Shown piece by piece: positions 1 through 64,000 of a stretch of 64,000 nucleotides of DNA. The stretch spans positions 3,555-67,554 of the forward strand of contig MFNE01000047.1 in the NCBI GenBank assembly GCA_001783695.1, read 5' to 3'. The notes under the pieces were generated by a model. That model did no database searches and was not told the origin of the DNA. It worked only from the letters and a program-made list of their open reading frames with translations. Source of the stretch: Candidatus Lambdaproteobacteria bacterium RIFOXYD2_FULL_50_16. Its GTDB lineage: Bacteria > SAR324 > XYD2-FULL-50-16. The translations under genes and the position numbers were made by a program. Each line of letters opens with the position of its first letter. Position 1 is the stretch's first letter.

Positions 1-48
1 GGCCACTTTTCTATACTAGGGGAAGTTGGACCAACCTACACACTGCCT

Positions 49-240
49 ATGGTCGTCAAACCGGATACCCCCCATTGTCGGCAATGCCGACACTATTACA
101 TAACTTGGGACCCAACTTACCCTTACGGTTGCCGGAAGATGGGTTTCAAGTCCACTAAAGCACCCTGGGACGAGGTGATCGATATCTCAGGGCAAACTTG
201 CCAAGTTTTCGAACCCAAACCCAAAAGACCTAATGAATAA
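49..240 (+). CDS. small Cys-rich hypothetical protein (63 aa, CxxC plus two further Cys; possible zinc-ribbon)
   Basis: Provided ORF, positioned immediately upstream of coaD and overlapping it by 8 bp. Four Cys spaced CRQC...C...C. No family recognised. Confidence 0.25.
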   Translation: MVVKPDTPHCRQCRHYYITWDPTYPYGCRKMGFKSTKAPWDEVIDISGQTCQVFEPKPKRPNE

Positions 241-727
241 TCAAATCGCCCTTTACCCAACTAGTGCTGCACCGCCCACATGGGGCCACGCCGATCTAAT
301 GGCACGCGGAGCGGCTCATTTTGGCAGGCTTATCTGGGTAGCAGCGCTCAATCCTAATAAGGTCTCCCTCTTTAGTGTGCAAAGTCGATTGGACATGATG
401 CAGGATTATGTCGATTATTACAAGCTCAACAACGTGAGTATCTGTTCTTATGAGGGTTCGATTGCTCGCTTGGCTCATACTGAAGGGGCCAGGGTGATCA
501 TTCGCGGGTTGCGTGGCCCCCAGGACTTACCTCAAGAAATGGAATTGGCTCAAGGGTACCGCGGGATAAAGGACGATTTGGAAACCTTTTGTCTTTTTGC
601 GGACCCCAATCTAGTGCGTGTTAGTAGCTCGATGGTGCGCGAGTTGGCCCGGTTGGGCGAATCGATTGAGGCTTATGTGCTGCCCGAGGTGGCCAAGATT
701 GTTTATAAAGAATTAACTCGCCATTAA
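233..727 (+). CDS. coaD: phosphopantetheine adenylyltransferase
   Basis: 164 aa with a nucleotidyltransferase N-terminus (ALYPTSAAPPTWGHADLM, matching the T/HxGH motif) and the C-terminal SSSMVRE motif typical of CoaD. Confidence 0.75.
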   Translation: MNNQIALYPTSAAPPTWGHADLMARGAAHFGRLIWVAALNPNKVSLFSVQSRLDMMQDYVDYYKLNNVSICSYEGSIARLAHTEGARVIIRGLRGPQDLPQEMELAQGYRGIKDDLETFCLFADPNLVRVSSSMVRELARLGESIEAYVLPEVAKIVYKELTRH

Positions 728-1293
728 CCAAGCCAAGCTTGGAGCGCCTTAACTGCCAGGGTCCGGTGGCTGATTTGGTTTTTTTGGTCACTAGAGAGTT
801 GGGCGTAACTTAGGTTTTGGCCTTGGGGGTAAAAAATAGCGTCCCAGCCAAAACCCTGATCCCCTTGGGGTGGTCCAATCTGTCCTGGAACCAGTCCTTC
901 AAATTGCAGCACTTCGCCGGTTTTAACCAAACCTAAAGACAGCAAGCACAGGGCTTCGGCTTCCTTTGATTTGTCAATCAATAGGTTGGCCAAACCCGCT
1001 GGTCCCAAGGCGTCTAGGCAAGGCTTGACTAAGGCTCCAGGGAAGCCTCCTAAGCTTAAAAAACGCAAAGAGGTGTCGTCGGTCAAGACGGCGTCGTACC
1101 GGAGTTTTTCTTGTTCGTTTAGCTGAGACAAAGCCTCCTTGGCCTTGTGCAGCCCAATCTCTTGAGCGTCAAGGCTTTGGATCTCGATGAGGTCGATTCT
1201 TTTGTGCGCCAGTTCCAAGCCCCCTAATAGGGACTGGAACTCGGCGGCTTTGCCGCGGTTGCCCGTAATTAGCAACAACCGCTTTGGTTTCAT
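724..1293 (-). CDS. rdgB: non-canonical purine NTP pyrophosphatase (RdgB/Ham1 ITPase)
   Basis: 189 aa starting [13 protein letters not shown], with the FGWDAIF motif of the Ham1/RdgB family. Confidence 0.75.
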
Positions 1294-2891
1294 CCCTTGG
1301 GAGTCGGGCTAACCTTGACCAATTCTGGGTCTTCAGCAGCAAAACGCTCAAAGTTTTTGATAAACATGTGGGCCAATTTGTCGCGCATCTCGTCGTATGC
1401 GTGATGATCGTCCCAAGTGTTGCGAGGGTTTAAGATTGCCGAGTTGATATTAGGCAGGTGTAGTGGGATTTCAAACCCAAACACCGAGTCCTTATGCCAC
1501 TCGGATTCACCAATGGTCCCTTCTAAAATTGCGGTGATCATCTTTCTAGTGTCAGGCAGGTTCATCCGCTTGCCCACTCCATAAGGCCCGCCGGTCCAGC
1601 CGGTATTAACCAAAAAGGCGTTGACCTTATGGGTCCGCATCTTTTCAGCCAACAAATCCGAATAAACTTTAGGGCGCAGCGTCATAAATGGGCTGCCAAA
1701 ACAGGTGGAGAAGGTGGCTTGCGGTTCAGTGATCCCACGCTCGGTGCCCGCCACTTTCGCCGTATAACCCGACAAGAAGTGGTAGCTCGCCTGCTCTGGG
1801 GTTAACCGCGCAATCGGAGGCAACACCCCAAACGCATCGCAAGTGAGGAAGATAATGTTCTTCGGATGCCCAGCAACCGAAGGGATCTTGGTGTTTTCGA
1901 TATTGTGAAGTGGGTAAGAAACCCGGGTGTTTTCGGTCTTAGACTTGTCGTGATAATCAGGAACCCGGTTTTCGTCATACACCACGTTTTCCAAAATCGC
2001 CTCAAAGCGGATCGCGTTCCAGATGTCTGGCTCTTTTTCCGGGTCAAGGTCGATTACCTTAGCGTAACACCCACCCTCAAGGTTAAAGATTCCGTCTTTA
2101 GACCATCCGTGTTCGTCGTCGCCAATCAGGGCCCGATCAGGATCGGTGGATAAGGTAGTTTTGCCAGTGCCCGAGAGGCCGAAAAATAGGGCTACGTCCC
2201 CTTTTTTTCCCACGTTAGCCGAACAATGCATACTCATAACCCCTTTGAGGGGCAAGAGAAAGTTCATAACCGAGAAAATCCCTTTCTTCATTTCTCCGCC
2301 GTAATGGGTGCCGCCAATGATGGCGAACTTTTGGGCCAAGTTGAAGATCACAAAAACTTCCGAGTTAAGCCCCAGCTCTTTGTATTCCTTTTCGGTATAT
2401 AAAGCCGCGTTGAGGATGGTAAACTGAGGCTCGAAATTTTGCAGTTCCTCCTTTTTAGGGCGGATAAACATGTTTCGAACAAAATGTGCATGCCAGGGTT
2501 TTTTGGTGATAATCCGTATGGGCATTTGGTGCTTTTTGTCGGCACCGCAGAAACCGTCAAACATATAAAGGTCTTTGCCCGATAAAAAGGTAGCTACTCG
2601 CCCTTTTAAGGTTTCGAATACTTCTGGCTTCAGTGGCTGGTTGACCGCTCCCCACCAAACATGTTCGGAAGTAGTCGGTTCATCAACGATAAATTTGTCT
2701 TTGGGGCTCCTCCCGGTAAATTTTCCCGTATCCACCATCAAGGACCCATTGGGACCCAAACAGCCTTCGCCAAAGCGGAGTTCGTGTTCGACTAATTCTT
2801 GAGGGGTGAGGTTACGAAAAATTTTGCCTAGGTTTTTTAAGCCCAGCTTTTCTAATCCATAGATGTCGTTTGACATGTCGTTTCCTTGCAA
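1290..2891 (-). CDS. pckA: phosphoenolpyruvate carboxykinase (ATP)
   Basis: 533 aa with the kinase-1a P-loop [11 protein letters not shown], and length and overall similarity to ATP-PEPCK. Confidence 0.9.
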
Positions 2892-2972
2892 AGATGATCC
2901 TGCTTTAAAACCATGGAACGCATTTAAATTTTAAACTGATTTAGGCCGGGAGCGCAAGGGAGAATCGAGGTT

Positions 2973-3692
2973 TTATGAAGTCTCAAAATCAATCAGTAAA
3001 AGCTGGTCCCCCTCAGCAGGGGCTGAATCTAATAGGTTATGGCCTAAAAACCCACAAGAACAACCCGCAAAGCCCACTTGATCTTGGGTGCCATGGGCAT
3101 TGGCGATTAAGGTGACCCCAGGGAAGCCCAAAAGGCGGCTAAGCCAATAGCGGTGTACATCTAAGCCCTGCTCAAGCCAGTGCATCGACAAACATAAAAT
3201 GTCGCAGCCATGCATCCTTTGATTATAAACTAAATCAGGGAAGTTGAGATCCATGCAGATCCCCAACCCCAAACGGCCCAGCTCGGTTTGGACTGTGGCA
3301 AATGGGCCAATACCAGGGCTGGCCCAGGGTCGGTCTGCTTCAAAGAGGTGTCGTTTTTGGTAGTTTAGTAAAAGTTCCCCTTGAGGGTCGATTAGGTTTT
3401 GGCTGTTAAAAATTTGCCCTGCTAATAGTTGTGGATACCCATAAACAAAATAGAGCCCCAATTTTTTGCAGGCATGAGCAAAAAATTCAAAGCTTTCGCC
3501 TTTGGCTTCTTCGGCAAAAGGGGCGACCTCTGGGGGAGAATAAAAGAGATAGCCACTTATGATCATTTCTGGAGCGACCACCAATCGGGCTCCGGCTTGG
3601 GCAGCTAGGGTCAGTTGCTCAAACAGGAAAGCTCGGTTAAAAGTAGGGTCTTTAGGTCGAGGGAGGAATTGAATAACAGCGACTTTATTCAT
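2973..3692 (-). CDS. carbon-nitrogen hydrolase family protein (nitrilase/amidase superfamily)
   Basis: 239 aa with the VVAPEM motif carrying the catalytic Glu, the conserved Lys region, and a C-terminal Cys-containing block, as in CN_hydrolase proteins. Confidence 0.65.
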   Translation of the reverse strand: MNKVAVIQFLPRPKDPTFNRAFLFEQLTLAAQAGARLVVAPEMIISGYLFYSPPEVAPFAEEAKGESFEFFAHACKKLGLYFVYGYPQLLAGQIFNSQNLIDPQGELLLNYQKRHLFEADRPWASPGIGPFATVQTELGRLGLGICMDLNFPDLVYNQRMHGCDILCLSMHWLEQGLDVHRYWLSRLLGFPGVTLIANAHGTQDQVGFAGCSCGFLGHNLLDSAPAEGDQLLLIDFETS

Positions 3693-3880
3693 TGAAGGGC
3701 ACTATTGCATTGTTCTTGCAATTATCAAGCAGAGGGCTAAAAGGTCGAGGCCAGCCAAAACCTTTAACGGTGGGCTAAAACCCGTTTTGGTAACGATTTT
3801 GACCGAGACCCTAACTTTTATCAAGGTGCAAAATCGACGACTCTGTCGCATAATAAGACAAAAATTGTCGTGAGAGAACT

Positions 3881-4804
3881 ATGTTTATTCGTACATTTGC
3901 CTTTTTTTGCCTAGTGACCTTACTTAGCTCAAATCTATGGGCGCAGGTAGCGGTGCCCTCTATTGATCCAGTAGAGCCTGTTCTGGTTCCGGCTGCTTCT
4001 AGTTGGCGGATGGGTACCAGCGTCGGCGGCGGCGGCAATTACGGCAGCCAAACCGACAAAGACCAAAAGGTTATAGAACACCAATTTGATAATTATGGGA
4101 TCTTGGTTTTTCAGCCGACCCATGTGACCACGGAATTATACGCGACCTTCGACGATAACCAAGCCCAGTGGGATTCGACTAGTGACTTGTTTTACCCATA
4201 TAAACACCAAGAACAACGCCTGAATCTCGCGGTCCGTGGGGAAGGCCGGGTTTCGGTGGGTTTGGGGGCGGTTAGGCGCAGTTGGGACAATAGGGGCCTT
4301 TTGCGTCAACACAAGGGCTTCGGCGGTAGCTTTGGGGTCCGCATAGGTGACGGGATGTATCTGGCAGCCGGGATGAACCGAATTACCGAAGAAGTGGCTG
4401 AACACGAAGACAAACAATGGAACGAATTTTTAGCAGGAATCGGATTCGCTTATGGCGACCCAGATTCGAGCATGTTTCGCTTCGAGGCCTCGATGGCAAG
4501 GGTGCCAGAGGTGATCAAGGGAACGGTTTTGGCCGACATCAATCAAGCCCAAACTGAACAGGTCACCGATTTGGAGATTCTATTATATCGAATTTTGTTT
4601 TCAGCAAAAAACAAGGTAACCAAGACCTTAGCAACGCTCCCAGATCAAGCGGACCAAGAACTCACCCAGGTCCGCTACGGCTTTGGCTACCGGCGGTTGG
4701 GCTTCTCTTGGATCTTTTATCAGACGCGTGGGGTTGAAGGGCAGGGTGACAATAAACATGAACAGTTGTATTATAAAACAACGGTGGGTTTTGGCTTCTT
4801 GTAA
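3881..4804 (+). CDS. outer-membrane beta-barrel protein, paralog 1 (signal peptide, C-terminal GFGFL)
   Basis: N-terminal signal peptide (LWAQVAVPS) and C-terminal aromatic residue typical of OM beta-barrels. Clear N-terminal similarity to the next gene (DP..P.....AASxWR.G..VGG). Confidence 0.5.
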   Translation: MFIRTFAFFCLVTLLSSNLWAQVAVPSIDPVEPVLVPAASSWRMGTSVGGGGNYGSQTDKDQKVIEHQFDNYGILVFQPTHVTTELYATFDDNQAQWDSTSDLFYPYKHQEQRLNLAVRGEGRVSVGLGAVRRSWDNRGLLRQHKGFGGSFGVRIGDGMYLAAGMNRITEEVAEHEDKQWNEFLAGIGFAYGDPDSSMFRFEASMARVPEVIKGTVLADINQAQTEQVTDLEILLYRILFSAKNKVTKTLATLPDQADQELTQVRYGFGYRRLGFSWIFYQTRGVEGQGDNKHEQLYYKTTVGFGFL

Positions 4805-4816
4805 GGGAGAAAAGGG

Positions 4817-5797
4817 ATGAAAGCTTGGATATGCAACTTGACACTTGGCCTGCTGGGGTTAGTGAGTGCCCTGCCCCTTTCTGCGCAAGTAGTTACCCCT
4901 TATCTTGATCCCACTTTGGCCCCAAGATATGCCGCCGCTTCCGGTTGGCGAGAAGGCTCTGTGGTTGGTGGTGCCTACATGAGCCGCGATGGCCATAGGC
5001 ACCAGGGGGCCGTTCAACAATACGAATTTGTAGGCAGCCAGTCCGAGGGGACAGCAGCCCTCAAGTTCGACACTTCGGTCTTGGAAGCGCAAGTGTTGCA
5101 AAACAATAACACCACTAAGGTGTATGTCGCTTCGGATCAGCCGGTGCAAAGTTCTTTGCAAAAAAGCCAAGTCGATCTATCGGTTATCGGCGGCGACTTT
5201 GCCAGCTTGGGACTTGATTATGGTGTCGTGGAGACGGTTACCTATTACGACCTTACCACCCCAAGTGTTAAAGAAAAAGAAGAGCGAACCACCGGGAGCC
5301 TTTCCATTCGTGTGGGCTCTGCCTTATATGTAGGAGGTGCTTATTCCAGGGTTGGGAAAAAAAGTGGTCTATATGTAGATAACAATTGGAGCGAGGTTGC
5401 TGCTGGGGTGGGACTACGTACAGGTAGCCCAGGAGGGTCCAGATTCCGTATGGAGGTTTCGGTGACCCAGTCCCCTAAAACCACCAAGGACTCAGCCGAA
5501 GGCAAGACCGCTGCGGGGCACCCTCGAACGGCTATTAACCAAGCCTCGGTAGAGATTATGTTGGCCGGTCTCCTTTTTTCAGGCGAGTCCATCGCCAAAA
5601 AGGAAGAGGTCCATTTGGTGGACCCTACGACTAGCGCGAGTATTGATTCGGTAACTGTTGAGGTTAACCGGGGCGGGGTGTTGTGGGTGCCCAACGAGGG
5701 TTTGGTAATGGGCTTTTATTTTGGTAGTGAAAAACACACCCAACTCTACGTCGATGCTTTCTCCGATTTCCAAGTCAAGTTAGGCTACCTCTTTTAA
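4817..5797 (+). CDS. outer-membrane beta-barrel protein, paralog 2 (signal peptide, C-terminal LGYLF)
   Basis: Tandem paralog of 3881..4804 with signal peptide LSAQVVTPY and a C-terminal Phe. Confidence 0.5.
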   Translation: MKAWICNLTLGLLGLVSALPLSAQVVTPYLDPTLAPRYAAASGWREGSVVGGAYMSRDGHRHQGAVQQYEFVGSQSEGTAALKFDTSVLEAQVLQNNNTTKVYVASDQPVQSSLQKSQVDLSVIGGDFASLGLDYGVVETVTYYDLTTPSVKEKEERTTGSLSIRVGSALYVGGAYSRVGKKSGLYVDNNWSEVAAGVGLRTGSPGGSRFRMEVSVTQSPKTTKDSAEGKTAAGHPRTAINQASVEIMLAGLLFSGESIAKKEEVHLVDPTTSASIDSVTVEVNRGGVLWVPNEGLVMGFYFGSEKHTQLYVDAFSDFQVKLGYLF

Positions 5798-6855
5798 AGC
5801 CCACGCCGCCGCCCGGTCTCTAGCCGACGGGCCTTCCAGTGCTGGGCTTTTATCTCCCGAAAGGCCTCCATTACCTGGGCCGGTTCGGTCCCTAAACATT
5901 CAAGCTCGCAGCCTTGTTGGTAATGGCATTTCCTTTTGCAACCTGGGTCAAATTCCAGGCCGCGGTGTTTGGTGCTGCCTGGTGGCATCCAGTTCTCGAC
6001 TAAAGGGCGGCCAAAGACGGCCAAGCTCGGGCACCCAGCGGCGATAGCGAAATGCATCGGGCCATTGTCGTTGCCTAGGTGGAAGTCGGCCAATTCAAAG
6101 AGGGCTACCGTTTGGCTTAGATTGGGTATCGGATAGTCGCCTAAGTCCTCCAGGCCCAGCTTAGCTAGCTCAACGCGAAGATTTTCTACACAATCCTTCT
6201 CTTCTTCGAGCCCCCATTGGAGTAACAATTGAGCCCCCGTTTCTTCCAAGATTGGCTGGATCGCTCGCGCAAAATTAATGGCGGGCCAGACTTTATAAAG
6301 CTGGCGGGAGACTGGAGACAGGGTAACCAAGGGTCGGGTCCGGTCCCAGCCGAGCCGGTCCAAGCAGTCGAGTGCCCAGGTTCGGTCGTCAGGGCCGATG
6401 GGGAAGTCTAAAGCCAGGTCCCCACCTTGGATTCCCAAGGGTTCCAAGAGCGCCAACCGTTCAGCGGCGGAATAGGAGGCTTGGGGATGGTGAGGGTGGG
6501 TGTAGAAAATAGATTGAAACACCTTTCTCCGCCCTACCCGCACCGGGGCCCCGGTGAACCTACTCAGCAATGCTGTAGCTAGCCTGCCATAAATATCAAC
6601 AACTAAATCAAATTTTTGAGCCCTTAGCTGCTTAAAAATCGCCCAACCTTCTCGCCAATTATTGTCTTTGGGAGCCAACCAAACCCGGTCCACTGCCAGG
6701 TTGTGCTTTAAAAGCTGATCCGCCGGGGGGCAAGTCAAAAAATGCAGCTCCGCTTCCGGCCATCGGGCTTTCAGCGCCCGAATCGCCGGGGTGCACATCA
6801 AGACATCGCCTAACTGCTTGAGTTGGATACAGAGGATTTTTTTAGGATTCATCAA
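5794..6855 (-). CDS. glycosyltransferase family 9 (ADP-heptose:LPS heptosyltransferase-like)
   Basis: 353 aa with N-terminus KILCIQLKQLGDVLMCTPAIRALK, typical of RfaF/WaaC/WaaQ GT9 enzymes. Confidence 0.75.
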   Translation of the reverse strand: MMNPKKILCIQLKQLGDVLMCTPAIRALKARWPEAELHFLTCPPADQLLKHNLAVDRVWLAPKDNNWREGWAIFKQLRAQKFDLVVDIYGRLATALLSRFTGAPVRVGRRKVFQSIFYTHPHHPQASYSAAERLALLEPLGIQGGDLALDFPIGPDDRTWALDCLDRLGWDRTRPLVTLSPVSRQLYKVWPAINFARAIQPILEETGAQLLLQWGLEEEKDCVENLRVELAKLGLEDLGDYPIPNLSQTVALFELADFHLGNDNGPMHFAIAAGCPSLAVFGRPLVENWMPPGSTKHRGLEFDPGCKRKCHYQQGCELECLGTEPAQVMEAFREIKAQHWKARRLETGRRRGL

Positions 6856-7586
6856 AGGGGCTGGGGCATGGAGGTCCCTTCAAAGTTAAAGAGTTCTAAG
6901 GCGAATTCGTAGGTTTCTTTGGCTGCCAGAAAGTCCAAGGTCCCGCCGACCAGACCCCCGGCTAGGGGGATGGCCTTGCTGAGTCGAGTAAATCCCTTCT
7001 GCGAAGACAATAACATCAACCGTTTGACCACCTGTTGGTTCAGGAGCAACCAAGTTTTTTTGGGCACCCCATAAAATTGGCCTTGTGCAAGTTTGCGCTG
7101 GATCTCAACAAAGTCCGACTCGACCAATTCCTTACCGCGCTTGCCCAATAAACACAAGGCGATTGCAGTGCGCACCGGGGGCTCGTTTAAATCGAATCCG
7201 CCTAAATGGGCCATGGCTCCAACCATCCGAATCTGCAAGACCCAAGCGACGGCCATACTGGCCGGAATCGCAATTGGGAGGCTAATCAAGCCCCCTAGGC
7301 TAGTAACAAAACCGCCAGCAAATGTTTTTTTTAGTTCCCTTTGAGCCAAAGCCGAGATACGCTCGCCCTTTGACTTTAGTTTTGGGTCCTCCTCATAAGT
7401 TCGGGCGAGGTCAACCGCACTTTTAAGCGGACCCACTCCTTCAAGTCCCATCTTAAGAAGATGATCTAAGGCTTTGATGGAATTTTGAAGAAACTGTTTG
7501 GTTTCTTCAAGGTCGCGAGGGGTTAGAGTTATCATTGTAACGGCTTTTGGGTTGTAGAGTTTGTTCTGCCGAACTTTGAATATCAA
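6852..7586 (-). CDS. EcsC-family protein
   Basis: 244 aa with composition and motifs resembling the EcsC family. Assigned from memory of the family only. Confidence 0.45.
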   Translation of the reverse strand: MIFKVRQNKLYNPKAVTMITLTPRDLEETKQFLQNSIKALDHLLKMGLEGVGPLKSAVDLARTYEEDPKLKSKGERISALAQRELKKTFAGGFVTSLGGLISLPIAIPASMAVAWVLQIRMVGAMAHLGGFDLNEPPVRTAIALCLLGKRGKELVESDFVEIQRKLAQGQFYGVPKKTWLLLNQQVVKRLMLLSSQKGFTRLSKAIPLAGGLVGGTLDFLAAKETYEFALELFNFEGTSMPQPL

Positions 7587-7638
7587 GGGGAGGAAGAAAA
7601 AACAAATGCTGTTTGATTTGGGTTTGTTTTAACCCTGG

Positions 7639-7666
7639 ATAGGACATCAAAAACGTCCTATTTTTT
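7639..7666. other. perfect 7-bp inverted repeat (ATAGGAC / GTCCTAT) with 9-nt loop followed by T6, in the AT-rich leader upstream of the EcsC-like gene and ~200 bp upstream of actA
   Basis: Seen directly in the sequence. Its function (terminator, attenuator or operator) is unknown. Confidence 0.35.
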
Positions 7667-7872
7667 ATGGTAATGTAAATATATAATCTAAAAAAAGCAA
7701 GACAAAACAGAAATCTAAGATGTATTCCAAAATATGAATAAAATGATGTTTTAAAAAGGATATTGATTTTTAATATTTCGTATGTTGTGATCCTCCCACT
7801 TTCGTTCTGTTAAAAGAAACGAAACGGGACATAGGACAATACCTTACGCGCGCCACGAGGCGGCCTACTTAA

Positions 7873-8517
7873 TTGCTCATCACCGGTTTTCGAATGAAGA
7901 GACTAGGTCAAAACGTAATCCGCAGAGCCTTAGCGGTTCTGGCGGCTTCAATGCTGGCCGTTCCGTCTTTGGCATTAGCCGGAGACTTCACCCAGCCGAT
8001 CAAGTTCAGCCATGTAACTCATGCTGGCAAAAACGAGGTGCCCTGCGAATTTTGTCATATCTACGCAAGGCGCTCCATCACCTCGGGTATCCCTCCCGTC
8101 CGCACCTGCTTTGGCTGCCATCAGGTGGTCTCGGGCACTACAGACGAGCAGAAGACCGAGATCAAAAAAGTTTTAGAATATTGGGAGCGGCAAGAGCCCA
8201 TCCCTTGGAAAAAGGTTCACGACGTTCCTGACTTTGTCTATTTTTCGCACAAGCGTCACATCCAGATTGGGTTTGATTGTACTCAATGTCATGGAGACGT
8301 GACCAAGGTCGAGGAATGGAACTTTGACACCATGAAGCAACAGTTGAGTATGGGTTGGTGTGTTAAATGCCACATTACCCAACACCCGACTGCTAATGGA
8401 AAAATCGCCGGCCCCGCCCGCAAAACTCGCGGTGCAGCCGTGATCAGTGGAGCGGCAAAAGTACAGCCCGATGGACATATCTCCGGGTCTAAAGACTGTT
8501 TCATCTGCCACAAGTAA
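7873..8517 (+). CDS. actA: Alternative Complex III subunit ActA (pentaheme cytochrome c)
   Basis: Signal anchor plus five CxxCH motifs (CEFCH, CFGCH, CTQCH, CVKCH, CFICH). It is the first gene of an act-type operon. Confidence 0.8.
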   Translation: MLITGFRMKRLGQNVIRRALAVLAASMLAVPSLALAGDFTQPIKFSHVTHAGKNEVPCEFCHIYARRSITSGIPPVRTCFGCHQVVSGTTDEQKTEIKKVLEYWERQEPIPWKKVHDVPDFVYFSHKRHIQIGFDCTQCHGDVTKVEEWNFDTMKQQLSMGWCVKCHITQHPTANGKIAGPARKTRGAAVISGAAKVQPDGHISGSKDCFICHK

Positions 8518-8526
8518 TCAGGAGCA

Positions 8527-11500
8527 ATGATAATGACCAAAGGCATAAACCGCAGAGACTTCTTCAAGGTCGCCGCCGTAAGTGGCGCTGCGGCCGCGGT
8601 GGCCGGGTGTGGAACTGACCCGGTCGAAGATATCATCCCAATGCTGGTCCCGCCCTCTGAGTACAATCCCGGCGTGACCATCTTTTTTGCTAGTACCTGC
8701 CACGAATGCTCGGCAGCCTGCGGTGTAGTCCTTAGGACTCGCGAAGGTCGAGCGATTAAAGCAGATGGCAACCCCAAGCACCCCTTAAACAAAGGGAGTA
8801 TTTGCGCTATGGGTCAGGCGAGCATGCAGGCTATGTATAGCCCTAGTCGCTCCAAAGGCCCTAATAAAGGTGGCGCAGCCGTAACTTGGGACGCCGGGCT
8901 CACGGAGCTGGCTGATAAAATGAAAGCGGCCTCTAAGGTGCTTTACATTGGACGGGCCCACTCGGGTAGTATCAATACGTTGATCAATGATGTCCTGGCT
9001 GGAGCCGGGGGTGGCACCAAGTTGGAATTCGACATGATGCCCACCAGTTCGCTGCGCAAAGGAAACGAGATCGCCTTTGGTACGAGCGAGATTCCAGACT
9101 ACGCCATCTCTAAAGCAAAAACCCTGATTAGCTTCGGGGCAGACTTCATGGAGTCTTGGCTAAACAACCAAGCCAACACCCGCGAGTTTACTAAGATGCA
9201 TGCCTTCGCTAACGGCGAGAAAGGCAAGTATATCCATGTAGCACCACACATGACCCAGACTGGCACCAACGCCGATCGGTGGGTTGCGGTTAAGCCCGGA
9301 CAAGAAGCATTGGTCGCCCTAGCGGTTGCCCATGCGCTCCTGCCCAATTCGGCTTTAAGCGGAGACGGGGGCTTGAAGTCTTATTTAGACAACTACAGCA
9401 TCGAAAAAGTATCGGCTCTGACTGGGGTGTCTAAAAAGATGCTTGAAGAGTTGGCCGCTGATTTTGACAAAAAAGGCGAAAGCCTAGCCATAGCGGGTGG
9501 TACCGCTTCGCAAACGGGCGAGTCAACCAAGCTACAGGTGGCGGTTAATCTCCTCAACGCAGTTGCTGGCAACATCGGCAAAACCGTGTTGTTTGGGGCG
9601 AATCAGCAACTAGGGGGTGACTCTGCTGATCAAATTGTGGCTGCTCTTAATAAGGCAGCTGCTGGTGAGTATCAGGTGGTGATTGTAGAAAACGCCAACT
9701 TGGTTTACGCCCTGCCCAATACTGCCGGAGTAGCAGAAACCCTTAAAAAGGTTGGTTACTTGGTTAGCTTATCAACCGAGGCGGATGAGACCAGCAGCTT
9801 AGCATCGATACATTTGCCCACTAGCCACGCAGTGGAATCTTGGGGTGACGCCAACCCCCGCACTGGGATTCATAACCTTCAGCAACCGGCCATGGCCAAG
9901 TTGCCCGGATACGATACCCAAAGCCTAGGTGACCTGTTTTTGAGGTTAGGCCAAAAGCTGGGTGCCCCCGGTACGGAAGCAGCCGATTATCAAGCATACA
10001 TTAAAGCAGTTTGGGCAAAAAACCACAAAGACTGGGGGGGCGCCGGGGCCTTTGATGCTTTCTGGAAGTCTTCTTTGCAAAACGGTGGACACTTCACCGA
10101 TTACGAAGCCAAAGGAGCCAGCCTACAAGCTGCCGCGTATAGCAACGCCCAAGCCCCTGGCGAAGGGGCAAAAGGCTTGACTTTGATTGCGGTCAACAGC
10201 CCTCTGCACAACGCTTCGGGTCAAAACGGCAACCGCACTTGGATGTTAGAGATTCCGCACCCAGTGACCCAATTAGTTTGGGATTCTTGGGTCGAAATCA
10301 ATCCAGACACGGCGGTTGAGTTAGGGATTAATTCAGGCGATTTGGTTGAAATTACTACCGCCACCGGCACCCAAAAAGTGGGCGCTTGGGTTTATTATGG
10401 GATTGCTCCAGGCGTAGTGGCTATGCCCACTGGCTTAGGACGAAGTTTACCCTTCCCGACTTATATTTCGACCCGTGGAAAATCGATTTTATTGCCTCAT
10501 GTGGAGATGGCTTCGGATGTTAAACTGGCTGATATTTCAGTTGGCGAAAACGTCACCGACCTTTTTGCTTACAAGACCGACGCCCAGTCTGGCGATTTGG
10601 TGATGCAAGCGGCGGTTTCTAGCCTTAAATCGACAGGTACTGCCGCCTATCAGGTGACCCCGGAAGGGACCCATACCTCGCATGACGCTGCCGCGCTAAC
10701 CGGGAAATATACCAAGGCCAATATGGGCGACCATAGCCAAAAAGGCCGAGGTTTTGTTCAGGTTGCTTCGGTAGAAGAAATGAACGGACATGGCCAAGGC
10801 CATGGGGAAGGTCATCACCTACGGCACCGGCATTATACGGTTGATAACCGCATTAGTAATACTGATTTCTATCAGGAACGCGCTGCGGATATCGCTTACC
10901 ACACCGAATGGAGTGGAGCCGAAAAACCGGTATATTACGAGAATTACAAGTGGGAAATGGCGATTGATTTGGATCGCTGCACCGGTTGTTCTGCCTGCGT
11001 AGTTGCTTGTTATGCTGAAAACAACATCGCTGTGGTGGGTAAAGAGCGGGTGTCTAAAGGTCGTGAAATGGCCTGGATTCGTATGACTCGCTACATGGAC
11101 CATAACGAAGAAACCGGTGCCTTAGAGACCTACTACACCCCCAACATGTGTGGCCAGTGTGCCAACGCTGGGTGTGAGCCGGTATGTCCGGTCTATGCGA
11201 CCTATCATAACGACGAAGGGATCAACGCGATGATTTATAACCGCTGCGTTGGGACTAGGTATTGTCTGAATAACTGTATTTATAAGCAGCGCCGATTCAA
11301 CTGGAGGACCTATGAGTTCCCAGCGCCGCTTCATATGCAGCTCAACCCGTCTATGACGGTCCGGGAAAAAGGGGTGATGGAGAAGTGTAACTTCTGCTAC
11401 TCCCGGATTCGCGAGGGGAAGGACAATGCAAAAGACGAAGGACGATTGGTAATTGACGGCGAGATCAAAACCGCCTGCCAAGAGACTTGTGCGGCCGACG

Positions 11501-11652
11501 CGATTAGCTTCGGGAACATTAAGGACGAAAAGGCGAAGGTGACTAAGATCAAAACCACCACCAACCGGGGATACCGGCACTTGGAGGAGGTGAACTTTAA
11601 ACCGGCCGTTACCTATCTGAAAAAGATCAACCACGACAACCGCAAAGCATAG
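8527..11652 (+). CDS. actB: Alternative Complex III subunit ActB (fused molybdopterin-oxidoreductase-like B1 and 4Fe-4S B2 domains), Tat signal
   Basis: 1041 aa with a twin-arginine leader (RRDFFKVAAVSGAAAAVAGC). The N-terminus is a molybdopterin-oxidoreductase fold. The C-terminal ~250 aa carries multiple Cys clusters (CTGCSACVVAC, CGQCANAGCEPVCP, CNNC) as in PsrB/NrfC. Confidence 0.85.
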   Translation: MIMTKGINRRDFFKVAAVSGAAAAVAGCGTDPVEDIIPMLVPPSEYNPGVTIFFASTCHECSAACGVVLRTREGRAIKADGNPKHPLNKGSICAMGQASMQAMYSPSRSKGPNKGGAAVTWDAGLTELADKMKAASKVLYIGRAHSGSINTLINDVLAGAGGGTKLEFDMMPTSSLRKGNEIAFGTSEIPDYAISKAKTLISFGADFMESWLNNQANTREFTKMHAFANGEKGKYIHVAPHMTQTGTNADRWVAVKPGQEALVALAVAHALLPNSALSGDGGLKSYLDNYSIEKVSALTGVSKKMLEELAADFDKKGESLAIAGGTASQTGESTKLQVAVNLLNAVAGNIGKTVLFGANQQLGGDSADQIVAALNKAAAGEYQVVIVENANLVYALPNTAGVAETLKKVGYLVSLSTEADETSSLASIHLPTSHAVESWGDANPRTGIHNLQQPAMAKLPGYDTQSLGDLFLRLGQKLGAPGTEAADYQAYIKAVWAKNHKDWGGAGAFDAFWKSSLQNGGHFTDYEAKGASLQAAAYSNAQAPGEGAKGLTLIAVNSPLHNASGQNGNRTWMLEIPHPVTQLVWDSWVEINPDTAVELGINSGDLVEITTATGTQKVGAWVYYGIAPGVVAMPTGLGRSLPFPTYISTRGKSILLPHVEMASDVKLADISVGENVTDLFAYKTDAQSGDLVMQAAVSSLKSTGTAAYQVTPEGTHTSHDAAALTGKYTKANMGDHSQKGRGFVQVASVEEMNGHGQGHGEGHHLRHRHYTVDNRISNTDFYQERAADIAYHTEWSGAEKPVYYENYKWEMAIDLDRCTGCSACVVACYAENNIAVVGKERVSKGREMAWIRMTRYMDHNEETGALETYYTPNMCGQCANAGCEPVCPVYATYHNDEGINAMIYNRCVGTRYCLNNCIYKQRRFNWRTYEFPAPLHMQLNPSMTVREKGVMEKCNFCYSRIREGKDNAKDEGRLVIDGEIKTACQETCAADAISFGNIKDEKAKVTKIKTTTNRGYRHLEEVNFKPAVTYLKKINHDNRKA

Positions 11653-11660
11653 GAGATGCC

Positions 11661-12986
11661 GTGAGCAACGTTACTTACGCCAGCATCAACGATCACATCC
11701 TTCACTCGTTGAAGCCGCCGGGAAAATCCTGGTTCGCCAGCATGGCCGTCATCCTCACCATGTTGGGGATGGGGATCTTTGCCTTTGGCTATCAAATTCG
11801 CCACGGTTTAGAGGGCAGCGGGATTAACAACCCCATTGGTTGGGGTGTGTACATCACCAACTTCGTATTTTGGGTAGGTATTGCCCACGCGGGCACCTTG
11901 ATCTCGGCAGTTCTCTTTTTGGTCCGGGCTCCTTTTAGGACCTCGATCTACCGGGCCGCTGAGGCAATGACCGTGTTTGCGGTAATGACCGCGGGGCTTT
12001 TCCCATTAATCCACATTGGTCGGGTTTGGAACTTTTACTTCCTAATCCCTTATCCGAACCAACGGCTTTTATGGGTTAACTTCAAATCACCCCTGTTATG
12101 GGACGTATTTGCGGTTAACACCTATATGTCGGTGTCGATCCTGTTTTTCTTGGTGGGCTTAGTGCCGGACTTTGCCGTGATTCGCGACGAATCCAAAGGG
12201 CTCAAACGGATATTCTACGGAATTGTTTCCCTAGGCTTTAGGGGCACCAACCATGAATGGGTCCACTACATGCGGGCTTATCTCTTGTTTGCCGCCATCG
12301 CTACGCCCTTGGTGTTCTCGGTCCACTCGATTGTATCCTGGGACTTCGCGATGTCTTCGATCCCTGGTTGGCACACCACCATCTTCCCGCCCTACTTCGT
12401 GGCGGGCGCGATCTTCTCTGGTTGCGCGATGGTGCTAACCTTGATGATCCCCTTGCGGGCGATCTTCCCTGGGTTTAAAGACCTGATGCCCATGAAGGAC
12501 TTGGAGGCTATGGCCAAGATGATCCTCTTCACTGGCTTCGTGGTCACCTACGCTTACTCGATTGAGTTCTTTATCGCCTACTACTCAGGGGCCCGCTACG
12601 AGCGCGCCCTCTTCTGGTTCCGGCCTTTTGGTGAACTCAAGGTGTTTTTCTTCCTAATGGTCTTCTGTAACTGCGTGGCACCGCTGCCTTTGTGGATGAA
12701 GTCGATCAGGACCAACATCCCCGCTCTTTGGGTGATCTCGATCTTTATAAACATCGGGATGTGGATGGAACGATACAACATCGTTGTTACCTCGCTGGCT
12801 CACGATTTCGACCCTTACGCCTGGGGCACTTACACCTTCGAGTGGGTGGAAGTCTGGATAACCATCGGTAGTTTCGGTTGGTTCTTTATGTGGTTCTTTA
12901 TCTTCGTTAAGATCATGCCTTCAATGGCCGTGGCGGAGTTAAAAGAGGCCCTGGTTCCCCCAATGAGGAGTGCACATCATGAGTAA
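11661..12986 (+). CDS. actC: Alternative Complex III subunit ActC (NrfD/PsrC-like polytopic membrane subunit)
   Basis: 441 aa and highly hydrophobic with multiple TM helices, placed directly after actB. Confidence 0.8.
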   Translation: MSNVTYASINDHILHSLKPPGKSWFASMAVILTMLGMGIFAFGYQIRHGLEGSGINNPIGWGVYITNFVFWVGIAHAGTLISAVLFLVRAPFRTSIYRAAEAMTVFAVMTAGLFPLIHIGRVWNFYFLIPYPNQRLLWVNFKSPLLWDVFAVNTYMSVSILFFLVGLVPDFAVIRDESKGLKRIFYGIVSLGFRGTNHEWVHYMRAYLLFAAIATPLVFSVHSIVSWDFAMSSIPGWHTTIFPPYFVAGAIFSGCAMVLTLMIPLRAIFPGFKDLMPMKDLEAMAKMILFTGFVVTYAYSIEFFIAYYSGARYERALFWFRPFGELKVFFFLMVFCNCVAPLPLWMKSIRTNIPALWVISIFINIGMWMERYNIVVTSLAHDFDPYAWGTYTFEWVEVWITIGSFGWFFMWFFIFVKIMPSMAVAELKEALVPPMRSAHHE

Positions 12987-13509
12987 GCAATTCACCGGCG
13001 TCTGGGCCGCATACGAATACCTGGACGACTTTTGTGGGGCAGTACGCGAGCTTAGAGGCTCTGGGTTCCAACGGTTAACCACCTTGGCCCCTTGCCCTCG
13101 CCACGAGATTGACCATGCTTTGGGCAACCCCCAGAGCCGGGTTCCTTTCTTTACCTTGGCAGGGATGTTTACCGGATTTACCTTGGCCTTTACGATTATG
13201 ACCTTTATGTCCCTAGAGTGGATCATTCCGGTCTCGGGTAAGCCGATTGTTTCTTACCCGATCATGGGGCCGGTACTGTTCGAGCTTTCGGTTTTGTTCG
13301 CCGTCTGGTTCACCGTGTTTGGGATGGTTGGATTGATTTTAAACGACCTGCGCAAATACGTGTTCCCCTCTAGCAAAGCCTGGAAAAAATACCGCCGTTT
13401 CACGAGGGACCGGTTTGGGGTAATCGTTCCCTGCACCCAACACGACTTAGAGAAGGTGGAAAGCATTTTGAATAAATATCAGGCAGAGGAGGTCAACCGT
13501 GAAGCTTAA
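12970..13509 (+). CDS. actD: Alternative Complex III subunit ActD
   Basis: 179 aa with two TM helices. Its position and size match ActD (DUF3341). Confidence 0.6.
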   Translation: MHIMSKQFTGVWAAYEYLDDFCGAVRELRGSGFQRLTTLAPCPRHEIDHALGNPQSRVPFFTLAGMFTGFTLAFTIMTFMSLEWIIPVSGKPIVSYPIMGPVLFELSVLFAVWFTVFGMVGLILNDLRKYVFPSSKAWKKYRRFTRDRFGVIVPCTQHDLEKVESILNKYQAEEVNREA

Positions 13510-14053
13510 GGCAGGCATCTTAATTGGCTTGATGGTACTGGTTGGGGCTAACCTTGGTTTTGCCAAGTCATCCCTTTGGATCGCAGTTACCGACTTGTAC
13601 GACCAAAAGAGCATTAAACCGCAAGAAGCGGGCAGCATGACCCAGTTTACGGTGGGTACGGTTACTACCGATGGGAAATTGTTTGAATCGACCGAGCAAA
13701 ATTTCGATTGGATCACCAATGAGATGGATCCGGCTTTAACAACCCGTAACCCGGTTGCCGCCAGCCCAGAATCCTTGGCGAATGGTGAAAACAAGTTTTA
13801 CACTTACTGCGCTGTTTGCCATACCGACAATAGCCAGACCAGCCCAGCCGGTTTGGCGAATTCGAAGGTGAACGAAAAAGGTATGCTCGCCCCGGCAATG
13901 TTGCTGATGACTCCCGGTTTTTCGGATGGGTACATCTACAGCAAAATCAAGTACGGCGGAGCGATTATGCCCGTCTTGGGCTACGCGACCACCGACAAAG
14001 ATCGTTGGGATATTGTTAATTTCATTCGCGCAAAATTGGAGACGCAACCATGA
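13499..14053 (+). CDS. actE: Alternative Complex III subunit ActE (monoheme cytochrome c)
   Basis: Signal peptide and a single CAVCH heme motif, with downstream Met as a likely axial ligand. Confidence 0.7.
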   Translation: MKLKAGILIGLMVLVGANLGFAKSSLWIAVTDLYDQKSIKPQEAGSMTQFTVGTVTTDGKLFESTEQNFDWITNEMDPALTTRNPVAASPESLANGENKFYTYCAVCHTDNSQTSPAGLANSKVNEKGMLAPAMLLMTPGFSDGYIYSKIKYGGAIMPVLGYATTDKDRWDIVNFIRAKLETQP

Positions 14054-15345
14054 CCAGAAATGAAGAGATGAAGGCCGTCTTAGAATCGACGACCTTCAAG
14101 CTTAGCGGGGGCCTTCGGGGCTTGTTTGTGCTCTTTGTGGCCATCGGCTTGGTAGGCTTCATTGTGGGGGCCTCTGGTTCTCATCCCCATTTGGCCTGGC
14201 AGGCGCTTTTGACCAACACAGTCTATTTTGGCGGTATTGCCTTTGGTGGATTGATGTTTTCGGTTATTTGGCATATTACCGACGCTAATTGGGGCCGCCC
14301 CTATAAAAGGTTTTCTGAAGCCTTGGGGGCTTTTGCTCCGATCGCGGGTCTGCTTTATTTAGTGTTGTTTTTTGGGGCTCACCACTTCTTCCAGTGGATG
14401 GACCATGACAAAGTGATTCACTCGAAAGCAGCTTGGTTGAACTTCCCGTTTTTTGTGGAGCGCAACGTTATCCTTTATGTGGTTGTGCTGATCTTGGCCT
14501 TTATCTACGTTAAAAACAGCTTGCGCCCTGATATTGGACTGGCAAAGAAGTTAAACAACTTCTCGAACGGTTTTGCAGACAAGTTTGTTTCAGGATACGG
14601 CGACCAAGATGCCGAGCAAAAGGCTTGTAAGAAGAAAAACGACCGAATTGCGGTATTACTGGCAATGGGTTGGGGTTTGCTTTCAAGCTTAATCGCCTTC
14701 GATTGGATTATGTCGATCGACCAGGAATGGTTCTCAACGATGTTTGGAGTGCAGTATCTGGCCGCTAGCTTGATTACCGGCATGGCCTGTCTAAACCTAA
14801 TCTCTGGGGTCGCCTGGAAGAAACTGGGTTTGGACGGTTATATTAATACCAGTCGCCACCACGACACAGGCAAATTTATTTTCGCCTTCTGCCTTCTGTT
14901 CACCTATATGGTGTTCAGTCAGGTTTTGGTAATTTGGTATGGCAACATCCCTGAAGAAACCCCTTACTTGCTATTGCGGATGCATAGCCACGAGTGGGGC
15001 TGGTTGTTTTGGGTGTTGGCAGTGATGATTTTCTTGGTCCCTTTCTTCGGACTCATGCCTCGGACGGTTTGTAATCTACCCTGGGCTTCGAGGATCTTTG
15101 CTATCGACGTGTTGGTGGCTATCTGGCTGGAGAAGTACTTCTTGATCGCTCCTTCGATCCAAGAAAACATGGCCGATGCTGCTGGAGTAGGCGCTCATCT
15201 GGCTGGGTTCCAGTACAACATCTTCGATTTCTCGATTACTTTAGGAGTCTTGGGCGCGTTTTTGCTGAGTGTCTTTTGGTTCCTTTCGAAGGTTCCTGCG
15301 GTTCCGATTTCGGACCCTCGATTTTATAAAGAAGGGCATCATTAG
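14050..15345 (+). CDS. actF: Alternative Complex III subunit ActF (second NrfD-like membrane subunit)
   Basis: 431 aa polytopic membrane protein and the last gene of the operon. It overlaps actE by 4 bp. Confidence 0.75.
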   Translation: MTRNEEMKAVLESTTFKLSGGLRGLFVLFVAIGLVGFIVGASGSHPHLAWQALLTNTVYFGGIAFGGLMFSVIWHITDANWGRPYKRFSEALGAFAPIAGLLYLVLFFGAHHFFQWMDHDKVIHSKAAWLNFPFFVERNVILYVVVLILAFIYVKNSLRPDIGLAKKLNNFSNGFADKFVSGYGDQDAEQKACKKKNDRIAVLLAMGWGLLSSLIAFDWIMSIDQEWFSTMFGVQYLAASLITGMACLNLISGVAWKKLGLDGYINTSRHHDTGKFIFAFCLLFTYMVFSQVLVIWYGNIPEETPYLLLRMHSHEWGWLFWVLAVMIFLVPFFGLMPRTVCNLPWASRIFAIDVLVAIWLEKYFLIAPSIQENMADAAGVGAHLAGFQYNIFDFSITLGVLGAFLLSVFWFLSKVPAVPISDPRFYKEGHH

Positions 15346-15372
15346 TCCTACTTGAGGTTGTTTTTTCAAGGA

Positions 15373-15399
15373 AAAGCCCGGCAATGCCGGGCTTTTTTG
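15373..15399 (+). terminator. rho-independent terminator of the act operon
   Basis: GCCCGGC-AATG-CCGGGC stem-loop followed by TTTTTTGTTTT, 28 bp after the actF stop. Confidence 0.7.
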
Positions 15400-15457
15400 T
15401 TTTGAGCCCCTGTATTTTTTTTGTCGATCTGTCTATCTTGGTCCCCAGAGGTCACCT

Positions 15458-16486
15458 ATGGGACAAAATTTACACCTTACCAAAGCTCAAAAGATTTCGG
15501 TTTCCCAGGCAGTCCTTCCGGGCTTTGCTTTGGTTCTTGACGTCCGTTCGCCTGCTGAATGGGCTGTTGGGCATATTCCCGGATCGGTTAATTTGCCTTT
15601 ACTGGACGATCAAGAGCGTCATTTGATTGGGATTCTATACAAAAATGAGGGCCCAGCGGCAGCGATAGATCAGGGATATCGGTATTTTGAGCCAAAAGAG
15701 CAAACCTTAGCCAATCAACTTTTAAGCCTGCCAAAAGACCGTCCATTGGTGATTGCTTGCGCTCGCGGAGGGATGCGTAGCCAAGTGATGACCGGGTTTG
15801 CCGAACGGATTGGCTGTGCTGCTTTGCAACTCGAAGGCGGATATAAAGCTTACCGTGGTTTTTGTTTGCAACTCTTTGAAACGCATAACTTTAAAAATTT
15901 GGTAGTATTACATGGTTCTACGGGGGTCGGGAAAACCCTGGTGATCAAAGGGCTGAATAATGCGATTGATTTAGAAGGCTACGCAGGGCATCGAGGGAGT
16001 ATGTTTGGCGGGGTTGGGCTGGAAGAAAAGAGCCAAAAAAACTTTGAAGGGCTTTTGGTCCAACGGCTTTTAGAAGTGGATTGGTCCAGGCCTGTTTTTA
16101 TTGAAGGGGAGTCACGAAAGGTAGGCCGTGTCAGTTTGCCGCCAAAACTTTTTGAAGCTATGTGTGCTTCTCGGCAGATATTGTTAACTGCTCCTTTAAA
16201 GATAAGGGTGGAGCGCACTCGCTTTGAATATATCGACCGCCAGCCTCAATGCGTACCCCAAATCCGCGAATTAGTAGCCCGACTTTATCAAGACCTTGGA
16301 CATCAACGGACTGCCGAATTATTAGCTTGGTTCGACGAAGGGCAATATGATTCTTGTTTTGGCGCCATATTAACCGAATATTACGACAAAAAATATGACC
16401 ATACCCTAAACCGCATGACCTTCGAGGCGCAGATGGATACTAGCGATCTGCTGGCGGTAGTCGCCCTTCTTGAGGGCTGGGCATGA
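15458..16486 (+). CDS. selU: tRNA 2-selenouridine synthase (rhodanese plus P-loop)
   Basis: N-terminal rhodanese-like domain and a central P-loop (LHGSTGVGKT), at the ~340 aa length typical of SelU/MnmH/YbbB. Confidence 0.65.
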   Translation: MGQNLHLTKAQKISVSQAVLPGFALVLDVRSPAEWAVGHIPGSVNLPLLDDQERHLIGILYKNEGPAAAIDQGYRYFEPKEQTLANQLLSLPKDRPLVIACARGGMRSQVMTGFAERIGCAALQLEGGYKAYRGFCLQLFETHNFKNLVVLHGSTGVGKTLVIKGLNNAIDLEGYAGHRGSMFGGVGLEEKSQKNFEGLLVQRLLEVDWSRPVFIEGESRKVGRVSLPPKLFEAMCASRQILLTAPLKIRVERTRFEYIDRQPQCVPQIRELVARLYQDLGHQRTAELLAWFDEGQYDSCFGAILTEYYDKKYDHTLNRMTFEAQMDTSDLLAVVALLEGWA

Positions 16487-16568
16487 TTTATTATTCAATC
16501 GACTTGGGTTTATTGTATGTCTGGGCTGGGGCGTTTGGTCAGAACCTAACATTGTTAGGTGGGTACCC

Positions 16569-17624
16569 ATGAAAGTTGATTTGCGGACCTCCTTTATTTG
16601 GCGCGTATTAATCACTCCGCTGGCATGGGTGTACCGAGTACTGTATTATTTAAGGGCCTTCTACGCCTGGGGTTGGGTCCAGCCCTATCAGGCAAAGATA
16701 CCCGTGATTTCAGTAGGAAACCTGAGTGTTGGGGGCACGGGGAAGACCCCACTGATTGACTGGCTGGTTGGTTACCTTGAAGAAGAAGGGTTTAAGGTTG
16801 GGCTTTTAAGTCGAGGATACCGTAGGCAAACAACCGAAAGCCTTCTTTTAAGGCCGGGGGCGAAAACGTTAGGAGGCCCTGAATTTTATGGGGATGAGCC
16901 TTGGTTTTTAGCAGGAAAACATCCTCGATTGACCTTGGCCATTGACTCAAGGCGGGACCGTGGCTCGAGAGAGATTGAAGGGGAAGTGGACCTGCTCTTA
17001 CTAGACGACGGGTTTCAGCAGCTTTACCAAAAGGTCGATTTAAATTTAGTGCTTTTTGACGCCAGCTTTGGTTTAGGTAACGGGGGGCTTTTGCCTGCTG
17101 GCCCCTTACGGGAGCCGCTTTCCGCGCTAAAACGGGCGGATGCCTTAGTGCTCACTAAAACCAACCTTGGTGACCCGAGGAGCCTGCAAAATCGGCTTGC
17201 GCCTCATTTACCAAATGGGGTACCCACTTTTCATCTAGTCTATCAGCCAGTTGGGGTGTTAGATTGGGATCAGAGGCAACTTTTGAAATTAGACAGTTTG
17301 CCTCAAGTTCGCTGGTTGGCTTTTTGTGGAATTGGCAATCCCATGGGGTTTCGGAGGGCTTTAAACGAGGCAGGAATCGAACCTTGTGATTTTATTGTCT
17401 TAGCGGATCACCAGCATTTTGACCTTGGTTTAGCAGAGTCCCTTAAAGAGCGGGCCCAAAAAATGGGGGCGGTCCTGATTGGCACACAAAAGGATGGGGT
17501 CAAATTAGACAACCTTAAAAACAGTCTAGGGCCCGTGTATTTGTTGGTAATGGAACTGGGAGTTCCTGAAGAATTTAAGACCTTTATTAAACAAAAACTG
17601 GCTAAAATGGAGCCAGGAGCATGA
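16569..17624 (+). CDS. lpxK: tetraacyldisaccharide 4'-kinase
   Basis: P-loop ISVGNLSVGGTGKTP at the canonical position. The start was moved to the internal Met (MKVDLRTSF), because the ORF-track start at 16470 overlaps selU and carries non-LpxK sequence. Confidence 0.8.
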   Translation: MKVDLRTSFIWRVLITPLAWVYRVLYYLRAFYAWGWVQPYQAKIPVISVGNLSVGGTGKTPLIDWLVGYLEEEGFKVGLLSRGYRRQTTESLLLRPGAKTLGGPEFYGDEPWFLAGKHPRLTLAIDSRRDRGSREIEGEVDLLLLDDGFQQLYQKVDLNLVLFDASFGLGNGGLLPAGPLREPLSALKRADALVLTKTNLGDPRSLQNRLAPHLPNGVPTFHLVYQPVGVLDWDQRQLLKLDSLPQVRWLAFCGIGNPMGFRRALNEAGIEPCDFIVLADHQHFDLGLAESLKERAQKMGAVLIGTQKDGVKLDNLKNSLGPVYLLVMELGVPEEFKTFIKQKLAKMEPGA

Positions 17625-18583
17625 GCGAAGAACTACAAAAAAGTCGGGAAGATCGAGTGCGCCAATTGCACCATTCGATCTTGGAAACATACGAGATCCA
17701 TGGGGGTATCAATCATATCGATGAAACCAACCTCCCTTCGGTCGGCGAGGTGGTTGATATTATCAAAAAAATGATGTTTCTGCTTTTTCCAGGCTTTTAC
17801 AATATTGAAAAGATAAATAAAGGCAACCTAGAAAGTTGGTCTGGCTACCTCTTGGGGAGTCTTGTTGAGCGGCTGGAACGGCAGATTACCAAAAGTGTCT
17901 GCTTTGTGCGCCGAGAGCAGCCTCATAGCGAACATCTGGCCGAGTCAGGCGGCGCGACCTTGGAAATTTTAGAGGAAATCCCGAAGATTCGCCAATTGTT
18001 AAAATTAGATGTAGCCGCCGCCTATTTTGGTGACCCCGCTGCGCGTAGCCACGAAGAGATTATTCTTTCTTACCCTAGTATTCAGGCGATTGCTTTATAT
18101 CGGGTGGCGCACGAGTTTTACCGGCGAGATATCCCCTTGATAGGGCGGATGATTACTGAATATGCGCACCGACAAACCGGGATTGATATCCACCCAGGGG
18201 CGCAGATTGGGAAATCTTTTTTTATTGATCACGGAACCGGTGTGGTCATTGGGGAGACCTGTATCATTGGAGACCGGGTTAAGATTTATCAAGGAGTGAC
18301 CTTAGGGGCCTTAAGTTTTAAAAAAGACCCTAGCGGGGCCCTGGTCAAGGGACTCAAGCGGCACCCGACTATTGAAGACGATGTGGTGCTTTATGCAGGT
18401 TGCAACATCTTGGGTGGTAACACAGTTATTGGCAAAGGCTCGGTGATTGGGGGTAACGTTTGGATAACAGAATCAGTCCCTACGGGGACCGTAATCACTT
18501 TTGACGTGACCAAGCAGGAATACCGGCGGATTCAAAAAGGAATCGAAATAGAACTAGATTTCTTTTTGGGCAGCGGCATATAG
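17621..18583 (+). CDS. cysE: serine O-acetyltransferase
   Basis: Left-handed beta-helix hexapeptide repeats (IHPGAQIGKSFFIDHGTGVVIGETCIIGDRVKIYQGVTLG) and the SATase N-terminal helical domain. Confidence 0.8.
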   Translation: MSEELQKSREDRVRQLHHSILETYEIHGGINHIDETNLPSVGEVVDIIKKMMFLLFPGFYNIEKINKGNLESWSGYLLGSLVERLERQITKSVCFVRREQPHSEHLAESGGATLEILEEIPKIRQLLKLDVAAAYFGDPAARSHEEIILSYPSIQAIALYRVAHEFYRRDIPLIGRMITEYAHRQTGIDIHPGAQIGKSFFIDHGTGVVIGETCIIGDRVKIYQGVTLGALSFKKDPSGALVKGLKRHPTIEDDVVLYAGCNILGGNTVIGKGSVIGGNVWITESVPTGTVITFDVTKQEYRRIQKGIEIELDFFLGSGI

Positions 18584-18650
18584 GCCTTTCTTCATAGCCG
18601 AAATTAAGGTACAATTTACAAGCTTTCCCTGTCGGACTACTCCCTTTTAA

Positions 18651-20858
18651 ATGGCACCTATGGAAGCGAAGATTCGCAAACAGATTGAAAAAAAACTGGC
18701 TAGCCCGCGCAAGGCCCTCCAGGCTTCCTTGATCGAAGCAGACCTAAGGGAATGTAAGCTGACAAATCTAACGGATATTATGTTGCCATTTGATGAGCTG
18801 ACCGGCGTTTTTGGGGCTCATCCTGAATTAAGTGAGTTTGGCAAAGCCCTGGAGTTTTGCAACGACCTTTTGGGGCAAATTGCGACCGAACATATCAGCC
18901 ATTATACCGGTCTTTCCTACGTCTTTACGGTTTACGAGTTAATGTCAGATCAACTGGACCTGTTTTTGAAAGGGGACACCAACCTAGACCGGTTTCATTT
19001 GTTTTTAGAAAAGGTTTCCCAGGCCTTTTTGGGGGTGGAAAATGTCAAAGTCGTATTGGCCTCCTCCAGTCAAGAGGTCATCCAGGACATGCCTCCGCAA
19101 GACCTGATTGACGACGGTACCTTCTCGGACTTTATTAACGAAGTGACCGATGGGTTGGAAACGGTTGAAGAAAACATTTTAGAGATGGAGCAGGACCCCA
19201 GCCAGCTTAGTTTGATCGACCTGCTTTTTAGGGTGATGCACACCATTAAGGGCACCGCTGGTTTTATGGGGATGCCTACCATTTCGAAAGTGGCTCACAA
19301 AACCGAAGATGTTTTAGGCGAAATCAGAGATGGCAAACGCGGGCTGGTGCCTAATGTTTTTGATCTGATGTTCAAGTCAGTCGATACCTTAAAAAACTTG
19401 ATAATTCAATTGACCAGCTTGGTGCAAGGCACTGAGGTTAAACCGGTTAATATTGGCAATTTTTTCCGTGCGTTAGACGTGGTTTATGGGTTGGCTGAAC
19501 CAGACCCTAATATAGAACAGCCCAAAGCCCAATCTCCCTTGTCTAAAGAGGAAGAAACCAATGCCGCTGCCATGCTGGCCGCGATGGAAGAGGCGGGGGA
19601 GCAACCTGGACCGGGGGCTACCAAGGACGAGCCTACCTTGAGCGACGTGGCTAAAAAGGGAGACAGCGGGAAAGGCCCCACCAAGATTCAAGACATGTTA
19701 AAGGTACCCGCTGAGCGGCTCGATGAGCTTTCGAATCTAGTGGGCGAGATGGTTGTGGCCCTGTCGCTATTAACCCAGAATCCAATCATGGCCGAATTAA
19801 CCGACCGCAACGTCAACAGCCAATTGGACCACCTGGACAAAATTACCGAATCTTTGCGTGACAAAGTGTTAGGGATTCGAATGTTCCCGATTGGCACTGT
19901 TTTTTCCAAGTTAAGCCGTCAAGTGCGTGACCTATCCCAAAAGTCGGGCAAAAAGATTGATTTGCAGCTTAAAGGGGTGGATACGCTGGTGGACAAAAGT
20001 ATTATCGATAACATCTACGCACCCTTGATGCATTTGGTGCGTAACAGCATCGATCACGGTATTGAACCCCCAGGCGAACGAGGCGACAAAAATGAGGTGG
20101 GAGAAGTGGAAATCAAGGCGCAGCATCTGGGCGACGCGATTGAAATCGCCATCTCTGATGACGGCAAAGGGCTCGATAAAGAGCGGATTTTAGAAAAGGC
20201 TATTGAGCGAGGGTTGGTTAAAAACAAAGAAAGCCTGACCGAAAAGGAGATTTTTGGATTTATCTTTATGCCCGGTTTTTCCACTGCCAAACAGGTGACC
20301 GACATCTCTGGAAGAGGGGTGGGGATGGATGTGGTGAGAAAAACTATCGAAAGTTTGCGCGGCAAGATTGAGACCGAATCGACGCCCGGTAAAGGGACCA
20401 AGTTTATTTTAAAAATGCCGCTGACCACCTCGATTATCGAAGGGCTGGTGGTGGCGGTGGGAGGCAACCGATTTATTATGCCGATCTTGGATGTATTGCA
20501 GACCATTACCCCCGAAAGAGAAGACCTCAAAGGGATCCAGGGCCGAGAAAATGAGTTTTTCCTGTTGGCGGGCGAGATGATCCCGATAGTTCGGCTGTAC
20601 GAGGTTTACCAACTGGAACCGGATGTGACCGATCCAGGGCAAGCGGTTTTGGTGGTCGTAAATTCAGCGGGTAAAAAATATGGGATTATGGTTGATGAGT
20701 TGCTCCACCGCCAGCAGATCGTTATTCAACCCCTAGGTGAACGGTTTAAGCGCCTTAAGGGGGTCAGCGGGGGGACTATTTTAGGTGATGGGCGGGTCGG
20801 ACTGATTTTAGACCCGGTAAGTTTGGTTCAAAAACAACCTATTCAGGAGGAAGTGTAA
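18651..20858 (+). CDS. cheA: chemotaxis histidine kinase CheA
   Basis: Hpt domain (HTIKGTAGFMGM), dimerisation and HATPase domains, and a C-terminal CheW-like domain. 735 aa with an extra ~160 aa N-terminal region. Confidence 0.9.
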   Translation: MAPMEAKIRKQIEKKLASPRKALQASLIEADLRECKLTNLTDIMLPFDELTGVFGAHPELSEFGKALEFCNDLLGQIATEHISHYTGLSYVFTVYELMSDQLDLFLKGDTNLDRFHLFLEKVSQAFLGVENVKVVLASSSQEVIQDMPPQDLIDDGTFSDFINEVTDGLETVEENILEMEQDPSQLSLIDLLFRVMHTIKGTAGFMGMPTISKVAHKTEDVLGEIRDGKRGLVPNVFDLMFKSVDTLKNLIIQLTSLVQGTEVKPVNIGNFFRALDVVYGLAEPDPNIEQPKAQSPLSKEEETNAAAMLAAMEEAGEQPGPGATKDEPTLSDVAKKGDSGKGPTKIQDMLKVPAERLDELSNLVGEMVVALSLLTQNPIMAELTDRNVNSQLDHLDKITESLRDKVLGIRMFPIGTVFSKLSRQVRDLSQKSGKKIDLQLKGVDTLVDKSIIDNIYAPLMHLVRNSIDHGIEPPGERGDKNEVGEVEIKAQHLGDAIEIAISDDGKGLDKERILEKAIERGLVKNKESLTEKEIFGFIFMPGFSTAKQVTDISGRGVGMDVVRKTIESLRGKIETESTPGKGTKFILKMPLTTSIIEGLVVAVGGNRFIMPILDVLQTITPEREDLKGIQGRENEFFLLAGEMIPIVRLYEVYQLEPDVTDPGQAVLVVVNSAGKKYGIMVDELLHRQQIVIQPLGERFKRLKGVSGGTILGDGRVGLILDPVSLVQKQPIQEEV

Positions 20859-20893
20859 TCCTGAGCAAACCTTAAATCAACGCGGTAGAGGAG

Positions 20894-21385
20894 GTGGATA
20901 TGGGTGAAAAATCTAAAAAAATGTTCGATCAATCTGGGGGCAAGCTGCTCACCTTTCTTATTGGCGAACAGGAATATGGGATTCAGATTCTCGAGGCGCG
21001 AGAGGTGGTCGGGATGATGTCCATCGAGCCCGTACCTCAGACCCCTTCTTTTATGAAAGGGGTGATTAACTTGCGCGGCAGCATCATACCCGTGATTGAT
21101 CTAAGAACCAAGTTTGGAATGGAAAAAAAGGAAACCACTGCCGAGTCCTGTATTGTTAAAGTTGATATCCAGGGCCGCTCGACTGGTTGCATTGTGGATT
21201 TTTTAGTGGGTGTGGTGACCATTGAAGCCAAGGATTTTGAGGAAAACCTCGACCTTGGGGCTAACATTCATACCGAGTTTATCTTAGGTATGGCCAAGCT
21301 GGAAAAACGGGTGATTATCATTTTAGATATGGAGCGGGTGCTGAGTAATGATGAACTGCTTCAATTGCATCAATCTGCCTCGTAG
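20894..21385 (+). CDS. cheW: chemotaxis coupling protein CheW
   Basis: 163 aa single CheW domain. Confidence 0.85.
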   Translation: MDMGEKSKKMFDQSGGKLLTFLIGEQEYGIQILEAREVVGMMSIEPVPQTPSFMKGVINLRGSIIPVIDLRTKFGMEKKETTAESCIVKVDIQGRSTGCIVDFLVGVVTIEAKDFEENLDLGANIHTEFILGMAKLEKRVIIILDMERVLSNDELLQLHQSAS

Positions 21386-21419
21386 CCATAGCAACCTTTA
21401 ACTATAATCGAAAGACACG

Positions 21420-23636
21420 ATGCCTAAAGGGATATTTCGTTACCCCTTTTACCTGTTTTTGTGCCTGATGGCGCTGCCTTTATTGGTAACCGGATGGGTT
21501 GCGGATCGCCAACTAAGTAGCTTATTTAACCAGTTTGCTTTCCAGCTCTTGGACCAACGGATCGACCACGATCTAGCTCGGCTCAAGCCTGGGCCAGAGG
21601 GGCTTGAAGCCTGGGTGGTTTATATGGAGCCAGAGCTGACGGCGCTGTGGCTAGATCAAGACGGGCAAATTCGGGCAAGTAACCTAGGCAGTAAACCACT
21701 GGACCCCCAATTAGAGCGGGTACGTCAGGCTTTAGTTTCGGGAGCCAGTCGTCCCTTAGATGTGGGGCTTTTTAGCGTTGAGCGGCCATTGGACCGATGG
21801 GGAATGCAGGGGCATCATCTTTTGTATTTTCAGAAGGTGAGCCCGTTCGAGGCTTGGTTAGCACCCTTGCGCCAACTGTACTGGTTGATGGTAGGTTTAG
21901 GTGGATTGATGGCGGCGAGTTTGGCCTTGTATTATTTTAACCGAGTTCAAAAACCAATTGCGCTGATTTTAAAGAAAAATGCCCAACTAAACAATGGCCA
22001 AGGGGTTTTAGAAGGGCAGATTGATCCTAGTTTAATTGCCAATACCGACCTGGGCGAAATCATGGTTTCGCGCAATCATGTTTTGGAGACAATATTCTTA
22101 GAATGTACAAGAAACACAAATATCCTCAATAGTATATACGATGGTATTTTTGTGTTTGGTCCCGACAAACGGGTCAACCGGATCAATTTTGCGGCTTCAA
22201 TGATGTTGCAATATTCTGAAACCGAATTAAAAGGGATGACTGCCGAAGAGTTAACCCGCGGCTCCGAACAAGAGTGGGTAAAATATTGGTGGAATAACTA
22301 CCAGTTTAACAGCCAACACCCCTCTTTTGAAGCCCAGTTAACCGCCAAGACAGGAGCCTTTGTTCCGGTATGGTGTTCGGCCAATTTGATGATCAATCCC
22401 ACCGGGCAACTTGAAGGGATGTTGTTGGTTTGTCGGGATATTAGTATTCGCAAAGCGTTGGCTGAAAAGGTAAACAAGCTTTCGTTGGTTACCGAGCAAA
22501 GTCCGGCGGCGGTGATGCTGCTGGATTTGATGACCCAAGTTGAATACGTCAACCCGTCTTTTGAAAAGATGACTGGCTATACCTCTGCCGAGGTGGTTGG
22601 GCGGCCTTTAGCCCAATTAAAAATCGCGACGATAACCCAGAATAAGCGCCTCGCTTTGGAATCCGCTATTTCTTCCCGCGCCACTTGGCAGGGAGAATGC
22701 CAGACGATCCGCAAAAACGGACAGGTTTATTGGGAGCGAATTTTGATGGCTCCGATTTTAGGGGGTAACCAGGAGGTGATGGGTTTTTGTTTGATCCGTG
22801 AAGAGATAACCCAGGCGAAAGAATTAGAGGTCGCCCTGGTCGAGGCCAACAAGGGGTTGGAGCAAAAGGTCGAGCGCCGGGTTGCAGAACTAAAGGCGGC
22901 GACCTTGGAATTAGAGCGGGCAAATGAAGAATTAAAGGGTTTGGATCGTCTTAAAGATGAGTTTATTGCCAACGTATCCCATGAACTGCGAACCCCACTT
23001 GCTTCGGTGATGGGTTACGCCGAAGGAATGCTTGAATGCCAAATGGAACGCGAGGTGGAAGAGCGTTTCTTAAAGGTGATATTGTCCGAGTCCGAGCGAT
23101 TGCTCAGATTAATTAATGAAGTATTGGAGCTTTCCACAATCGAGTTAGGAAATCAGGAATTAAAGGTGGGTTCAGTAGATCTGGATCAAACGGTAGAACA
23201 ATGTTGTCAGATATTGGAAAAGTTGGCCGCTGAAAATGAAGTCACTTTTTCTAAAACGGAATCAGCGATTGTTTTTTTAGGGGATCATGACCGTTTCCAA
23301 CAGCTTTTGATTAATCTGATGGCCAACGCCCTAAAATTTGCTCCAGCGAATTCGGTTGTGGAGATTAAGGTTGGTCCTGATAATCCAGGATACTTCCGCC
23401 TGGAGGTGCGCGATTATGGAGAAGGGATACCAATGGATCAATTAGAGTCCATCTTTAACAGATTCCAACAAGCTAAGAATCAAAAAACCGGGAAAAAGGG
23501 CACCGGTTTGGGCTTGACCTTGGCTCGTAAAATCGTTGAGGCTCACCAAGGACGGATTTGGGCGGAAAATGCGTTGCCAGGGGCGAGGTTTGTTTGCGTA
23601 TTGCCTGTCAATTTTGTGGAGAAAGCGGATGTTTGA
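21420..23636 (+). CDS. membrane sensor histidine kinase with periplasmic loop and PAS domains (HisKA plus HATPase), embedded in the che cluster
   Basis: Two N-terminal TM helices flank a ~130-aa loop. PAS-like regions follow a coiled coil. It carries an H-box VSHELRTPL, and N/G1/G2 boxes (GTGLGL). Confidence 0.8.
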   Translation: MPKGIFRYPFYLFLCLMALPLLVTGWVADRQLSSLFNQFAFQLLDQRIDHDLARLKPGPEGLEAWVVYMEPELTALWLDQDGQIRASNLGSKPLDPQLERVRQALVSGASRPLDVGLFSVERPLDRWGMQGHHLLYFQKVSPFEAWLAPLRQLYWLMVGLGGLMAASLALYYFNRVQKPIALILKKNAQLNNGQGVLEGQIDPSLIANTDLGEIMVSRNHVLETIFLECTRNTNILNSIYDGIFVFGPDKRVNRINFAASMMLQYSETELKGMTAEELTRGSEQEWVKYWWNNYQFNSQHPSFEAQLTAKTGAFVPVWCSANLMINPTGQLEGMLLVCRDISIRKALAEKVNKLSLVTEQSPAAVMLLDLMTQVEYVNPSFEKMTGYTSAEVVGRPLAQLKIATITQNKRLALESAISSRATWQGECQTIRKNGQVYWERILMAPILGGNQEVMGFCLIREEITQAKELEVALVEANKGLEQKVERRVAELKAATLELERANEELKGLDRLKDEFIANVSHELRTPLASVMGYAEGMLECQMEREVEERFLKVILSESERLLRLINEVLELSTIELGNQELKVGSVDLDQTVEQCCQILEKLAAENEVTFSKTESAIVFLGDHDRFQQLLINLMANALKFAPANSVVEIKVGPDNPGYFRLEVRDYGEGIPMDQLESIFNRFQQAKNQKTGKKGTGLGLTLARKIVEAHQGRIWAENALPGARFVCVLPVNFVEKADV

Positions 23637-24450
23637 GGGGCTCAACCTTTCGGATGAAGAGTTTCAACTTTATCAAAAGTTGATCTACGATTCGGTGGGA
23701 ATCAATTTTACAGATAACAAAAAGCAATTACTTGTATCTCGTTTACGCAAGCGATTGGAGATGACCGGCCTTTCTAGTTATGCAGCTTACCGTAGGTATG
23801 TCACCGATCCCAACAACGCCGAAGAATTTGTGCAGATGATTAACGCCATCTCCACCAATAAGACCGACTTTTTTAGGGAGCCTCAACATTTCGATTTTCT
23901 TAAACATTATGTTTACCCAGATTTAAGCAAAAAGAAGCAAGTTCGGATTTGGAGCGCGGCCAGCAGTTCCGGTGAGGAACTCTATACCTTGGGGATCACG
24001 GTGATGGAAAACTTCCCTAATCTGGTGAATCAAGATATTAAAATATTAGGGACCGACATCTCGACCAAGGTTTTAGGCGAGGCGGAACAAGGCGTTTACA
24101 GTGAAGAATCGGTGGGGCCCATCCCCGGCCTAATGTTGCGCAAGTATTTTTTAAAGGGGCAAGGCCGCTGGGAAGGGCATTATTTGGTCAAAGATGAGTT
24201 AAAAAAACTGATCCATTTTAGGCGACTCAACCTAATGCAACCCTTTCCGTTAAGTGCCGCGTTTGACTTTATCTTTTGTCGAAACGTGATGATTTACTTC
24301 GACAAACCCACCAGAGAAGATCTGGTAGCCCGGTTAGCAGCGCAACTGCTACCTGGCGGGTATCTCTTTATCGGCAATGCCGAAAGCTTAAGTGGGTTGA
24401 AAACGACCCTTAAATACGTACAACCCGCGATCTATCGCAAAGTTTACTAA
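23629..24450 (+). CDS. cheR: chemotaxis protein methyltransferase CheR
   Basis: CheR N-terminal helical domain plus SAM-dependent methyltransferase domain. The start was set at ATG 23629 (MFEGLNLSDEEF), which overlaps the kinase stop by 8 bp. The ORF-track start at 23536 is an upstream in-frame artefact. Confidence 0.85.
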   Translation: MFEGLNLSDEEFQLYQKLIYDSVGINFTDNKKQLLVSRLRKRLEMTGLSSYAAYRRYVTDPNNAEEFVQMINAISTNKTDFFREPQHFDFLKHYVYPDLSKKKQVRIWSAASSSGEELYTLGITVMENFPNLVNQDIKILGTDISTKVLGEAEQGVYSEESVGPIPGLMLRKYFLKGQGRWEGHYLVKDELKKLIHFRRLNLMQPFPLSAAFDFIFCRNVMIYFDKPTREDLVARLAAQLLPGGYLFIGNAESLSGLKTTLKYVQPAIYRKVY

Positions 24451-24458
24451 AAGGGACC

Positions 24459-24827
24459 ATGGCGATACAAATATTAGTAGTGGACGACGAGAAAACCATT
24501 CGCGATTTAGTCGCGTTTCGCCTTGAATACCACGGGCACAAAGTGGTGACCGCCGAAAACGGAAAAGACGCTTTAGCCAAACTAAAACAAACCGTGCCCG
24601 ATCTAGTGGTACTAGACGTGATGATGCCGGATATGACCGGCATTGAGGTCTGTAAAATTATCAAAAGTGAACCCAAATGGGCCGCAATCAAGGTGCTTCT
24701 TTTGACCGCCAAAAGCCGCAAGCAAGATGAGGAGGTGGGGCTGGCCGCAGGAGCGGATGGCTTTATGGCCAAGCCCTTTAGAGCGAATCTGCTTTTAGAA
24801 AAAATCGAGGAATTAGTGAATGGTTGA
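24459..24827 (+). CDS. CheY-like single-domain response regulator
   Basis: 122 aa REC domain (ILVVDDE...D...K). Confidence 0.8.
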   Translation: MAIQILVVDDEKTIRDLVAFRLEYHGHKVVTAENGKDALAKLKQTVPDLVVLDVMMPDMTGIEVCKIIKSEPKWAAIKVLLLTAKSRKQDEEVGLAAGADGFMAKPFRANLLLEKIEELVNG

Positions 24828-25353
24828 GGTCAACCCCTTTGGGCCTACACGAAAAAATTATCATCTCCAGCCAGGGGAGGTTTTTGTCACTACCGAAGAC
24901 ATGATGATCACCACGGTTTTAGGATCCTGCGTCGCGGTCTGCCTCTTTGACCCAGAGCGCCTGGTTGCAGGGATGAACCATGTGATGCTGCCCCGCATGG
25001 CCCCTGGCCAAAGCCCCAGCACCCGGTTTGGGAATGTCGCCAGTTTTGTGTTATTGGAGATGATGCGTGAACACCGCTGTAGCCCCCAAAACCTCCAGGT
25101 CCACGTTTTTGGCGGGGCCAACGGTTTGGGACGGCTTTCCGCAGATCCCGAAAAATCGACCATGCAGGTCGGGCGGAGCAATCTGGAAGTGACCTTTAAC
25201 GTCTTAAAAAAACTAAATATCAAGATCGACGGTCAAGATGTGGGTGGTGACACGGGCAGGAGGGTCCAGATGGACTGCCGAACCGGGGAAATTCGCATGG
25301 AGTTTTTACGTCGTTTTGATTTTACCCACGAACTACAACCCGCCAAAGTCTAA
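24820..25353 (+). CDS. cheD: chemoreceptor glutamine deamidase CheD
   Basis: 177 aa with MITTVLGSCVAVCLFDP, carrying the CheD catalytic Cys region. Confidence 0.75.
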   Translation: MVEVNPFGPTRKNYHLQPGEVFVTTEDMMITTVLGSCVAVCLFDPERLVAGMNHVMLPRMAPGQSPSTRFGNVASFVLLEMMREHRCSPQNLQVHVFGGANGLGRLSADPEKSTMQVGRSNLEVTFNVLKKLNIKIDGQDVGGDTGRRVQMDCRTGEIRMEFLRRFDFTHELQPAKV

Positions 25354-25360
25354 TAACGGC

Positions 25361-26419
25361 ATGGCTAAACCTACTCGCTTGCTAATTGTCGATGATTCCG
25401 CCCTAGTCCGCCGGGTTTTGGAGGATCGTATATCTAGAGATCCCCGAATCGAAGTAGTAGGAACCGCGAAAGACGCCTACGAAGCCCGGGATATGATCGT
25501 GCACTTGAAGCCCGATGTGATAACCTTGGACCTAGAGATGCCTCGAATGCATGGACTCGATTTTATCGAAGTGCTGATGAAGCATTGGCCTTTGCCGATT
25601 ATTGTGGTCAGTGCCCATATTGAAAAGGACGCTCAACTCGCTCTTAAAGCCATCGAGGCGGGGGCGGTGGAGGTTTTTCCGCGGCCTGCTTCCTTGGATG
25701 AAGAGGGGTTTAAAGAGCTTTGTAATCTGGTGGTGGGGGCCAAAAAAATCAAGGCTGGCAAACCTGGCCCGACCTCTGGCCAAGCTAATCCCAAGTTGGG
25801 GAGTTCCACTCTGCTGAATCGGGGTACGGTTGATGGGACTCTAAATTCAAAGGTCATCGTTATTGGTGCCTCTACTGGCGGCACCGAGGCTATTAAAGAG
25901 GTCTTGACTCGCCTACCCGGCGGTCTGCCAGGGATTGTGATGGTTCAGCATATGCCTGCTGGTTTTACCACCAGCTTTGCCGAAAGGCTAGATATGCTTT
26001 GCCCACAATTAGAGGTTAGAGAAGCCAAAGACGGTGACCGGGTTATTCCTGGCCAAGCATTGTTGGCACCCGGTAGCAAACATATGTATCTCCGAAAAGC
26101 CACCGGGCCTCAAGGGGGCTATTTTGTGGAGGTCAAAGACGGTGAGCCTGTCAACCGCCACAAGCCTTCGGTGGATGTGATTTATGATTCTGCGGCAGAA
26201 GCGGCGGGGAGTAAAGCGGTTGGTGTGATTTTAACGGGTATGGGCGCCGATGGAGCCAAGGGCCTGCTCAAGCTCCGCCAAACCGGGGCCCACACCATCG
26301 CCCAAGACGAGGCGACCTCCGTGGTTTACGGCATGCCCCGCGAGGCGACGATTAACGGCGGTGCTGAACGCTCCTTACCCATCGAAAAAATCGCCCAAGG
26401 TATCGTCGATTTTTTGTAA
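25361..26419 (+). CDS. cheB: chemotaxis protein-glutamate methylesterase CheB (REC plus methylesterase)
   Basis: Start at MAKPTRLLIVDDS. N-terminal REC domain and C-terminal CheB methylesterase (GASTGGTEA...HMP). Confidence 0.85.
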   Translation: MAKPTRLLIVDDSALVRRVLEDRISRDPRIEVVGTAKDAYEARDMIVHLKPDVITLDLEMPRMHGLDFIEVLMKHWPLPIIVVSAHIEKDAQLALKAIEAGAVEVFPRPASLDEEGFKELCNLVVGAKKIKAGKPGPTSGQANPKLGSSTLLNRGTVDGTLNSKVIVIGASTGGTEAIKEVLTRLPGGLPGIVMVQHMPAGFTTSFAERLDMLCPQLEVREAKDGDRVIPGQALLAPGSKHMYLRKATGPQGGYFVEVKDGEPVNRHKPSVDVIYDSAAEAAGSKAVGVILTGMGADGAKGLLKLRQTGAHTIAQDEATSVVYGMPREATINGGAERSLPIEKIAQGIVDFL

Positions 26420-26424
26420 GCTAC

Positions 26425-27504
26425 CTAACCTAGGCTAAGCTTGAGGACCTTGTTGTCGGGCGAGAGGGTATAAACGAAGCCTAGGGCGTCAACTGCTTTT
26501 CTAAGCTGGGTCCAGCGGTCATCTTGGGCTTTTTGGGCGGCTTGGTCGAGGCGACCTTGCCGGTCTTCGCCCTTTCTAATAGCCGTCAAAAAGGAATTGA
26601 GGTCGATCCCTAATTGGGAGAAATATTCGCCGTTTTTTTTCTCTACCTGGGTCGAGAGCTTCTTTAAATCGGCGGTGAAAAAGCTCTTGGGCCGCACGTG
26701 CCGAGCGTTTTCGTCGGTGATCATTTTTTGCACCTGGGCGCTGACCGATTCGGAGATAACCACACTAAAGGTGATCAAGATCTTGATCTTGGTGGGATTG
26801 GCGAAGGGGATTTCGTTGCAAATCAGGTTGGCTAGGTAGCGGATTGATTTGTTTTTGCGCAGTTTTTTTAAATAAGGTGAATATTCGTTTTCCGTTTTTT
26901 TAAAGCCAAAGGAAAAACGGCGTTTGCGACTGGCGAACCACAAATCGTACAATCGTTTGCGCTCGGGCTCGTTAGGCGTGATCACGATGGCCCCGCGGTT
27001 CCCACGTTCCATCTGGAACCCTAACGCTTTTGTTCCCTTGGCCAGCCTGGCCAACTGAGCGTCCACAAAAGCGGCGTTTTGGGCCAACTGGGGTGCTAAA
27101 ATCAACGAATAATAATGATTTAAAAAATTGCTTAAGTCCGCCCCTAGTTTCGCCACCATCTTAGGCTCTTGCTCGATCAGGTTGGCGAGGTATTTTAGAT
27201 GTTGCTCCTCTATCTGGGATTTGTAATTACGAGACGGCCCAATTACTTGGGCGACTTCGCAGAAAAATAGCAGGTAAAACATACTTTTAAATTTGCCAGC
27301 CAACTCCGAGGGACGCTTGGCCAGCTCCGCTTCGACGACCCTTTTTCCTTTAAATCCTTTGCCATGGGTACGGCTGACGGCCTCAATCAGCAATTGATCC
27401 ACCAGCTTTTTAACCTCTTCTAAAAGAAAATAAAGGTCCCCAGTGAAGATGTTTTCTTGGGCAAATTTTAAGTAAACATTTTGTTTTTTAAAGGGATTTA
27501 GCAT
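26425..27504 (-). CDS. hypothetical basic protein (359 aa), no domain recognised
   Basis: Long ORF with good coding character. It is K/R-rich and predicted helical. Confidence 0.4.
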   Translation of the reverse strand: MLNPFKKQNVYLKFAQENIFTGDLYFLLEEVKKLVDQLLIEAVSRTHGKGFKGKRVVEAELAKRPSELAGKFKSMFYLLFFCEVAQVIGPSRNYKSQIEEQHLKYLANLIEQEPKMVAKLGADLSNFLNHYYSLILAPQLAQNAAFVDAQLARLAKGTKALGFQMERGNRGAIVITPNEPERKRLYDLWFASRKRRFSFGFKKTENEYSPYLKKLRKNKSIRYLANLICNEIPFANPTKIKILITFSVVISESVSAQVQKMITDENARHVRPKSFFTADLKKLSTQVEKKNGEYFSQLGIDLNSFLTAIRKGEDRQGRLDQAAQKAQDDRWTQLRKAVDALGFVYTLSPDNKVLKLSLG

Positions 27505-27564
27505 TGATGTCTCTTTAAGGTCCCTTTACCAATAGCAGCCTAGGACCAAAAAGGGCTACCCCGA

Positions 27565-28419
27565 TCAGGCCCACTTTTGCGCCTGTTTGCGGTAGGAACG
27601 GCTCACTTTAAAGGGTTGCGCGATCCCCGGTAGCCAAACTTGGGTCTCCTTGCCCACTTCGGCCTGTAAAACCTTGGAGGGGTTGACGAGCGCGGAGCGA
27701 CTGATCTGCACTAAATGCCCCTCGGCGTGCGCGGCGAGGTTTTTTAAGCTGCCATGGGTCATTACTTGCTGGACCGCGTTTTGAGCCTCGTACCAGATCT
27801 GGCAGTAATGGTCCTCTACCTGAACGGCCAAGAGGCACTCTAGGGGGACCTGCACCGGACGGCCCTCGACTTGTAATTCTATGCTAATTTTGGCAAGGGC
27901 TTTGGCTTGGGTAAGCAAGGCGATTTTTTGTAAAGTGCCGGTGGAAACCATCAGCAAATGCACGAGTGCTGAAACGGCGGCCACCTGCAAAGCGATAAGA
28001 CCGGCCATCTTTTGGACGGTTTCGAGGTCGTTAAACAACAGGACCAAGCCGTAGGTAAAGCCGATCCCCGTGATTAAATAGGGCGCTTGGCTGGCGAAGG
28101 ATTTTTCAAAGCGAATCCCCCGGATTTGGTGATGGATCAACCAGCTAAGGCGGTGCCCCAGAAACCCTAACAGACCATACAAGCCCCAATTTAAGATGGG
28201 ACTCCAGGGTTGGTCCGGCTGGGTTTGTACCAGACCTAACACCAAGCAAACCAATAAAGGGATTAGCAGGCTTAAGAGATCAACTTTATAGCGGGTGAAT
28301 TGACCCATCACGAGTTGCACCGGTTGGTTATTCACGAAATTACCTGATCTAAGGACGAAAGGGAAGGCTGGTTTCACGAAAAACCCGGCTACACTCACGA
28401 AAACGGGCTTTCCCGGCAA
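27565..28419 (-). CDS. membrane-anchored LytTR-domain DNA-binding protein
   Basis: N-terminal ~170 aa with 4-5 TM helices. The C-terminal ~100 aa is LytTR-like (beta-rich, HYCQIWYE...LVQISRSALVNPSKV). Confidence 0.55.
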   Translation of the reverse strand: MPGKPVFVSVAGFFVKPAFPFVLRSGNFVNNQPVQLVMGQFTRYKVDLLSLLIPLLVCLVLGLVQTQPDQPWSPILNWGLYGLLGFLGHRLSWLIHHQIRGIRFEKSFASQAPYLITGIGFTYGLVLLFNDLETVQKMAGLIALQVAAVSALVHLLMVSTGTLQKIALLTQAKALAKISIELQVEGRPVQVPLECLLAVQVEDHYCQIWYEAQNAVQQVMTHGSLKNLAAHAEGHLVQISRSALVNPSKVLQAEVGKETQVWLPGIAQPFKVSRSYRKQAQKWA

Positions 28420-28468
28420 ATAATTTAGGTTAGGATATCGGCAAAAGAAACCCTTTTGATGAGGACCG

Positions 28469-29734
28469 ATGAAAACCCTGTTTCCTTTACTAATGGCCCT
28501 GACGTTTTGCTCGCCATCGCTAAGCGCCCTCGAACGCCGTCGAGACCCTTTCCGCTATGAGTTTTCCTACTATGCCTATCCGATCGTGCAAGACATTCCT
28601 GGGTTGGGAACCGCTTCGGGCGTGGGGGCCAACTTGGTGGATATAGGCGGCACCGATCTGGATTTTGGCGGATTTTATTTAGACGGGGAGTTTATGGCTA
28701 GAGGGGCCTATTTTTTAAATCAACACCTCTTAGAAAAACTCTTGGTTTTGGACCTAGGCTTTTTTGACTACGATGTGGCCACGCGTAGCTTTGACCGCGG
28801 CATCGAATCAGCCCAGGATCAATACATCCTGCCCCAAGTTACAGGGGCCGGGTATCAGGGGCAAGTGACCTTGATGTTATTTGACCGCATGGTCGAGGGC
28901 TACTACCGCAAGCGCTTTGAAAACTATAAGGTCAAGGCGGTGTTTAACGCGGACGGCAGTGAATTTCAAAATATCGACAACTCCAAGCAACAATTCGACG
29001 ATGTCACCTTAGGGCTCCGCCTCGACTACACCGACGACCGCCAAGATCCCAGGGCGGGCCTACGGTATGAATGGCTCAAAAAAATACCGGTGAACACCGA
29101 CGATTTGATCAGCAATTTTTATGTGATCGATCAAAATCTAAGCGCTTATATCCCAGTCGGTAAGTTAAGTACCTGGGCCTTTAATGCCTACCAGTCCCAG
29201 TCGGTGGTGACCGAAATGGCGGAGACCGATACGACCAAGTTGAGGGATTTGATCGGTTTGGGTTGCCAGGCGATCCCCGACCCTTGGGCGCAAGGGGCCT
29301 GCTTGGCGACGGAAACTAAACGGGTTGAAGATCGTTCGGTATTTAACCAATATGGTCGGGCTACTCCCCTAGGCGGTACGCAGCGCCTGCGCTCTTATCC
29401 CAATGGTCGGTTTAATGCGGGGGCGGCCCGGTTTTATGGGACGGAATTTCGTCTAAACCTCAACGAAGAATCCACCCCTTTTGATTATATAATTATGAAA
29501 GGGGTCAGGACCAATCTCCAACTGGCGGCCTTCTGGGAGACGGGCACGGTCGCCGAGACCGTCGCCGAGCTTTCGAACGCAACTTATAAATCCAGCTACG
29601 GCGTAGGTTTTCGGATTATTTTTGAAGGGGTAACCGTCCGCGCTGATTATGCCACTGGTGAAGAAGGTGGCCAGTCCACCCTCTTCATCGACTATCCTTG
29701 GGGTCTGTCGGCGATCGACAATTCAACCCGTTAG
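28469..29734 (+). CDS. putative outer-membrane protein (signal peptide; C-terminal region reminiscent of Omp85/surface-antigen barrels)
   Basis: Signal peptide ending SLSALE. Alternating hydrophobic beta-strand pattern toward the C-terminus (YGVGFRIIFEGVTVRADYATGE). Family assignment is tentative. Confidence 0.4.
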   Translation: MKTLFPLLMALTFCSPSLSALERRRDPFRYEFSYYAYPIVQDIPGLGTASGVGANLVDIGGTDLDFGGFYLDGEFMARGAYFLNQHLLEKLLVLDLGFFDYDVATRSFDRGIESAQDQYILPQVTGAGYQGQVTLMLFDRMVEGYYRKRFENYKVKAVFNADGSEFQNIDNSKQQFDDVTLGLRLDYTDDRQDPRAGLRYEWLKKIPVNTDDLISNFYVIDQNLSAYIPVGKLSTWAFNAYQSQSVVTEMAETDTTKLRDLIGLGCQAIPDPWAQGACLATETKRVEDRSVFNQYGRATPLGGTQRLRSYPNGRFNAGAARFYGTEFRLNLNEESTPFDYIIMKGVRTNLQLAAFWETGTVAETVAELSNATYKSSYGVGFRIIFEGVTVRADYATGEEGGQSTLFIDYPWGLSAIDNSTR

Positions 29735-30564
29735 GGTAGGGTGTGCCCTATGAGTTGGCCCATTTGAAGTTTTTTCCCAGGGATAAATTCATGGGGCACA
29801 AATCGGCCTTTTTGGAAGAGTAGGATTACGGTGCTGCCTAATTGGAAATGACCCAGTTCCGCCCCCTTGGCATAGGCCTTCGCAGGCAATACGGGGAGGT
29901 TAAGGGCAGAGGATAGGCCTTGGTTGGAGCTTAGATTAGTATAGGTGGTTTTGATTTTACCTACCACCGTCGCCCCGACCTTGACCAGCCCCACCAACCC
30001 CGCCTCTTGGGACTCAATTGGGGTCACTAGGCGCTCGTTAATAGCAAACAGCCCACCTACTTTTTCCACCCCGAAACGGTTCACCGGCCACAACTGGCCT
30101 GAAAAATAGCTGAAGCGGCTGACTTTTCCGGCAACTGGGGTGTGGATGCGGTGATAATCGGCAGGGCTGAGGTAGATGGTAACAAAATATCCCTCGGTAA
30201 ATTCCTTGGCCAAGTCCGGCCCTACCAGATCGGCAAGACTGTAATAGATCCCTTTGGCCTGTACCAAAAGCCCGTTTTCTATGGATCCAAACTGGGCAAT
30301 AGTCCCGTCCACTGGACTGACCACCACCTTGGGATCTTGAGGGATCGGACGGCTGCCCTCTTTGAGTTCGCGAGTAAAAAATTGGGTGAAATTTTTCATT
30401 TCACCCAAAGGTTTTTTAACCTCATCGAGGCGGATTTGGTAGATTTGGGCGTAAAGCTTGATCACCGACAGAAGCACTGGTGACGGAAGCGGCGCGTCGG
30501 CGAGGGCTCCCATCAACCGGCTGATCAAGTTTTTTGGTAAAAGTTTTAAGGCCAGATAACGCAA
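29731..30564 (-). CDS. psd: phosphatidylserine decarboxylase proenzyme
   Basis: 277 aa with the LSPADYHRIHTPV motif and a C-terminal GST/GS cleavage-site region. Confidence 0.8.
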   Translation of the reverse strand: MRYLALKLLPKNLISRLMGALADAPLPSPVLLSVIKLYAQIYQIRLDEVKKPLGEMKNFTQFFTRELKEGSRPIPQDPKVVVSPVDGTIAQFGSIENGLLVQAKGIYYSLADLVGPDLAKEFTEGYFVTIYLSPADYHRIHTPVAGKVSRFSYFSGQLWPVNRFGVEKVGGLFAINERLVTPIESQEAGLVGLVKVGATVVGKIKTTYTNLSSNQGLSSALNLPVLPAKAYAKGAELGHFQLGSTVILLFQKGRFVPHEFIPGKKLQMGQLIGHTLP

Positions 30565-30574
30565 GGTCTTACCT

Positions 30575-32416
30575 CTAATTAGCCGGGGTTATCTCAGGAT
30601 CGGAGACAGGCCAAACGGAGCTATCTCCTGGGGCCATTCCGGCCAGTTCCATAAAGGTTTCGGCACCAACCGTTTCGTGTTCCATCAAGGCCTGGGTCAA
30701 GGCTTCGAGTTGATTTCGGTGTTTCGTTAAGATACCCAAGGCGTCGGCGTAACACTCGTCTAGTAGCGACTTAACCTCTTTATCCACCACATCTTGCACC
30801 TGATCGGAAATAGGATCTTCTTGATTGTAATCCATCGCCAAATAGTTCCCCGAATTGCCCAAGGGCACGGTCAAGGCTCCTAACTTTTCACTCATGCCCC
30901 ACTGGCAAACCATTTTATAGGCAATGTCCGTGGCGTTTTGCAGGTCGTTTTCCACGCCTGTCGAGAAGTCCCCTAGCACCAAATCCTCAGCAGCGCGTCC
31001 CCCTAAGCCAACCTTAATTCGAGCCATCAACGCTTCTTTGTCGTATGACAGTCGGTCCGTTTCGGGTAGGAAGCTGGTTACGCCTAAGGCGCGTCCCCGA
31101 GGAATGATGGTGATTTTATGGACCGGGTCAGCACATTTGGTGTGGGCGGCGACCAGGGCGTGACCAGCTTCGTGGTAAGCGGTAGCCCTTTTTTCACTAT
31201 CTTGCATAATCAGGGATTTGCGTTCAGCACCCATCATGATTTTGTCGCGGGCCCATTCCATATCATCCAGCTGCACCTCGTTTTTATTGAGTCGTGCGGC
31301 TCTAAGGGCCGATTCATTAATCAGGTTGGCTAGTTCAGCCCCAGAAAAGCCAGGGGTGCCCTTGGCGATAGATTCTAGATCCGTGTTGGGCTCTAAGGCG
31401 ATTTTTTTGGAGTGAACCACCAATATCTCTTTGCGACCCCTTATGTCAGGCAAGCCAACATACACTTGGCGGTCGAAACGGCCCGGTCGGGTCAAAGCCG
31501 GGTCTAAAATATCAGAGCGGTTGGTGGCGGCGATGGTAATAATTCCTTCAGAACCGTCAAACCCGTCCATCTCGACCAAAAGCGCGTTTAAAGTTTGCTC
31601 CCGCTCGTCATGGCCCGAACCCAGCCCTGCCCCACGGTGACGACCTACGGCGTCAATCTCGTCGATAAAAATAATACAGGGCTTGTTTTTATAGGCATCG
31701 TCAAACAAATCTCGCACCCTAGAGGCACCCACCCCTACAAACATCTCCACAAAGTCCGAACCAGAGATGGAAAAAAAGCTTACCCCTGCTTCCCCGGCGA
31801 CGGCCTTGGCCAGCAGGGTTTTACCGGTCCCTGGAGGGCCTACCATCAAGACCCCTTTAGGAATTTTGCCTCCTAAAACCTGGAATTTATGAGGGTCTTT
31901 TAAAAATTCAACAATCTCAACCAATTCTTCCTTGGCTTCTTCCACCCCAGCCACGTTGGCAAAGCGAATGTCGTTGGTGTCTTCTTCATAGCGGCGGGCT
32001 TTGGATTTTCCAATCGACATAATCTTGCCACCGCCTCCGCCTCCAGGCATGCGGCGCATCATAAAGATCCAAACCCCAACTAAAAGAATCAGTGGTCCCC
32101 ACTGCAATAGAAGTGATAGGTACCAAGGGCTATCCTCTTCAGGTTCGACCTTGATTCCTACCCGTTGGGCGCGTAGTTTTTCTAGAAGGTCTGGGTCATA
32201 GGTGCCACGACTTGAAAAAGCCTTGCCACTGGTGGTGGTGCCCTTAACCCAATCCCCTTGTAGGGTGACCGAGCCGATCTGGCCCCGGTCTAAATAGGTA
32301 AGAAAGTCAGAGTAAGCGATGTCCGTAACTGGCGGGCTGGACCAGTTGAAATTGTTAACTATGGAAAAGAATAGGACCAAAATGGCTAGGCCCGTCAGGA
32401 TCGATTTGCTATTCAA
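30575..32416 (-). CDS. ftsH: ATP-dependent zinc metalloprotease FtsH
   Basis: N-terminal TM anchor, AAA Walker [22 protein letters not shown], and zinc-binding HEAGHALV. Confidence 0.95.
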
Positions 32417-32433
32417 GTGACTCCCTTGGTTTT

Positions 32434-33039
32434 TTAACTTACTACGCTGACTGAATTTTCAATAAATTGCCGTGAAGTTTGGTACAAGCTTTGATCAATT
32501 TGTCCGGTCTTTAGGCAGTAATCTAAGATCTCAAACAGGTCAATCATGGCGTGGAGATGGTAACCCTGGGCAGCTAAGGTTTCCTTGCCCCCTTGGCGGC
32601 GGTCAATCAAAACGACTACGTCCTTGACCCTTAACCCTTCGTCCTCGAATATTTTAAAGGTTTCGAATTTGGAGAGTCCGTTAGTGATCAGATCGTCTAA
32701 AACCAAGACCCGTTGTCCCTTTTTGTAAACCCCTTCAATCCGTTTTTTGGTGCCGTAACCCTTGATTTCTTTACGCGCATAAATCATAGGGCGGTCCATT
32801 TTTTGGGCGAAAAGAGCGGCAATCGGCAGGGCGGTATAAGGAATACCGGCGACCAAGTCGTAACCAATCCCTTGGGACAGATCGCCTAAAGCGCCAACTA
32901 TCTGCCCCATCAATCGGGGGTAGGCCACAATCATCCGCAAATCGACATATACGGGCGAAACCAAGCCCGACTTTAGGGTAAAAGAGCCAAACTTCACCGC
33001 CCCGATCTGCACCAAACCTTCGATAATCTCAGTTTTCAC
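32434..33039 (-). CDS. pyrE: orotate phosphoribosyltransferase
   Basis: 201 aa with the PRTase PRPP-binding loop (VLVLDDLITNG) and OPRTase N-terminal features. Confidence 0.8.
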   Translation of the reverse strand: MKTEIIEGLVQIGAVKFGSFTLKSGLVSPVYVDLRMIVAYPRLMGQIVGALGDLSQGIGYDLVAGIPYTALPIAALFAQKMDRPMIYARKEIKGYGTKKRIEGVYKKGQRVLVLDDLITNGLSKFETFKIFEDEGLRVKDVVVLIDRRQGGKETLAAQGYHLHAMIDLFEILDYCLKTGQIDQSLYQTSRQFIENSVSVVS

Positions 33040-33917
33040 AGTGCCGGTCCTTTTAACTTGTCGCAGACTTCTTGGTAACGGGCCAAGGAGTGTTCGATCA
33101 CCGACTGGGGCAGGCTAGGGCCGGGGTATTGTTTGTTCCAATCGAGGGTTTCTAAATAATCCCGAATGATTTGTTTATCGTAGCTCTTCTGCGCCCGCCC
33201 TGGCTGGTAGTCATTGGCTGGCCAGAAACGGCTGGAGTCGGGAGTTAAGACCTCGTCGATTAAAATCACCTCGCCATCTAAATAACCAAACTCAAATTTG
33301 GTGTCGGCAATTATAATACCCCTTTTAGCCGCATAATCGCGAGCGTCTTTATAGAGGGCTAAGGACTTTTCTTTGACCAGATCGACTAGCTTAGGGTCCA
33401 CCTGGGTCTTGAGTTCAGCTTCGGAGATGTTGATATCGTGCCCTTCGTGGGCCTTGGTGCTGGGGGTAAACAGGGGTTCTTCTAGCTTGGCCGAATCGGT
33501 CAAACCTTTGGGCAACTCAATCCCGCAAACCTTGCCGGTTGCCTTGTAGTCCTTGTAACCTGATCCGCTTAAATATCCCCGGACAATCGATTCAAACTGA
33601 ATCATTTCGGTTTTGGTAACCAGTACGGCGCGCCCCCTTAATATATCTTTATACTTCTGGCATTCTTGAGGAAACTCCTCCACCTCGGCGGTGACCATGT
33701 GGTTTTTAATTTGAGTTTTGTAGCGCTCAAACCAAAAATTGGAGATTTGGGTAAGCACCTGTCCTTTACCAGGGATCAAACAGGGTAGTACCACGTCAAA
33801 CGCAGAGATGTTGTCGGTGGCAACCATTAAAAGCTGTTTTCCAAAATCGTAAACCTCCCGAACCTTTCCTTTGCGATAAAGTTTGAGGTCAGGGCACAAG
33901 AGGGCAGGTTGGTTCAT
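33036..33917 (-). CDS. purC: phosphoribosylaminoimidazole-succinocarboxamide synthase (SAICAR synthetase)
   Basis: LYRGKVREVY N-terminal motif. The start was set at the internal Met (MNQPALL...). The longer ORF-track version (to 34016) has an atypical extension. Confidence 0.8.
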   Translation of the reverse strand: MNQPALLCPDLKLYRKGKVREVYDFGKQLLMVATDNISAFDVVLPCLIPGKGQVLTQISNFWFERYKTQIKNHMVTAEVEEFPQECQKYKDILRGRAVLVTKTEMIQFESIVRGYLSGSGYKDYKATGKVCGIELPKGLTDSAKLEEPLFTPSTKAHEGHDINISEAELKTQVDPKLVDLVKEKSLALYKDARDYAAKRGIIIADTKFEFGYLDGEVILIDEVLTPDSSRFWPANDYQPGRAQKSYDKQIIRDYLETLDWNKQYPGPSLPQSVIEHSLARYQEVCDKLKGPAL

Positions 33918-34063
33918 GGTCGAGTTAGGATTAAATTTTGGGTTTTTCTCTGCCCCAAAATATAGCAACCTCGTTTCACTTTGACCAGCCCTAGCCTTGA
34001 GGCCCGGCCCTTGCACGTCTATCAGAGGCGCACCTCTTTTACCGGGTCAAAGGGCTTTAAAAT

Positions 34064-34636
34064 ATGGGGACGATGAAGCATATTTTGTTGATATTATGGG
34101 TCTTGTTGGTCCTTGGCGGCTGTAGCTCACAAGAGGAGTTGAAGCTAGGGGCGTTGCAGCATTTTAACCGGGGCAACGAACATTTTGAACGACTCGATTA
34201 CAAACGAGCCCTGGAGGAATATGAACAGGCAATTGCCCTCTTTGACGAGCAACCAAGTTTTCATTATAACCTAGGCCTATGTTATTATAACCTAGTTTTG
34301 TACGAACGGGCCGAATTCACCTTCCGCCGAGCTACGGAACTCAACCCCGAGTTTGGTGAGGCCTGGTACAATTTAGCCCTGACCTTAGATAAATTGGACA
34401 AGTCGGACGAAGCTTTTTCTGCTTTTGACCGTTACCAACAGGTCAACCGAAAGAAAAAGCAGGTGGCCCAAGATAAAATTGCTAAGGAGGAAGAACAAAA
34501 ACTCCCACCTAGAGCAAAACTGTTAGGCCAAGAGGAACCCAAGAAAAACAAACTCCCACAAAAGGGTGATCCGATCCCTCCAGTCCAAAGGCTAGGGGAG
34601 GAAAAACCGTCCAAAACCAATTCCCGCCAAAAGTAG
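34064..34636 (+). CDS. TPR-repeat lipoprotein
   Basis: Lipobox LVLGGC, two or three TPR-like repeats, and a K/E/P-rich tail. Confidence 0.55.
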   Translation: MGTMKHILLILWVLLVLGGCSSQEELKLGALQHFNRGNEHFERLDYKRALEEYEQAIALFDEQPSFHYNLGLCYYNLVLYERAEFTFRRATELNPEFGEAWYNLALTLDKLDKSDEAFSAFDRYQQVNRKKKQVAQDKIAKEEEQKLPPRAKLLGQEEPKKNKLPQKGDPIPPVQRLGEEKPSKTNSRQK

Positions 34637-34699
34637 CCTTGATCTTGACTCGACCATCGGGTAGTTTGTGGGCTTAACCACCCGCCAGAATAAAACCGA

Positions 34700-35677
34700 A
34701 TGGTCCCCAAGCTTTCAGACATTTTAGCCCCGATACAAGTTGAGCTCGACCAGGTGGAAAAACTGGTTATGCAAAACCTGGAGACCGACATTGATCTATT
34801 GACCCAAGTGGGGCAGTACATCTTGGGGGCGGGGGGTAAAAGGGTGCGTCCGGCGATGCTTTTGTTTGCTGCCGGTTCTTTAGGCAAAATAAGTCAAGAC
34901 GCTTGCCAAACCGCTAACATCATCGAATACATCCACACCGCCACCCTGCTGCACGACGACGTGGTTGATAACGCCGACATGCGGCGCAGCAAAAAGGCGG
35001 CTCGAAGTATCTGGGGTAACGAAGCGAGCGTACTGGTTGGGGACTATTTATTTACGGTCAGCTTCAAATATCTCTCGGCCTTAGGCGAGATGAAGCTGAT
35101 TGAAGCGCTCTCAAAAACTACCACGCTCATGGCTCGGGGCGAGATTTTGCAATTGATCCGCACCAACGACCAAGCGACCGAGGCTGATTATTTAGAGATT
35201 GTTTTCCATAAGACCGCCACCTTGATGGGCGCGGCGATGGAGATGGGGGCTATCTTGGCGGGCGGGAGTGACAAGCAAGCCAGCCTGTATTATGAGATTG
35301 GCAAAAACATTGGTATGGCCTTTCAGATTGTGGACGACGCGCTGGATTATCAGGTCGATAACCAAAAGACCGGCAAAGAGCGGGGCACGGATCTAAAGGA
35401 GCGCAAGATTACCCTGCCCTTGTCCCGACTTTTAGAAATGGCAAGTCCGAAGGACAAAGAAGCGGTACTCGATATCCTGGACCTAGACGAGATTGGGGAC
35501 CTAGAAGTAGGCCAGATTGCGGAGTGGATCAAGGAATATAAGGTCACCGAATATTGTTTAGGGCGGGCGGAAGATTACGTGGCCTTAGCCAAAAAAGATC
35601 TGAAACAACTCCCTGAAAACATCTATACTCAAAGTATCGCCAGTCTGGCTGAATATGTGGTTTTTCGTAATCGCTAA
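34700..35677 (+). CDS. ispB: polyprenyl diphosphate synthase (octaprenyl/heptaprenyl type)
   Basis: First DDxxD (LLHDDVVDN) and second DDxxD (IVDDALD) motifs, with IspB-like length. Confidence 0.85.
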   Translation: MVPKLSDILAPIQVELDQVEKLVMQNLETDIDLLTQVGQYILGAGGKRVRPAMLLFAAGSLGKISQDACQTANIIEYIHTATLLHDDVVDNADMRRSKKAARSIWGNEASVLVGDYLFTVSFKYLSALGEMKLIEALSKTTTLMARGEILQLIRTNDQATEADYLEIVFHKTATLMGAAMEMGAILAGGSDKQASLYYEIGKNIGMAFQIVDDALDYQVDNQKTGKERGTDLKERKITLPLSRLLEMASPKDKEAVLDILDLDEIGDLEVGQIAEWIKEYKVTEYCLGRAEDYVALAKKDLKQLPENIYTQSIASLAEYVVFRNR

Positions 35678-35679
35678 GC

Positions 35680-36978
35680 TTGCCCCTTTTGGGGGTCAGG
35701 CGTATGCATACTCAAGAGCAACCCAAGGCTGGTTCTATGCGTTATCTTAAAATTATTCAGTTCCTCCTAATCGTCGTCCTCGCGATTAACGGTTGCTCCA
35801 AGCAAAATTACGGAGTCAAAAATCTGGAAGAGGAGCTTAGCCCCTTGTCTTCAGAATCCATGCGGCTCTATCCAGAGCAATTTGCTGATATTTTTATCGG
35901 AGATATGCTGGCGCAAGAGGGCCTGGTGCAGTCGGTTAAAAGTTCGATTGATTATTTCAAAAAGCTCGGGCCTGAACAATCCTTCCAATACGGCCAGATC
36001 AGCTACAAGGCGCCTGAATTGGTGCGCTCGATGGAGTTGTTTTTAGAGACCTTAGAGCAAAATTCCGATAAAGACGGGTTTGTGAAGGCGGTCCAGCAAA
36101 ATTTTCATGTTTTCGAAGCAAGCGGCAACCTAGACAAGGGGGTCCTGTTCACCGGATATTACGAGCCCATCTACTCAGGCTCGAAAACCAAAACCAAAGA
36201 ATATAGCGTTCCGGTTTACGCCAAGCCAAAGGATTTGCGGGTTTTAGGGCTAGGCGAGTTTAGGAGTAATTTGAAGTCTAACACCATTGTCTATCGCCTT
36301 GAAAATGGGGAGGTGGTGCCTTATTATTCGAGAGAAGAAATTGTCGGCAAGGAGGTGCTTAAGGACCAGGGATTAGAGGTTGCTTGGATGCGAGACCCGG
36401 TGGATTTGTTTTTCTTACAGGTGCAGGGTTCAGGGATCTTGGTGACCCCGACTGGTGAACGGATCAAGTTAGGCTACGACGGGGCCAACGGCCAGGCTTA
36501 TAACAGTATCGGCAAATACCTGCTCGACCAAGGGGTGATGCGGCTCGAAGAGATCAGCATGGGCAGCATCCGCAACTACCTCAGAGACAATCCCAAGCAG
36601 CGCGACCGTATTTTATTTCATAATCCGTCTTACGTCTTCTTTAAGGTCAACCCGGACGGGACCGATGGGCCCAGGGGCAACATCAATGTGCCCTTAACCC
36701 CGTTGCGTTCTGTCGCTACCGACACCACCCAATTCCCCAAAGGGGGATTAGCCTACCTCAGCGCAGAGGTGCCGGAATTTGACCCTAACTGGAAACATAT
36801 CGGGGGCAAGCGGGTTGCCCATTTTGTAATGAATCAAGATACCGGCGGCGCCATCCGCGGCCCCGCCCGCGCCGACCTCTTCTGGGGCAACGGCGACCTC
36901 GCCGAAAACTCCGCCGGTGCCATGCGCAACTTCGGCAAACTCTACTTCCTAGTCGCTAAAAAAGAGGTGTTGAAGTAG
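35680..36978 (+). CDS. mltA: membrane-bound lytic murein transglycosylase A-like lipoprotein
   Basis: Lipobox AINGC. MltA-type motif DLFFLQVQGSG and the C-terminal 3D-domain region. The true start is probably the internal Met at ~35737. Confidence 0.65.
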   Translation: MPLLGVRRMHTQEQPKAGSMRYLKIIQFLLIVVLAINGCSKQNYGVKNLEEELSPLSSESMRLYPEQFADIFIGDMLAQEGLVQSVKSSIDYFKKLGPEQSFQYGQISYKAPELVRSMELFLETLEQNSDKDGFVKAVQQNFHVFEASGNLDKGVLFTGYYEPIYSGSKTKTKEYSVPVYAKPKDLRVLGLGEFRSNLKSNTIVYRLENGEVVPYYSREEIVGKEVLKDQGLEVAWMRDPVDLFFLQVQGSGILVTPTGERIKLGYDGANGQAYNSIGKYLLDQGVMRLEEISMGSIRNYLRDNPKQRDRILFHNPSYVFFKVNPDGTDGPRGNINVPLTPLRSVATDTTQFPKGGLAYLSAEVPEFDPNWKHIGGKRVAHFVMNQDTGGAIRGPARADLFWGNGDLAENSAGAMRNFGKLYFLVAKKEVLK

Positions 36979-37580
36979 GGGGGTAAATAAAAACTTTGCA
37001 TTACTCTTTTACTGTTCCTTAATATAATTTTGGACCTGATTAAAAAATTAGGGGTCAGCTGGTTTTATTTAGCTGTTAATAGGTTTACCCAATTCCCAGC
37101 ATTAAAAACAACTTGACCTCGATCAATGTGATCTTGCCCAGAACGTAGTCATCGCTCTCCGAGGCCGCCGCAACGGATAAATTGCCTGTCAAAAGGTTGA
37201 TTTCCCTTTTCTATTTTCATCAACAAGCAGCGTCAAACCCCGATCCCAGCCTGGTTACTGATGTTAAAAAAGGCATGGAACAAGGAAATTTGGCATCTCT
37301 ACCCAAGAATTGAAGTTTTGTATTTTCAGCGTAGAAGCGAGTTAGAGGTCCATTTCTAACTGATACAGGGGAAAAACTCTCTTTGAAGCAAAAAAAACCG
37401 ATTCAATTCAATGGGAAATCGCTCCCAATGCTTGCCTACCCGACACCGCAAATCGAATCAACCAAGGCGAAATGCCCGATTTCAGGGAAACGCAATCGGC
37501 AGGCTCAAAATTTGTTTATTAGGCATTTTTAAAGCAATTTAGGAAACGAGCCTTTTAAAAAGACGGCTTGGGCCAAACGA

Positions 37581-37883
37581 TTGATTATTTATGATAAAAT
37601 TTGCGCCAATTATGGCAAACCGGGAGATATGCTGATGGAGCAGGTTTTCCCTATTAACAAGGCAGATTTAGATGAACAAAAGTCCGGTAACCTTGTACCC
37701 AGTTGCCAAGCTTGTAACGATTCAAAACACTATAAAAAATACCGGGATTTTCTTGCAGATCGTCCCGAAACAATTGACCGGATTGAAAAATATAGGCGGG
37801 AAATGGGGTATGAGCCTCTATCGGGCGACTTTAGTCAGATTCAAGAGATAATCGAATTGGCCAAAAGATATTTGGCAATTTAA
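37581..37883 (+). CDS. small HNH-like protein with degenerate motif (possible inactivated or truncated HNH endonuclease)
   Basis: 100 aa with ...NLVPSCQACNDSKH, which resembles the C-terminal half of an HNH motif. The upstream His is replaced (EQVFPI) and the first Cys pair is incomplete. It sits at the end of a 600-bp AT-rich non-coding stretch. Confidence 0.4.
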   Translation: MIIYDKICANYGKPGDMLMEQVFPINKADLDEQKSGNLVPSCQACNDSKHYKKYRDFLADRPETIDRIEKYRREMGYEPLSGDFSQIQEIIELAKRYLAI

Positions 37884-37906
37884 GTCTGTTTAATAACCTA
37901 GCCCCC

Positions 37907-39148
37907 CTACTCTTTGGGTTTCAGGTTGATCAAAAACTTGCGAGCTTGGGATTCGGTGATCTCGCCTGCCGAGTTTTTGGCGACCACACGCCAATAAAGG
38001 TGATCGGTTTCGGCGGATTCCATTAAAGCGGTGGCCATGGTGGGCATTTCACCTTTCATGGGGTTGATTTTGAGGCTGGGGGTCCAGTGGTCACCCATGG
38101 GGAGGTAGAAACTGTCGGCCTCATTCGCAAATTCGGAATCTGCTGAGATTTGCAGTTTAAATTGATTGTACTTCTGGCTGCGCCACTCGAATTGGAAGAG
38201 GCCGTCTTCAGCAAAGGAGTAGGAGTCGGCCGGGAAAACTAGGGCGACATCGCCAAAGATCAGCGGTTGGTCGGTTGTTTCTTCATTGTTGTTTTCGTTG
38301 ATTTCGGCAACGGTTTTGTCTTCATCTAGTTTAGCCAATACTTGATATTTACCCTTTTGCTCGACTCCGGGGATGGTCAAGGGAACCTCTAATACCTTGT
38401 GTTCCCCTGGAGCAATCATCCCTAAACGGTCCCGGAAAAAGAGGACCTTGCGGTTAGGCCGTTGGGCGAAATACCAATATAGGGTGTATTCGACGTTATT
38501 AGCCGTGTTGCCCCCATCGTTATAAATATACAGCCGCACATGGGTCGATTCACCGCGCAAAACCGAACTGGCAAGCAGGGTCACCCGCTCATATTTGAGG
38601 TCCGGCGGGTCAAAGTTAACCTTAGTGGCCAATTTTTCCTCTTCCTTCTTTTTCTCGGCAACCTGCGCTTCTTCCTCTTCTGACAATTTTTTCACCCGCC
38701 GTTTGGCCGGGGGAGCGTTCCTGATACTTCGGTCAAGGCCGTAGAAAATGAGTTCTTGTAGTTTACTGGTTTGCAGAATCTGAACCTCTTTTTTGTCAAA
38801 GACCCTAACGGCCACTGTAAAATCCCCCCCATCGTGTTTGCCGATGGGATAAGGAATCAGAGCGGTAGTGTCGGAGTTAACACCAGCAACAATTTCTTTG
38901 TTACCAAAAGTAATGATGTTGCGGTTGGGTAGGGTAATAACCAGTCGGACCTGGAGGTGATGCGCGTTGGGAGTAGCATTGCGAATGGTTACTTCAACCA
39001 ATTGTTCATGACCTGTATCAATAATCTCTTCGGCAATTAGCACCTTTTCAATGGTAATCCCAGGGATCTCATGAATCTCGTCTTGGGCCTTGAGGCTCAA
39101 AGGCAGGGCAAACCCAAGGGCAAAGAGAATAAGGTGGATCGGTCGCAT
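37907..39148 (-). CDS. secreted hypothetical protein (413 aa), co-transcribed downstream of the FG-GAP protein
   Basis: Signal peptide (LSLKAQ), a beta-rich body, and an E/K-rich internal linker. Its start abuts the stop of the upstream gene. Confidence 0.45.
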   Translation of the reverse strand: MRPIHLILFALGFALPLSLKAQDEIHEIPGITIEKVLIAEEIIDTGHEQLVEVTIRNATPNAHHLQVRLVITLPNRNIITFGNKEIVAGVNSDTTALIPYPIGKHDGGDFTVAVRVFDKKEVQILQTSKLQELIFYGLDRSIRNAPPAKRRVKKLSEEEEAQVAEKKKEEEKLATKVNFDPPDLKYERVTLLASSVLRGESTHVRLYIYNDGGNTANNVEYTLYWYFAQRPNRKVLFFRDRLGMIAPGEHKVLEVPLTIPGVEQKGKYQVLAKLDEDKTVAEINENNNEETTDQPLIFGDVALVFPADSYSFAEDGLFQFEWRSQKYNQFKLQISADSEFANEADSFYLPMGDHWTPSLKINPMKGEMPTMATALMESAETDHLYWRVVAKNSAGEITESQARKFLINLKPKE

Positions 39149-41965
39149 CTATTCTTCCGGCGTTTGTTGTATGTCTTCGGTCACTTCCTTCTCCTTGATA
39201 ACCGCCCCGTTCCGGTACATCAAAACCGTCCCTGAATCGGTACCCGTTATCAGGTCCAGGTCGCCATCGGCGTCTAGGTCGGCAGCGATAGGTGCCGTTC
39301 CTTTGGGGGGCTCTAGTTTGGTGGCACTTTCTCTAAATTCCCACTTACCCGAAAGGTCGGGTTTTTCGTTTTTCAAAAAGTAGATCCTGCCACTATCTGA
39401 GCCAATCAACTGGTCGAGGGTACCATCGTTATTTAAGTCTGCAAAGCTGGGTGTCGAGCCAATACCCACATCGATCATTTCATAGTCTCGACGCATGATC
39501 AAAAAGCGGTTAGACTCATTGCGAACGTAGGTCAGCTTCCCACTCAAAGTTCCCACCAATAGGTCTAAAATACCGTCACCTGATAGATCAGCCACGGCAG
39601 GGCGGGCATTTTTGCCTAGGTAAAGACCGCGGAAATAATCCTTTTCTAAAACGAAGTTGGCCTCTTCGGTGGTCCCTTGGTTGACATAGAAAAAGAGACG
39701 TCCTAACCCATTGCCAACCACCAGGTCTAAGTCCCCGTCTTGGTCGAGGTCGTACAAGACCGGGGCGCTATTGGTAAAGGGAGGTGTGGTCTTTATAAAA
39801 TTTTCTTTGGCCAATTGGTAATTGTACTCGGTGTCACTGCCTTGGTTTTCATAATAATAAATCGCTCCCGATTTAGAGCCAACCAACATATCTAAATCAC
39901 CGTCCCCATCGAGGTCGCCTAAGCTTGGGATGGATTTTTGGATGTTGCGGTTTCGCACTAAAAGCAGCGGAATTTCGTCAAACTTCGGCTCGACCACTTG
40001 CCGGGTGGGGGTGTCTTCCTGCAGGAAGGCCTCAAACTCCTCTTCTTCACCGCTGGCAGTCTCTTCTGTGGAATCAGCGATATCGAGTTCAATGGGACCA
40101 TCAACATCCTCTACCACTAAACTGCCCGATTTTTGGTCGATCGAGTTATCCACAACCACTTGCATCCCCTCGCCCTCACCGCTGGCACCACCATTGTGGT
40201 ATAACAAAAAGTCGCCCTCGTCGTTGCCAATCAACATGTCTAAATCTCCGTCCCCGTTGAAGTCAGTGAAGAGGGGATGGGATAAAAAATCGACGTTGTA
40301 GTTACTAAAGGCTTTGTCTGAGGTTTCCCAATTCAGGTTGTCCTTGGCCGCTTTTCCAGGGCTGATATAAAGCATCATACTGCCTTCATCGGCACCGGTA
40401 ATGAGGTCGATATATTTGTCTTTATTATAGTCAAAAAAGGTGGGGACCGAATTTTTAGAAACCTTAGCAGACGCAAAACGGGTAGATTCGAGAGCAAACA
40501 TCGGATCGGTCTTGGTGCCTTTGTTTAAATAAAGGATCACTCGGCCTGTGAAGTTGCCCATAAAGAGATCTAGGTCCCCATCTCCATCAATGTCGAGTAA
40601 GCGGGGCACCGAGTTGGAACCAACGTCAACCTGGAAATAGGTTTTATCTTTAAGAGTCCACTTGGCCACTTTAGGGGTGCCTAAATTTTCGATAAAGGCC
40701 ACCATTCCTTGCTTGTCACCCACTAAAAGGTCTAAGTCCCCGTCTCCATCGACGTCGCCTAATTCAGGAGCAGAGTTTTCCATTCCCGTGATAAATAGTA
40801 ATTCTTCTGTGACCAAGATCCAGTTGGGTTCTTTGGCGGTGCCGTCGTTGCGGAAGTAGTTTAGGTTGCCGTTTTTTTCCCCAACTATAAGGTCTAGGTC
40901 CCCGTCTTGGTCCAGGTCCCCAGCGGCCACTGAAGCGCGGGAGCCGGTAACTACCAACTTGTTAAAATTAAATAAGTTTGGTTTGATGTTCCAAAGAACC
41001 CGACGGTCGGTTTGCACCCGGTTTTCAAATAAGGAAACGGTGGGGTTAGAGCTACCCATGATCATGTCATCATCGCCGTCTTTATCGATATCGATAAAGT
41101 ACGGGGCAGATTCACCACCCACGTCGATCAGCAAAAAATTCTCGTGGATTGGTTGCCAGTCGGGGAAGAATCGGTCACCCTTGTTTTCATAGAAGCTAAG
41201 GGTCCCGTTTTTCATGCCTACAATCAGGTCTAGGTCGCCATCGCCGTCCCAGTCGGTCAAACCGGGGCTCGCGTGGGTTTCCAAGCCAAACTCCACCACG
41301 GCCTTGGGTTTGGCCGTGCGAAAGTCAGGTTTACCGCGAGTGCCCTGGTTAATATATAGATGGACCTTGCCGTCCACGGTTCCGACAAGAAGATCGAATT
41401 TTCGCTGAAGATTGACGTCGGCAAAGACCGGGACCGAGTTACGGCCTACGTTGATCCCTTCGAACTTGGTGGTAACAAGCTTATAAACCGGGATTAGGTT
41501 GTTGCCGATGTTTTCAAAGTGCCAGATAGCCCCTGTGGCAGTGCCCACAAAAAGGTCAAAGTCCCCATCGTTGTCGATATCTACTAAAAAGGGGGCCGAG
41601 CGTTCGCCCACATCGATTTTATTCCAGACCTTGACCCGGCGGACTTGGCGTCGCTGTTCAAAGATCGCTTTGTAGGCTTGGGTAATTAAAACAAAATCAG
41701 GTTTGCCCGGTTTACCTTGGTTTTCGAAGTAGGCAAGTTGGCCGTTTGCTTGGCCTAAAAAAAGGTCCTCATCTCCATCCCCATCGACATCTGCGAAGGC
41801 CATTTTGGCATTGCGCATTTCGCGGGCAAAGATCAGCGCCCTTTCGCCGTTTAATTGGCTGTAATATTGTTGTTTCCAATTATATTTAACCTCTTTGGCC
41901 CAAAGTGCTGACCCTGGGATTAAAAGGGCAAAAAGGCAAACAGCCGAGGCAAATTTAGATCTCAT
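39149..41965 (-). CDS. large secreted FG-GAP/VCBS-repeat beta-propeller protein (938 aa)
   Basis: Signal peptide. More than 12 repeats of the Ca-binding FG-GAP signature (e.g. DVDGDGDEDLF, DIDNDGDFDLFVG, DWDGDGDLDLIVG, DLDQDGDLDLIVG). Confidence 0.75.
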   Translation of the reverse strand: MRSKFASAVCLFALLIPGSALWAKEVKYNWKQQYYSQLNGERALIFAREMRNAKMAFADVDGDGDEDLFLGQANGQLAYFENQGKPGKPDFVLITQAYKAIFEQRRQVRRVKVWNKIDVGERSAPFLVDIDNDGDFDLFVGTATGAIWHFENIGNNLIPVYKLVTTKFEGINVGRNSVPVFADVNLQRKFDLLVGTVDGKVHLYINQGTRGKPDFRTAKPKAVVEFGLETHASPGLTDWDGDGDLDLIVGMKNGTLSFYENKGDRFFPDWQPIHENFLLIDVGGESAPYFIDIDKDGDDDMIMGSSNPTVSLFENRVQTDRRVLWNIKPNLFNFNKLVVTGSRASVAAGDLDQDGDLDLIVGEKNGNLNYFRNDGTAKEPNWILVTEELLFITGMENSAPELGDVDGDGDLDLLVGDKQGMVAFIENLGTPKVAKWTLKDKTYFQVDVGSNSVPRLLDIDGDGDLDLFMGNFTGRVILYLNKGTKTDPMFALESTRFASAKVSKNSVPTFFDYNKDKYIDLITGADEGSMMLYISPGKAAKDNLNWETSDKAFSNYNVDFLSHPLFTDFNGDGDLDMLIGNDEGDFLLYHNGGASGEGEGMQVVVDNSIDQKSGSLVVEDVDGPIELDIADSTEETASGEEEEFEAFLQEDTPTRQVVEPKFDEIPLLLVRNRNIQKSIPSLGDLDGDGDLDMLVGSKSGAIYYYENQGSDTEYNYQLAKENFIKTTPPFTNSAPVLYDLDQDGDLDLVVGNGLGRLFFYVNQGTTEEANFVLEKDYFRGLYLGKNARPAVADLSGDGILDLLVGTLSGKLTYVRNESNRFLIMRRDYEMIDVGIGSTPSFADLNNDGTLDQLIGSDSGRIYFLKNEKPDLSGKWEFRESATKLEPPKGTAPIAADLDADGDLDLITGTDSGTVLMYRNGAVIKEKEVTEDIQQTPEE

Positions 41966-42103
41966 CCGATTCGGGCCAGACTAGGTGGACAACCAAGGCC
42001 AGGGCCTGGGTTAGTTCTCAATCCTATCTTAATGCAAAAAAAGGGCAACAAGGACTTATTTGAAACAAACCAGCGGTTTTTTTAAGTCCTTGCTCGAAAA
42101 AAC

Positions 42104-43036
42104 TCAAATTTCCCGACCAAACCAGATAACCCGGCCTAACACTTGGGGGAGGTTGTCGTCTCCGATATTGAGGGTTTGCTCCGAGTATTTTGAATTGTCG
42201 CTTTTTAGCTTAATCCGCCCGTCCAACATGCGTTCGAGCCTTTTGACGATCAGGTTGTTTTCGATGCGAAGCACATACAACAGCCCGTCTTTGATCTGCC
42301 GCTGGGCCATGTCGATCAAAATTAGGTCGTGTTGTAATAAAGTGGGCTCCATTGAGTCGCCGATTACGTTTATTAGGGCCAGCCCTTCAAGCCCAACCCG
42401 TAAACTTCCTCGAACCCAGTCCTTATGAAAGGCCAAATGATTAATAATTTGTTCTGAGTCGATAATAGAACCGCTTCCGGCGGCCGCTTCGATCTTGTAA
42501 TGGGGCACATAAACAAACTGGTCTTCCGCCATCTGCCGCTGCCATTGGCTGGGCTCTTCGGCGGCCAAAACGGGATTCTTACGGCCAAATTCGCGAGCTA
42601 GTGACGGAAACCGATTTAGCAAAATGCTGCGTGCTTGGGCGCAGAGTCCTCGGCTTTTGCCATCATAAATTTTAGGCGGAGCCCCAGATTCGCGGCGAAC
42701 GGTGGTTTCAAAATATTCGGCGCGAGGGGGCAAGGCCAAAGCATCCGCTGCATCCTCATCGGTTATTGGCGGGGGCACCCGCAAAGGCCGGCCTTCTAGT
42801 TTAGAGTTTTCCAAAGCGATAGTGGCTTCCACCTTAGCGGAATCCCAATTAGCCCAGGCAACCTGGATATCGTCGGGGAGCCGTTCTAAGGGATAAAGAT
42901 GGATTGGGCTTCCATAAGCCCTTTGCTCTCGATAATGGGGCCATTGTTGCTTGCGAGCTTTGTTGTTCAAGCTTTTAAACGAGCTTAGCCCGGTAAAAAA
43001 AGAGAGCTCGACGATGTCATATCTTAAATACTTCAC
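42104..43036 (-). CDS. phage repressor with C-terminal S24 (LexA/CI-type) autopeptidase domain
   Basis: C-terminal region contains GDSMEPTL (Ser nucleophile) and a downstream Lys (IVKRLE). The ~180-aa N-terminal region has no canonical HTH_3. It is divergent from the early genes. Confidence 0.65.
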   Translation of the reverse strand: MKYLRYDIVELSFFTGLSSFKSLNNKARKQQWPHYREQRAYGSPIHLYPLERLPDDIQVAWANWDSAKVEATIALENSKLEGRPLRVPPPITDEDAADALALPPRAEYFETTVRRESGAPPKIYDGKSRGLCAQARSILLNRFPSLAREFGRKNPVLAAEEPSQWQRQMAEDQFVYVPHYKIEAAAGSGSIIDSEQIINHLAFHKDWVRGSLRVGLEGLALINVIGDSMEPTLLQHDLILIDMAQRQIKDGLLYVLRIENNLIVKRLERMLDGRIKLKSDNSKYSEQTLNIGDDNLPQVLGRVIWFGREI

Positions 43037-43120
43037 GGTGACCTGCTTGAAAGTTGAGGGTTATATTAAAAAATATATAAAAACAAATAGATCAAAAAAA
43101 ATGCTGAAAAACAAATTGAC

Positions 43121-43185
43121 AAGTACTTCAAAAGTACTTCATTATCGAGGCAAATGGAGCCCGCTGAATTTTAGGTGAAGTACTT
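43121..43185. promoter_or_regulatory. three copies of the perfect palindrome AAGTACTT (43121-43128, 43132-43139, 43178-43185) in the repressor/early-gene divergent promoter; putative operators
   Basis: Read directly in the sequence. The first two copies are spaced 11 bp centre-to-centre. A degenerate fourth copy (AAGTATT) lies at 43261. Confidence 0.45.
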
Positions 43186-43296
43186 ATCCAGTCTAACTCA
43201 TCTAAATTAAGCAGTAAACCCCATTATGTTTCAGAGCAATACTTTTTATACATTTTTAAGAAGTATTAATCTGTAAGCCTTGAACGGAAAAAGAAA

Positions 43297-43923
43297 ATGG
43301 CTAAAATCATCTATCTTAACCAGCAACCCTTTTGGCAAGACTCACAGGGTCGATTGATTCCAGAATCCCAAGTCCGGCCAGAGGACCAGGCAAAAGATCG
43401 GATGATCGAAGAGATTGCCCAATCTTGGAAGGAAGCCCAAGCCAACTTGATCCACCTTAAACGGTGGGTTTACTCGGAGGTGGGGGCCTACTTGAGTGTA
43501 CTTTCCTCCAAATACGGTGCCAAGTCCAAACCACCCGAATCGGGGCTGACGATTAAGGATTTTTCAGGAAGGTTTAAACTGCAAATCCAGGTTGCCTCGA
43601 TTATTAGTTTTGACGAAAAACTCCAAATTGCCAAAGGGCTGATCGATCAATGTATCGAGAGGTGGAGCCGCAATTCGGACCCAAAACTAGTCACCGTTAT
43701 CAAAGACGCCTTTCGAGTAAATCAGCAAGGAAAAATTAGTATTCCCCGAATCTTGGGACTACGAAATCTTTCGATTGACGACGTCGATTGGGAACGGGCG
43801 ATGGAAGCTATCACTGATTCCGTATTAATCGAACACACCAAAAAATACGTCCGCTTATACGAGCGAGACGAAGAAGCCGAGGGCGGTTATAAGGCCTTGC
43901 CCCTCGATATTGCTGCATTATAA
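43297..43923 (+). CDS. phage early-region hypothetical protein (208 aa)
   Basis: First gene divergent from the repressor, with good coding character. Confidence 0.4.
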   Translation: MAKIIYLNQQPFWQDSQGRLIPESQVRPEDQAKDRMIEEIAQSWKEAQANLIHLKRWVYSEVGAYLSVLSSKYGAKSKPPESGLTIKDFSGRFKLQIQVASIISFDEKLQIAKGLIDQCIERWSRNSDPKLVTVIKDAFRVNQQGKISIPRILGLRNLSIDDVDWERAMEAITDSVLIEHTKKYVRLYERDEEAEGGYKALPLDIAAL

Positions 43924-43938
43924 ACAAAAGGAGAAAAG

Positions 43939-44436
43939 ATGGATCGAACCAGCCGTAACAATTTAAAACGGGACCTGCTCCGCTTTGAAGGCTTGCGCCT
44001 TAAGCCCTATCTTTGCCCAGCGGGCAAGTTGACCTTAGGGGTTGGGCGTAACTTAGAAGACTGCGGGATTAGCCAAGAGGAAGCCGAATATTTGTTAGAA
44101 AACGACCTTAACCGGGTATTGTCTGAGTTAGAGAGCCAATTAAACTGGTTTGGCCAGCTGCCCGGCGAGGCGCAAGAGGTGCTGGCAAACATGGCTTTTA
44201 ACTTAGGTATCCATGGTCTGATGGGTTTTAATAAAACCTTGGAGGCTTTTAAACAGCACGATTGGAAGAATGCGGCCAAGGAGATGCAAGACTCCCTTTG
44301 GGCTCGTCAGACTGGACCTAGGGCCTTGGAACTGGCGAGTAAAATAAGGGATATTGAGCAAAAAAATAAATCCAGCTTAGATCTCCTGGTGGAGATCAAA
44401 GACCAAATTTTTCAACTAGAAAAACGGATCGGGTAA
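43939..44436 (+). CDS. phage lysozyme (glycoside hydrolase family 24, T4/lambda-R-like)
   Basis: LLRFEGLRLKPYLCPAGKLTLGVGRNLE matches the catalytic E...D...T GH24 N-terminal signature. 165 aa. Confidence 0.8.
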   Translation: MDRTSRNNLKRDLLRFEGLRLKPYLCPAGKLTLGVGRNLEDCGISQEEAEYLLENDLNRVLSELESQLNWFGQLPGEAQEVLANMAFNLGIHGLMGFNKTLEAFKQHDWKNAAKEMQDSLWARQTGPRALELASKIRDIEQKNKSSLDLLVEIKDQIFQLEKRIG

Positions 44437-44438
44437 TC

Positions 44439-44798
44439 ATGTTAGAAGAATTAATCGAAATTTTGGGTCATGAGGCAACTCTTAAATTGGTTCAGCGGTT
44501 TGGCGGAACTGCTTTGTACATTCCCCAAAATCCTCAAGCCAACCATCCCTTGACATTAACCATCGGCGAGCAAGGCGCCGCCTTGCTTAGTAGCTATTTT
44601 GGAGGCGAAAACCTATATCTCCCCCTGGGGCGGAAATGGGCTCGTGAACTTCAAAGAGAACGGATTCATGAACTTCGAAGTAGCGCGGTGCCGTTAACAG
44701 AAATTGCTAAGTCGGTCGGATGCACTACTCGCTGGGTCCGTATGGTGTTGAAGGATTATAGCCCCAACCCAATCAACCAACCTCAGCCCCCACTTTAA
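44439..44798 (+). CDS. Mor/C-family transcriptional activator of phage middle/late genes
   Basis: 119 aa. The FGGTALYIPQ region, followed by a C-terminal HTH (LTEIAKSVGCTTRWVRMVLKDY), resembles Mu Mor (LGGGQVYIP...HTH). Confidence 0.5.
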   Translation: MLEELIEILGHEATLKLVQRFGGTALYIPQNPQANHPLTLTIGEQGAALLSSYFGGENLYLPLGRKWARELQRERIHELRSSAVPLTEIAKSVGCTTRWVRMVLKDYSPNPINQPQPPL

Positions 44799-44874
44799 TG
44801 ACCGGGGTTGCCTTGGGAAGAGGGAAGGTTCATAATGGGGAAATTACTTTAGCCCAGACTATCCCCACAAGCTG

Positions 44875-46680
44875 ATGACTTCCCGGCACCCTTTTTTTTT
44901 AGTACTACTGCTTCTGATTCTAGGAGGCTGCGCGCACTCGGCCTTCGAAAAGGCGGTCGAGCGCAATAGTTTCGAGGCTTACCAAAACTTTCGGGTTGAA
45001 TACCCTGAGTCGGAGTGGGCCAATGAAGCCAAGGCTCGTCAAGAGACCCTGCTTTATTCGAGAATAGAAGCAGAGGGTAAATTAGAAGACATGGATTTGT
45101 ACCTGGAGTTTTTTGGCGATGGGGTCCATCTGCCCCAGGTTCATTTACTCCGAGAGCCTAAAATGTTCGAGGCGGCTGTTAAATCAGATGTAGAATCGGA
45201 TTACCGGAGGTATTTGAGCGCTTATCCAGAGGGGCCCAATTTCCAAGCAGCGGCTACTCGGGGCGATCAATTGGCTTTTGATGCGGCCCAACAGCAAAAC
45301 AGTTTTGAGGCTTACGAAAAGTATCTAAAAGAAAACCCCAAAGGAAATTTTATCGCTGAGGCGACTTCTGCTTTAGACGATAAAGCTTGGAACCGAGCTT
45401 CCCAGTCTGGAACCGAGGAGGCTTATCAAAAATATCTTAGCCTTTTCCCCCAAGGGAAAAGCGCTGACACCGCCAAAAAAGCTTGGGACCAGAAGGCTTT
45501 CCAGACGGCTAAAAATTTGAATACACGCGCATCGCTCGAAGCCTATATCGACACCTTCCCCAAGGGCGATAATCTGGTGGAGGCCCATAAAATAAGGAGC
45601 CACATCTGGTTTTTAGAAGCCAAAGCTTCTGGCGCTCCTGAACAACTCCGGGCCTTTTTAAAAGCCTATCCCCAAAGTGAAGACACCCAGCCTGCCCGCA
45701 AGACCTTGGTAGGGCTTAACCGAGTACGGGTGTTAAGCCAGCGAGCCTGCCCGAAATGTATCTTAGTTGGCATTGACCTTCACGGCGAGGACCTAGAAAA
45801 GGTCGATCTAACCGGGGCCAACCTGCAAGGGGCCAACTTGGAAGGGGCAAGGATGCTTGGGGCTAAACTGGACGGGGTCAACCTTGATCAAGCCCATCTA
45901 GCCAAGGCCACTTGGACCGATGGAAAGGTCTGCGCCGAAAGCTCGGTAGGGCTCTGTGCCCGGTATCTGGCGTCTGATTTTCAAAGGTTGATGACCCAAA
46001 AAAAATGTCCAAAATGCCAACTTCATGGGGCCCCTCTAAACAACATGGAATTAGAAGGGGTCGATCTGCGGGGAGCTGATCTTAGAGAGGCGCGATTTGT
46101 GGAAGCCAATCTGGAAAACGCCAAGTTAGCTGGGGCAAATCTCGATGGGGCCGATATGACCCAGGCTAATTTAAAGTTTGCTGATTTTTCCAGAGCCGGT
46201 CTTAAAGGGGCAAAGTTTGACAAAGCAGTGGCCAAAGAGGCCAATCTTTCTAACGCGAGGCTTCAGCGAACTAGTTTTAAAGAAACCGATCTCCGCCGCG
46301 CGCTATTTAATCGGACCAGCTTTTTAGGGGTGGACTTGGAAAAGGCGGACCTTAGACGGGCAGAGTTTGAACAATCAGAATGGGGACCGGATCCCGATAC
46401 TAATCAGCCTACCCTTGCTTTAGGGGCGGATTTGCGGTGGGCTCATTTGCAAGGGTCTCGATTGTCTGCCGATTTTAAAGGCGCCAATCTTAGCGAAGCT
46501 CGAATGCAAAAGACCGATCTGACTGGCGCTGATTTCGAAAAGGCCAACCTTGCTGGGGCGGATTTAACCGAGGCCAAGTTTAGCGGCACCAACCTCAAAG
46601 AGGCAGACTTCACCGGGGCCTTATGGATCGATGGCAAGGCTTGTTCAGACGGATCAATCGGGGTTTGTTTTAAAAAATAA
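44875..46680 (+). CDS. prophage-encoded lipoprotein: N-terminal CpoB/YbgF-like helical repeats plus two Cys-bracketed pentapeptide-repeat modules
   Basis: Lipobox LILGGC. Six ~40-aa repeats of [ST]xEAYxxF/YLxxYPxSxxxxxA. Two modules follow, each CPKC-(pentapeptide repeats A[ND]LxG)-W[TI]DGK[VA]C...G[LV]C. Confidence 0.7.
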   Translation: MTSRHPFFLVLLLLILGGCAHSAFEKAVERNSFEAYQNFRVEYPESEWANEAKARQETLLYSRIEAEGKLEDMDLYLEFFGDGVHLPQVHLLREPKMFEAAVKSDVESDYRRYLSAYPEGPNFQAAATRGDQLAFDAAQQQNSFEAYEKYLKENPKGNFIAEATSALDDKAWNRASQSGTEEAYQKYLSLFPQGKSADTAKKAWDQKAFQTAKNLNTRASLEAYIDTFPKGDNLVEAHKIRSHIWFLEAKASGAPEQLRAFLKAYPQSEDTQPARKTLVGLNRVRVLSQRACPKCILVGIDLHGEDLEKVDLTGANLQGANLEGARMLGAKLDGVNLDQAHLAKATWTDGKVCAESSVGLCARYLASDFQRLMTQKKCPKCQLHGAPLNNMELEGVDLRGADLREARFVEANLENAKLAGANLDGADMTQANLKFADFSRAGLKGAKFDKAVAKEANLSNARLQRTSFKETDLRRALFNRTSFLGVDLEKADLRRAEFEQSEWGPDPDTNQPTLALGADLRWAHLQGSRLSADFKGANLSEARMQKTDLTGADFEKANLAGADLTEAKFSGTNLKEADFTGALWIDGKACSDGSIGVCFKK

Positions 46681-46685
46681 ACCGC

Positions 46686-48623
46686 TTAAAGGTATTCTGG
46701 GGTAGTACCGGTAGCTGAGAAGAGAAAGGCTAATAATTTTTGGGTGCCTGGGGCTTCCCAGTCGGAATCGTCCAACAGGTGCAATACATCTAATAAAATC
46801 CCCAAGCAAGCTCCAGAATAGGCTTCATTCCTTAGATTGACCGCCTTGTATTCCTTGTCTTTGAGCCTCTTGTCGTCGGTGATTAGTTTGCGACTACGGG
46901 CACTCATGACGTTGTCTTCATTGCGTACCCGCATCAAAAAGCAATAAGGGTCCATGTAAATATCTGCAACCGAATGGGTATCTTTGTCCTCATCCTTCCA
47001 TTGTAGGTCCTTCTCGAAATAGCCCACTCCCAAACAAAACAACATCGGGTCGTCGCCGGGCATAGGGATCAAATAGGCTAAATAATGCTCAGTAACCGGA
47101 TGGGAGGCTTGAGGGTGTTTAAATTCGTTAAAAATCAACTGACTTTTTGGGCCACCAACCTTTTTAAAGAGGGCTCGAAAAGCCACCTTATAAATCTGCA
47201 AAGCTTCGTCGTCCCCTAAAAGTTGGTGGTTAACCGCAGCTGCCCGCTTGCCTCCATCGGACATCGCTGAACGATAACCAGCTTCACTGGTTTGCACTTG
47301 AATATAGTCTTGGGCTCGCTCTAGAGCCGTAGGGTCTTTGGCGATCTGGCGGAATTCGGACAGGTCGTTTTGTTCGGGTATTTCGTCAAAGAGTTGGTCT
47401 AAGGTTTTTCCTGGTTGATTCTCTTCGTTTTTGGCAAAAGTCAGCGCGTTTTTAACCCGCAAGACCAAATCAGAGATCGAGTGGGCCAATACGATCCCTC
47501 GCTCTTTTAAGTCCAATATCGCGTCCGAAATCCGCCCGAAGAGCGTGCCATCATTACGGTATCCGGCTTCGTATTTAGACTTGGCGACCTTAAACGCGGT
47601 CTCAATATCATGCGAAGGGTAGCGGTGTATTTCTTTAATAAAATCACGCAGATCTTTTAAAATCCCATCGATAGTGGTTGGGGCCAATTGGTCTAAAAAG
47701 GCGCGTTGTGCCTGTTCGCAAGTCTGACTCGCAAACATCAGATCATCGACCATCAGGGCCACCAACTCGTCTTTAGGAGCCAATTGGTCGTTGGTGAACA
47801 AAAAGCAGGCAATCACCTTTGAAAGGTCGGCCGGGGCCACTCCTCTAATCCGGTCTGGTTTAGAAAGGTCGAGCACGAAATTTTTTAGATAGTCCGCCCT
47901 TTTTTTCGCGTAGATCGGCATTACCCGGTGCCCTTGCACAAAACCGATTAACCGGGCCAGATTGATTGACAATTGCCGGTTTTGCACCAACGCCCCACTT
48001 AGGGTTTCGGCATTATTTTTTTTGACAATATGGCGAAGCAGATCCAACGAAAGATCGGTCTCGATGGCGAGTGCCGTTGCTTCGGCTAAAACAAAGTCTT
48101 GATTCAGAAGCGCCAATAGGCGTTCAGACATATCATAGCGGAAGGTCGAAAGCGCGTGTAGTTGTGAATCTCGGGTGCGTGCTTCAAAGAGATCTTGGTG
48201 TAGGGATAACGTAGTAATTACTTGATCAGTTCCTCCGAAGGCTTGTAAAAAGCTAAGCGCCACCGGCTTAATCTCTTGGTCGTTGGCAAAAAGCAGCGCT
48301 TCAGAGACTAAGGCAAGATTTTCAGGATTTCCTAGATAATTAAAGGTTTCCAAAGCAAACAGCCGACGACTTGGGTTTAGCTTGTTAAGCGCTTTGACCG
48401 CGTCGAGAAAGGCATCGGTGACCGCTTGGATCACTTCATCATTTTTAGGCAACCCCCCTCGAATTTGCTCAAATCCATCCATAACCTCTTGTATGTCCAG
48501 AGGTTCTGATTGCTCAATGAGATCAAGAAGGGTGGTGTCTCTTTCGTCAGATACAATCCTCCGCCGCTTTTGCAGACGAATAAATTGGTCAATAGTTTGA
48601 GAAAAGTCCGGTTTTGCGTTCAT
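46686..48623 (-). CDS. hypothetical 645-aa helical protein, no recognisable domain (prophage accessory gene, antisense to phage genes)
   Basis: Long clean ORF convergent with 44875..46680, with a 5-bp gap between the stops. No P-loop or nuclease motifs found by eye. Confidence 0.5.
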   Translation of the reverse strand: MNAKPDFSQTIDQFIRLQKRRRIVSDERDTTLLDLIEQSEPLDIQEVMDGFEQIRGGLPKNDEVIQAVTDAFLDAVKALNKLNPSRRLFALETFNYLGNPENLALVSEALLFANDQEIKPVALSFLQAFGGTDQVITTLSLHQDLFEARTRDSQLHALSTFRYDMSERLLALLNQDFVLAEATALAIETDLSLDLLRHIVKKNNAETLSGALVQNRQLSINLARLIGFVQGHRVMPIYAKKRADYLKNFVLDLSKPDRIRGVAPADLSKVIACFLFTNDQLAPKDELVALMVDDLMFASQTCEQAQRAFLDQLAPTTIDGILKDLRDFIKEIHRYPSHDIETAFKVAKSKYEAGYRNDGTLFGRISDAILDLKERGIVLAHSISDLVLRVKNALTFAKNEENQPGKTLDQLFDEIPEQNDLSEFRQIAKDPTALERAQDYIQVQTSEAGYRSAMSDGGKRAAAVNHQLLGDDEALQIYKVAFRALFKKVGGPKSQLIFNEFKHPQASHPVTEHYLAYLIPMPGDDPMLFCLGVGYFEKDLQWKDEDKDTHSVADIYMDPYCFLMRVRNEDNVMSARSRKLITDDKRLKDKEYKAVNLRNEAYSGACLGILLDVLHLLDDSDWEAPGTQKLLAFLFSATGTTPEYL

Positions 48624-48931
48624 CGGTTGTTTGGGGCAGTTACCGGGACATTGTAGGGGTTTAGGTGAGACAAATAAAGAGAAAAATCAAAAATGAGCCC
48701 TACAATATTTAGAGAAGGCGGCAACAGGACCGTAGCCCTCTTGGTAGCACTCAATGCAACAACGGCTGGAAATCTGGTGTTTTTGGTAGGGACACCCTCG
48801 AAGGTGAGGGCACCCCTGGGCACCACGATGACGGCATAACCAAAAATCATCTCAAAACTGGCCAAAGTCTGGTCCAGTGAGGTTTTTTTGGAAATATCAT
48901 TATCATCCACCCGAAGAGGGTGATCCTCCAC
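48620..48931 (-). CDS. small hypothetical protein (103 aa), first gene of the antisense accessory operon
   Basis: Overlaps the 645-aa gene start by 4 bp, suggesting translational coupling. Has a hydrophobic central segment. Confidence 0.35.
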   Translation of the reverse strand: MEDHPLRVDDNDISKKTSLDQTLASFEMIFGYAVIVVPRGALTFEGVPTKNTRFPAVVALSATKRATVLLPPSLNIVGLIFDFSLYLSHLNPYNVPVTAPNNR

Positions 48932-49066
48932 TTCCTCATAAGTTTTTAGGTTCTCTGTTTTTTACCCTACCTACTTTTTTGTGTCCTCTTTGAATGTGTT
49001 CCTCTGCCTTTTAGACTTGGGTTGGGGTAATTTAGGATCGAATTTACCCCTCAATAGGAGAACCTA

Positions 49067-49303
49067 ATGGAAATCAACATTAACGACTGGAATGCGGTCT
49101 TGGACGTTCTTTTAACCTTAATTGGAATCTTTTTCCCAGGACTTAGTCTTTATACCCTGGCCCTCAAAAAAAACAAGGCAGAGATCCTCGCCCTGCTTGA
49201 CCAGGTACCGATCGATAACCGGGCGATTTTGGAGATGGCGCGTGCCTCAGGCCGGATGCAGGCGGCAAAGGATCTTGAAAAGCTCATTGCCCAACAGACC
49301 TAA
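49067..49303 (+). CDS. small membrane protein (78 aa, one TM helix); holin-like candidate
   Basis: TM segment VLDVLLTLIGIFFPGLSLYTLAL followed by a charged C-terminus. Confidence 0.35.
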   Translation: MEININDWNAVLDVLLTLIGIFFPGLSLYTLALKKNKAEILALLDQVPIDNRAILEMARASGRMQAAKDLEKLIAQQT

Positions 49304-49307
49304 TTCG

Positions 49308-49736
49308 ATGCGATCTTTTTGGATGGTTCTCTTTATGTCGATTTGCGCCGAGGTGGTTTATGCCGAGACTGGGCCGCTCGACACCCAAGTTAGTATGTGG
49401 AATCTGATCATCGCCGGTCTAACCCTAGTCGCGGCGGCGGTCACCATTAAAAACCGGGTGAATTCTTTGGAGGAAAAATACCAAGGAGAGCATCGCAAAA
49501 TGGAGCAGCAACAAGCGGCCCAGGCGCTGATTAACGCGGAATTTCGAGAAAAGATTCACCACAACGAAAAGAAGTTAATTAATCAAGAAAAGCTGATTTT
49601 AGAGCGGCTCTTAAAACAAGAGCAGATCCTCTTTGATCGGCTCGATGAGCGGCTTAACCGCTTTGAACACCGGATCGACTTCATTATCAAGGCGTTTGGC
49701 GAGGGGCGTCGCGGAGGAGATATTTTGGAGCCATGA
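49308..49736 (+). CDS. small membrane/coiled-coil protein (142 aa); spanin- or antiholin-like candidate
   Basis: Start taken at the internal Met (MRSFWMVLFMSI). N-terminal signal/TM, a second TM, then a coiled-coil. The upstream part of the ORF-track entry 49122.. is R-rich junk in another gene's frame. Confidence 0.3.
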   Translation: MRSFWMVLFMSICAEVVYAETGPLDTQVSMWNLIIAGLTLVAAAVTIKNRVNSLEEKYQGEHRKMEQQQAAQALINAEFREKIHHNEKKLINQEKLILERLLKQEQILFDRLDERLNRFEHRIDFIIKAFGEGRRGGDILEP

Positions 49737-49888
49737 AAAAAATTGGGTGAGGTGCCCTGTGGGGCCCATCCCAAAGGTAGGGTAGTCATTTGTGGGTAAA
49801 TCAATATTTACCAACAGTTTTAACAGTTTAGGGGACGTTTACCCCAAAACCAAGGGAATGGACCGCAGCGTTTGAATCAAAAGGACCT

Positions 49889-51499
49889 ATGACAACCCTA
49901 AATAATCAGGGGGAAGGGCAGGAATTAAAGGGGCCTGTGGGCAAAGAAGAAAAAGAGGGTGATTCGGGGCCTTGTAGTTTTGAAACTAGCCCTCCTGAGG
50001 AACGATACCAACTTTGCCGAAACGACCTTTTAGTTTTTATTACAACCTATCTGCCTCATTTTGCTCCAGGAGGCCATTTTAACGAGTTTCACCGATTTTT
50101 TGCCGAAAAAACCCTCACCATAGCTCGGCCTTCGAAAAAAAAACGAGGTTTGCGTTTGGCGATAGCCGCTCCCAGGGGAGCCGGAAAGTCGAGTTTGTTA
50201 AAGGCGTTGGTGCTCAAAGCGATTGTTTATGAAGCCAAGCGATTTATTGTTTTGATCTCTGATTCGGTAGAGCAAGCGGTCGATATTTTAGAGTCGGTTA
50301 AGCAGGAATTAGAGGAAAACGACTGGATTCAGGCGGACTTCGAATCGGCCACTGGTGTTGGGGCTCCGTGGAAGGTAGGGCATGTGATTACCCGTGGTGG
50401 GATTAAACTTAAAGCTTACGGCCAAGGCAAGCGGATCCGAGGGATTAGCCATGGGGTCTATCGGCCTGATTTAATTATTTTGGACGACCTGGAAAACGAT
50501 GAACTAGTTAGAAATCCGGCCCAACGGAATAAATTAGAGGCCTGGGTTTGGAAGTCGGTTTTGCCCTTGGGCCCGCCAGATCAGAGCCATGATGTTTTGA
50601 TGGTGGGAACGCTACTTCATTACGATTCAGTCTTGGCCAGGTTATTAAAACACCCGGCTTTTGATAGCCAGAAGTTTAAAGCCCTGCGCACTTGGCCCAA
50701 ACGGCTCGACCTTTGGGAATCGTTCGAAGCTATTTACTGGCGTCGAGGCGAAGCTCAGGCGCTGGAGTTTTTTAAGGCTAACCAACAACTAATGGAGGAT
50801 GGAGCAGAGCTTTTGTGGCCAGAGATGCAAAACCTTCTCGACTTGATGTTAAGTTGGACCGAAAACCGGGCCGCCTTCACCTCTGAACAACAAAACGAGC
50901 CCATTGACGAGTCAGAACGGGTTTTCCGTCATTTCCATTATTACGAAGAACTGCCCAACGACTTGGTTTGTTACGGAGCCATAGACCCAAGTATGGGGAA
51001 AAGTGGTAAGGCTGGTGACCCTTCAGCGCTGATTATTTTAGGTAAAAGTATAGAGGGCCGTTTTTATGTGATCGAAGCGGTTATCAAAAAGTTGGCCCCT
51101 GATGACGCGATTGAGCAGGTTATCGAGATGCAGAAAAAATATCGGTGCCAAGCTTGGGCGGTGGAAACGGTGCAGTTCCAGGAGTTTTTTAAAGACGAGT
51201 TGGTTCGCCGCTCGGCCATCTCCGGGATTCCGGTGCCCGCCAAAGCGGTTAAGCCTCACCGGGACAAAGGACTGCGGATCGAATCAATCCAACCCCATAT
51301 TCACAACGGTTTAATTCAGTTTAACGCCGCCCAAGGTCAGTTGATCGAGCAATTAGCCTATTTTCCTAAAGCGGACCACGACGACGGCCCTGACGCCTTG
51401 CAAATGGCTTTCGCCCTGGCCAGCGGGTCTGCCCAAACCCAAATGAAGTCGCAACCGCGGCCCTCCGACTTTTCGGGCCGGGCATTAGAGCGGTATTAA
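49889..51499 (+). CDS. terL: phage terminase large subunit
   Basis: Walker A AAPRGAGKSS, Walker B LIILDDLEND, and a C-terminal RNaseH-like nuclease region (IDPSMGKSGKAGDPSALIILG). 536 aa. Confidence 0.8.
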   Translation: MTTLNNQGEGQELKGPVGKEEKEGDSGPCSFETSPPEERYQLCRNDLLVFITTYLPHFAPGGHFNEFHRFFAEKTLTIARPSKKKRGLRLAIAAPRGAGKSSLLKALVLKAIVYEAKRFIVLISDSVEQAVDILESVKQELEENDWIQADFESATGVGAPWKVGHVITRGGIKLKAYGQGKRIRGISHGVYRPDLIILDDLENDELVRNPAQRNKLEAWVWKSVLPLGPPDQSHDVLMVGTLLHYDSVLARLLKHPAFDSQKFKALRTWPKRLDLWESFEAIYWRRGEAQALEFFKANQQLMEDGAELLWPEMQNLLDLMLSWTENRAAFTSEQQNEPIDESERVFRHFHYYEELPNDLVCYGAIDPSMGKSGKAGDPSALIILGKSIEGRFYVIEAVIKKLAPDDAIEQVIEMQKKYRCQAWAVETVQFQEFFKDELVRRSAISGIPVPAKAVKPHRDKGLRIESIQPHIHNGLIQFNAAQGQLIEQLAYFPKADHDDGPDALQMAFALASGSAQTQMKSQPRPSDFSGRALERY

Positions 51500-51523
51500 C
51501 CAAAACCAAAACAGGAGTCGCTA

Positions 51524-52741
51524 ATGAAATCGTTTGCCCCAGCGTTTATAAACTACGCACAAGCCAATCCTTTACCCGCCCAGCTTGAAGGGCAAATCGC
51601 CCAGCGAGATCGGGCCTGGGACTATTCTGGGCTTTCCGGTTTTTTGCCTAACCCCGACCCGGTATTACTTAAATTAGACGACCAAGGAGAGGAGGTGCTT
51701 CACGGTTTAACCGCAGACCCTCACTTAATTTCAGTAATTCAGACCCGGAAGCTGGGCAGTCTTAAAACCGAATTTCGGTTTGAATCGGGCAAAGGCAGCG
51801 ACCACAATGTTTCGGGGGCCTCTAAAAAATTACAAGAAAATTTATCTGAAGATTTGCGGGGGATTGATCTTTATCAAGTGCTGTCGGAGATTTTGGACGC
51901 GCCTTTTTTTGGGATGCGTCCTTTAGAGCTAATCTGGGCGGCCAAAGGGGACCGTATCGCGCTTAAAGACATCCGCCCCAAACCGGCCACTTGGTTCCGA
52001 TTTGACCGAGACAATAAACCGCTGTTTGTAGAATGGGATGGCTACCAAGGTCGAGAACTCCCTTGGGGCAAGTTTGTACTTGCGCGCCATTTTCCGAGTT
52101 ATGACAACCCCTACGGTCTCAGGCTTTTATCTCGATGCCTCTGGCCGGTGACCTTTAAAAAGGGGGGGATTCGGTTTTGGGTGACCTTGGCCGAAAAATA
52201 CGGCCTTCCCTTGATGGTGGGTAAATATCCGGTGGGCACCAGCGCCGAGGGCCAAGATGAGATGTTGGCCGCCCTGGCCAAGGCGGTGCGTGACGCGGTG
52301 ATGGTTCTGCCCGAAGGTTCGCAAGTAGAAATTCAAGAAACCGCCAAAGGCAGCGCCGACGTCCACCAGTCACTAGTTGATTTAATGAACCGGGAGATAT
52401 CCAAAGCTATCTTGGGTCAAAACTTGACCACCGAAGCGGGTCAGGTGGGCAGTCATGCTGCCTCGAAAACCCATATGGACGTTTTGTCCACCTACCAAGA
52501 CGCCGACCGGCAATTGGTCAAACGGGTGATGAACGAAATCGCCGAGATTTACACCCAACTAAACCACCCCACCGCAAACGCTCCGCGCTTTCATTGGTTT
52601 GAAGAGGATGACCCGAAAGTAGAGTGGGCCCAAAGGGACCAGCAGCTCGCCCAAATGGGGGTTCAGTTCACTCCCGAATACCTCTGCCGCCAGTATGGAC
52701 TTCAGCCGGGCGACTTTTCTATAAATTTTCCAAAAAAGTGA
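51524..52741 (+). CDS. phage portal protein (Mu gp29/DUF935-like)
   Basis: Position immediately after terL and length of 405 aa. No strong motif recall. Confidence 0.55.
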   Translation: MKSFAPAFINYAQANPLPAQLEGQIAQRDRAWDYSGLSGFLPNPDPVLLKLDDQGEEVLHGLTADPHLISVIQTRKLGSLKTEFRFESGKGSDHNVSGASKKLQENLSEDLRGIDLYQVLSEILDAPFFGMRPLELIWAAKGDRIALKDIRPKPATWFRFDRDNKPLFVEWDGYQGRELPWGKFVLARHFPSYDNPYGLRLLSRCLWPVTFKKGGIRFWVTLAEKYGLPLMVGKYPVGTSAEGQDEMLAALAKAVRDAVMVLPEGSQVEIQETAKGSADVHQSLVDLMNREISKAILGQNLTTEAGQVGSHAASKTHMDVLSTYQDADRQLVKRVMNEIAEIYTQLNHPTANAPRFHWFEEDDPKVEWAQRDQQLAQMGVQFTPEYLCRQYGLQPGDFSINFPKK

Positions 52742-52859
52742 AAGCTGTCCTCTGATCTTTTAAAAAACAGAGGTGTATTTTGAAAACAAGAAAACACCAG
52801 TCCGGTTTGAAGCCGTTTTGGTGTTTCCCAAAAACGAATTTAACTTAGGAGTAAACCCC

Positions 52860-53921
52860 ATGCAGTGGATGGAGATCTTCAAAACCGGGACCCACGTTGA
52901 TGCCCGCGGGCAAAAGCGGGAGTGGACCCAGGCCGATCTGGACCAGATGGTTTTGGCCTACAACCAAGGCGACCATGAGGCCCCGATTGTCTTAGGCCAC
53001 CCCAAAGAAAACGGCCCCGCTTACGGCTGGATTGCCGAACTCAAGCGCGAAGGCGATTTATTGTTAGCCCGGCCCAAACAGGTCTTGGCCAAGTTTAAAG
53101 ACTGGGTCAACGCCGGGTCTTTTAAAAAGCGCAGCATCTCTCTTTATCCTGATTTGACGCTGCGCCACGTGGGCTTTTTAGGCGCGTTCCCGCCTGCGGT
53201 GAAGGGGCTTAAGGACTTTGCTTTTGGCGAAGAGCGGCAATCCGAAGAAGCAGCGATGGAATATTTCACCTTCGACTTTGAAGAGGTGCCCGCCGCCAAA
53301 ACTAAGAAGCCAAAAAAGGTGGTCCAGCCTCCAGAGGCATTGGCTGCGGAAGAGGGGGTGGCGGTTCCCGCCGAAGTTGAGGGTGTCGAAGAGACCCCGG
53401 CAGAAGAAGAAGCTGAAGGCACCAAAAACAGCCCAGCAACAGAAGAGGCCGAGGGCACTGAAGACAACTTGGCGGAGCCTGAAACGCCCGTTTCACCTGG
53501 TACACAGGCGAAAGCCCTCAAAAAGGCCAAGGTCGCCTTAGCCCAACAAAAGGCCCTGAACCAACAAACCCAAGCCAACTTCGCCGAACTTGCCGCTCAA
53601 AACCAGCGGCAAAAGGACCAAGCTTGGGTCCAACAACAAATCGCCGAGGGCCGCCTACTGCCCGCTTGGAAAGAAATGGGGCTGTTGGAATTTATGTCGG
53701 CTTTAGAAGGGACAAGTTACCAATTTAACGAACAAGGGGAGAAGGAACCCTTGGTGGACTGGTTTAAAAGCTTCATCGAATCCTTCACTGCTCACCCGCT
53801 TTTTACCGAAATGAACCCGGCCCGTCGGCCTCGTCCCTTCGGTGAAGCCGATCAAGCCCAAATCCTGGGCCAGCAGATCGCCGGGACCACTGGGGCTTTG
53901 ATCAGCCCGTCTAACCACTAA
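52860..53921 (+). CDS. phage head maturation protease/scaffold (Mu I-like) with acidic low-complexity scaffold region
   Basis: The N-terminal ~150 aa resembles Mu I protease. The central E/A/P-rich repeats (EEAEGT) are typical of fused scaffolds. Start set at the internal Met MQWMEIF. Confidence 0.5.
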   Translation: MQWMEIFKTGTHVDARGQKREWTQADLDQMVLAYNQGDHEAPIVLGHPKENGPAYGWIAELKREGDLLLARPKQVLAKFKDWVNAGSFKKRSISLYPDLTLRHVGFLGAFPPAVKGLKDFAFGEERQSEEAAMEYFTFDFEEVPAAKTKKPKKVVQPPEALAAEEGVAVPAEVEGVEETPAEEEAEGTKNSPATEEAEGTEDNLAEPETPVSPGTQAKALKKAKVALAQQKALNQQTQANFAELAAQNQRQKDQAWVQQQIAEGRLLPAWKEMGLLEFMSALEGTSYQFNEQGEKEPLVDWFKSFIESFTAHPLFTEMNPARRPRPFGEADQAQILGQQIAGTTGALISPSNH

Positions 53922-53936
53922 TTAAGGAGTTTTAAA

Positions 53937-54284
53937 ATGGCAGGAACCTTGGGGATTATTGAAAACACCCAAACCCACAAAACCTTGGTCGCCGATTCAA
54001 ACTATGGCCCGGTTTTGATTAAGCAAACCATCACCGCAGGCAACTATGCTGCCGGGCAGGTGTTGGGCCGCTTGACCGCTTCGGGCAAGTTGACCGCATA
54101 CGACGCCTTGGCCGCCAACGGTTCAGAGTTGCCGGTTGCGATTTTGCTGCAAGACGCCGACGCCTCGATTGCTGACCAATCGGCTTTGGTGGGCTTTGCC
54201 GGGGTTTATGTCGAACTCAACATGATTGGACTTAGCGCCGCCGGGAAATTGGATCTAGAAGCCCGCGGAATTTACTTTAAATAA
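53937..54284 (+). CDS. phage head decoration protein-like (115 aa)
   Basis: Size and position between the protease and the major capsid. Gly/Ala-rich beta-rich sequence, as in gpD-like decoration proteins. Confidence 0.4.
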   Translation: MAGTLGIIENTQTHKTLVADSNYGPVLIKQTITAGNYAAGQVLGRLTASGKLTAYDALAANGSELPVAILLQDADASIADQSALVGFAGVYVELNMIGLSAAGKLDLEARGIYFK

Positions 54285-54311
54285 CCATCACCCAAAAAGG
54301 AAGTAAGCAAC

Positions 54312-55304
54312 ATGGATAATCTCTTTTCCACTCGCGCCCTAACCGCCGCCGTCAACCTGATCAAACCGGCTCCGACCCTGATTTTAGACCAGGTCTTTGC
54401 CAAAAAGAAACGCCAACTGACGGACCGCTTTGCTTGGGACGTCAAAAGCCATTCAGAGCGCGTACTCAAAAACATCGAGGTTCACGAGCCGGCGCAAGTG
54501 GCCGACAATTCAGGTTTTAAAACTATCACCTGCCGTGCCCCTCGCTTTGCCGAGAAACGCTTGATCAACGCCCACGACCTCAACGCCATGCGCGCCTTTG
54601 GCGAACAGGCCAACGTCGAACTACTCAAAGAGCGGATCGGCCAGGAACAGGTGGACATGAAGCGCAAGATTGATCTGACCCGCGAATTTATGGCCGCTAA
54701 GGCCCTATCTGGGCAAGTGGTCGATGACGCTGGCACGGTTTTGGTGGACTACAACTTTGCTGCTGGCCAAACCCCGATCTTGACCGGCACCAACCTTTGG
54801 ACCGATGCCGCTTCGAGTCCTTTAAAAAACATCCGTGCTTGGAAAAAGTTGATCTCCCAAGAAGCGGGCAACGTGCCAAAGTTTGTCGCCTTCTGCGGTT
54901 CCGACGCGATGGACGCTTTGATGTCCAATCAGTCTGCCTTAGAGATGCTCAAATACACCCAAGGGGCGCAGCTGGCCGAACAAGGCCGGGTGCTGACCTT
55001 TGGCGGGGCTGAGATTCACGAATATTACGGCTCTTACGTCGATGCGAACAATGTTCGCCAAGACCTGATTCCGGCAGACCATTTTGTGTTAGTAGGCCTC
55101 GCTGATGATGCCTTTGCCGAACTGACCGCGCCAGTGGTCGATTTTGAATCGGAAGCAGGTGTAGGTTCGGGCAAACCGGGCGAATTTTTCTTTTCCAAGT
55201 CGTGGAAAATGGACGACCCCTCGGGCCGCTGGGTCAAGGTAGAGGCTAGGCCTTTGCCCGTACTACACCGGCCTGAATGTGTTGTTTACGCCAAGGTAGT
55301 CTAG
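54312..55304 (+). CDS. phage major capsid protein (lambda gpE-like family)
   Basis: 330 aa. N-terminus MDNLFSTRALTAAVNLIKPAPTLILDQVF matches the Phage_cap_E pattern. Preceded by a decoration-like gene. Confidence 0.65.
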   Translation: MDNLFSTRALTAAVNLIKPAPTLILDQVFAKKKRQLTDRFAWDVKSHSERVLKNIEVHEPAQVADNSGFKTITCRAPRFAEKRLINAHDLNAMRAFGEQANVELLKERIGQEQVDMKRKIDLTREFMAAKALSGQVVDDAGTVLVDYNFAAGQTPILTGTNLWTDAASSPLKNIRAWKKLISQEAGNVPKFVAFCGSDAMDALMSNQSALEMLKYTQGAQLAEQGRVLTFGGAEIHEYYGSYVDANNVRQDLIPADHFVLVGLADDAFAELTAPVVDFESEAGVGSGKPGEFFFSKSWKMDDPSGRWVKVEARPLPVLHRPECVVYAKVV

Positions 55305-55723
55305 TGGCTTACTCAACCTTGGACGACCTAAAACGCCGCTTAAGTGAAGGCGAGCTGGTCCAACTGACCGACGACCACAACACTGGTCTTATCGACCAAG
55401 GGTTGGTCGATTCGGTGATCAGCGAGGTGGACCGGTTGATCGATTCCTACCTGATGAATCAGGTAGCGGTGCCTCTGAGTACCGTACCACCCCTGATTCA
55501 AGGGTTAAGCGCAGACCTCGCCCTGTTCCGCCTGTTTTTAAGGCGCGGTGGGGCGGTGCGCGATGAAGTCAAAGAACTCTACCGCCAAGGGCTACAAACT
55601 TTGGTGGACTTGGCCAGGGGGGTTAAATCCCTGGCCGAGCCAGGCCAAAAGGCTGCGCCAAGGGCGGTACGAGTGGCCGCTCCAGACGCGCAATTTAACG
55701 CGAGCCTTTTAGACAGATATTAA
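55277..55723 (+). CDS. phage head-tail connector protein (DUF1320 / Mu gp36-like)
   Basis: The AYSTLDDLKRRLSEGELVQLTDD N-terminus is the DUF1320 signature. The true start is probably the GTG/Met near 55300. Confidence 0.5.
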   Translation: MCCLRQGSLVAYSTLDDLKRRLSEGELVQLTDDHNTGLIDQGLVDSVISEVDRLIDSYLMNQVAVPLSTVPPLIQGLSADLALFRLFLRRGGAVRDEVKELYRQGLQTLVDLARGVKSLAEPGQKAAPRAVRVAAPDAQFNASLLDRY

Positions 55724-55888
55724 GATGAAGCCAGATTTTGTGCTGGCTCCCTTCCTCCAGGGGGGCCCCTCCCAAAGGACCAAGGTGACTCCAACACCCT
55801 GGTCCCCAAGAGGGGTCTTCCTGGGGCTGGTTGCCCCAGACCCGGCGTTAAAGGCCTTTTTGGCCCGTCCCTTTTTAACGAGTGAATC

Positions 55889-56305
55889 ATGATTGACCAA
55901 ATCGAAGCGGCCCTGATTGCGAAGTTGAGCCCGGTATTGCCCAAGTTCCAGGTGGCCGCCTTCCCTGATAAACCGGAACATTATTCCTTAACCGGTTTAG
56001 AAGGGGCGGTTTTGATCCGCTACTTAGGTTCGGTTTATCAAACGGGCCAGGAGTTTGGGCCTACTAGCTTGCAAAGTTTAGAAGAGGTCCCAGGGGCGCG
56101 GGTCTTGAGTTTTGAACTGGCGTTGCTAACCCGAGGTTTGGGCCAACACCAGGGGGTTTATCCCTTGCTGCAACAGGTGCTTGAACAACTAACCGGCTTT
56201 GCTCCGGCAGGCGCATCGGAACTCTTGCCCGTCAAGGACGGGTTCATGAGCTACGCCCAAGGGATCTGGTGCCACTTTATCCATTTTACTACGACCGTTC
56301 CTTAG
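55889..56305 (+). CDS. phage virion protein (DUF1834 / Mu gp37-like)
   Basis: 138 aa, placed after the DUF1320-like gene. The MIDQIEAALIAKL N-terminus is typical of this family. Confidence 0.4.
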   Translation: MIDQIEAALIAKLSPVLPKFQVAAFPDKPEHYSLTGLEGAVLIRYLGSVYQTGQEFGPTSLQSLEEVPGARVLSFELALLTRGLGQHQGVYPLLQQVLEQLTGFAPAGASELLPVKDGFMSYAQGIWCHFIHFTTTVP

Positions 56306-56312
56306 GAGAACC

Positions 56313-57476
56313 ATGTCCATCGCAAGAACCAAAAGCCAACTGGCCTTTGCCGTGCTAGAGGCCCAACGGGGCCAGTTGACCCTGCCCAGCAGCGCAAACA
56401 GCTTGGTTTTGGCCGGTAGTTTGACTGCCGGGCAAAAGCCCAACTACACCGATTCCCCCGAAATCAATAACACTCGGGGCGTCCTGGCCCGCTTCGCTGA
56501 CGGCATGTCGGCGGGCGACTTTAACTTTAAAATCATCCCCCGACCCAAAACCGCCGGTTCAGAGCCGGTTGCTTCGGCGCTTTACCAGTCTTTAATGGGC
56601 CAAAAAACCGTCAATGCGGGGGTTAGTGTTAGCTACACCCAGTCCTTGACCAAACCTAGCTTCACCTTGGCCTACCGCAAGGGGCATATGGTGTTTTACT
56701 GCATCGGCGCCACAGTCACCGAGATGACCAGCAGCGTGACTAATAAAGGCCCGGTCGAACTTAACTTTAAAGGCAAGTTTATGCAGCGCATTTCTTTAGG
56801 CGACGACCAAGTCGCCTTGGCTGCTCTGGCCTTGCAAAATCAGGTGAAAGTATCCGATGCCAAACGGTTCCAGGTGGGCGGTTATGTTTATAACCCCGCC
56901 TGCGCCGCCAACGGAGGCTTGGCTGATCAAAATCAACCGAGCGGCCAGGGCTACCTGATCACCGCCATCGATACGGTGACCCACTACTTAACCTTGGCAG
57001 ACAACCTGGACTTCGATTGGGCCTTGGGCGAGCCGGTCCAGGGTTGGTTGCCGAGCCAGCAAACCTTGGGCAGCCCCATCGCCGCTCGCGACGCCAGCTT
57101 AAAAATCAACGGGGTCGAAGGCAAGGTGCAGTCCTTAGACGTGAGTATTGTCGATCTGGCAAACTATATCGAAGACGAGATCACCACCGCCGAATACCCG
57201 ACCGACTATGTCGAGGGCGACCGCAAGATCACTGGCAGCTACACTAGTTATTTTCGGAGTGAAGATGCCGCCAAGTTTGCCCAAGGGGTCTCCAACGCCG
57301 AATACCAGCTCGATTTTGTTTTTGGTACCGCCGGCAGCCGCATGACCCTAACCCTGCCCCGCATCCCCACGGAGATTCCTGAAGAATCAGAATCGGGCCC
57401 AGCTTTATTGATCAAGCAGTCGTTCACTGCCCTTGAACAATCAGGCGAGGATTCGGCGAGCATCCTTTTCGACTAA
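56313..57476 (+). CDS. phage major tail protein (siphovirus-type)
   Basis: 387 aa and beta-rich, immediately upstream of the chaperone and tape-measure genes. Confidence 0.5.
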   Translation: MSIARTKSQLAFAVLEAQRGQLTLPSSANSLVLAGSLTAGQKPNYTDSPEINNTRGVLARFADGMSAGDFNFKIIPRPKTAGSEPVASALYQSLMGQKTVNAGVSVSYTQSLTKPSFTLAYRKGHMVFYCIGATVTEMTSSVTNKGPVELNFKGKFMQRISLGDDQVALAALALQNQVKVSDAKRFQVGGYVYNPACAANGGLADQNQPSGQGYLITAIDTVTHYLTLADNLDFDWALGEPVQGWLPSQQTLGSPIAARDASLKINGVEGKVQSLDVSIVDLANYIEDEITTAEYPTDYVEGDRKITGSYTSYFRSEDAAKFAQGVSNAEYQLDFVFGTAGSRMTLTLPRIPTEIPEESESGPALLIKQSFTALEQSGEDSASILFD

Positions 57477-57521
57477 CCCCCAAAGGGCCCGGCATCTACC
57501 GGGCCCGTCACCTGGAGCCTT

Positions 57522-57896
57522 ATGAAACTTAGAACCGAAAAAACCAGTTTTTGGATCGACATCGAAATCGGTGGGGCGACCTGCCGGTTGGAGGTGAGCC
57601 CGCTGTCCTCAGGTGAGATTCGAAAAATTATCAAAACCCATTCGAAACAAAAATTCCTCCGCGGCCAAGCGACCGAAGAAACGGACGAACTAGAGGTCCG
57701 CTTAGAGCGGTTTGATAAAACCGTGCTCAACTGGGAAGGGATTACCGACTTAGAAGACAAGCCCTTGCCCTGTAACGGCGAAACCAAAAGGGCTATCGCT
57801 GAATACAACCATGACTTTGTTTTGCAGATCTTCGAAAAGGTCGATGACATTAACATCGCCCTCAATTCCGCCCAGGCGAAGTCGAAAAAAAAATAG
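57522..57896 (+). CDS. tail assembly chaperone G
   Basis: 124 aa, between the major tail protein and the tape measure. Ends in an A9 slippery run directly before its stop. Confidence 0.5.
   Translation: MKLRTEKTSFWIDIEIGGATCRLEVSPLSSGEIRKIIKTHSKQKFLRGQATEETDELEVRLERFDKTVLNWEGITDLEDKPLPCNGETKRAIAEYNHDFVLQIFEKVDDINIALNSAQAKSKKK

Positions 57897-64000: not shown

Follow-up and report, generated by a model that had tools for sequence, protein, structure and literature searches.

A PAS histidine kinase in the receptor position of a SAR324 chemosensory operon, with matching orphan receptors in related genomes

How does a chemosensory pathway receive its signals when its operon encodes CheR, CheD, and CheB but no methyl-accepting receptor (MCP)? 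This question is raised by a packed seven-gene operon (positions 18651-26419) in the window, a 64-kb stretch of DNA from Ca. Lambdaproteobacteria bacterium RIFOXYD2_FULL_50_16 (SAR324 lineage), in which a sensor kinase lies between cheW and cheR. An earlier sequence-only reading proposed that either the receptor is encoded elsewhere or the pathway is wired to a two-component output. The operon and its neighbors are as follows.

18651..20858, + strand: cheA, 735 aa (732 aa with the start at 18660); Pfam Hpt, H-kinase_dim, HATPase_c, and CheW
20894..21385, + strand: cheW, 163 aa from GTG or 161 aa from ATG 20900; Pfam CheW (4.7e-37)
21420..23636, + strand: membrane sensor histidine kinase, 738 aa; Pfam PAS, HisKA, and HATPase_c
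23629..24450, + strand: cheR, 273 aa; Pfam CheR_N and CheR
24459..24827, + strand: stand-alone receiver ("CheY-like"), 122 aa; Pfam Response_reg only
24820..25353, + strand: cheD, 177 aa; Pfam CheD and NCBIfam CheD models
25361..26419, + strand: cheB, receiver plus methylesterase, 352 aa; Pfam Response_reg and CheB_methylest
26425..27504, - strand: open reading frame (ORF) without a family match, 359 aa, convergent to the operon
27565..28419, - strand: membrane protein with a C-terminal LytTR domain (Pfam, aa 189-283) and no receiver

Pfam assignments for all seven genes agree with the gene order originally proposed, cheA-cheW-kinase-cheR-receiver-cheD-cheB. The packing is indeed tight, with junctions that are either short gaps (35 to 41 nt for cheA/cheW, 34 nt for cheW/kinase, 8 nt for cheR/receiver, and 7 nt for cheD/cheB) or 8-bp overlaps (kinase/cheR and receiver/cheD). 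The starts of cheR (ATG 23629) and cheB (25361) were taken from public gene calls on identical contigs; because the kinase stop codon, read from the sequence, is TGA 23634-23636, the overlap of 8 bp between cheR and the kinase gene is as the earlier reading had it. The ORF at 26425..27504 yielded no significant Pfam match (only a subthreshold one, E = 0.055) and no NCBIfam match. As no match to it adjoins the operon in the relatives L007, L015, and L016, it probably lies outside the Che system. Homologs of the LytTR protein, whose N-terminal half is hydrophobic, are found directly downstream of cheB in the same three loci. This gene is a convergent neighbor retained in the closest relatives, and any link to the operon is putative.

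No MCP was found within the 64-kb window by tblastn with the Tsr signaling domain, and none occurs among the genes called in the flanking 10 kb on each side. The operon is thus surrounded by an MCP-free stretch of ∼84 kb, which upholds the claim that the cluster lacks a receptor gene and places no cognate MCP just outside its boundaries. The same operon, including the kinase gene, is present in ∼10 related genomes (L007, L009 to L016, and L023), and lpxK and a hexapeptide-transferase gene adjoin most of these kinase-type loci. In a neighbor-joining tree of CheA (100 bootstraps; a Paludibaculum locus as the outgroup), the kinase-type operons form one clade (87/100) beside an MCP-type sister clade (85/100), with both together supported by 96/100 bootstraps. 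The sister clade has the order cheA-cheW-[1 or 2 MCPs]-cheR-(cheD)-cheB. Thus, the kinase occupies the slot of an MCP, as the sequence-only reading had suggested. Because the Paludibaculum locus also has an MCP inside its che cluster, an in-cluster MCP is likely the ancestral state.

The kinase itself proved to be a two-transmembrane, PAS-containing protein as described, although the number of PAS domains had to be revised to two. Hydrophobic segments define TM1 (aa 8-28), a periplasmic segment (aa 29-152), and TM2 (aa 153-173). These are followed by a conserved juxtamembrane linker (aa 174-224), PAS1 (∼aa 225-345; seen by Pfam in orthologs), PAS2 (aa 353-467; Pfam), a coiled coil, HisKA (aa 512-576; His521 at nt 22980-22982), and HATPase_c (aa 621-730). 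The H, N, G1, F, and G2 boxes are conserved in an alignment of 10 orthologs. Pfam did not recognize a HAMP domain within aa 1-227, and the protein carries no receiver domain.

A kinase so placed might have functionally replaced the receptor, either by docking with CheW/CheA or by serving as the substrate of CheR, CheB, and CheD, which would yield an MCP-independent, methylation-tuned pathway. The exact placement in the MCP slot, the clade-wide translational coupling to cheR, and the ∼84 kb free of MCPs would fit such a replacement, as would the finding that no MCP of RIFOXYD2_FULL_50_16 itself was among the matches listed, which marine SAR324 receptors dominated. However, hhalign detected no MCP-like hairpin in the kinase family (probability of <1% against an MCP alignment; positive control, 100%). 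The methylation motif [ASTG][ASTG]xx[EQ][EQ]xx[ASTG][ASTG] is absent from the kinase and all other cluster proteins, no Glu/Gln pair is conserved across the kinase ortholog alignment, and no cluster protein ends in xZxxZ. A check for hidden receptor features in the kinase, which the earlier reading had called for, was therefore negative. CheW and CheR are, moreover, as well conserved as in MCP-containing clusters, and relatives with the same operon encode orphan MCPs of a matching class. We consider functional replacement of the receptor very unlikely.

Receptors of the matching class share three features: ITHQTKMLATNAAIEAARAGEQGKGF at the hairpin tip, Glu/Gln methylation pairs of the canonical type, and an xFxxF tether at the C terminus. 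They exceed Tsr by three heptads per arm between the tip and the methylation sites and are mostly transmembrane. In assembly GCA_032250835.1, the orphan MCP P0356 lies on JAVVEA010000001.1 and the operon (L016) on JAVVEA010000002.1, two contigs linked by metagenome binning. The hairpin tip of P0356 is identical to that of the in-cluster MCPs of the sister clade, which end in DDF[KS]EF; P0356 has the tail GDFEDF and the motifs AASLEQTSAA, SAAMEEMSSQ, and AANAEETAAS. P0365 and P0367 share these features, and their accessions fall in the same run as that of P0356 (MDT8445751 to MDT8448385); this genome probably carries three orphan MCPs, not one. An ortholog of P0365 is also found on contig L121, assigned solely by composition to the lineage of the 56%-GC kinase-type loci (tetranucleotide correlation of 0.94 to 0.96, equal to self-controls). 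It is conceivable that these orphan MCPs work with a different Che system of their genomes. We infer that the genome of the window also encodes such receptors.

The Che components appear equipped to work with receptors of this kind. The alignment of CheR with the pentapeptide-binding Salmonella CheR (1BC5/1AF7) runs without gaps through the loop of the beta subdomain (KGQGRWEGHY), where Pseudomonas aeruginosa CheR1 has a gap of 4 residues; the loop is conserved across the kinase-type clade. CheW shares 55 to 83% identity with its counterparts in the clade and 57 to 71% with those in the MCP-containing sister clade. CheA, which lacks a receiver domain, consists of P1/Hpt (aa 160-253; His197), P3 (aa 348-407), P4 (aa 459-592), and P5/CheW-like (aa 597-728) domains; a low-complexity linker stands in place of a recognizable P2. 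It is preceded by an additional P1-like helical bundle without a phospho-His (aa 1-137), whose model (pLDDT of 80.6) has CheA P1 domains as its best PDB folds, with weak E values. CheD has the GSCV and HVMLP motifs, and CheB (NCBIfam score of 395 bits, above the cutoff) has GASTGG, QHM, and GMGADG.

These data also bear on whether the system is decaying, that is, whether the receptor gene was lost and the cluster is being dismantled, with only the kinase-receiver pair still functionally important. Several signs of erosion exist: the CheB receiver has Arg (window; VFPRP) or Leu (L016) in place of its conserved Lys, L011 and L023 no longer have the acidic pocket (acidic pair), L023 also lacks cheW, and the MCP of L121 contains an in-frame stop in its assembly. 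Nevertheless, almost all of the ∼10 genomes retain the seven genes as intact ORFs, CheA shows no variation among 17 homologs at His197 or in its N, G1, and G2 box residues, and the catalytic motifs of CheB and CheD are intact. Given also that within-clade identity is 61 to 78% for CheR and reaches 83% for CheW, ongoing decay is very unlikely.

The stand-alone receiver has aligned DD, D, T, and K residues that were equated with D12/D13, D57, T87, and K109 of CheY. Its best PDB match is RR468 (101 bits), ranked above any CheY (∼68 bits for Escherichia coli CheY), and NCBIfam PhoB and PleD receiver domains likewise outscore CheY. RR468 is the partner of Thermotoga maritima HK853 (complex in PDB entry 3DGE), itself the best PDB match of the kinase core (126 bits). 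This resemblance, which is at the family level to a pair found outside any Che operon, suggests a two-component module inside the Che pathway. As evidence of pairing it is weak, because generic HisKA kinases and small receivers commonly find HK853 and RR468 as their best PDB matches.

Kinase and receiver might even be a two-component system of their own that shares only transcription with a conventional Che pathway, without cross talk, while CheA has CheB, and perhaps a CheY encoded elsewhere, as its targets. Consistent with this are the likeness to the self-sufficient HK853/RR468, the lack of a recognizable P2 docking domain in CheA, and the lack of a receiver through which CheA might control the kinase, unlike in the relative TL4 (L022) and in CheS3 of Rhodospirillum centenum. 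However, at all kinase-type loci the kinase gene stays between cheW and cheR and overlaps cheR or directly adjoins it, even though kinase identity among these loci is only 30 to 49%, which argues for selection on coexpression and stoichiometry. The receiver is also orthologous to that of L017, an MCP-type Che cluster without a kinase, and was thus probably a CheA target originally. As the conservation of its helix alpha-1 extends equally to L017, CheA may be the true or even the only phosphodonor. Full independence of the pair therefore seems possible but unlikely.

The explanation that we favor, and hold to be somewhat more probable than its negation, is that the receptor gene or genes were replaced by the kinase, that orphan MCPs are still used, and that the kinase provides a second input onto a shared receiver. 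The exchange of the in-cluster MCP gene(s) for a membrane PAS-PAS HisKA kinase would date to a common ancestor of a single SAR324/Lambdaproteobacteria clade, and the pathway would have kept methyl-accepting receptors whose genes lie at other sites in the genome. CheA and CheW would assemble with orphan MCPs of the ITHQTKMLATNAAIEAARAGEQGKGF class; CheR would dock on their xFxxF tether and, with CheB and CheD, adapt them. The kinase, translationally coupled to cheR, would act independently of receptors and most likely form a classical HK853/RR468-type pair with the receiver two genes downstream, which may integrate CheA-derived and kinase-derived signals.

Such kinases have precedents in Che pathways (PMC3868531, PMC4436063, PMC3147164). 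In R. centenum Che3, a class I PAS kinase likewise shares a che cluster with cheA, cheW, cheR, cheB, and a stand-alone receiver, and CheS3, not CheA3, phosphorylates the single-domain receiver CheY3 (PMC3868531, PMC4436063). The TL4 locus, with a REC-HisKA-HATPase kinase followed by a receiver, shows the same logic. CheS3, however, is an HWE kinase with N-terminal receivers under CheA3 control, whereas the window kinase is a TM-PAS-PAS protein with HisKA and no receiver; CheA3 is a CheA-REC hybrid, and MCP3 is encoded in the cluster. For two inputs onto one receiver, the closest functional parallel is Myxococcus xanthus Che3, in which CrdS and the Che pathway (MCPs, CheW, CheA, CheB, and CheR) jointly set CrdA phosphorylation (PMC3147164). 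The output of that system, CrdA, belongs to the NtrC-type transcription factors, and the pathway has two MCPs and no CheY; the receiver in the window has no output domain.

In gene order, the sister clade resembles the gammaproteobacterial F7 stage-1/2 systems, such as P. aeruginosa Che2 and Vibrio cholerae cluster III (PMC7184735, PMC7534058). Both have the core order cheA-cheW-MCP-cheR-cheD-cheB and an in-cluster receptor whose C-terminal pentapeptide tethers the cluster's own CheR. F7 receptors are 36H, cytoplasmic, and Aer2-like, in contrast to the longer-than-Tsr, mostly transmembrane receptors here, and F7 clusters retain the receptor gene where the window has the kinase. Receptor-free che clusters such as F6, with receptors scattered in the genome, are known (PMC7184735); they differ from the window in having no kinase at the receptor position of relatives.

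Taken together, the evidence favors both of the alternatives initially posed being partly true and not mutually exclusive. A receptor encoded elsewhere is supported for relatives with the same operon (P0356 and, by composition, L121). The proposed two-component link finds a counterpart in the pair-like kinase and receiver but not in an output domain; since the kinase bears sensor domains, a role as a second input is more probable for it than one as an output. Because related genomes do encode matching receptors at other loci, the operon is best regarded as an unusual variant of a known signaling system and not as a receptor-less one.

Seven genes on one strand, assigned by their Pfam domains, make up positions 18651-26419 of the window. 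The sequence-only reading had described them as a chemosensory cluster that holds a classical kinase and no methyl-accepting chemoreceptor (MCP) gene. That description stands, with no cognate MCP gene just outside the cluster and no MCP signalling domain inside the kinase.

18651-26419 (+): cheA-cheW-kinase-cheR-receiver-cheD-cheB
21420-23636 (+): kinase, 738 aa, with PAS, HisKA and HATPase_c domains (Pfam); stop codon at 23634-23636
from 23629 (+): cheR, starting with ATG
24459-24827 (+): stand-alone receiver, 122 aa, with Response_reg as its sole domain (Pfam)
25361-26419 (+): cheB

All of the Hpt (P1), H-kinase_dim (P3), HATPase_c (P4) and CheW-like (P5) domains were found in CheA, and CheW matched its Pfam family at 4.7e-37. 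CheR, CheD and CheB were assigned by Pfam and also matched by NCBIfam. The starts of cheR and cheB are those of gene calls on identical public contigs, and the 8-bp overlap of the cheR ATG with the kinase stop, already noted in the earlier reading, was confirmed in the sequence. The remaining junctions are gaps of 7 to 41 nt or a second 8-bp overlap. Because the junctions are this tight, the seven genes likely form a single operon. A scan for promoter and terminator consensus sequences across it returned no more sites than shuffled sequence; thus, we infer the operon from gene spacing only.

Several other features of the window were recorded alongside the operon.

7873-15345: Alternative complex III-type gene set upstream of the operon (cytochrome c7-like multihaem protein, molybdopterin/Fe-S subunit of 1041 aa, NrfD-like protein, ActD, cytochrome c and a 431-aa protein), in a neighbourhood conserved in the related locus L007
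26425-28419 (-): 359-aa ORF and membrane-anchored LytTR protein without a receiver domain, the latter a convergent neighbour of cheB kept in the closest relatives
42104-64000: Mu-like prophage, running on past the window end (loci L033/L034)
44875-46680: pentapeptide-repeat protein inserted among the prophage genes
46686-48623: 645-aa ORF without a match, likewise inserted

The 431-aa protein of the Alternative complex III-type set matches NrfD in a relative. The 359-aa ORF, which matches no family, separates cheB from the LytTR gene in the window but not in the relatives. The prophage genes encode S24 repressor-like, DUF3164, phage lysozyme, terminase-like, Portal_Mu, Phage_cap_E, Mu Gp36, Gp37 and tail tube proteins.

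A genome scan with a CheA alignment retrieved 22 loci, with which the window proteins and an MCP probe were compared. Group A, the kinase-type clade that includes the window, comprises Lambdaproteobacteria and SAR324 metagenome-assembled genomes (MAGs) whose CheA is 53-69% identical to that of the window. Its genes run cheA-cheW-kinase-cheR-receiver-cheD-cheB, MCP genes are absent within 10 kb, and lpxK and a hexapeptide-transferase gene adjoin most of the loci. In contrast, group B, the MCP-type sister clade (CheA 43-47% identical to that of the window), which includes SAR324 JCVI-SC AAA005 and strain TL4, carries one or two MCP genes between cheA-cheW and cheR-(cheD)-cheB. In a neighbor-joining tree of CheA, bootstrap values were 87/100 for a monophyletic group A, 85/100 for group B and 96/100 for the two together. 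The more distant che cluster of Paludibaculum also holds an MCP. On the most parsimonious account, a kinase took the place of the in-cluster receptor once, in the ancestor of group A. Kinase identity in group A has since fallen to 30-49%, and one subclade has a kinase without the periplasmic segment; the slot and the overlap or abutment with cheR have been kept.

Variants of the layout occur in both clades. Two group A loci (L013, 12973-15132; L014, 12776-14941) have a second, divergent cheA between cheW and the kinase gene (32% identity), the product of which branches outside groups A and B. In another, L023, cheW is missing and the kinase gene directly follows cheA (12166-12171), while its close relative L011 keeps cheW. 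Deltaproteobacteria bacterium TL4, of group B, encodes fusions of CheD to the CheB catalytic domain without a receiver (L022, 7446-10127, and L027, 15253-16431; 381 and 392 aa). Its related cluster, L022, runs cheA-cheW-MCP-cheR, then the fusion, a REC-HisKA-HATPase kinase and a stand-alone receiver.

Residues 1-155 of CheA (window 18651-19115) constitute an extra N-terminal domain that is conserved in both groups and also in the second CheA of L013 and L014. Neither a Pfam match nor profile similarity to P1 was found for this domain. Its predicted structure is a five-helix bundle (pLDDT 80.6), for which the best PDB fold matches are CheA P1 domains (TM 0.76-0.79, with E values of only 0.01-0.1), and helix 2 lacks a His. 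Because the predicted fold is P1-like but the helix-2 His is absent, the domain may be a degenerate second P1.

The kinase itself is identical to OGG93556.1 of Candidatus Lambdaproteobacteria bacterium RIFOXYD2_FULL_50_16. Two hydrophobic segments (aa 8-28 and 153-173) precede a conserved juxtamembrane linker, after which come two PAS domains, a coiled coil and the full catalytic core that contains His521. The boxes SHELRTP (with His521), NLMANALKF, RDYGEGI, FNRF and GTGLGL are conserved in 10 orthologues and place the protein among class I (HisKA) kinases. Only three full-length orthologues were found among 5.8 billion proteins (47-49% identity), all in the same operon. The linker appeared HAMP-like by eye, yet Pfam did not recognise it as HAMP even at E <= 1.

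No MCP signalling domain was found in this protein. Pfam found no match to PF00015, and profile-profile comparison of the kinase family alignment with an MCP alignment (hhalign) gave a probability of <1%, versus 100% for a true-MCP positive control. An in-situ domain swap, by which the kinase would have kept the sensor half of the old MCP, was rejected: BLASTP of kinase N-termini against sister-clade MCPs returned nothing below E 0.26, and hhalign gave 0.6%. Judged by these comparisons, the kinase N-terminus is not derived from the sensor of the old receptor. None of the cluster proteins, the kinase included, contains the strict methylation consensus. Nor does any real ORF in the DNA available for this clade terminate in xZxxZ (Z = F, W or Y), the criterion for CheR/CheB-tethering receptor pentapeptides (PMC7390727). 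Cryptic methylation sites or a pentapeptide tail, considered for the kinase and the other cluster proteins, were thus not found. It is very improbable that the kinase took the receptor's structural role, whether by nucleating or joining a CheA/CheW complex or by being covalently tuned by CheR, CheB and CheD, and nothing supports this idea. If true, it would be the first case in which a classical histidine kinase, and not an MCP, is the target of Che-type adaptation machinery.

The other possibility raised in the sequence-only reading, a receptor encoded elsewhere, is supported for relatives that carry the operon, while none was located for the window's own organism. A tblastn search of the 64-kb window with the Tsr signalling domain gave no match, and no MCP gene lies in the 10 kb beyond either window end. 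The listed matches from a search for MCP-profile homologues were dominated by marine SAR324 sequences and included no MCP of RIFOXYD2_FULL_50_16. None of the clusters of the 30 representatives examined was assigned to this organism, and no locus of window-like composition was among those listed from a metagenome scan (best r = 0.70). Two candidates for its MCP locus were set aside: L122 (r = 0.83) belongs to another organism, as does L125, which has 58% GC and an MCP of another class.

Among relatives, the in-cluster MCPs of group B form a distinct class with the hairpin tip ITHQTKMLATNAAIEAARAGEQGKGF and the C terminus DDF[KS]EF; the tip QTKMLATNAAIEAARAGE and an xFxxF tail would mark members of the class. 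One orphan of this class, P0356, is a 571-aa CHASE3-MCP on JAVVEA010000001.1 with no che gene within 10 kb. Its assembly (GCA_032250835.1) also contains the group A operon L016, on JAVVEA010000002.1. In P0356 the tip is identical, the motifs AASLEQTSAA, SAAMEEMSSQ and AANAEETAAS lie symmetrically about it, and the tail is GDFEDF. P0365 and P0367, likewise MCPs of the class, have the tails DFSDF and DFKDF; from the proximity of their accessions, which form one run with P0356 and the L016 CheA (MDT8445751 to MDT8448385), we infer that they belong to the same MAG. The sister-clade tails DFKEF and DFSEF and the orphan tails DFEDF, DFSDF and DFKDF all conform to xZxxZ. An MCP orthologous to P0365 is found on L121 (ERZ28563820 scaffold_2535), an orphan MCP contig from a Rifle sample in which the window organism is present too. 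The tetranucleotide correlation of L121 is 0.94-0.96 with 56%-GC group A loci, which equals self-controls, but only 0.70 with the window; its MCP gene has one in-frame stop in the assembly. Thus, matching receptors are encoded away from the operon in at least one group A genome and probably in two lineages, the second by composition.

Near the MCP gene on L121 are a CheX-like (PF13690) gene and one for a 7TMR-DISM hybrid kinase. In another deltaproteobacterial MAG (L118/L119, 10001-14418), a same-class MCP is followed by CheW, a 455-aa HATPase-only protein and a receiver, a minimal cluster for which no recognisable CheA domains were listed. On L122 (5358-12094; 47.5% GC, not the window organism), a same-class dCache MCP directly follows fliR-flhB-flhA-like flagellar export genes, a hint that flagellated bacteria carry receptors of this class.

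Indirectly, the window's CheR, CheW, CheA, CheB and CheD also point to receptors away from the operon. CheA His197 and the ATP-binding residues are invariant across 17 homologues, and the CheB motifs GASTGG, QHM and GMGADG, the CheD motifs GSCV and HVMLP and the CheR motif FCRNV are all present. The window CheW is 71% identical to that of one MCP-type cluster, a higher value than with some members of group A. Aligned to the pentapeptide-binding Salmonella CheR (1BC5), the window CheR conserves the SAM-binding motif IWSAASSSGEE and is gap-free through the beta-subdomain loop, where a gap of 4 residues is seen in P. aeruginosa CheR1; group A as a whole conserves the loop. Insertion of this loop marks pentapeptide-dependent CheRs. 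Together, the receptor tails and the Salmonella-type CheR match what is expected, by sequence, of a pentapeptide-tethered CheR/MCP system. Against a receptor pathway stand the loss of cheW from L023 and erosion of the CheB receiver. In this domain (window 25361-25720), the conserved Lys is Arg (VFPRP) in the window and Leu in L016, and in L011 and L023 one Asp of the acidic pair is gone and 2 residues are deleted after the phospho-Asp. Control of CheB by phosphorylation may be relaxing in group A.

Che clusters without receptor genes are ordinary, an example being the F6 cluster (PMC7184735). Stage-1 systems of the F7 class, to which V. cholerae cluster III belongs (PMC7184735, PMC7534058), match group B in core gene order, which includes a pentapeptide-bearing receptor and CheD. 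While F7 receptors are of the 36H class, the associated MCPs here have 21 extra residues (three heptads) per arm, between the tip and the methylation sites, relative to 36H Tsr; F7 membership is therefore not supported.

The best solved relative of the kinase core is T. maritima HK853, and that of the receiver is the HK853 partner RR468 (101 bits, versus ∼68 for E. coli CheY); NCBIfam ranks the receiver domains of PhoB and PleD above CheY. Although HK853 and RR468 are both common best hits, these matches suggest that the Che operon contains a classical two-component pair. The alpha-1 helix of the receiver is equally conserved in L017, an MCP-type cluster without any kinase; hence, CheA may be the ancestral and still active partner of the receiver.

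In R. centenum Che3, CheA3 phosphorylates the receiver domain of CheS3, and CheY3 is phosphorylated by CheS3 only (PMC3868531). The TL4 cluster, in which a kinase with a receiver domain precedes a receiver, follows the same logic. The window kinase, in contrast, has sensor domains and no Response_reg domain (Pfam), so by its architecture CheA could not control it through such a domain. No special kinship with the TL4 kinase is claimed: the two cores share 40% identity, and many unrelated kinases in the database reach 35-43%. M. xanthus Che3, in which phosphorylation of a single regulator depends on both the kinase CrdS and CheA3 (PMC3147164), is the closer analogy, although its output is a DNA-binding NtrC-type regulator rather than a receiver with Response_reg alone.

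Kinases within Che clusters are already known from R. centenum and M. xanthus. To our knowledge, Che pathways with extra kinases are limited to a few genetically studied cases, and there is little documentation of how a two-component module becomes grafted onto such a pathway. The new element here is that, throughout the clade and in exactly the same slot, a TM-PAS-PAS HisKA kinase substitutes for an in-cluster receptor, and that intermediates form a natural series. Because receptor-less Che clusters are common and matching receptors are encoded elsewhere in related genomes, current understanding is not overturned. The series leads from a receptor in the slot (sister clade), through a receptor with a REC-kinase and receiver (TL4), to a kinase replacing the receptor (window), and it could serve the study of how phosphate flow is rewired among CheA, a classical kinase and a shared receiver.
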